This document shows positions 1 through 20,000 of a DNA stretch of 20,000 nucleotides, piece by piece (position 1 is the first letter of the stretch; the number at the start of each line of letters is the position of its first letter). The stretch is from an uncultured virus (IMG/VR IMGVR_UViG_3300035208_000814) (lineage: Duplodnaviria > Heunggongvirae > Uroviricota > Caudoviricetes), in IMG/VR virus record IMGVR_UViG_3300035208_000814; one strand, given 5' to 3'. The position numbers and the translations under genes are program-made. Below the pieces are notes generated by a model, which was given only the letters and a program-made list of their open reading frames with translations, was not told the origin of the DNA and ran no database searches.

Positions 1-1
1 A

Positions 2-142
2 CCTGATGATACCTTATTCTCTGTAGGGGAGATAACACGTAATATTGTCGTGTGGAAAGGAGTATGGCCGGATGAAGAATACATTGGACAGATTAATTTA
101 ATGACAGATGAGTTTGATGATCATACAGGAGTTGTTAACTAA
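2..142 (+). CDS. Hypothetical protein, 3' end (partial)
   Basis: Open frame from the window edge to TAA 140-142, which overlaps the next ATG. Confidence 0.55.
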   Translation, partial: PDDTLFSVGEITRNIVVWKGVWPDEEYIGQINLMTDEFDDHTGVVN

Positions 143-579
143 TGGGATTATTTGACTGGTTAACAAACTCACCTAATTTCCAACCCGATAAAGAAATCAG
201 GTATTATACAGATTATCGTAGTAATACTTACGAGGTAGATGATTACAAATATGGGGATACTAAACTATCAAAACGTAAAGTTGGTGATGTATACCAGATA
301 GAGGTTAGGGAGTATGAGTCAGGCAAATTACACGTAGAAATTAAGAAGTCGATTGGATATGGGGGATATTGCAAAGATGCTGAAAAATGGTTTGACTCAT
401 TCAACTGTGATGATATTAAAGCCTTCTATGATGCCGTAGTTAATACCAGAATGAACAACAACATATCATGGCACGCATCATATGAATTAGGTAGATTAAA
501 TGGACAACGTATACGTGACCAGAAAGAGTTAGAAGCCAAACCATATAGAGATAGACTTAAGAGGTGTTTAAATGATTAA
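142..579 (+). CDS. Hypothetical protein, paralog of 5882-6316
   Basis: AGGAG upstream; motif FDSFNCDDIKAFYD resembles FAGFNSDDVKKFYD in 5882-6316. Confidence 0.8.
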   Translation: MGLFDWLTNSPNFQPDKEIRYYTDYRSNTYEVDDYKYGDTKLSKRKVGDVYQIEVREYESGKLHVEIKKSIGYGGYCKDAEKWFDSFNCDDIKAFYDAVVNTRMNNNISWHASYELGRLNGQRIRDQKELEAKPYRDRLKRCLND

Positions 580-865
580 ACTATACTTACTAATAGGTGC
601 ATTGCTGTTAATTGGCTGTATAGGGTATTGCCATGCCGATTCATCAAACACAATCAATGCGGCTACTCTATATAACAAAGTAGATCCAGGATTCTTACAA
701 TATGACTATGAAGCAACAGTTATGTTACAATCATTATATTGGCAAAACAAAGAGATTATTGAACTAATGAAAGAACAGAATGAATTACTACGAGAACAGA
801 ATGCAATGATGCGTAATGTAACATCACAATCACCGTTAGGATCATGGAGAGTGCATGTTGATTAA
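572..865 (+). CDS. Hypothetical protein with N-terminal signal/TM segment and coiled coil
   Basis: GAGGTG SD; hydrophobic N-terminus; heptad-like ELMKEQNELLREQN. Confidence 0.75.
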   Translation: MIKLYLLIGALLLIGCIGYCHADSSNTINAATLYNKVDPGFLQYDYEATVMLQSLYWQNKEIIELMKEQNELLREQNAMMRNVTSQSPLGSWRVHVD

Positions 866-1100
866 TAAACCCTGTACACCCGGATTAAAGTATCCAATAC
901 CAACCCCGCGTTGCTATGCTAATTATGAAAAGTGTGAAGAGTGTGAAAGTTGCATTTTATATGTGAAGTGTCTGACATTGTCGGTTGAATTAGCCTTGAA
1001 TTGTCCTGATACCCTTCAAAAACGCCGCGATTCACTCCAAGAAGAATACCGGGAGGAACTATCCCTCTGTCATGAGCACGAATCAAATCAAAAGGGTTAA
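855..1100 (+). CDS. Small Cys-rich hypothetical protein
   Basis: CY...CEECESC..C pattern; overlaps previous stop; GGAG upstream. Confidence 0.65.
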   Translation: MLINKPCTPGLKYPIPTPRCYANYEKCEECESCILYVKCLTLSVELALNCPDTLQKRRDSLQEEYREELSLCHEHESNQKG

Positions 1101-1124
1101 ATACTTTCAAGTCAATCTCTATGG
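1089..1124 (+). promoter_or_regulatory. Archaeal-type promoter driving the tRNA/ncRNA cluster
   Basis: Purine-rich BRE-like run then TTAAATA at 1097-1103; downstream ATACTTnnAAGTCAA shared with the promoter at 6646. Confidence 0.6.
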
Positions 1125-1218
1125 GTAACGTCTGATTTCGGTCAGATGAGTTCAGGCGTTCAATCCAACAGTAAAAGTAACTAATAACTACTTTTACTTT
1201 CGACAACATAATATACTT

Positions 1219-1291
1219 GGGATTATAGGGTAGTCAGGCATCCTTCCAGACTTGGACTCTGGAGACTGCGGTTCAATTCCGCGTAATCCCA
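1219..1291 (+). tRNA. tRNA-Pro(TGG)
   Basis: GGGATTA/TAATCCC acceptor; CCAGA-CTTGGAC-TCTGG anticodon arm; GGTTCAATTCC T arm. Confidence 0.93.
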
Positions 1292-1425
1292 TAGGGGAAT
1301 GACGCATTAATGGTTAATGCACACATCATCCGATAAGTATATCCTCCGTAGATATATAAGTTGCTTGTTTGTGGTCTGTCTATAGACGTATAGATGGTAT
1401 TGGTTACAGTCCAATCATTCCCCTA
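1292..1425 (+). ncRNA. tRNA-like RNA with enlarged central domain
   Basis: GGGAATG/CATTCCC acceptor; GCAT/ATGC D stem with GG loop; ATTGG-TTACAGT-CCAAT T-like arm; about 75-nt insert in place of the anticodon arm. Confidence 0.65.
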
Positions 1426-1437
1426 GTAGAAACGTAT

Positions 1438-1560
1438 GCGGGGATGGCTCAGTTTGGGAACAGCACATATCATGTCTTACTATCAATTACTAGTATTGGC
1501 AATAGAGTGAGATGGTCAGAGTGTACATAATATGCGTGGGTTCAAATCCCACTCCCTGCG
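1438..1560 (+). ncRNA. tRNA-like RNA with extended anticodon arm (or intron-containing tRNA of unresolved identity)
   Basis: GCGGGGA/TCCCTGC acceptor; GCTCAGTTTGGGAACAGC D arm; GTGGG-TTCAAAT-CCCAC T arm; long bulged hairpin instead of a canonical anticodon loop. Confidence 0.7.
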
Positions 1561-1565
1561 TTAAT

Positions 1566-1635
1566 GATTGTATCGCCAATGGTAGGCAAGCAGTCTCCAA
1601 AACTGCCGATGTGAGTTCAAGTCTTACTACAGTCA
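1566..1635 (+). tRNA. tRNA-Trp(CCA)
   Basis: GATTGTA/TACAGTC; GCAGT-CTCCAAA-ACTGC; GTGAG-TTCAAGT-CTTAC. Confidence 0.9.
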
Positions 1636-1639
1636 TTTT

Positions 1640-1712
1640 GCTAATGTAGCACAATTGGTAGTGTCCCATCCTGTTAAGATGGTGGTTGCAAGTTCGAGTC
1701 TTGTCATTAGCG
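1640..1712 (+). tRNA. tRNA-Asn(GTT)
   Basis: GCTAATG/CATTAGC; CCATC-CTGTTAA-GATGG; GCAAG-TTCGAGT-CTTGT. Confidence 0.93.
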
Positions 1713-1716
1713 TTGA

Positions 1717-1787
1717 ACATCATTAGTGTAGAGGTAGCACGATTCGTTTACACCGAATCAGAATAGGTTCGATTCCTGTATGATGTA
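1717..1787 (+). tRNA. tRNA-Val(TAC)
   Basis: ACATCAT/ATGATGT; ATTCG-TTTACAC-CGAAT; ATAGG-TTCGATT-CCTGT. Confidence 0.92.
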
Positions 1788-1859
1788 TGTCGTGTAGTAT
1801 ATTGGCTAGTATTGTGGCCTCATAAGCCACGGAAGGAAGTTCGATTCTTCCCATGACAA
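1788..1859 (+). tRNA. tRNA with CAT anticodon (Met; Ile2 not excluded)
   Basis: TGTCGTG/CATGACA; GTGGC-CTCATAA-GCCAC; GGAAG-TTCGATT-CTTCC. Confidence 0.92.
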
Positions 1860-1979
1860 TATAATAGTTACAGAGATCATAACTCTGACTATTAGAATGT
1901 ATCTTAACTACATGTCACTGTTCCTCCGTAGAATATACTGAATGGTTAAGTGGTGTTACATACCAATATCAATGTAGTA

Positions 1980-2039
1980 AGGTTGATCATTCAATTGGAT
2001 AGGATTACGTAAATCAGGGTTCAAGTCCCTGTCAACCTT
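1980..2039 (+). ncRNA. Anticodon-less tRNA-like RNA (about 60 nt)
   Basis: AGGTTGA/TCAACCT acceptor; ATTC-AATTGGATA-GGAT D arm; only 9 nt (TACGTAAAT) before the CAGGG-TTCAAGT-CCCTG T arm. Confidence 0.8.
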
Positions 2040-2040
2040 T

Positions 2041-2112
2041 GTGATTGTAAGGTAACAGTAAGCCTATCAGGTTGTGACACTGAAAGATGGAGTGCAACTC
2101 TCCACTATCACA
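2041..2112 (+). tRNA. tRNA-His(GTG)
   Basis: GTGATTG/CTATCAC (one mismatch); TCAG(G)-TTGTGAC-(A)CTGA; TGGAG-TGCAACT-CTCCA; atypical D and T loops. Confidence 0.8.
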
Positions 2113-2120
2113 TGCACTCG

Positions 2121-2340
2121 TTTCCCGATATATGTTCTGGTGCAGATTAGAAAATATATTACTCAGTATCATACGCATTTGAGTATAAATATTGAAGTAT
2201 GACGTAGCATGAGTAAACGTGATGATGACGCATGGTAACGAAATAAGAAGTCACCTTACTATATGGGCATACGCTGTATAGTTCGTAGTTCGGTATGTGA
2301 ATCTCCCGCCAGAGAGAGCAGAACCAATATGTCTGGCAAA
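2121..2340 (+). ncRNA. Unknown structured RNA, about 220 nt
   Basis: Terminal pairing GATATAT-GTTCTG (2127-2139) with CAGAAC-ca-ATATGTC (2319-2333); internal helices TACTCA/TGAGTA, TCATAC/GTATGA, GCATAC/GTATGT; bounded by tRNAs. Confidence 0.5.
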
Positions 2341-2344
2341 GTAA

Positions 2345-2417
2345 CCGTATGTAGTAGAGGGGTTAATACGATGGGCTGTAAACCTATTGACCGCAAGTTC
2401 AAATCTTGCCATACGGA
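2345..2417 (+). tRNA. tRNA-Tyr(GTA), archaeal/eukaryotic type
   Basis: CCGTATG/CATACGG (C1-G72, A73); ATGGG-CTGTAAA-CCTAT; short variable loop. Confidence 0.93.
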
Positions 2418-2502
2418 TTGTCCATATGACATTACCCTGCATGGTGATTAATCTGGATGGGTGGGGAATAAGGTGTCAAGGAATACCCATCATTATATTA
2501 GA

Positions 2503-2586
2503 GTGGTTATGCTAGAGTGGTCTATTAGGTACGGTTTAGACCCGTATGGTTTAGTACCTTCGTAAGTTCAAATCTTACTAACCACA
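2503..2586 (+). tRNA. tRNA-Leu(TAG)
   Basis: GTGGTTA/TAACCAC; TACGG-TTTAGAC-CCGTA; long variable arm. Confidence 0.92.
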
Positions 2587-2587
2587 T

Positions 2588-2654
2588 TGGTAGTAGATGG
2601 GCATAAGGTATGAGGTAGAGCCTTAAATGTACAATCTTCCTCAATCTATTACCA
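2588..2654 (+). ncRNA. Structured RNA motif, related copy at 7084-7138
   Basis: TGGTAGTAGAT/ATCTATTACCA closing stem; TGAGG/CCTCA inner stem. Confidence 0.5.
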
Positions 2655-2674
2655 TTACTTGTATAGAAAATAAA

Positions 2675-2755
2675 GGGTGTATGCCAGAGCGGTTATTGGG
2701 CCAGACTTAAGATCTGGTGGTTAGTCCTTCACAAGTTCGATCCTTGTTACACCCA
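2675..2755 (+). tRNA. tRNA-Leu(TAA)
   Basis: GGGTGTA/TACACCC; CCAGA-CTTAAGA-TCTGG; variable arm; ACAAG-TTCGATC-CTTGT. Confidence 0.93.
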
Positions 2756-2780
2756 TCAACCTTTAACTAGGTGATTAACT

Positions 2781-2912
2781 ATGTCAATTAAACTTCCACT
2801 AACATCTAAATGTAGAATATCATATGATTTAAAATATGTTTTTAAATCAAGATATGATTATAAGTGTATATTAAAGGGATGGAGAATAGGATACTTTAAA
2901 ATAGTTAAGTGA
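2781..2912 (+). CDS. Small basic hypothetical protein (43 aa)
   Basis: AGGTGA SD; MSIKLPLTSKCRISYDLKYVFKSRYDYKCILKGWRIGYFKIVK; below the ORF-track cutoff. Confidence 0.55.
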   Translation: MSIKLPLTSKCRISYDLKYVFKSRYDYKCILKGWRIGYFKIVK

Positions 2913-2917
2913 TTACT

Positions 2918-3034
2918 GTGAATACAGAAGAAAACTTACTACTACTAATATTGATGTTCTGTGTAATACCAATGATAATAGCAATTATAACAACATATTA
3001 TTATGTTAAATGGTTAAACAAGCATCACTTGTGA
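2918..3034 (+). CDS. Small single-TM protein (38 aa)
   Basis: GTG start after GTGA; MNTEENLLLLILMFCVIPMIIAIITTYYYVKWLNKHHL. Confidence 0.5.
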   Translation: MNTEENLLLLILMFCVIPMIIAIITTYYYVKWLNKHHL

Positions 3035-3040
3035 TTAATT

Positions 3041-3190
3041 ATGAGTAGAACTATAAGACATGGGGAGAGGACTTGTGGGCGATGGTGTCCGTGGTGTTAT
3101 CCCAAAGAGTCTTATAATGGTTCTATTCGTATGAGACGTAGATTACAAATACATAGAGAATTAACAGAATATTTCACTCCCGTAGTGTAA
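3041..3190 (+). CDS. Small basic Cys-containing protein (49 aa)
   Basis: GTGA upstream; MSRTIRHGERTCGRWCPWCYPK...; 3' end overlaps tRNA-Gln. Confidence 0.55.
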   Translation: MSRTIRHGERTCGRWCPWCYPKESYNGSIRMRRRLQIHRELTEYFTPVV

Positions 3191-3251
3191 CGCTGGTAAA
3201 TCATCAAAGTCTTTGAAACTTTGGACGTAGGTTCAACTCCTGCCGGGAGAA
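3176..3251 (+). tRNA. tRNA-Gln(TTG)
   Basis: CTCCCG/CGGGAG (1:72 mismatch); AAAGT-CTTTGAA-ACTTT; GTAGG-TTCAACT-CCTGC. Confidence 0.9.
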
Positions 3252-3264
3252 TTTAATAAATTAC

Positions 3265-3335
3265 TCACCTATAGAACAATGGCAGTTCACACTTCTTATA
3301 AGGGTGCTACGTGGGTTCAATTCCCTCTAGGTGAA
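3265..3335 (+). tRNA. tRNA-Ile(TAT)
   Basis: TCACCTA/TAGGTGA; GAAC/GTTC D stem; CACTT-CTTATAA-GGGTG; GGG-TTCAATT-CCC. Confidence 0.88.
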
Positions 3336-3362
3336 TGTAACCTCTAGATAGTAGGGGTTAAT

Positions 3363-3433
3363 GCACATATGGCAGATTGGATATGCGTTGGATTGCAGAT
3401 CCGATAATGTAGGTTCAATTCCTACTATGTGCT
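3363..3433 (+). tRNA. tRNA-Cys(GCA)
   Basis: GCACATA/TATGTGC with U73; TTGGA-TTGCAGA-TCCGA. Confidence 0.92.
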
Positions 3434-3436
3434 TAT

Positions 3437-3510
3437 GGGGATATAATGTAGTCTGGATTGCATACCGGACTTTTAATCCGGTTGTATGGGTTCAAGTCCC
3501 ATTATCCCCG
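3437..3510 (+). tRNA. tRNA-Lys(TTT)
   Basis: GGGGATA/TATCCCC; CCGGA-CTTTTAA-TCCGG; ATGGG-TTCAAGT-CCCAT. Confidence 0.94.
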
Positions 3511-3586
3511 TTTATAATTTTAGTATCGTTATATGACCAGTGGGAACTATCCAAATTATTTCGTAAAGTAAAACGGAGAGGTTTAA

Positions 3587-3817
3587 ATGTCAAATGAAGA
3601 GAAATATGTAGTAGTGCCAATTGAATATGATGGAGAATTAGGACAGATTGACTTTGAATCATATAGTCACTCTACCATTGAAGCCACACGGGAAGATATG
3701 GAAGAGAATATTGATCCTGATGACTATGAAAGAGTTGCAATCTGTAAAGTTATTGAAGTATTTAAGGCCGGAAAGTGGACATTAGAGGAAAAGTATTGTC
3801 CAGTGACGAAGAAGTAA
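3587..3817 (+). CDS. Acidic hypothetical protein
   Basis: GAGGT SD; ORF track; tight packing. Confidence 0.75.
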   Translation: MSNEEKYVVVPIEYDGELGQIDFESYSHSTIEATREDMEENIDPDDYERVAICKVIEVFKAGKWTLEEKYCPVTKK

Positions 3818-4018
3818 ATGGTATCTTCCATGATTAACGGTAGACTATATCGAGTATATACTGAACTTGGATGTACGATGATTGAAAACCCAATGTATAT
3901 CATTGCTAACACTCTCGTTGAAGCAGATGAAAAAATGAAGACACAATGGAGGAACTTGGGGCAAACACCACCATCTACACATTCTATTGATCTAGTTGCA
4001 AATATGGTGTATGATTAA
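3818..4018 (+). CDS. Hypothetical protein
   Basis: Abuts both neighbours. Confidence 0.65.
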   Translation: MVSSMINGRLYRVYTELGCTMIENPMYIIANTLVEADEKMKTQWRNLGQTPPSTHSIDLVANMVYD

Positions 4019-4296
4019 TGTATCAGCGTAATTATACATTCTCGCGGGATGCTAATAAAAAACAAGGTGTTATTAATGAGATTGGTGAAAACACACTAAC
4101 CATTAGTAATTTTCAACACTACACGTATATGTTAAGCCCGAAATTACTATCAATGCTTGTACCGGGAGATGAGGTATTATACAAAACTAATGCCCGAAAC
4201 AATGAATTACTATTTGTCAAGGTGATTAAATGGAACAGAAAGTTGAGGAAACAACTGAAAGAATGTACTGTCCAACCTGTAAACTACCCCGATTAA
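4018..4296 (+). CDS. Hypothetical protein
   Basis: TAATG stop/start overlap. Confidence 0.7.
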   Translation: MYQRNYTFSRDANKKQGVINEIGENTLTISNFQHYTYMLSPKLLSMLVPGDEVLYKTNARNNELLFVKVIKWNRKLRKQLKECTVQPVNYPD

Positions 4297-4385
4297 CCTA
4301 TAGAACAATTGGATGGTGGTATACATGGGTACGATGTTTCAAGTGTGATAATGCAGTAACTTGTCAGGAGATAACATATGACTAA
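4263..4385 (+). CDS. Zinc-ribbon microprotein (40 aa)
   Basis: MYCPTCKLPRLTYRTIGWWYTWVRCFKCDNAVTCQEITYD with CPxC and CxxC; fills the gap before the Nampt-family gene. Confidence 0.6.
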   Translation: MYCPTCKLPRLTYRTIGWWYTWVRCFKCDNAVTCQEITYD

Positions 4386-5706
4386 TCTATTTGATCTAAT
4401 ATACATGGCTGATGCCTACAAGTACACTCATTACAAACAGTATCCACCGGGAATACAAAATGTCTATAGTTACTATGAATCTAGGGGAGGACGTTGGCCT
4501 AACACTGTATTCTTTGGATTACAATACTTCCTAAAGCGATACCTAGTTGGGCAAGTTATAACTCAACAGATGATTGATGAAGCAGAGCCTAGTATCAATG
4601 CTGTATTTGGACATCAATACTTCAGCAGAGAAGGTTGGGAGTATATTATTGACACGTACAAGGGACGATTACCAGTTACAATTAGGGCAGTTGAAGAGGG
4701 TTCTATCAATCCAACTAGAACAGTCCTAATGAACATAGTTAATAATGACACTGAATGTTATTGGTTAACCAATTACCTTGAAACACTATTGAGCAATCTA
4801 TGGTATCCATGCACTGTAGCAACTGAATCCTATCAAATCAAAAAGTTATTACAAACCTACTATACTAAAGCAAACCAACAGATGAATGGTATAGAGTTAA
4901 ATGACTTTGGTATGCGGGGATGTAGTTGTCCAGAGCAAGCAGCCATTGGTGGTATGGCACACCTCACATCCTTCATAGGAACAGATAACATATTGGGTAT
5001 TCAAGCCGCTAAAAAGTATTACAATGCAACTCAACCCATAGGTGTTAGTGTGGCAGCAGCCGAACATAGCACGATAACAGCATGGAGTAGAGAGCGAGAG
5101 GCAGATGCATACCTAAACATGATAAGAGTCTATCCAGATGATGCTATACTCTCTCTAGTGTGTGATAGTTATGACACAGAGAATGCATTAGAGAACATCT
5201 TTGGATGGGAACTATACGAGTGGATAATGCATCACAGTGGCAAAGTAGTTATGCGCCCTGACAGTGGTGATCCATGTGCAATGTCCATGTTAACCCTAGA
5301 GAAACTTCATAATCTATTCGGTGCAGAGAAGAACAAAGCCGGATACAATGTGTTAAATCCTCATGTTGGAGTTATCTATGGAGATTCCATTGATTATGAA
5401 ACCATTAAGAAAATAATGGACAATGTAGTATTAGCGGCGAAGTATGCACCGTCTAACATTATCTTTGGTAGTGGTGGAGGACTCCTTCAAAAGTTAAACA
5501 GAGACACAAATCAATACGCATTTAAATGCAGTGCAGTTAGAGTGTATGATAAGTGGGAAGATGTTTGTAAAACCCCAATTACTGATCCCAATAAGAGAAG
5601 TAAAGCCGGGAGAGTTGGAGAGGACTTACCAATAGTCTTTGACAGTGGTAAACTATTACGTGAAACAACATTCGATGAGATTAGAAAGAAGTTGGAAGTG
5701 ACATAG
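4378..5706 (+). CDS. nadV: Nicotinamide phosphoribosyltransferase family protein (Nampt/NadV-like)
   Basis: ADAYKYTHYKQYP, WYPCTVAT, DFGMRG, AAEHS, SLVCDSYD, RPDSGDP, FGSGGGLLQ motifs. Confidence 0.92.
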   Translation: MTNLFDLIYMADAYKYTHYKQYPPGIQNVYSYYESRGGRWPNTVFFGLQYFLKRYLVGQVITQQMIDEAEPSINAVFGHQYFSREGWEYIIDTYKGRLPVTIRAVEEGSINPTRTVLMNIVNNDTECYWLTNYLETLLSNLWYPCTVATESYQIKKLLQTYYTKANQQMNGIELNDFGMRGCSCPEQAAIGGMAHLTSFIGTDNILGIQAAKKYYNATQPIGVSVAAAEHSTITAWSREREADAYLNMIRVYPDDAILSLVCDSYDTENALENIFGWELYEWIMHHSGKVVMRPDSGDPCAMSMLTLEKLHNLFGAEKNKAGYNVLNPHVGVIYGDSIDYETIKKIMDNVVLAAKYAPSNIIFGSGGGLLQKLNRDTNQYAFKCSAVRVYDKWEDVCKTPITDPNKRSKAGRVGEDLPIVFDSGKLLRETTFDEIRKKLEVT

Positions 5707-5880
5707 ATGAAACGATGGGTGACTATTAGAAACAAATGTGAGTATGCCGACATTATAACAGGTGTATGCAGAGTTAAGAAATCTAATGTACATTGCAGCC
5801 CGGAGAGGATTGCAGAGTTAAATTGTGAGAGTAGAATTGCTCGCATGGAATATCTAAATGAAGAAGTAACAGAGGGATAA
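5707..5880 (+). CDS. Small Cys-rich hypothetical protein (57 aa)
   Basis: ATG directly after the Nampt stop; four spaced Cys; ends 1 nt before the next ATG. Confidence 0.55.
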   Translation: MKRWVTIRNKCEYADIITGVCRVKKSNVHCSPERIAELNCESRIARMEYLNEEVTEG

Positions 5881-5881
5881 T

Positions 5882-6316
5882 ATGAACTTAAAGAACATGA
5901 TTATGGGCAAGTCAGCAATGATTTGTGAAACGAAGGCCGAAGTTGGAACAGAGACATTTAAGTATGATGTATATGGAGTATACAACGTAACTAATCCAAC
6001 AGCAGTTGTAAAGCAGAAGACCTATGATATAGGGATTGAAGGGTATGCAGACAAAATCGTAGTGAAGATCCTTGAACACAGTAAGTTGGGTGTACATTAT
6101 GAAGTTAAACGTCAGGAGTTTGCCGGATTCAATAGTGATGATGTCAAGAAATTCTACGATGGTTTCATTGAGAGTAAGCGTAATGAATACTCCGAAATTA
6201 CCAAGACATCAAAGGCCGAATATGAGAAGGCCACAATGGAGAAGAATGCAGTTAAAGTTTACGAACAGAATTTAGTGGCATTAATAGCACAGATCCAGAA
6301 AGGAAAGTTAAACTAA
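5882..6316 (+). CDS. Hypothetical protein, paralog of 142-579
   Basis: GAGGG SD; shared FxxFNxDDxKxFYD motif; near-identical length. Confidence 0.8.
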   Translation: MNLKNMIMGKSAMICETKAEVGTETFKYDVYGVYNVTNPTAVVKQKTYDIGIEGYADKIVVKILEHSKLGVHYEVKRQEFAGFNSDDVKKFYDGFIESKRNEYSEITKTSKAEYEKATMEKNAVKVYEQNLVALIAQIQKGKLN

Positions 6317-6335
6317 TTAATACGGAGAGATTAAA

Positions 6336-6635
6336 ATGAAGATTGGTAACATGGAATTAAGTGGCATTACTAAGGTAATGTTCTACCGGAAGAATCTTTT
6401 TGAACGAATGCCCACTGGAAAGGGTGGTTTCTACTGGTTTGATGCCAAGAGATGTAAATTCATTAGCGACAGGGACATTGTAGAGGTAATCAATGGCTGT
6501 AACAATAACCCAAAGAAACACGTATGGAGTCACGGCGACACCATAAATGTCATCAGAAAGGATCAGCGCGAAACATCCCGGTCAATCCTTCAAGCCCCCA
6601 TTTTACGGGCTGAAAGGACAATCCCCCTCTGGTGA
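6336..6635 (+). CDS. Hypothetical protein
   Basis: GGAG SD; ORF track. Confidence 0.7.
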   Translation: MKIGNMELSGITKVMFYRKNLFERMPTGKGGFYWFDAKRCKFISDRDIVEVINGCNNNPKKHVWSHGDTINVIRKDQRETSRSILQAPILRAERTIPLW

Positions 6636-6637
6636 CG

Positions 6638-6670
6638 GCGTAACCTTTATATACTTATAAGTCAACCTAG
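6638..6670 (+). promoter_or_regulatory. Archaeal-type promoter for the ncRNA array/Ro60 locus
   Basis: TTTATATA at 6646-6653; ATACTTATAAGTCAA matches ATACTTTCAAGTCAA at 1101. Confidence 0.65.
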
Positions 6671-6756
6671 TAGGTAGAGGCTGTGTTCATTTACGGTTAC
6701 TTCACTTTGACCTTGAAACTAACACCGTAGATACTAGTTCTCCTCTAACTAACTAG
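6667..6756 (+). ncRNA. Candidate Y RNA 1
   Basis: TAGAGG/CCTCTA outer stem; TGTG..GTTCT internal loop; ATTTACGGT/ACCGTAGAT inner stem; TACTTC loop start; upstream of Ro60. Confidence 0.7.
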
Positions 6757-6786
6757 CAATAGTCAAGTTAACAGTTCAATGGATAC

Positions 6787-6859
6787 TAATGGGATGTGGA
6801 AGTTTACAGTTACTTCACACTTGGCGAAATTATCACTGTAGACAATTGTTCTCCCGTTA
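6787..6859 (+). ncRNA. Candidate Y RNA 2
   Basis: TAATGGGA/TCCCGTTA; TGTGGAA..GTTC; GTTTACAGT/ACTGTAGAC; TACTTC. Confidence 0.7.
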
Positions 6860-6967
6860 TTCCTTGATAAGTTTCAGTATATAAGTCCTTCCCGAAAAGG
6901 ATGAGGCTGCCGTTTGGTGGTGTGACGAAGTAGGGAAGGCATAATTAAAAATAAAACATAATATATC

Positions 6968-7046
6968 ATGATAGGTTGCGAGAGATTACAGTTACTCCTT
7001 GCCTTGGAAAGATAACTAACACTGTAATCATTAATTCTCCTATTAT
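6968..7046 (+). ncRNA. Candidate Y RNA 3
   Basis: ATGATAGG/CCTATTAT; TGCG..ATTCT; GATTACAGT/ACTGTAATC; TACTCC. Confidence 0.7.
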
Positions 7047-7151
7047 TAATTGACATCTACAGTGGTATAATTATCCTTAAATGGGTAGTAGATGTATGAG
7101 CGAGGAGATTACCACTGAATCCTCAATCCCAATTACCAGTGAAATATTACA

Positions 7152-7247
7152 TGAGTAAGTTGCGTATATTACAGTTACTTCTTGGTTACAAAACACACAG
7201 ACTAATCATCTGTATTATTTATCTGTAATAGCCTGTTCTCTTACTCA
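7152..7247 (+). ncRNA. Candidate Y RNA 4
   Basis: TGAGTAAG/CTTACTCA; TGCG..GTTCT; TATTACAG/CTGTAATA; TACTTC; extra ACAGA/TCTGT hairpin in the loop. Confidence 0.7.
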
Positions 7248-7337
7248 ACCTTGATACGACTTAATTGTATTGACGGATAATGTGCAAAAGTGTCGGTAGT
7301 CACTATAAAAACTACCATTAATTTTGAAGTGATTTTT

Positions 7338-8027
7338 ATGCGTACTAACACAAAGAGTGTAAACCATCCAAAACCATCTAAATTACAAAACACATCAAGT
7401 AATGAAATAGAGAATAAGGTTAACCTGTATACACAAGTAGCAAGTTGCCTTGTAAATGAAGATAAGTTCTATGAATCAGGTAAAAATGCTAATAAGAACC
7501 TGCTAGAATCTATTAAGAAAGTAGATGATACAGAATGGATTTTGAAGTTAGCGACTTATGCCCGAAACGAATTACACCTAAGAACTGTACCATTAGTGCT
7601 AACTTCTGAGATAGCATTGGACTCTAACCGTAATAAAGATTTCGGTGCAAGGAAATATGTTAATGCAGTAGTTCAGCGTCCAGATGAGATACCCGAATTG
7701 TTAGCATATAACAAACAAAGATGTGCAGAGTTAGGGAGAGACAAATTACCGCAAATGATTCTCAAAGGTCTAACCCCAGTGTGGTCAAAATTTGGTAGAT
7801 ACCACATTGCCAAATACCGTAAAGATGATAGTAAGTTCACTCTCCGTGATGCAATGTTCTTAACTCATCCAATGCCATCTGACGAGTTAGAGACGACATA
7901 TAATGAACTTGCCAACAAAACATTAAAGTTAGACGAATCTACAGAAACATGGGAGTCATATATCAGTGAGCATGGTTCAACCAGAGAGAATTGGGAACAT
8001 ATAATTGATATGTGGATAATTACATAG
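7338..8027 (+). CDS. Ro60/TROVE ribonucleoprotein, N-terminal part
   Basis: EDKFYES, KLATYARNELHLRTVP, VQRPDE, AKY, LRDAMFLTHP, ETWE motifs typical of TROVE; ATG 7338 after GTGA preferred to GTG 7290. Confidence 0.9.
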   Translation: MRTNTKSVNHPKPSKLQNTSSNEIENKVNLYTQVASCLVNEDKFYESGKNANKNLLESIKKVDDTEWILKLATYARNELHLRTVPLVLTSEIALDSNRNKDFGARKYVNAVVQRPDEIPELLAYNKQRCAELGRDKLPQMILKGLTPVWSKFGRYHIAKYRKDDSKFTLRDAMFLTHPMPSDELETTYNELANKTLKLDESTETWESYISEHGSTRENWEHIIDMWIIT

Positions 8028-8035
8028 TAATAATC

Positions 8036-8707
8036 ATGAGAAATTATAAGAAGTGGACAGAGGAAGAGAATACTTATTTACGTCTCAATTGGTGTAGAGC
8101 ATCTGAACATGAGTTAGAGACTACACTAGGGCGTAAGTTTACTGCTATAAATAGACAAGCATTCATGAACGGTATATCTGGAAGAGAAATTAATAGAAAG
8201 TTATGGTCTGATTCTGATATACAATATTTAACAGAGAATTGGGTATGGAGTAGTAAAGAAGAACTAGAATACCACCTCAATCGAAATATTAATGCTATAA
8301 AGCGTCAAGCGTACTTGTTAAAACTACCTAGGCGCGTAGCCCGTGGTAAGAATTGCTTTAAGTTTATATCTAGTATAGATGGTAAATCATATAATGCATT
8401 CTATAGCCGTGGGTATGCCTTGGTACGTATTAACAGAAAGAATATACCATTACATAGAGTAGAAATGGAGAAACTACTAGGTAGGAAATTATCACCCAAT
8501 GAGAGAGTTCATCATAAAAATGGCATTAAGAATGATAATAGACCAGAAAACTTAATATTATATGATAATCATATGAGACATGCTCATATAGATACCAGAC
8601 GTGCCGAAATTGCTGAACAGTTCATAGCAGAAAAACAACTTATAAAGGAGTATGAGGATTATTATGAAAGTAAAACAGGTAAACAATTATATGGCTATGT
8701 TGCGTAA
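8036..8707 (+). CDS. HNH homing endonuclease with two Myb/SANT-like HTH repeats, inserted in Ro60
   Basis: WTEEENTYL.. and WSDSDIQYL.. repeats; LHRVEMEKLLGRKL...VHHKNGIKNDNRPENL HNH motif. Confidence 0.88.
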   Translation: MRNYKKWTEEENTYLRLNWCRASEHELETTLGRKFTAINRQAFMNGISGREINRKLWSDSDIQYLTENWVWSSKEELEYHLNRNINAIKRQAYLLKLPRRVARGKNCFKFISSIDGKSYNAFYSRGYALVRINRKNIPLHRVEMEKLLGRKLSPNERVHHKNGIKNDNRPENLILYDNHMRHAHIDTRRAEIAEQFIAEKQLIKEYEDYYESKTGKQLYGYVA

Positions 8708-9464
8708 TTTGAATAACATAACTAAAGTGGGTGTATCACAGCATCATATTGATAAAGTATGTGCCGCGTTAACTGATGTTAATGCTGTAGAGAAGTCCAA
8801 ACAGTTACCCTTTAGGTTTTTTACGGCTTACAAGCAACTTGGGGGAGAATATTCTATATGGGCGAAATCCCTTGAACAGGCCATGACAATATCATGTGCT
8901 AATATCCCTAAACTAAGTGGACGAACAGCCATATTAGTAGACACATCGGGCTCAATGCATTCAGCAATCAGTGGTAAATCCTCTGTACAATGTGTAGAGA
9001 TTGCCTCATTAATGGGGGCTATGCTACATCATGTATCAAATGATAATGTAGTTATCACATTTGATTCAGATGCATTTGTAGTCAACCAACTAATAGGGGA
9101 ATCTGTATTATATGATGCTAATATGATATGGACTAGCCGTAATGGTGGGGTAACATATCTATATAAAGCACTGGAATTAATGATTAAGCAGAGAATATAC
9201 GTTGATCGTATCATTGTATTAAGTGATATGCAGACGTATGGGGCACAAGAGAAAAGATACCTTGATATGTATAAAAATGTAGGTAATCCTAATGTTAAGA
9301 CATTCACAGTGGATTTACAAGGTTATTCCCACAATTCAAATACATTAGGTTCAGATAATGTCTATCAACTGGCCGGATATTCTGATCGTATCTTTAATCT
9401 TATCGCAGCGTATGATCAAGATTCAGCCGCCATCGTCAATTATATTCAGAATCTAGTGGTGTAA
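8664..9464 (+). CDS. Ro60/TROVE C-terminal part with vWA domain
   Basis: YMAMLRNL, SKQLPFRF, MIDAS DTSGSM, GGVT, IIVLSDMQ, VDLQGY, GYSD; same reading frame as the N-terminal part; start at 8652 or 8664. Confidence 0.9.
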   Translation: MKVKQVNNYMAMLRNLNNITKVGVSQHHIDKVCAALTDVNAVEKSKQLPFRFFTAYKQLGGEYSIWAKSLEQAMTISCANIPKLSGRTAILVDTSGSMHSAISGKSSVQCVEIASLMGAMLHHVSNDNVVITFDSDAFVVNQLIGESVLYDANMIWTSRNGGVTYLYKALELMIKQRIYVDRIIVLSDMQTYGAQEKRYLDMYKNVGNPNVKTFTVDLQGYSHNSNTLGSDNVYQLAGYSDRIFNLIAAYDQDSAAIVNYIQNLVV

Positions 9465-9500
9465 CAATACCTTTAAGTAATATTACAACCAATATTATTT
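9465..9500 (+). promoter_or_regulatory. Probable archaeal promoter
   Basis: CCTTTAAGTA at 9470-9479, about 22 nt before GGG 9501; resembles CCTTTATATA at 6644. Confidence 0.5.
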
Positions 9501-9606
9501 GGGTACGGTATTACAATGCCACAGTAATATTGACCTTATGTTTTTGCCAAAAGACAATGTGAGGGACCAATCTCCCTCTTTTAACCTTACTTACAGAGTG
9601 AACACT

Positions 9607-10080
9607 ATGAAAGTATTATATGATACAAGACCGGGAACTAATGGTGGTGAAGTGGATAGATACTATACATTCCCTGATGGTCTTAAACTACACGTTTACG
9701 AAACACCGTGGATGGTAGATGAACCTAGAAAGAAAATAAAGGAGGAGAAACCAATGGTTTTATATGCAAGAGTTAAATTTGAAAGTGGAGATAAACAATA
9801 TGATTATCTAACATACATCACAGGACTTAAACCGGGAGATGATGTAATAGTAGAAGCGGGATCAGGAATTGCCTATGGTAAATTTGCCGGGTATTCATCT
9901 ATCCGTGGAATGGGTACTAAGTTTATTACAGCGAAGGTTGATGGTAATTTCATTGAGAATACCAGAGTTAAGCGTGATGCAATAGTGTATGGTAACAAAT
10001 GCTTTACTCATTACAAATATAGTGATATAAATTGTCAGGTATGTTTAATATCATCATCTTGTAAAGAGAGAACCAATTAA
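9607..10080 (+). CDS. Hypothetical viral protein (alternative internal start 9754)
   Basis: VKF...YDYLT...LKPGDDVIVE beta-rich motif; GGAGG before ATG 9754; C-terminal Cys cluster. Confidence 0.65.
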   Translation: MKVLYDTRPGTNGGEVDRYYTFPDGLKLHVYETPWMVDEPRKKIKEEKPMVLYARVKFESGDKQYDYLTYITGLKPGDDVIVEAGSGIAYGKFAGYSSIRGMGTKFITAKVDGNFIENTRVKRDAIVYGNKCFTHYKYSDINCQVCLISSSCKERTN

Positions 10081-10370
10081 TGATATGGCAGGATGCGGTA
10101 ATATCAGTAGGTTCAGTAGTATTCACGATAGCATTGATACCCCAATTAAAAGACTGTATATACAATAAGGCAATTGTAAATGTTTGGAGTGCATCAATGA
10201 CCTCAATAATACTATTCATCTACTGTATAACCTATTACACCCTCTCAATGTATATAGCAGCAATACCATTAACAGCAACAGTTTGGGGCATGATTGCCAT
10301 GTATTCATTCAAAAATCAAAGACTGACCTCCGTTTGTCAAATCGAGTCCGATACACTCAGAAAGTATTAA
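10080..10370 (+). CDS. PQ-loop/SemiSWEET-like three-TM membrane protein
   Basis: TM1 ends in LIPQL; three hydrophobic segments in 96 aa. Confidence 0.7.
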   Translation: MIWQDAVISVGSVVFTIALIPQLKDCIYNKAIVNVWSASMTSIILFIYCITYYTLSMYIAAIPLTATVWGMIAMYSFKNQRLTSVCQIESDTLRKY

Positions 10371-10398
10371 ATACTTATACCTCATATATAGTATTAGG
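10359..10398 (+). promoter_or_regulatory. Probable archaeal promoter
   Basis: GAAAGTA-TTAAATACTT; same TTAAATACTT core as at 1097. Confidence 0.55.
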
Positions 10399-10686
10399 TT
10401 GACATCAATGGACAAGATTAGTGATTTAAAGTTAATGTTTCAAAAAGACATGGACACTGTTAAGCGGGGTGGAAAAGCCATACGTATCCGACAGTTTATA
10501 GATAACTTGGCAGACGAGATTGGCCTGTATCTACTCCCCTATGATGGTGTCTTAAACATTGCTAGTATCTGTCTTGAAGATGTCAACAAAACTCATTTTA
10601 AAAATGTAGTTAAGAGGACTTGGAGAGTATCGCTTGATGAAGATGGAACCGAATGGATTATGGTAAATAGTCCGATTAAGAGGTGA
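10399..10686 (+). CDS. Hypothetical protein
   Basis: ORF track; TTG about 25 nt after the TATA, possibly leaderless. Confidence 0.65.
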   Translation: MTSMDKISDLKLMFQKDMDTVKRGGKAIRIRQFIDNLADEIGLYLLPYDGVLNIASICLEDVNKTHFKNVVKRTWRVSLDEDGTEWIMVNSPIKR

Positions 10687-10928
10687 TTACAGTGAGAGTT
10701 AATGTTATTGTTGATAAATTCAACGGTATTGACGCTAGTGAGGTTTATGTTGATGACTTAATAAACATGATTAAGTTAGAACAGAACCTTACAGAAGAAC
10801 CCCGTGGGGATATATCAGTTTATAATTCACTTCGTAAGTACATTCTCAATCACAATCTACGTATATCCGTGAAGTTGCGCGGAGGTAGAGTAATGTTGAT
10901 TAGGAATGAAGCGGTTGGAACGGATTAG
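10683..10928 (+). CDS. Hypothetical protein
   Basis: GTGA start/stop overlap. Confidence 0.65.
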   Translation: MITVRVNVIVDKFNGIDASEVYVDDLINMIKLEQNLTEEPRGDISVYNSLRKYILNHNLRISVKLRGGRVMLIRNEAVGTD

Positions 10929-11151
10929 GCAGTATGTATTTGCTGAATGGGATAAAGATTATGCCTATGAAACAACTGACATATCTGTAGTATTGCAATG
11001 TGACAATAGAGTGTCCCGATATTACCTAATGAAGATGGTTAATGAGGGTATTCTAAAACAACTAAAGTATCATGGGCACACATGGTATATCCACAGTAAT
11101 CAAGCCCATGAGTTTAAACAGTATCGACACATCGGAGTCAGGATACTATAA
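10906..11151 (+). CDS. Winged helix-turn-helix protein
   Basis: TTDISVVLQCDNRVSRYYLMKMVNEGIL...TWY pattern. Confidence 0.65.
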   Translation: MKRLERIRQYVFAEWDKDYAYETTDISVVLQCDNRVSRYYLMKMVNEGILKQLKYHGHTWYIHSNQAHEFKQYRHIGVRIL

Positions 11152-11218
11152 TTGAAAATTATTAGGTTACTTTTTCCTAATAAATTAACTGATCAGTAAA
11201 TTAAATGGAGGAATTTAA

Positions 11219-12214
11219 ATGGCTAAAACAACTAAAGCAACAACTGAAATCGACACAAAGAAATTTGTAGAGATGCTTGTAAAGGCAGAATTTTCACAAA
11301 CTGACGCACAGAAGTCAGTGGATACATTAGTGGCAGCAGTAAACGCAAATATGGGTGACGAACCTGTATCAGTAAAGACTAATGTAATTCTCAAAAAGAT
11401 TAGAGAGAAGATCAAAGCAGCAAAGATGATTACAAAGGATGTCATTGTCCTAACAGTTGGGGAAAGGCGTGACTCTAACAACAAGAACCGCACTGACGCA
11501 TTAAAGATGTATCATGAAAATGCAGATGCAGCACTATCACAGGGTCTTATCAAGATGATTAGGGGAGAGCCTACACCTGTAGACAACAAGCCCACACTTG
11601 ATAAAGCCGGGAAGTGGGAGAACAAGAACTACGGCAAACCGTGGCCTGTTAAAATGATACGCGACATCACAGTGTTAATGGACAACAACATCACTGCACT
11701 CTACGTAGACATCAATGTAGAAGTTGGGGGTAAATATAAAGTCTATGGTAAGATGTCAGCAGACGGAAATAATTTCTACGCATCTAATGATCCATCACCC
11801 ATCTTTGTAAGCAAGATGACACCCATTGAATTGTACAACGCAGCATACGAAGTTATGAAGACATCTGATTATGCATTTGATGTATACGGGGCAACAGAAA
11901 CCGATGTCACTAACAAGGTTGTAATGGTAAAGGGATATGCACAAACCATTGGGACAACTGGCAGTGGAAAGGGTAAAGTCCGTATTAATGATGACAGTGG
12001 AGCGGCAATCACTGGATTTGCACAGGACAATGTATTGTCAGAAGCAATGCAGAGGGTAACTGTCAACTCCGAGGTCATTTTAATCGGTAGGTTACAGGAC
12101 TCAGACAATCCAGATTTCGGTAGATCACTGAAAGCAACTGGAATGATTGTTAACCCACAGTCAAGTGCAGCATCATCCGGTGCAATGGACAAACTGAAAG
12201 ACTTAGACTTCTAA
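11219..12214 (+). CDS. Probable OB-fold single-stranded DNA-binding protein (RPA-like)
   Basis: GGAGG SD; OB-like strands (VRINDDSG, EVILIGRL, VGGKYKVYGK); acidic-aromatic tail DLDF; near the Sak4-like ATPase. Confidence 0.6.
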   Translation: MAKTTKATTEIDTKKFVEMLVKAEFSQTDAQKSVDTLVAAVNANMGDEPVSVKTNVILKKIREKIKAAKMITKDVIVLTVGERRDSNNKNRTDALKMYHENADAALSQGLIKMIRGEPTPVDNKPTLDKAGKWENKNYGKPWPVKMIRDITVLMDNNITALYVDINVEVGGKYKVYGKMSADGNNFYASNDPSPIFVSKMTPIELYNAAYEVMKTSDYAFDVYGATETDVTNKVVMVKGYAQTIGTTGSGKGKVRINDDSGAAITGFAQDNVLSEAMQRVTVNSEVILIGRLQDSDNPDFGRSLKATGMIVNPQSSAASSGAMDKLKDLDF

Positions 12215-12240
12215 GTATTTCTTTTATTATATATTTTTTT
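12215..12240 (+). terminator. Oligo-T archaeal-type terminator
   Basis: T-rich tract ending in T7 right after the stop. Confidence 0.5.
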
Positions 12241-12272
12241 ATAAGTATAACAATGATAGCGGAGTATACTAA

Positions 12273-12644
12273 ATGACAAATGAAAAAGCGGGTATTGGTA
12301 TATGGTTAACTGTATGGGCTATTCTAGCGTTACTGGGATATTTCATCTATAGTGGAGTTAATGGAGCATTAGCAATACTACTAATATATCTAGTAGTTGG
12401 TTTCTGTACATTACTATCAATCATACCATTCGTAGGTATTTTCTTACAGAATGGATTTGTGACTAATACAGTATTCCCATACCTATTCAAAATAACCGGG
12501 ATATATTCAACATGGTTAACAGACGTAATCTACGTATATTACCTAGTTATCGGTAGTATCATGTGTGTAATAATGTCCGGTGCAGTTATATTTATTATAC
12601 TTGCATTTATATTCGGAATGCGTATTAAGAAACCGTGGAAGTAA
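12273..12644 (+). CDS. Multi-TM membrane protein
   Basis: GGAG SD; highly hydrophobic; IIPFVG motif; T7 tract downstream. Confidence 0.8.
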   Translation: MTNEKAGIGIWLTVWAILALLGYFIYSGVNGALAILLIYLVVGFCTLLSIIPFVGIFLQNGFVTNTVFPYLFKITGIYSTWLTDVIYVYYLVIGSIMCVIMSGAVIFIILAFIFGMRIKKPWK

Positions 12645-12728
12645 TCTCACTATATTATTTTTTTATACATAACTATTTTACATATCACTTACATATTACT
12701 AACTAACACAATACCGTGGAGGTATTAC

Positions 12729-13556
12729 ATGGCAATAGGACAAACAGTAGTTAATAAGAAAGAAGAGGCAAAGAAGTCTGCTATAGATGATATAGCATTT
12801 GAAGATTTATTTACCCCGGCGACAGAGATTAAAGCAGGGAAAGGACTTAAGATAGGGATATATGGGAGAGCCAAAGTTGGTAAGTCTCATTTTGCATTAA
12901 CATTCCCCAAAGGTATAATATATGTCATTGACACTGAGGGGGCAATCAAAACTAATGTACAGGTTCTTGATGATACATTCAAGTCTCGTATTAAAGTATT
13001 TGAAGTAATGCAATACAGTTCATCCTTAGAAGAAGAGGGGGATATGGATTTCTCTGAGACATTAAAAGTATTAGAGAAGGCAATTAGGAAAACAATTGCG
13101 GCGAATAAGGGCAAAGAAGATGTAACACTTGTAGTTGATTCAGCCACGGACATGTGGGATTGGTTATCTATATGGGTTACAGATGAAGCGGAAGGTGTCA
13201 AACACATAGCAGGTGGAGATAAAGTCAACAGACTAGAATGGGGTAAACCTAATAAACGCTATACCCGTATGATAGATAATTTAGTACGTAGCGGTTGTAA
13301 CGTCATCATGACATTCCGGGCAAAGCCAATGGTAGATAGTCAGGGCTGTGATGTTGGTGTAGATACAGCAAGATGGCAGAAGAACACCGATTACAAACTA
13401 GACTTGATTGTACATATGGTAAAGGTTGGTAAGGAACGTACACTAAAGTTTGATGGGGGAAGATATGGTGACAATATACCAGAGTTGAAAGATCCATCGT
13501 GGCCCAAATTGTTAAAGCACCTTGAAACCCATAGTGGTGTTAAAATTGACCACTGA
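12729..13556 (+). CDS. AAA_24/Sak4-like RecA-fold ATPase
   Basis: Walker A GRAKVGKS; IDTEG; Walker B LVVDS; GGAGGT SD. Confidence 0.85.
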   Translation: MAIGQTVVNKKEEAKKSAIDDIAFEDLFTPATEIKAGKGLKIGIYGRAKVGKSHFALTFPKGIIYVIDTEGAIKTNVQVLDDTFKSRIKVFEVMQYSSSLEEEGDMDFSETLKVLEKAIRKTIAANKGKEDVTLVVDSATDMWDWLSIWVTDEAEGVKHIAGGDKVNRLEWGKPNKRYTRMIDNLVRSGCNVIMTFRAKPMVDSQGCDVGVDTARWQKNTDYKLDLIVHMVKVGKERTLKFDGGRYGDNIPELKDPSWPKLLKHLETHSGVKIDH

Positions 13557-13836
13557 TTCATTTGACTCTACTAAAGTAATTGAGATTTGCCCCATAGGTG
13601 AATCTAGAGGTAGAGTAATAGGAGTTGGTGAATTAATAGAATATAGATTTACTATATTAATACCAGATGAATTTAAGATAGATAATGTTGTCGTTAAACC
13701 AAAAGTATTCATTAAGATGATAAAATATCTTGGGGATAGATGGATAAATGTATCAGATGTATATGCTAAACAACTAATGGTTCCATCTTCACGTTATAAA
13801 GACTGTACATCAATGTTGGTGGATAAGGTAGAGTGA
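13546..13836 (+). CDS. Hypothetical protein
   Basis: TTG 13546 after GGTG preferred (track start 13522). Confidence 0.6.
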   Translation: MTTDSFDSTKVIEICPIGESRGRVIGVGELIEYRFTILIPDEFKIDNVVVKPKVFIKMIKYLGDRWINVSDVYAKQLMVPSSRYKDCTSMLVDKVE

Positions 13837-13876
13837 TTACATTAACTATAAGAAGGAGACAAACAAATCTACATAT

Positions 13877-14065
13877 ATGTATGATACCGAAACGCTTTGG
13901 TTACTCTACACTATCGGCTGGTATGTGCTAGATCCCAAAGATATAACGATGAATGATCTAACGGGCACACCCGATTTTGTTATGGGTAATATATGTGATT
14001 CAATAGCGCGTGCCAATGGTCAACAAGTATCTTTTGAACATGACTTTGGCGACTGTGATGAATAA
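13877..14065 (+). CDS. Hypothetical protein (possible ATT start at 13841)
   Basis: ORF track; frame open back to ATT after GAGTGATTAC. Confidence 0.55.
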   Translation: MYDTETLWLLYTIGWYVLDPKDITMNDLTGTPDFVMGNICDSIARANGQQVSFEHDFGDCDE

Positions 14066-14091
14066 ACAGTAATACAAGGAGATGATACAAT

Positions 14092-16419
14092 ATAATAGAT
14101 GATAATATATGGATATGGACAGATAGCAAATGGTCTAAAGACTACAAAACCAATAAACCCCTTATAACTATTTATGCAAGAAATTTCTCAAATCACTCTT
14201 TAACTAAACAGTTTATAATCAAACACATTAAACCCTACTTTTATGCTGATCAACTCAAATGTGATTATGATAAATCCCTTTATAAAGTAATAGAGGGAGA
14301 TTGGGTAATTGATGCATTAGGTAGACGAGTCCAACAGACTTACGTTAACCTACCATCAGATGTACCTAAAGTCCGTGATTACTATGAGATAACAGATGAG
14401 GCTGACATTCTCTTTGACAAACGATACCTTATTGACAATCACATTTCATATGGATTTACCGAGAATGAAGATAACACTCTATCATCAGTTGAACTAGACA
14501 CTATACAAATTCCAAGAGTATTGTGGTTTGATATTGAAGTTAAATCACCACCGGGGATAATGCCCAAAGTAACCAATCCCATATGGCCTATAGTCTCCAT
14601 ACAAATCATGGATTCATACTCTAAAAAGATAGTTGTGATTACTAATGGCGTACCCAAAGTGGCCGATGATCAAATATCATGTGATTCAGAGAAAGAATTA
14701 TATGAGGTATTTCACGGCATAGTGCAGAAGATAGATCCCGATATATTGAGTGGTTGGTATTGTAATGGTTTTGATTTACCATACATTATACTACGTGCAA
14801 TCAGATTAAACATAGATACACGTAAATTGGGACGATCAGAATTACAGCAATGCTATGCTAAATTAGGTAATAAACATGGTAATGACAAGACAGACAAATG
14901 GAACATATCAGTTCCCGGTAGACAATGCTTTGATTTACTAGATGCCTTTAGAAAGTACTATGCCCCAAAGGGAGGGTTAGATGCATATGATTTAAAATCC
15001 GTTATTGCCAATAAGAAGGTGATGGAGGATAATGCATTTACATATAAAGATTACGGTGGATCAATTGAGCAACTATTCAACGATAAACAATGGGATGTGT
15101 TTCTACAGTATTGCCGTTATGATGTTATTGCATTAGATACTATAGACTCCAAGTTAAAGTTAATTGAATTCTATGAACAGTTACGTAAGACATCAGGGGT
15201 TAAGATAGAAGAGACTCTAATGAATAGTAGAGTAATTGAATCTATGATTATGCGTGCGGGGATTAAGCCCATGCCCACTAAATCCTATCTATACCATGAG
15301 ACTGAATCATTTGAAGGGGCAGTAGTATTAATCCCACCTTTAGGAGTACATAGTAATGTTGGTGTCGTTGATCTTAATGCATTATATCCCAATATCATCG
15401 TTGGTTTTAACATTAGCCCTGATATTGATGGCGTTATTCCTAGAGTCATTAAGACAGTCATGGAAGAAAGAGAAGTCTTACGCCGTCTTAAGAATGAGGG
15501 AAAAGCAGACGCGGTAATGAAGAATAAAGAACAAGTGTTGAAATATTTGGCTAATTCATTCTATGGTGTATTAGGTTGGGATAAATTCAGATTATATAAT
15601 CGTGATCAAGCCGCATTCATTACAAAGACAGGACGAGATTTAAATGCATACTTACAAACAATTGCTACATACTGTGGATACACGGTATTATATGGAGATA
15701 CAGACTCCGTGTTCATCGGTGAATTTCCGTCTGTTTCTGATGGATATAAATTTGAGAAAATATGCAATGATAGACTAGTAGAATGGTCAAAATCAAAAGG
15801 TTCAACTGTCAATTTCGGCTTAAAGTTTGAGAAACTCTACCGTAAAATCTTATTCAAGAAAGCAGTATCAGGTAAGATGGCTAAGAAGAGATACGCCGGA
15901 CATCTAATCTTCAAAGACGGGAGAGTAGTTGATGAATTAGATATGACAGGGGGAGAGACTAAACGATCTGATCAATCTGAAATCACAAAGGGTATCTTAC
16001 TTAACTTCTTACAAAAAGTTCTCATAGAGGATAAATACGAAGAAGCATTACATGACATTAAAATATTAGTGAAATCTGTTAAGCGCGGAGAAGTATCTAT
16101 CCACAAATTAGGCATACCTAGAGGAATTAAAGATCCAGATGGTGTTAATCCACATGCGCGCGGGGTAAAGAATTTAAGTTCACAATTCAACATTAATATA
16201 CCTGATGGTATTAAGCCAAGACTAATATACACTAAAGATAAAAACTACCCTGAATTGTGTATATATGAAGATGTAGATGAAGAGATGATTAAAGAGAGAT
16301 TTGACATCGACTATCCAATGTGTATTTCAAAGACAATTGAGAAGAAGATGAGGACTTACATTGAATCAATTGGAGAGAGTTGGGAAGTGATTGTGCTTGG
16401 ACAAAAACGATTCTGGTGA
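14092..16419 (+). CDS. polB: Family B DNA polymerase
   Basis: ExoI FDIEV, ExoII NGFDLPYI, ExoIII YCRYD, DLNALYP, KYLANSFYG, YGDTDS; frame open upstream of 14521 with KPYFY and EADILFDKRYLID; start inferred at ATA 14092. Confidence 0.95.
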   Translation: MIDDNIWIWTDSKWSKDYKTNKPLITIYARNFSNHSLTKQFIIKHIKPYFYADQLKCDYDKSLYKVIEGDWVIDALGRRVQQTYVNLPSDVPKVRDYYEITDEADILFDKRYLIDNHISYGFTENEDNTLSSVELDTIQIPRVLWFDIEVKSPPGIMPKVTNPIWPIVSIQIMDSYSKKIVVITNGVPKVADDQISCDSEKELYEVFHGIVQKIDPDILSGWYCNGFDLPYIILRAIRLNIDTRKLGRSELQQCYAKLGNKHGNDKTDKWNISVPGRQCFDLLDAFRKYYAPKGGLDAYDLKSVIANKKVMEDNAFTYKDYGGSIEQLFNDKQWDVFLQYCRYDVIALDTIDSKLKLIEFYEQLRKTSGVKIEETLMNSRVIESMIMRAGIKPMPTKSYLYHETESFEGAVVLIPPLGVHSNVGVVDLNALYPNIIVGFNISPDIDGVIPRVIKTVMEEREVLRRLKNEGKADAVMKNKEQVLKYLANSFYGVLGWDKFRLYNRDQAAFITKTGRDLNAYLQTIATYCGYTVLYGDTDSVFIGEFPSVSDGYKFEKICNDRLVEWSKSKGSTVNFGLKFEKLYRKILFKKAVSGKMAKKRYAGHLIFKDGRVVDELDMTGGETKRSDQSEITKGILLNFLQKVLIEDKYEEALHDIKILVKSVKRGEVSIHKLGIPRGIKDPDGVNPHARGVKNLSSQFNINIPDGIKPRLIYTKDKNYPELCIYEDVDEEMIKERFDIDYPMCISKTIEKKMRTYIESIGESWEVIVLGQKRFW

Positions 16420-16567
16420 CAACTATGAAAATCTACCAGATAATCATTTAATAGAACGACTATCAGAGTTACAACTGTTAATAGAAGAGAATGAGTCATA
16501 TCTTGATATGTTGAGAAAGAAGAGAACTAACATTTTACTAGAGTTATACAGGCGGGATTGTGATTAA
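16397..16567 (+). CDS. Small coiled-coil protein (56 aa)
   Basis: TTG after GTGA; fills the gap; TAATG overlap with the next gene. Confidence 0.5.
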   Translation: MDKNDSGDNYENLPDNHLIERLSELQLLIEENESYLDMLRKKRTNILLELYRRDCD

Positions 16568-16824
16568 TGTATAAAGAAGTTATAGATCCTATGGATATAA
16601 CAGCAGATATAGTTAAAATACATCAGGAGATGAGATTAATGAGGAATCCAGATAGAATGTATCCCATGTTAGAGATGCTACTGTCACTATGGCAGAAATA
16701 TCCCGACATGCGGTTAGGACAGTTAATTGAGAATGTTGCCGGACACAAAAACATGATCTGGAACATGGACGACAATGAGATGTATGATAAGATGGAAGAG
16801 ATTTATAAGAGAGGATGGACATGA
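16567..16824 (+). CDS. DUF1040/YihD-like protein
   Basis: MRNPDRM...LWQKYPDMRLGQLI pattern. Confidence 0.6.
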   Translation: MYKEVIDPMDITADIVKIHQEMRLMRNPDRMYPMLEMLLSLWQKYPDMRLGQLIENVAGHKNMIWNMDDNEMYDKMEEIYKRGWT

Positions 16825-17219
16825 CACTTAAAGAGTTAAGACAGATACAAGATGACATAGACACTCTTGAATTAGAGATTGATGATGTCAAGAAGAATAG
16901 TAATATCTATACTATGGAGAAGGAGTTAAAGATTATGAAGACAAATCTACAGTTTCTTCTTCAAAGTGCAATAAATGAAGGTAAGAAGGTAGAGGGCAAT
17001 CTTCATATAGTAAATAAAGGTAGAACATATCGTAAAGTCAGCCTATTCAAGTTGTCCAATTACGACTCTGACTTATTCAATGCATTTGTTGGATCTCCAC
17101 AGGGAACAGCAGATATTAAGAAGTTTACCGAGTGGATTGATGCGGGCATTGATGATATAGATATGGACGCTATTGTTACAGAGACTACAAAGAATAATTA
17201 TCAACTAGTGGAGGTTTAA
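16815..17219 (+). CDS. Hypothetical protein with N-terminal coiled coil
   Basis: ORF track; tight packing. Confidence 0.75.
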   Translation: MDMTLKELRQIQDDIDTLELEIDDVKKNSNIYTMEKELKIMKTNLQFLLQSAINEGKKVEGNLHIVNKGRTYRKVSLFKLSNYDSDLFNAFVGSPQGTADIKKFTEWIDAGIDDIDMDAIVTETTKNNYQLVEV

Positions 17220-17921
17220 ATGTATAATGATGCAATTAACGCACCCGACATAGCATCGGCACATTTACAAGTTATACGCCGTGTGTTAAATCAAGGGCAT
17301 AAGTTGACAACTGAGGATGACGAAGAGACAATAGAGTTGCCATACCCATTAATGGTTAACATCCAGAAACCCAATGACGGGTTTAGATTCATATCTGATA
17401 TAGGCTACTCTAAAGATTATCTAGACACATATGCTTACCAGATGGTTCATGATGGGACTAACAAAGAGGGGTTTGCATACACATATGGACAACGCTTACT
17501 AGAGTTTGACCAACTAGAAACAGCAATTGACAAGTTAATCCTTCATCCCGAATCACGCAGAGCCATAATTCACACATGGAGATTACCCGAAGATATGACT
17601 AACCGTTATCCACCTTGTTTACAAACTGTACAATTCACTATTAGAAGTAATCAACTCAATGCTGTAGCCACATTTAGATCCAATGATATGTTGAAGGCAT
17701 GGGGATGTAATGCTTATGGACTAGGGAAACTCATGGAGTATGTTACTAACTCAATCAATGATGATGGCTTTGACGAGTCTACAGATGTAAAATGCGGGGA
17801 GTTGATTACTATATCCAATTGTGCTCACATCTATTATATCAATGGTCAGGATGTCATTGAAAAAATAGCCAAGTTATGCCCTATCAATATGGTGAAAATT
17901 TATGGAGAGCATAAATCTTAA
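17220..17921 (+). CDS. thyA: Thymidylate synthase, archaeal ThyA-like
   Basis: FAYTYGQRL, SRRAI, catalytic PPCLQ, FRSND, specificity Asn in NAYGL, AHIY. Confidence 0.85.
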   Translation: MYNDAINAPDIASAHLQVIRRVLNQGHKLTTEDDEETIELPYPLMVNIQKPNDGFRFISDIGYSKDYLDTYAYQMVHDGTNKEGFAYTYGQRLLEFDQLETAIDKLILHPESRRAIIHTWRLPEDMTNRYPPCLQTVQFTIRSNQLNAVATFRSNDMLKAWGCNAYGLGKLMEYVTNSINDDGFDESTDVKCGELITISNCAHIYYINGQDVIEKIAKLCPINMVKIYGEHKS

Positions 17922-18594
17922 CATCCCCACATTTTACAAATTTGTATCAGCAGTTAGATTACTAGATACTTATGCCAACATTACATTTGACAAGGATGGT
18001 TACTCATCTAGTGTCACATCCCAATTCCAAATGGGTGTATTCTCTGTGAAAGAATCTAACGATTTAACGGAGCCATTATCACTAAACCTAGACGTTAAAA
18101 AGTTATTATCGGCATTACCATCTAAAGGTGTTGGGGAGTTAAAACTAACACATGATAATGGGCAATTAACAGTCACCATTGGTAAATCCAAGTATAAAAT
18201 GACTACAATCGTCAAACAGCAAATTAGAGAGTGTAAGCCCATTCAGCAGAAATTCCTAGAGGGCAATTTATTCTCTGTAAATAGTGTTGAATTATACAAG
18301 GCATTCAAGGCTGTTAAAGACTTTGCAGAGAATCAATCTACATTCTTCAAAGTATCATCTAATCTCCTTGAACTATATGATCCTGATGAGCAGTCTGTAC
18401 AGGGCATAACCATTGAGCATGAACCAACTGATACATTCGCATCAAAGTTAAATAACGATCTAATTGCCGACATAATAGAATACTTCTCTAAGTCAGACGA
18501 GACAGTAACTCTAAATCTGCTTAACGAATACCCATTAGCAATGCTAAACAGTGTATCTACAATAATAGTAGCCCCAATGGTAGAGGATGATTAA
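17902..18594 (+). CDS. PCNA-like sliding clamp
   Basis: 230 aa; two-domain alpha/beta pattern; C-terminal EYPL...IVAPMVED typical of PCNA; replication context. Confidence 0.75.
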   Translation: MESINLNIPTFYKFVSAVRLLDTYANITFDKDGYSSSVTSQFQMGVFSVKESNDLTEPLSLNLDVKKLLSALPSKGVGELKLTHDNGQLTVTIGKSKYKMTTIVKQQIRECKPIQQKFLEGNLFSVNSVELYKAFKAVKDFAENQSTFFKVSSNLLELYDPDEQSVQGITIEHEPTDTFASKLNNDLIADIIEYFSKSDETVTLNLLNEYPLAMLNSVSTIIVAPMVEDD

Positions 18595-18596
18595 TC

Positions 18597-18776
18597 ATGA
18601 AAACTGACTCGGAGAAACTTGATGAGTTACTATACTATGCCAGATTACAAGAATGGCGTAATACTGAACCCCGTATGACCCCAATGTATCTACCATTTGA
18701 TTCTGATATGGTATTACTTGAAAATAAACAATATAAGACATGGATTGAAATGAAACCAAAATTGGGGGAGGATTAA
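18597..18776 (+). CDS. Small hypothetical protein (59 aa)
   Basis: GAGG upstream; fills the gap between neighbours. Confidence 0.55.
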   Translation: MKTDSEKLDELLYYARLQEWRNTEPRMTPMYLPFDSDMVLLENKQYKTWIEMKPKLGED

Positions 18777-18965
18777 ATGATTAAAATTGTATGTGAATGT
18801 GATGAATGTAATGGTACATTTGATAGTGGATGTGTATCATTAGATGTTAAATCAGTAGATCCTCATGGAGACTGTCTGCCATCTATACTACACCATAGAT
18901 CGTTCTGTTCAGTATATTGTATGATGTCATACTTAAACAAATGGTTCTGGAATGGTGAGAAATAA
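18777..18965 (+). CDS. Small Zn-binding protein
   Basis: CDEC and FCSVYC motifs; GGAGG SD. Confidence 0.7.
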   Translation: MIKIVCECDECNGTFDSGCVSLDVKSVDPHGDCLPSILHHRSFCSVYCMMSYLNKWFWNGEK

Positions 18966-19129
18966 TGAAGATTTCGTATTTATTACATGAGTTATTATCA
19001 ATGTATGATGAGTGTGGTAATATAGATGTAGTATCGTTTAGTAATAACAATGAACAAATAACTTCTATAGATACCGTTGAATATGATGATGATGGGACTA
19101 TTATATTACGGGGAGAAACTCATGGTTGA
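18965..19129 (+). CDS. Small acidic hypothetical protein (54 aa)
   Basis: GGTGA SD; TAATG overlap; MKISYLLHELLSMYDECGNIDVV... Confidence 0.6.
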   Translation: MKISYLLHELLSMYDECGNIDVVSFSNNNEQITSIDTVEYDDDGTIILRGETHG

Positions 19130-19316
19130 GGCAACTGATTATAATACTGCATGTAATACACTTGCCAAGTTTATTTATATGAAAACATACGACATGACCG
19201 GGGAAGAGTTTGACTTACAACTATCCTATGAGTTAGAGTATGTATATCATAATGTATCACAGATTGTTAAGCAAATGATAGATTTAGACAAATTAGGAGA
19301 GGATAATCATAAGTGA
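19122..19316 (+). CDS. Hypothetical protein
   Basis: GGAG before ATG 19122; the track start 19077 overlaps the previous ORF. Confidence 0.6.
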   Translation: MVEATDYNTACNTLAKFIYMKTYDMTGEEFDLQLSYELEYVYHNVSQIVKQMIDLDKLGEDNHK

Positions 19317-20000
19317 TTTAAAATACAATGCAGATGGTAAACTAATGCTACGTAAGTCAATGTTAGAGGGATACTTCTTCTGCCCACAACAATTTAAGAA
19401 AGTCTACATGGACGGTAGTGAAGTTGAAGACAATTACGTAATGTCTACAGGGACAAGATTCCATGACTTTGCCTTCTGGTTCTTTGATGTATGTCAAGCA
19501 TTACCATGTGAAAGATGGATTGAACTTGCTCCAAAAAACTTCTGTACATACGAGAAGAACATGGCAACATGGTTTATAAAGAATGAGACTAATCGTTTCA
19601 TTGAATGTAATTTCAACTATAGTGAATTCTTACCAGTTCATAGAGAAATTTATTTAGAAGATCCAATTATGGGATTGTATGGTACATTAGATCGTATGGA
19701 TTATCATAAGGGCGCGTTGTGTACAGTTGAATACAAAACCGGAGCATCGTTTCACAAACCATCAATTACCAGACAACTTTCCTTCTACAAACTAATCTAT
19801 GACAATACTATTAACTATGGGGAAGTAAAATATCTAAAGTATATCAATCCAAGATTAGGTGTGGAGAAGATATTAGAGTTTACAGAGCAGATGAAAGATG
19901 ATTTAATCTATGATATTGCCCATTTACGTAATGCCATCAAAACTAACAACTTCCCTAGAAAATGCTTTGATAAAAAACTATTCATATGCCACAAAAGAGG
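19309..20000 (+). CDS. Cas4-like/PD-(D/E)XK exonuclease (partial, runs off window)
   Basis: FFCPQQF, GTRFH, GTLDRMD, VEYKTG, RQLSFY; start ATA 19309 or ATG 19345. Confidence 0.85.
   Translation, partial: MSDLKYNADGKLMLRKSMLEGYFFCPQQFKKVYMDGSEVEDNYVMSTGTRFHDFAFWFFDVCQALPCERWIELAPKNFCTYEKNMATWFIKNETNRFIECNFNYSEFLPVHREIYLEDPIMGLYGTLDRMDYHKGALCTVEYKTGASFHKPSITRQLSFYKLIYDNTINYGEVKYLKYINPRLGVEKILEFTEQMKDDLIYDIAHLRNAIKTNNFPRKCFDKKLFICHKR

What the first reader, a model, noticed from the sequence alone, without database searches (positions are those of the whole stretch)
1292..1425. tRNA-shaped RNA with a large inserted domain and atypical TTACAGT T-loop
Seen: 11-bp closing stem TAGGGGAATGA/TCATTCCCCTA, D arm and T-like arm, with a branched ~75-nt domain (CATC/GATG, GATAAGT/GCTTGTT, TATATC-CTCCGTA-GATATA, GTCT/AGAC) in place of the anticodon arm. 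The T-loop heptamer TTACAGT also occurs in Y-like units 2-4, which may be coincidence. I could not find an intron excision that yields a canonical tRNA. Inference: a novel tRNA-scaffolded ncRNA.
Basis: partly seen in the sequence, partly recalled or inferred. Interest (0 to 1): 0.7.

Follow-up and report, generated by a model that had tools for sequence, protein, structure and literature searches.

The report
tRNA-shaped RNA with oversized anticodon arm
A virus that probably infects archaea carries, inside its row of tRNA genes, a very stably folded tRNA-shaped RNA whose anticodon arm is replaced by a long helix plus an extra hairpin, so it probably cannot decode and may act as a tRNA look-alike, though with no relatives or RNA data this stays unproven.

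Summary
The element is real. An 11-bp perfect closing stem (1292-1302/1415-1425), a D arm and a 5-bp T-like arm with loop TTACAGT frame 77 extra bases. The whole RNA folds far better than shuffles (-45.6 kcal/mol, z -4.77, 0 of 200).

It is a five-arm, class-II-like cloverleaf with a 52-nt irregular "anticodon" arm (1322-1373, apical loop CUCCGUA) and a separate 7-9-bp extra arm.

ARAGORN (with and without introns) and Rfam (E up to 10) do not call it. None of my deletion or two-intron models restores a canonical tRNA. Only one 19-nt candidate bulge-helix-bulge intron exists, in the extra arm.

The host is probably archaeal: the tRNA-Tyr is class I with C1-G72, and the Ro60 gene carries a splice-motif-flanked insert. 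A multi-intron pre-tRNA therefore remains a live rival.

No relatives were found in any collection and no RNA run holds it, so there is no covariation or expression evidence.

Best reading (about 0.5): a tRNA-derived, non-decoding structured RNA cut out of the viral tRNA operon. Its function is unknown, possibly a tRNA mimic tied to the virus's own Ro60. Moderately interesting.

The parts
1292..1302 (+). 5' strand of the 11-bp closing stem. 1295-1301 is the 7-bp acceptor-stem equivalent, 1294 is a G that pairs with C1423 (a G-1:C73-like pair), and 1292-1293 are two further leader/trailer pairs.
   Evidence: Perfect inverted repeat I15; pair probabilities 0.70-1.0.
1304..1320 (+). D arm: GCAT/ATGC 4-bp stem with 9-nt loop TAATGGTTA (G18 G19 and A21 equivalents). 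It can also fold as a 6-7-bp stem with a 3-5-nt loop.
   Evidence: Sequence; pair probabilities 0.56-1.0.
1322..1373 (+). 52-nt irregular long arm in place of the 17-nt anticodon arm. It is built from helices CACA/UGUG, CA/UG, CGAU/GUUG and GUAUAUC/GAUAUAU, separated by 1x2, 2x2 and 2x2 internal loops.
   Evidence: Alone it folds at -11.1 kcal/mol, z -2.55, 2 of 200 shuffles as good, MFE frequency 0.78; pair probabilities 0.94-1.0.
1344..1350 (+). Apical 7-nt loop CUCCGUA of the long arm. It is anticodon-loop-sized with U at the second place but U, not a purine, at the '37' place, and it contains CCUCC.
   Evidence: The 11-mer TCCTCCGTAGA recurs exactly at 1922-1932.
1376..1397 (+). Extra (variable-arm-like) hairpin: 7 bp (1378-1384/1389-1395), up to 9 bp, with loop GACG. 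An alternative pairing makes 1376-1394 a 19-nt candidate bulge-helix-bulge intron.
   Evidence: Pair probabilities 0.75-0.86. The hBHBh' motif has central helix 4 of 4 pairs, outer helix 4 and inner helix 4-5 pairs; 6 of the 12 pairs counting four in each helix are G-U.
1399..1415 (+). T-like arm ATTGG/CCAAT with 7-nt loop UUACAGU. The U54, U55, A58 and G53-C61 equivalents are kept; C56 is A and R57 is C.
   Evidence: Sequence. Enforcing this arm within the full tRNA frame costs only 0.2 kcal/mol; its unconstrained pair probabilities are 0.16-0.49.
1415..1425 (+). 3' strand of the closing stem. 1416-1422 is the acceptor equivalent and C1423 is the discriminator equivalent.

Best explanation
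The element at 1292-1425 is a gene for a tRNA-derived, non-decoding structured RNA of about 129-131 nt.

Proposed processing (inferred, not shown):
- It is co-transcribed with the flanking tRNAs. It lies 2-3 nt after tRNA-Pro and about 12 nt before the next tRNA-like gene.
- Its intact acceptor/T-arm stack and D arm let the host's tRNA end-processing enzymes (RNase P, tRNase Z, CCA-adding enzyme) cut it out and stabilise it.

Why it probably cannot decode (read from the sequence):
- The anticodon arm is replaced by a 52-nt helix with three internal loops and the loop CUCCGUA, followed by a 7-9-bp extra arm.
- The elbow and core deviate from tRNA rules: A8/U14 instead of U8/A14, A56 C57 instead of C56 R57.
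- The RNA should therefore not fit the ribosome as a decoder.

Proposed action (inference only): it works as a tRNA look-alike that presents the long arm and its loops to a protein. The most attractive partner is the Ro60 protein that the same virus encodes 6 kb downstream. Alternatively it is a decoy for host enzymes that bind or cut tRNA.

Shown: the fold, the tRNA frame, the failure of tRNA and intron models, and the genomic setting.
For: 1. The fold is far more stable than chance and strand-specific: z -4.77 with 0 of 200 shuffles as good, against z -1.75 for the opposite strand and z -0.64 to -3.41 for six true tRNAs.
2. All helices are perfect and well defined. The full tRNA frame costs only 0.2 kcal/mol over the MFE.
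3. It is not recognised as tRNA, tmRNA or any Rfam family. ARAGORN finds 12 genes and none here; ARAGORN with introns finds 13 genes and none here. Rfam gives no hit at gathering score, nor at E up to 10 in 2.6-kb and 281-nt scans.
4. Intron models fail.
   - 4851 single deletions gave 38 ARAGORN calls, all 89-98 nt class-II-like products with poor anticodon stems.
   - Enumerating all models of up to two introns with the body held fixed gave 19 candidates. None has a full central helix at either intron.
   - After removing the only canonical motif, 2759 further deletions gave 14 calls, none of class I size.
5. It sits in a tightly packed tRNA array on the coding strand.
6. The neighbouring tRNA-like gene at 1438-1560 also has a long insert (66 nt) in place of its anticodon arm. 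It shares the exact 11-mer GCACAYATCAT at the same structural place, namely the D-stem end, position 26 and the 5' strand of the arm (the only two exact matches in the window).
7. The virus encodes Ro60 (TROVE plus vWA). In bacteria, at least one Ro60-associated Y RNA per species carries a tRNA-like domain (passages of PMC4201824).
Against: - There are no relatives, so no covariation. Viral, metagenome and genome collections and protein searches returned only the sequence itself or Ro60 proteins at 59% identity or less.
- The two metagenomes that hold it are identical over the element.
- The T arm is only moderately favoured in the unconstrained ensemble (0.16-0.49).
- The host is probably archaeal, and the virus appears to use the host splicing motif in its Ro60 gene. 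A pre-tRNA with several or atypical introns is therefore not excluded.
- One canonical bulge-helix-bulge motif does sit in the element (1376-1394).
- The element is 5.9 kb from the Ro60 gene, whereas four Y-like units lie directly upstream of that gene. No match to the YrlA or Y RNA models was found.
- The neighbour's arm and the related stretch at 1907-1979 are not more stable than shuffles (z +0.12 and -0.21).
Confidence: 0.5

Rival explanations
1. It is a heavily interrupted archaeal pre-tRNA. Two or more intervening sequences, some without a textbook motif, are removed by the host splicing endonuclease and ligase to give a decoding tRNA.
For: - The host is probably archaeal. The tRNA-Tyr at 2345-2417 is class I (73 nt) with C1-G72 (read). 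The best DNA polymerase matches are haloarchaeal tailed viruses.
- The Ro60 gene is interrupted by a 669-nt insert flanked by a 10-bp exon-exon helix, 3-nt bulges and a central helix with 3 of 4 pairs. Its removal gives one open frame of 501 aa with the same spacing as an uninterrupted relative.
- The element holds one canonical hBHBh' motif at 1376-1394.
- The archaeal virus HGTV-1 has a 132-nt gene annotated 'tRNA-Asp + intron' between rtcB and its TROVE gene.
- Asgard tRNA genes average 2.2 intervening sequences, of which the standard annotator missed 30% (abstract of 10.64898/2026.10.13.758758).
- G1294:C1423 resembles the His identity pair, and UUGUGGU (1369-1375) resembles a His anticodon loop.
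Against: - No model with one or two introns restores a 5-bp anticodon stem, a 7-nt loop with U33 and R37, and a 4-5-nt variable loop with splice motifs.
- The canonical 37/38 register gives only 1 of 4 central pairs, by hand reading of the sequence.
- Strict motifs of equal or higher score are common in control spacers of the same array: 2-11 per spacer.
- The His-loop reading leaves no workable anticodon stem.
- A tRNA-His(GUG) already exists at 2041-2112.
- The insert is itself a highly ordered helix, which introns do not need.
- The T loop and the 8/14 pair deviate from tRNA rules.
Confidence: 0.22
2. It is a decayed tRNA gene (a relic of duplication within the array) that picked up palindromic AT-rich insertions and has no function of its own.
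For: - Core tRNA rules are broken: A8/U14, A56 C57, no usable anticodon loop.
- The array holds other defective-looking units. One is a unit without an anticodon arm at 1981-2038 (33.5 bits). Another is a tRNA-like gene with a 66-nt insert at 1438-1560 whose arm is no more stable than shuffles.
- The helices are built from short palindromes (TATAGA, ATATAT) that slippage can create.
- There is no evidence of conservation.
Against: - Every helix of the frame and of the insert is perfect: 11, 7, 4, 4, 7, 7 and 5 bp.
- The whole is more stable than any of 200 shuffles, which decay would erode.
- Intergenic space in this virus is tight.
- The sequence is identical in two metagenomes from different habitats.
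Confidence: 0.18
3. It is a chance inverted repeat between two tRNA genes and not a discrete RNA.
For: Only one sequence is available. AT-rich DNA forms many short hairpins.
Against: z -4.77 with 0 of 200 shuffles as good. It is one of two perfect inverted repeats of 11 nt or more among the 25 pairs listed of 30. The D- and T-arm geometry lies at the right distances from the closing stem.
Confidence: 0.03

Closest known systems
Bacterial and phage Y RNAs of the YrlA type, and D. radiodurans Yrn1 (Ro60 partners; Rfam RF02553; PMC4201824 and bioRxiv 10.1101/312249, passages read)
   Same: A tRNA-like core (acceptor-type stem, D and T arms) is joined to a long irregular helix that leaves the core where the anticodon stem would be. 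It is encoded by a genome that also encodes Ro60. Many YrlA RNAs have long class-II-like variable arms. Yrn1 is described as having its ends on the acceptor side.
   Different: In YrlA the acceptor stem is a closed loop and the RNA ends lie in the long Ro60-binding stem. Here the acceptor end is open and the long arm is capped by a loop, a circular permutation of that design. There is no Rfam match. The T loop is not the conserved one. The element lies 5.9 kb from the Ro60 gene, inside the tRNA array. No Ro60-binding motif could be tested.
Intron-containing archaeal (and archaeal-virus) pre-tRNAs with bulge-helix-bulge splice sites, such as the 132-nt 'tRNA-Asp + intron' gene of Halovirus HGTV-1
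   Same: The host domain is probably archaeal. The length is about 130 nt. The large insert is in the anticodon region and the acceptor, D and T arms are intact. In HGTV-1 the gene also lies near a TROVE/Ro60 gene.
   Different: Removing the insert, or any pair of inserts tested, does not give a canonical anticodon arm. The main insert has no splice motif. Rfam's tRNA model scores HGTV-1's gene at 45.7 bits but gives no hit here.
Stable small RNAs of unknown function in phage tRNA regions (T4 RNAC and RNAD)
   Same: These are phage-encoded stable RNAs that are not tRNAs. PMC9697503 (passage read) calls them RNAs of yet unknown function. That they lie beside and are processed with the T4 tRNAs is my recollection, not a call.
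   Different: They are from a bacterial phage. No sequence or structural likeness was tested here.
tRNA-Sec and other class II tRNAs
   Same: The acceptor plus T stack can be read as 8+5 bp. The D stem is 6-7 bp with a small loop, and there is a long extra arm.
   Different: There is no UCA, or any canonical anticodon, in a 7-nt loop at the right distance. The anticodon arm is 52 nt instead of 17. There is no Rfam tRNA-Sec match at E up to 10.
tmRNA (a tRNA-like domain enclosing a large insert)
   Same: The acceptor and T arm are formed by the two ends, with a large domain in place of the anticodon arm.
   Different: There are no pseudoknots or tag reading frame, and the element is only 134 nt. 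ARAGORN's tmRNA search is negative. tmRNA is a bacterial system.

Membership tests
canonical tRNA | 7-bp acceptor stem, D arm with G18 G19, and a 5-bp T stem with G53-C61 and U54/A58 | tested here: met
   1295-1301/1416-1422; D loop TAATGGTTA; ATTGG/CCAAT with loop U-U-A-C-A-G-U.
canonical tRNA | Core tertiary rules: U8-A14, G19-C56 and a purine at 57 | tested here: not met
   Position 8 is A and 14 is U; 56 is A and 57 is C (read). The A15/U48 Levitt-type pair is possible.
canonical tRNA | 5-bp anticodon stem with a 7-nt loop (U33, R37) directly after position 26 | tested here: not met
   A 52-nt arm takes its place. The bases after the first helix read C-A-U-C-C-G-A (A at 33). The apical loop CUCCGUA lies 17 bp and three internal loops away.
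canonical tRNA | Detected by tRNA finders or a covariance model | tested here: not met
   ARAGORN; Rfam RF00005 gives no hit at E up to 10. tRNAscan-SE was not available.
archaeal intron-containing pre-tRNA | Bulge-helix-bulge (or hBH / HBh') motif at each exon-intron boundary | tested here: inconclusive
   There is one canonical motif at 1376-1394. All boundaries of the main insert are at best 'relaxed' (3 of 4 central pairs) within +/-3 nt. Control spacers give 2-11 strict motifs each.
archaeal intron-containing pre-tRNA | Removal of the intervening sequences restores a cloverleaf with a normal anticodon arm and variable loop | tested here: not met
   Searches covered one and two introns with the body held fixed. 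Three or more introns, or introns in the body, were not enumerated.
YrlA / Y RNA | Match to the family covariance models (RF02553, RF00019) | tested here: not met
   No hit at E up to 10. The Y-like region 6600-7320 also gave none.
YrlA / Y RNA | Encoded next to a Ro60 (TROVE) gene | tested here: inconclusive
   The Ro60 pieces lie at 7290-8027 and 8652-9464 on the same strand, 5.9 kb downstream. Four other Y-like units lie directly upstream of the gene.
YrlA / Y RNA | RNA ends in a long stem that holds the Ro60 binding site; acceptor-like stem closed by a loop | tested here: not met
   The ends lie in the acceptor-like stem and the long arm is closed by a loop.
YrlA / Y RNA | Binding to Ro60 | not testable with these tools
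   This needs a binding assay with the viral Ro60.
tmRNA | Tag reading frame and pseudoknots between the tRNA-like ends | tested here: not met
   ARAGORN tmRNA search is negative. No Rfam tmRNA hit lies in the element.
tRNA-Sec | UCA anticodon in a 7-nt loop on a 6-bp stem, with a 13-bp acceptor/T stack, long D stem and long extra arm | tested here: not met
   The stack (8+5), D stem (6-7 bp) and extra arm are compatible, but there is no such anticodon arm and no Rfam hit.

The most novel reading that the evidence does not exclude
The element, and perhaps its neighbour at 1438-1560, is an 'unpermuted' Y RNA of an archaeal virus. In this reading the tRNA frame has an open acceptor end that may be extended with CCA and even charged. 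The target has a G-1:C73-type pair, the His identity mark. The neighbour has G3-U70, the Ala mark. Both marks work without the anticodon. The long anticodon-side helix would be the docking site for the virus's own Ro60. That would be the first Y-RNA-type partner in the archaeal world. It would also link Y RNAs directly to tRNA genes that gained an insert, rather than to permuted tRNAs.
Probability: 0.1. Interest if true: 0.8.

Novelty: new variant of a known kind. Interest (0 to 1): 0.45.

Why it matters
tRNA look-alikes are used by cells and viruses to recruit or distract tRNA-binding machinery; examples are Y RNAs, tmRNA and viral tRNA-like ends. A tRNA frame with an open acceptor end and a long helical arm, inside the tRNA operon of a probable archaeal virus that also carries Ro60, would be a new design of such a mimic. 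It would also give a handle on what Ro60 does in archaeal viruses, where no RNA partner is known. If it instead proves to be a multiply interrupted tRNA, it would show that current finders miss viral tRNA genes with atypical introns. Either outcome can be tested with one Northern blot or small-RNA library.

Tried and rejected
1. Relatives. The following searches gave nothing usable:
   - blastn (distant mode) of 1100-3600 against phages: no match.
   - Neighbour proteins against viral contigs: 0 confirmed.
   - Protein searches: the best NAMPT relative is about 50% identical. The 145-aa neighbour finds only itself. The best Ro60 relative is 59% identical on a 2.3-kb contig.
   - Ro60 alignment against metagenome contigs: the window's own DNA, on a contig that starts after the element, plus four loci at 28-34% identity.
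   - Exact 31-mer in genome contigs: 0.
   - Two-motif pattern in viral contigs: 0.
   - No whole genome is held for the window.
2. Expression. No RNA holder was listed. The two DNA holders may be the source samples. Contigs laid on the window show no difference in the element.
3. Link to the Y-like units through TTACAGT. There are 6 matches against 4.5 expected and GTTACAG gives 6 against 2.6. In the units the motif is one strand of a covarying helix (TTTACAGT/ACTGTAGA; the first unit has TTTACGGT/ACCGTAGA), not a hairpin loop. I treat it as coincidence.
4. Anti-Shine-Dalgarno idea. The loop CUCCGUA is fully complementary to TACGGAG in front of ORF 6336 and 6 of 7 complementary in front of ORF 3587. 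ACGGAG occurs 8 times against 3.6 expected, with 9 of 200 shuffles reaching 8, and any GGAG ribosome site gives 4 of the 7 pairs. Not significant.
5. tRNA-His reading (G-1:C73 plus UUGUGGU). No anticodon stem can be formed, and a tRNA-His already exists at 2041-2112.
6. tRNA-Arg(CCG) reading of the apical hairpin with two flanking introns. Only 'relaxed' motifs were found, and U stands at position 37.
7. Paralogy with 1900-2040 and with 1437-1562 by alignment. Nothing beyond short motifs was found.
8. Sigma-70 promoters and intrinsic terminators around the array are at shuffle level. The archaeal TATA-type pattern occurs only twice in the window.
9. The YrlA consensus could not be viewed. The tRNA array beside the Ro gene of Gordonia phage Neville gave no YrlA hit at E 0.01, only lone T arms in its gaps.
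10. The intron-bearing tRNA of HGTV-1 has no relatives for comparison.
11. C/D boxes were looked for by eye only; none was seen.
12. Supplementary files of the papers were not consulted.

Full report
**What is there.**
The window is a virus-like stretch with all genes on the + strand and a dense tRNA array at 1218-3510. ARAGORN finds 12 tRNAs. Rfam adds a tRNA at 2041-2112 and two weak ones at 1438-1560 and 1980-2039.

The finding lies between tRNA-Pro, which ends at 1291/1292, and the weak tRNA at 1438. The 11-bp perfect inverted repeat TAGGGGAATGA/TCATTCCCCTA is at 1292-1302/1415-1425. It is one of only two perfect inverted repeats of 11 nt or more among the 25 pairs listed of 30.

Inside it lie a D arm (1304-1320; GCAT/ATGC with loop TAATGGTTA) and a T-like arm (1399-1415; ATTGG-TTACAGT-CCAAT), at the distances from the closing stem expected for a tRNA.

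The 136-nt stretch folds at -45.6 kcal/mol, against -29.1 +/- 3.5 for 200 dinucleotide-preserving shuffles (z -4.77, none as good). Six true tRNAs of the array give z -0.64 to -3.41. The opposite strand gives z -1.75.

**Which fold.**
Forcing a tRNA frame (7-bp acceptor, 4-bp D stem, 5-bp T stem with 7-nt loop) costs only 0.2 kcal/mol (-45.4).

In the ensemble the 77 extra bases form two separate arms:
- A 52-nt irregular arm at 1322-1373. Its helices are CACA/UGUG, CA/UG, CGAU/GUUG and GUAUAUC/GAUAUAU, with pair probabilities 0.94-1.0 and apical loop CUCCGUA.
- An extra hairpin of 7-9 bp at 1376-1397, with pair probabilities 0.75-0.86.

The shape is therefore a five-arm, class-II-like cloverleaf with a grossly elongated anticodon arm.

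The long arm alone is well defined: -11.1 kcal/mol, z -2.55, 2 of 200 shuffles as good, MFE frequency 0.78.

**Is it a tRNA?**
No program says so.
- ARAGORN makes no call, with or without introns.
- Rfam gives no hit at gathering score or at E up to 10, even when only 281 nt are searched.
- The neighbour at 1438-1560 scores 33.1 bits with a 66-nt insert.

Reading the sequence, the frame keeps G18 G19, A21, G53-C61, U54, U55, A58 and a possible A15-U48 pair. It breaks U8-A14 (A8, U14) and the elbow (A56 C57 instead of C56 R57). The bases after the first helix of the arm read CAUCCGA, with A where U33 should be. The apical loop CUCCGUA has U at the place of purine 37.

**Setting and host.**
The window encodes NAMPT, a family B DNA polymerase, a Sak4-type protein, thymidylate synthase and a Ro60 protein (TROVE plus vWA). 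The Ro60 gene is in two pieces, 7290-8027 and 8652-9464, with an HNH endonuclease gene between them.

Several observations point to an archaeal host:
- The tRNA-Tyr at 2345-2417 is 73 nt with a 5-nt variable loop and a C1-G72 pair (read). By established knowledge this is the archaeal/eukaryal type; bacterial tRNA-Tyr has a long extra arm and G1-C72.
- The best phage-database matches of the polymerase are haloarchaeal tailed viruses at about 26% identity.
- The Ro60 C piece also matches HGTV-1.
- The two Ro60 pieces align to residues 7-223 and 228-487 of an uninterrupted relative, P0122.
- The 669 nt at 8014-8682 are flanked by a perfect 10-bp exon-exon helix, two 3-nt bulges and a central helix with 3 of 4 pairs.
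- Removing these 669 nt gives one open frame of 501 aa with junction HII-DMYN-YMAM, against HII-PSMG-YMAL in P0122.
- No group I or II intron signal exists there at E up to 10, and the HNH frame fills almost the whole insert.

I read this insert as an archaeal-type spliceosome-independent intron. That reading makes the intron explanation for the finding a serious rival.

**Intron tests.**
My motif scorer uses the published geometry (passages of PMC4090602; section 4.8 of 10.64898/2026.10.13.758758).
- *Motif scan.* The element has three strict hBHBh' hits. Only one, 1376-1394 (19 nt), lies sensibly, and 6 of its 12 pairs (four counted in each helix) are G-U. Control spacers of the array give 2-11 strict hits each.
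- *Single deletions.* 4851 single deletions gave 38 ARAGORN calls. All are 89-98-nt class-II-like products (Ser, Lys, Gly, Arg, His and others) with weak anticodon stems.
- *Two-intron models.* I enumerated every model of up to two introns that keeps the body and yields a stem of at least 4 pairs, U33, R37 and a 4-5-nt variable loop. This gave 19 solutions, none with a full central helix at either intron.
- *Named models.* The Arg-CCG arm, His, Gly at 37/38 and Ser models, scored in their spliced context with +/-3 nt freedom, are at best 'relaxed' for the main insert.
- *After the candidate intron.* With 1376-1394 removed, 2759 further deletions gave 14 calls, none of class I size.
- *Limits.* Models with three or more introns, or with introns in the body, were not enumerated. 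As a caution, the annotated intron-bearing tRNA of HGTV-1 also scores only 'relaxed' in my scorer, so a negative result is not proof.

**Relations inside the window.**
- The neighbour at 1438-1560 has the same design: an intact acceptor, D and T arms, and 66 nt instead of the anticodon arm. It shares the exact 11-mer GCACAYATCAT at the same structural place. These are the only two exact matches in the window. Its arm is no more stable than shuffles (z +0.12).
- It has a G3-U70 pair, and the element has a G-1:C73-type pair. By established knowledge these are the Ala and His identity marks, both independent of the anticodon. This is suggestive but post hoc.
- The 11-mer TCCTCCGTAGA, which is the loop plus its two closing pairs, recurs at 1922-1932. 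There it can form a 5-bp hairpin with two compensatory pairs. That stretch (1907-1979) is not unusually stable (z -0.21), and alignment shows nothing further.
- The TTACAGT link to the Y-like units is at chance level.

**Comparative and expression data.**
None could be had. The virus has no detectable relatives in any collection searched. The same DNA occurs without differences in the element in a groundwater and a landfill metagenome, either of which may be the source. No RNA run was listed.

**Explanation.**
The best-supported reading (about 0.5) is a tRNA-derived, non-decoding structured RNA. It would be released from the tRNA operon by the tRNA end-processing enzymes. Its tRNA frame would give processing and stability, and its long arm and loops would be the working part.

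A role as a tRNA look-alike for the virus's own Ro60 is attractive for three reasons:
- Bacterial Ro60 partners carry tRNA-like domains joined to a long helix at the anticodon position (PMC4201824 and 10.1101/312249, passages).
- Ro60-encoding phages interleave such RNAs with tRNA genes: Gordonia phage Neville has lone T arms in the gaps of the array beside its Ro gene.
- HGTV-1 places its odd 132-nt tRNA gene between rtcB and its TROVE gene.

That role is inference only. There is no family-model match, the topology is the circular permutation of YrlA, and four better-placed Y-like units lie directly upstream of the Ro60 gene.

The rivals are a multiply interrupted pre-tRNA (0.22), a decayed tRNA gene (0.18) and a chance fold (0.03).

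**Novelty and verdict.**
tRNA mimics are a known kind. This would be a new variant: an open acceptor end, an elongated capped anticodon arm, a class-II-like extra arm and an altered elbow, in the tRNA operon of a probable archaeal virus.

The evidence rests on one sequence. Interest is 0.45. It would be much higher if the Ro60 link or charging were shown, and low if sequencing shows a spliced ordinary tRNA.

Noticed in passing
window 7290-9464 (insert 8014-8682): The viral Ro60 (TROVE + vWA) gene is interrupted by 669 nt that hold an HNH endonuclease frame. The insert is flanked by a perfect 10-bp exon-exon helix, 3-nt bulges and a central helix with 3 of 4 pairs, as in an archaeal bulge-helix-bulge intron. 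Its removal gives one 501-aa frame with the same spacing as the uninterrupted relative P0122. There is no group I or II intron signal. An archaeal-type intron with an HNH gene in a viral protein gene would be unusual.
   Followed up: partly
window 6655-7270: Four tandem Y-RNA-like units lie directly upstream of the Ro60 gene. Each has an outer stem, an inner helix TTTACAGT/ACTGTAGA with compensatory changes between units (the first unit has ACGG/CCGT; the third and fourth have ATTACAG/CTGTAAT) and a conserved TTACTTC tail. None matches Rfam Y RNA or YrlA. A TTTATATA box lies at 6646.
   Followed up: partly
window 6875-6947: A DUF3800-X RNA (Rfam RF02984, 49.1 bits against a gathering score of 38.2) sits between Y-like units 2 and 3. 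Related copies lie on other contigs in both metagenomes.
   Followed up: no
window 1438-1560: This is a second tRNA-like gene (Rfam tRNA 33.1 bits) with a 66-nt insert instead of the anticodon arm. It has canonical D and T loops, a G3-U70 pair and almost no variable loop. ARAGORN with introns calls it Ser(aga), unconvincingly. Its arm is not more stable than shuffles.
   Followed up: partly
window 1907-2039: A 73-nt stem-closed element (1907-1979) carries the same TCCTCCGTAGA motif, the D-loop-like AATGGTTAA and a TTACA loop. It is followed at 1981-2038 by a tRNA-like unit that has acceptor, D and T arms but no anticodon arm (Rfam tRNA 33.5 bits; weak mascRNA-type hit at 20.4 bits).
   Followed up: partly
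window 2041-2112: A tRNA-His(GUG) is found only by Rfam (45.1 bits) and missed by ARAGORN. It has A at the discriminator, no encoded G-1, a G31-A39 mismatch and a T loop that lacks the usual U-U-C (read).
   Followed up: no
window 2345-2417: The tRNA-Tyr(GTA) is class I (73 nt, 5-nt variable loop) with a C1-G72 pair. This is the archaeal/eukaryal type and points to an archaeal host for this tailed-virus-like genome.
   Followed up: partly
L007 5290-5421 (Halovirus HGTV-1): The 132-nt gene annotated 'tRNA-Asp (gtc) + intron' lies between rtcB and the TROVE gene. ARAGORN reads it instead as Gln(ctg) with a 58-nt intron at 31/32. Neither reading has a full splice motif in my scorer, and position 33 is C in the annotated reading. 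It may deserve the same question as the present element.
   Followed up: partly
L006 4227-5216 (Gordonia phage Neville): The tRNA array just downstream of the Ro-like gene has 130-340-nt gaps that hold lone T arms (around 4340 and 4997). These are likely Y-RNA-type tRNA mimics that Rfam did not call at E 0.01.
   Followed up: no
whole window: The same DNA, with 1 other letter in 19995 bases on the one contig that spans it, occurs in a groundwater metagenome (77-kb contig) and in a landfill metagenome, where four non-contiguous contig pieces cover most of the window (0-1 other letters). Either sample may be the source.
   Followed up: no

What the first reader, a model, noticed from the sequence alone, without database searches (positions are those of the whole stretch)
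1980..2039. Anticodon-less mini tRNA
Seen: perfect 7-bp acceptor stem, D arm with GG and perfect T arm with TTCAAGT, but the anticodon arm plus variable loop is reduced to 9 nt. Intact stems argue against random decay. Inference: a mascRNA-like tRNA mimic that could be a processing signal for RNase P/Z, a decoy immune to anticodon nucleases, or the tRNA-like module missing from the candidate Y RNAs supplied in trans.
Basis: partly seen in the sequence, partly recalled or inferred. Interest (0 to 1): 0.75.

Follow-up and report, generated by a model that had tools for sequence, protein, structure and literature searches.

The report
Phage tRNA gene missing anticodon arm
An uncultured phage carries, inside its tRNA gene cluster, a well-formed 60-base tRNA gene that lacks only the arm that reads codons; it probably still gets cut out like a tRNA, but nothing yet shows that the phage needs it.

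Summary
Window 1980-2039 (+) has a 7-bp acceptor stem, U8, a 4-bp D arm with A14/G18G19/A21, a 5-bp T arm with loop TTCAAGT, and a discriminator. Nine bases (TACGTAAAT) stand where position 26, the anticodon arm and the variable loop should be. Rfam's tRNA model scores it 33.5 bits (cut-off 29), with 13 anticodon-arm positions deleted. Two separate assemblies from two studies carry it unchanged, so it is not an assembly error.

It lies in a 15-member tRNA cluster of a novel phage, one base before an odd tRNA-His. No relative of this phage with a tRNA cluster could be fetched. There is therefore no covariation, no syntenic full-length tRNA to compare, and no RNA data.

My reading is a one-step deletion derivative of a tRNA gene. 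It keeps every feature that RNase P, RNase Z and the CCA-adding enzyme use, so it should mature into a non-decoding tRNA-shaped RNA and punctuate the precursor. A selected decoy role is possible but unshown.

Three other viruses carry reduced tRNA-like genes (one, 59 nt, has the same layout plus an encoded CCA). None of them has Ro60, which weakens the Y-RNA idea. Interest is moderate.

The parts
1980..2039 (+). 60-nt tRNA-like gene without an anticodon stem-loop (whole element, acceptor 5' strand to discriminator)
   Evidence: Rfam tRNA model 33.5 bits, model positions 1-71, 13 anticodon-arm positions deleted; sequence read; only hit of its kind in the window
1980..1986 (+). acceptor stem 5' strand AGGTTGA; pairs with 2032-2038 (7 of 7 Watson-Crick)
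1987..2005 (+). U8 and C9, then the D arm: stem ATTC/GGAT and loop AATTGGATA with A14, A15, G18, G19, A21
2006..2014 (+). 9-nt linker TACGTAAAT. The model reads it as position 26, stubs of the anticodon stem (AC/GT; TACGTA is a palindrome), and a 4-nt variable loop AAAT whose last T could pair with A15 (Levitt pair)
   Evidence: alignment; the Levitt-pair reading is inference
2015..2031 (+). T arm: stem CAGGG/CCCTG (5 Watson-Crick pairs) and loop TTCAAGT
2032..2039 (+). acceptor stem 3' strand TCAACCT and discriminator T2039; no encoded CCA
2040..2112 (+). adjoining tRNA-His(GTG)-like gene (2041-2112) plus T2040, which can pair with A2112 as a -1:73 pair. D loop without GG; T loop TGCAACT
   Evidence: Rfam 45.1 bits; missed by ARAGORN; spacing; the -1:73 pairing is read from the sequence
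1922..1932 (+). motif TCCTCCGTAGA, 47 nt upstream of the element. Its only other copy (1342-1352) lies 85 nt upstream of the other aberrant tRNA-like gene. Possible promoter or processing signal
   Evidence: and sequence; function is inferred
1862..1894 (+). hairpin directly after tRNA-Met; may end the preceding transcription unit
   Evidence: fold; role is inferred

Best explanation
The element is a tRNA gene that lost the outer 13 bases of its anticodon arm (three stem pairs plus the 7-base loop), most simply in one deletion across the hairpin. Everything else of the tRNA is intact. The end-processing enzymes read the acceptor stem, the T arm and the D/T-loop elbow, not the anticodon. The transcript should therefore still fold into the upper part and core of the tRNA L-shape. 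RNase P should cut it at 1979/1980. RNase Z, or the RNase P cut that makes the 5' end of the adjoining tRNA-His, should cut it after the discriminator at 2039/2040. It should then receive CCA and accumulate as a 60-63-nt RNA that cannot read a codon. The one activity that follows directly from the anatomy acts in cis: it punctuates the precursor and sets free the 5' end of tRNA-His with U2040 as an extra -1 base that can pair with A73. I see no evidence that the free RNA has a job of its own, so I treat it as a processed relic or at most a processing module. Shown: the anatomy, the tRNA ancestry, the position in the cluster, and that it is not an assembly error. Inferred: transcription, folding, all cleavages, CCA addition, and the one-step origin.
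For: - tRNA model match above the curated cut-off, with a clean 13-position gap confined to the anticodon arm.
- The linker keeps the stem stubs as the palindrome TACGTA plus a normal 4-nt variable loop, as a single symmetrical deletion would leave them.
- All 16 remaining stem pairs, and U8, A14, G18, G19, A21 and the T54-A58 loop letters, are present.
- It sits on the coding strand in a cluster of 15 tRNA-model hits and 1 nt from the next tRNA. Other neighbours in the cluster are 0-5 nt apart.
- All 15 of 15 tRNA-like genes here, this one included, lack an encoded CCA and are followed directly by T. So it shares the cluster's 3' context.
- Identical copies occur in assemblies of two runs from two studies and in L001.
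- In mascRNA, mimicry of the tRNA elbow is held sufficient for RNase P and RNase Z recognition (passages of PMC11693755). Plant mitochondrial t-elements with non-canonical cloverleaves are cut by the same enzymes (passages of PMC1920247).
- That RNase P, RNase Z and CCA-adding enzymes accept acceptor/T-arm substrates is recalled textbook knowledge, not drawn from a call.
Against: - No homologue was found, so neither conservation nor decay can be shown. There was no DNA match in 50,697 phage records and none in viral contigs by three patterns.
- No RNA data exist.
- The tRNA-like fold is not the predicted minimum-free-energy fold. The D stem has pairing probability 0.02 or less and the T stem under 0.5 in the ensemble.
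- Perfect stems and the shared upstream motif TCCTCCGTAGA before both aberrant tRNA-like genes could mean selection rather than a relic.
- A 59-nt element of the same layout, with encoded CCA and neatly placed between two genes, exists in an unrelated virus. That suggests the design can be useful in its own right.
- Close spacing to the next tRNA is general in this cluster, so the link to tRNA-His may mean nothing.
Confidence: 0.55

Rival explanations
1. A selected, trans-acting tRNA mimic. The phage keeps a codon-blind upper-half tRNA as bait or sponge for proteins that recognise the acceptor end or elbow of tRNAs. Examples are host toxins that modify or cut the 3' end, or tRNA-binding enzymes. 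It would belong to a wider, undescribed set of reduced tRNA-like genes in uncultured viruses.
For: - All tertiary-contact letters and all 16 stem pairs are intact.
- It is the first gene after a motif shared only with the other aberrant tRNA-like gene at 1438-1560.
- Reduced tRNA-like genes recur in viruses with a related polymerase: 54 nt in G005 at 33.5 bits and 48 nt in G003, and 59 nt in G013 with the same arm layout, a 9-nt linker and encoded CCA.
- That is 3 short arm-less hits among 54 tRNA-model hits in 55 viral records, against 0 of 50 hits in a bacterial MAG.
- The phage also carries other likely counter-defence genes: NAMPT and many tRNAs.
- An earlier scan note (e1-5632663) describes a similar 63-nt case. 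I did not check it.
Against: - No conservation, expression or partner is known.
- The other examples are not homologous to this one, and each is a singleton too.
- 3 of 54 against 0 of 50 is not significant.
- In three tRNA-rich viral contigs only 2 of 131 hits were 66 nt or shorter, and neither was of this type.
- The preserved stem stubs point to a recent deletion.
- An anticodon-less RNA cannot bait anticodon nucleases, the best-known tRNA-directed defences.
Confidence: 0.27
2. A partner of the phage Ro60 protein. The mini-tRNA would supply in trans the tRNA-like module that bacterial YrlA Y RNAs carry in cis, working with the small hairpin RNAs encoded just upstream of the Ro60 gene.
For: - The window encodes a Ro60/TROVE protein with a vWA domain, split by an HNH gene (7290-9464), on the same strand.
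- Four paralogous hairpin units and a DUF3800-X RNA lie just upstream of it, and none has a tRNA-like part.
- The element has the same parts as the YrlA tRNA-like domain (T arm, D arm, acceptor-like stem; passages of PMC4201824).
Against: - The element is 5.25 kb from the Ro60 gene, while YrlA genes lie within 4 kb.
- No YrlA model match in 1100-3700 at E<=10.
- It has no GNCGAAN0-1G motif. The only window match to GNCGAANG is at 1197-1204 on the minus strand.
- 0 of 3 other viruses with reduced tRNA-like genes have a TROVE gene, and 2 of the 3 records are rated complete.
- No case of a Y RNA split into two molecules came up in the passages I read.
Confidence: 0.05
3. Not a real feature: a chance look-alike or an assembly artefact.
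For: - The fold is not thermodynamically outstanding (z -1.42).
- ARAGORN and the window-wide Rfam run at gathering threshold did not report it.
Against: - 33.5 bits against the tRNA model with E 1e-4 to 1e-5.
- About 0.014 chance hits expected per window for my strict pattern.
- It sits inside a tRNA cluster in register with its neighbours.
- It is identical in separate assemblies of two runs.
Confidence: 0.02

Closest known systems
Plant mitochondrial t-elements (tRNA-like processing signals; Forner et al. 2007, PMC1920247, passages read)
   Same: Both are tRNA-derived structures with a non-canonical cloverleaf that keep the T-arm motif GGTTCRANYCC (here GGTTCAAGTCC) and an acceptor stem. 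t-elements are thought to be cut by RNase P and RNase Z and so to define the ends of neighbouring RNAs. This is the best functional analogy for the cis role I propose, and for the intercistronic 59-nt element in G013.
   Different: t-elements lie next to mRNAs in organelle genomes and are a loose operational class, not a homologous family. This element lies inside a phage tRNA cluster next to another tRNA. Cleavage has not been tested here.
mascRNA / menRNA (Rfam RF01684; structure paper PMC11693755, passages read)
   Same: Both are about 60 nt, tRNA-shaped and unable to decode. mascRNA is released by RNase P and RNase Z and CCA-tailed, and its elbow mimicry explains the processing.
   Different: The RF01684 model gives only 20.4 bits against a cut-off of 42.5. 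mascRNA has a small D region and an anticodon-equivalent arm with a longer stem and compact loop, and it lacks the linker residues of the tRNA junction. This element has a full canonical D arm, U8 and a variable loop, and no anticodon-equivalent helix at all. mascRNA is vertebrate and sits at the 3' end of a long non-coding RNA.
YrlA Y RNAs of bacteria and phages (Rfam RF02553; Chen et al. 2014, PMC4201824, passages read)
   Same: Both have a tRNA-like domain with T arm, D arm and acceptor-like stem, without a decoding anticodon loop. YrlA occurs in Ro60-encoding genomes, phages included, and this phage encodes Ro60.
   Different: YrlA is circularly permuted (closed acceptor-like stem, open at the anticodon side into a Ro60-binding stem with GNCGAAN0-1G) and lies within 4 kb of the Ro60 gene. 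This element has normal tRNA topology, no binding stem, no motif and no model match, and lies 5.25 kb away.
Ordinary tRNA pseudogenes in phage tRNA clusters (recalled general knowledge, from no call)
   Same: It is a tRNA-derived gene that can no longer decode, sitting among working tRNA genes.
   Different: The damage is one clean, symmetrical loss of a single arm, with every other stem and tertiary-contact letter intact. The usual picture is scattered mismatches or truncation.

Membership tests
tRNA (Rfam RF00005) | Score at or above the curated gathering score (29 bits) | tested here: met
   33.5 bits, model positions 1-71
tRNA (Rfam RF00005) | 7-bp acceptor stem, D arm with G18G19, T arm with T-Psi-C-type loop | tested here: met
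   7 of 7, 4 of 4 and 5 of 5 pairs; loops AATTGGATA and TTCAAGT
tRNA (Rfam RF00005) | Anticodon arm with a 7-nt loop that presents an anticodon | tested here: not met
   13 model positions deleted and no loop remains. ARAGORN reports no tRNA here. It is therefore tRNA-derived but not a decoding tRNA.
mascRNA-menRNA (Rfam RF01684) | Score at or above the gathering score (42.5 bits) | tested here: not met
   20.4 bits, E 0.044-0.67; only the acceptor and T arm align
mascRNA-menRNA (Rfam RF01684) | Anticodon-equivalent helix with compact loop and reduced D region (as described in PMC11693755) | tested here: not met
   No helix is possible in the 9-nt linker and the D arm is full-sized
YrlA (Rfam RF02553) | Match to the covariance model | tested here: not met
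   No YrlA hit at E<=10 in 1100-3700 or at E<=1 elsewhere in the window
YrlA (Rfam RF02553) | Permuted topology with a Ro60-binding stem carrying GNCGAAN0-1G; within 4 kb of the Ro60 gene on the same strand | tested here: not met
   Normal topology with an open acceptor stem. No motif in the element (the N0 form GNCGAAG is absent from the sequence read). Same strand, but 5.25 kb upstream of the Ro60 gene.
YrlA (Rfam RF02553) | Bound by Ro60/Rsr | not testable with these tools
   Needs a pull-down
t-elements (operational class) | tRNA-like fold with the motif GGTTCRANYCC and an acceptor stem | tested here: met
   GGTTCAAGTCC at 2018-2028 and a 7-bp acceptor stem; motif definition
t-elements (operational class) | Ends coincide with mapped ends of neighbouring RNAs (RNase P / RNase Z cleavage) | not testable with these tools
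   No RNA run holds this sequence
tmRNA tRNA-like domain | Acceptor and T arm joined through an mRNA-like domain with a tag reading frame | tested here: not met
   ARAGORN finds no tmRNA, and the two acceptor strands are only 45 nt apart

The most novel reading that the evidence does not exclude
Uncultured tailed viruses of this polymerase lineage keep a class of codon-blind, reduced tRNA genes. Candidates are this 60-nt one, the 59-nt CCA-bearing one in G013, the 48-54-nt ones in G003 and G005, and the 123-nt rod-bearing one at 1438-1560. They would act as working RNAs: mimics of the tRNA acceptor end and elbow, matured by the host tRNA machinery, that either soak up tRNA-directed host defence or tRNA-binding proteins or steer processing of viral transcripts. 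That would be a phage counterpart of mascRNA and t-elements that has not been described.
Probability: 0.2. Interest if true: 0.75.

Novelty: new variant of a known kind. Interest (0 to 1): 0.38.

Why it matters
Phage tRNA genes are currently read as codon-supply or counter-defence tools. A tRNA-shaped RNA that cannot decode, yet is kept and matured, would point to a second use of the tRNA fold by phages: a processing signal or bait. It would also give an easy bench test, namely one small RNA, two cleavage sites and CCA addition. If it is only a fresh relic, it is still a clean natural example of hairpin-sized deletion in a tRNA gene. It also warns that tRNA finders miss such genes: ARAGORN and the filtered Rfam run both did.

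Tried and rejected
**Searches for homologues, all empty**
- blastn of 1860-2120 against the phage collection found nothing.
- An exact 35-mer and an exact 21-mer from the element found nothing in viral contigs.
- A pattern of the two acceptor strands with a free interior gave 119 or more loci. None had a T arm, so all are chance hits.
- A pattern for the odd tRNA-His gave 2 chance hits.
- The NAMPT protein found no relative in viral contigs.
- In metagenome contigs NAMPT found only an identical contig (L001) and two distant, short ones.
- A polymerase alignment in genome contigs found one 13-kb contig (L087, 59% identity) that does not reach a tRNA cluster.
- The three closest viral-contig relatives by polymerase (44-50% identity; G001, G002, G004) have no tRNA-model hit at all. 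Their records are 23-70% complete.

**Expression**
- No RNA holder was listed for the stretch.

**Paralogues and parent tRNA**
- No tRNA in the window resembles the element. The best score with model R1 is 17.3 bits (tRNA-Lys), against 96.4 for the element itself.
- The MAFFT alignment of the cluster was uninformative.
- Among 50 viral records the best R1 hit was a full-length tRNA-His(GTG) at 43.4 bits. I treat this only as a faint hint to the parent type.

**Methods that fell short**
- Model R1 did not recover the G013 and G005 elements, so it is too sequence-specific for a class survey.
- The 50-record tRNA survey listed only the best 150 of 624 hits, so short weak hits were not visible. 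I re-ran only 3 of those 50 records in full.

**Other checks**
- The two spacers that share TCCTCCGTAGA share nothing else.
- The sigma-70 promoter scan was at shuffle level, and no terminator-like sites were found.
- The 64-nt hit in G039 is the 3' part of a longer tRNA.
- The L058/L062 hit of my scanner was not examined further.
- I looked for an archaeal bulge-helix-bulge intron in the 123-nt element by eye on the fold and saw none. This was not a formal test.

**Literature**
- 'anticodon-less' returned 1 paper, which was irrelevant.
- 'tRNA-like' + 'lacks the anticodon' + 'phage' returned 1 paper, which was irrelevant.
- I found no description of anticodon-arm-less tRNA genes in phages with these two searches. 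Subscription journals are not covered.

Full report
**What is there**

Window 1980-2039 (+) reads AGGTTGA TC ATTC AATTGGATA GGAT TACGTAAAT CAGGG TTCAAGT CCCTG TCAACCT T.
- The acceptor stem has seven Watson-Crick pairs.
- U8 is present.
- The D stem has four pairs, and its loop carries A14, A15, G18, G19 and A21.
- The T stem has five pairs, with loop TTCAAGT.
- A discriminator base follows the acceptor stem.

Nine bases stand where a tRNA has position 26, the 17-base anticodon arm and the variable loop.

Rfam's tRNA model scores the element 33.5 bits (curated cut-off 29) over model positions 1-71, with 13 positions of the anticodon arm deleted. The model reads the linker as position 26, two stem stubs (AC and GT), and a four-base variable loop AAAT. 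TACGTA is a perfect palindrome, so the two sides of the old stem now abut. The last T of the linker could make the 15:48 Levitt pair with A15; this is my inference.

ARAGORN and the filtered whole-window Rfam run missed the element.

**More than chance, and not an artefact**

A strict pattern of my own (a T arm followed at once by the 3' strand of a 7-bp acceptor stem, interior under 36 nt) hits only this site in the window. Block shuffles of 1.18 Mb of viral DNA gave 0.8 such hits, about 0.014 per 20 kb.

Energy alone is unremarkable. The z-score is -1.42. The tRNA-like fold is -12.3 kcal/mol against a minimum-free-energy fold of -14.3, and the D stem is weak.

Contigs of two public runs from two studies (groundwater 2022, landfill 2018) cover the site without a difference. 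A 77-kb contig spans the whole window with one other letter in 20 kb. A 27-kb metagenome contig is identical over 1795-15703. These may be the window's own sources, but they are separate assemblies, so a mis-assembly is excluded. For the same reason there is no population variation to read.

**Setting**

The window is part of a novel tailed phage.
- Its family-B DNA polymerase is at most about 26% identical to any deposited phage. It is 45-61% identical to uncultured relatives.
- One 59% relative lies on a contig binned with a Candidatus Paceibacterota genome. Source names of more distant relatives point to archaea or Bacteroidales. The host is therefore open.

Bases 1218-3510 hold 15 tRNA-model hits on the + strand.
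- Twelve are ordinary tRNAs.
- One is a tRNA-His(GTG)-like gene at 2041-2112 with no GG in the D loop and T loop TGCAACT.
- One is a 123-nt tRNA-like gene at 1438-1560 in which 66 nt replace the anticodon arm.
- One is the element itself.

None of the 15 encodes CCA, and all 15 are followed directly by T. Neighbours within sub-clusters are 0-5 nt apart, and the element is 1 nt from tRNA-His. T2040 can pair with A2112 as a -1:73 pair of tRNA-His, and A1979 can pair with T2039.

The 11-mer TCCTCCGTAGA occurs twice in the window: 47 nt before the element and 85 nt before the 123-nt gene. In shuffles, 16 of 200 reached two matches of the 10-mer with up to one mismatch, so this is suggestive only. 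Each copy follows a hairpin that closes the preceding tRNA.

**Search for relatives**

None was found. The details are under Tried and rejected. The closest relatives that can be fetched either have no tRNA genes in the recovered part or are too short. There is no RNA run either.

**The kind recurs, thinly**

| Set searched with the tRNA model | Hits | Short, arm-less hits |
|---|---|---|
| 55 viral records sharing the polymerase family | 54 | 3 |
| The bacterial MAG that holds L087 | 50 | 0 (none shorter than 71 nt) |
| Three tRNA-rich viral contigs | 131 | 2 hits of 66 nt or less, neither of this type |

A fourth short hit among the 54 (64 nt, G039) is part of a longer tRNA.

The three short arm-less hits in the viral records are:
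- **G005, 54 nt, 33.5 bits.** It has an acceptor stem, a T arm, and half a D arm.
- **G003, 48 nt, 19.3 bits.** It has an acceptor stem, a T arm, and one small hairpin.
- **G013, 59 nt, 27.3 bits.** It reads GGGCATG T AGTC TAAACAATT GGCT TCGTCCATC GTGGG TTCAAGT CCTAC CATGCCC G and is followed by an encoded CCA.

The G013 element has the same plan as the window element: a 4-bp D stem, a 9-nt D loop and a 9-nt linker. Its D loop has no GG and its linker is not palindromic. It sits 2 nt after one ORF and 20 nt before the next on the same strand. The one normal tRNA of that virus also encodes CCA. The G005 element also lies between two same-strand ORFs.

In the three tRNA-rich contigs, the two short hits were a tRNA with a shortened anticodon arm and a stretch overlapping a weak YrlA-like match.

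These numbers are too small for a statistical claim, and the elements are not homologous to one another. None of G003, G005 and G013 has a TROVE/Ro60 gene, and two of the three records are rated complete.

**Reading**

The identity is secure: a tRNA-derived gene that cannot decode. The simplest origin is one deletion across the anticodon hairpin. That explains the clean 13-position gap and the abutting stem stubs.

RNase P, RNase Z and the CCA-adding enzyme rely on the acceptor stem, T arm and elbow. This is recalled knowledge, and it is supported for mascRNA by passages of PMC11693755 and for t-elements by PMC1920247. The RNA should therefore still be excised and CCA-tailed. In doing so it would free the 5' end of the neighbouring tRNA-His.

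I give 0.55 to this "processed relic or mere processing module" reading, 0.27 to a selected trans-acting mimic, 0.05 to a Ro60 partner, and 0.02 to chance. The remainder is unassigned.

The stated decoy idea does not work for anticodon nucleases, which need the loop. A decoy would have to target enzymes that act on the acceptor end or the elbow.

**Comparison with known families**

The element works most like a plant-mitochondrial t-element or like mascRNA, but it is a member of neither.
- The mascRNA model gives 20.4 bits against a cut-off of 42.5, and the architecture of the middle region differs.
- It is not a YrlA Y RNA: it has normal topology, no Ro60-binding stem or motif, no model match, and lies 5.25 kb from the Ro60 gene.
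- My two literature searches for anticodon-arm-less tRNA genes in phages found nothing relevant.

I rate it a new variant of a known kind, of moderate interest. It would become interesting if relatives show it to be conserved.

Noticed in passing
window 1438-1560 (+): A 123-nt tRNA-like gene (Rfam tRNA 33.1 bits). Acceptor, D and T arms are intact, but 66 nt replace the 17-nt anticodon arm and fold into an irregular rod. I could read no canonical anticodon loop and no obvious bulge-helix-bulge intron. It is preceded by the same TCCTCCGTAGA motif as the mini-tRNA.
   Followed up: partly
window 2041-2112 (+): A tRNA-His(GTG)-like gene (45.1 bits) that ARAGORN missed. Its D loop has no GG, its T loop is TGCAACT, it has a U6-U67 mismatch, its discriminator is A73, and T2040 can pair with A73 as a -1 base.
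   Followed up: partly
window 1342-1358 and 1922-1938 (+): TCCTCCGTAGA followed by an AT-rich TATA-like run. These are the only two copies in the window. Each lies after a hairpin and before one of the two aberrant tRNA-like genes. It may be a promoter or a processing signal.
   Followed up: partly
window 7290-9464 (+): A Ro60/TROVE gene in two pieces (7290-8027, and 8652-9464 with a vWA domain), with an HNH endonuclease ORF (8012-8707) between them that overlaps both. This may be a homing-endonuclease insertion or an intron.
   Followed up: no
window 6875-6947 (+): A DUF3800-X RNA motif (49.1 bits, cut-off 38.2) lies 343 nt upstream of the Ro60 gene. Its function is unknown according to Weinberg et al. 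2017 (PMC5737381). Short contigs from other organisms in run X2 match the same stretch with 7-8 differences.
   Followed up: partly
window 6691, 6804, 6986, 7169 (+): Four paralogous units start with TTACRGTTACTYC (0 of 200 shuffles reach the observed count). Each unit's 5' UACRGU can pair with a downstream ACYGUA, and the R/Y change is compensatory between copies. No Rfam match.
   Followed up: partly
window: 3' flank of all 15 tRNA-model hits, 1218-3510: None encodes CCA, and every one is followed directly by T (15 of 15). This suggests a shared 3'-processing context.
   Followed up: yes
L088:335-396 (+) (record G013): A 59-nt anticodon-less tRNA-like gene with encoded CCA. It starts 2 nt after one ORF and ends 20 nt before the next. 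Its arm layout matches the window element.
   Followed up: partly
L085, about 950-1450 on the reverse strand (record G003, rated complete): An intergenic stretch of about 600 nt holds at least four T-arm-like hairpins, including a 48-nt three-way tRNA-like element and a 69-nt tRNA-like with a short anticodon loop. This virus has no tRNA hit above the Rfam cut-off.
   Followed up: partly
L339:125-190 (-) (record G059): A YrlA-like permuted tRNA mimic (RF02553, 36.6 bits, below the cut-off of 69) lies inside the tRNA cluster of a 157-kb viral contig.
   Followed up: no
L087 (contig of a Candidatus Paceibacterota MAG): A 13-kb contig syntenic with window 10077-16400 (polymerase 59% identical). 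It carries a tRNA-Thr just upstream of the polymerase gene. This is a possible host hint, or a binning artefact.
   Followed up: partly
window 4378-5706 (+): A nicotinamide phosphoribosyltransferase (NAMPT) gene lies directly downstream of the tRNA cluster. It is 40-46% identical to NAMPT genes of many large phages.
   Followed up: no
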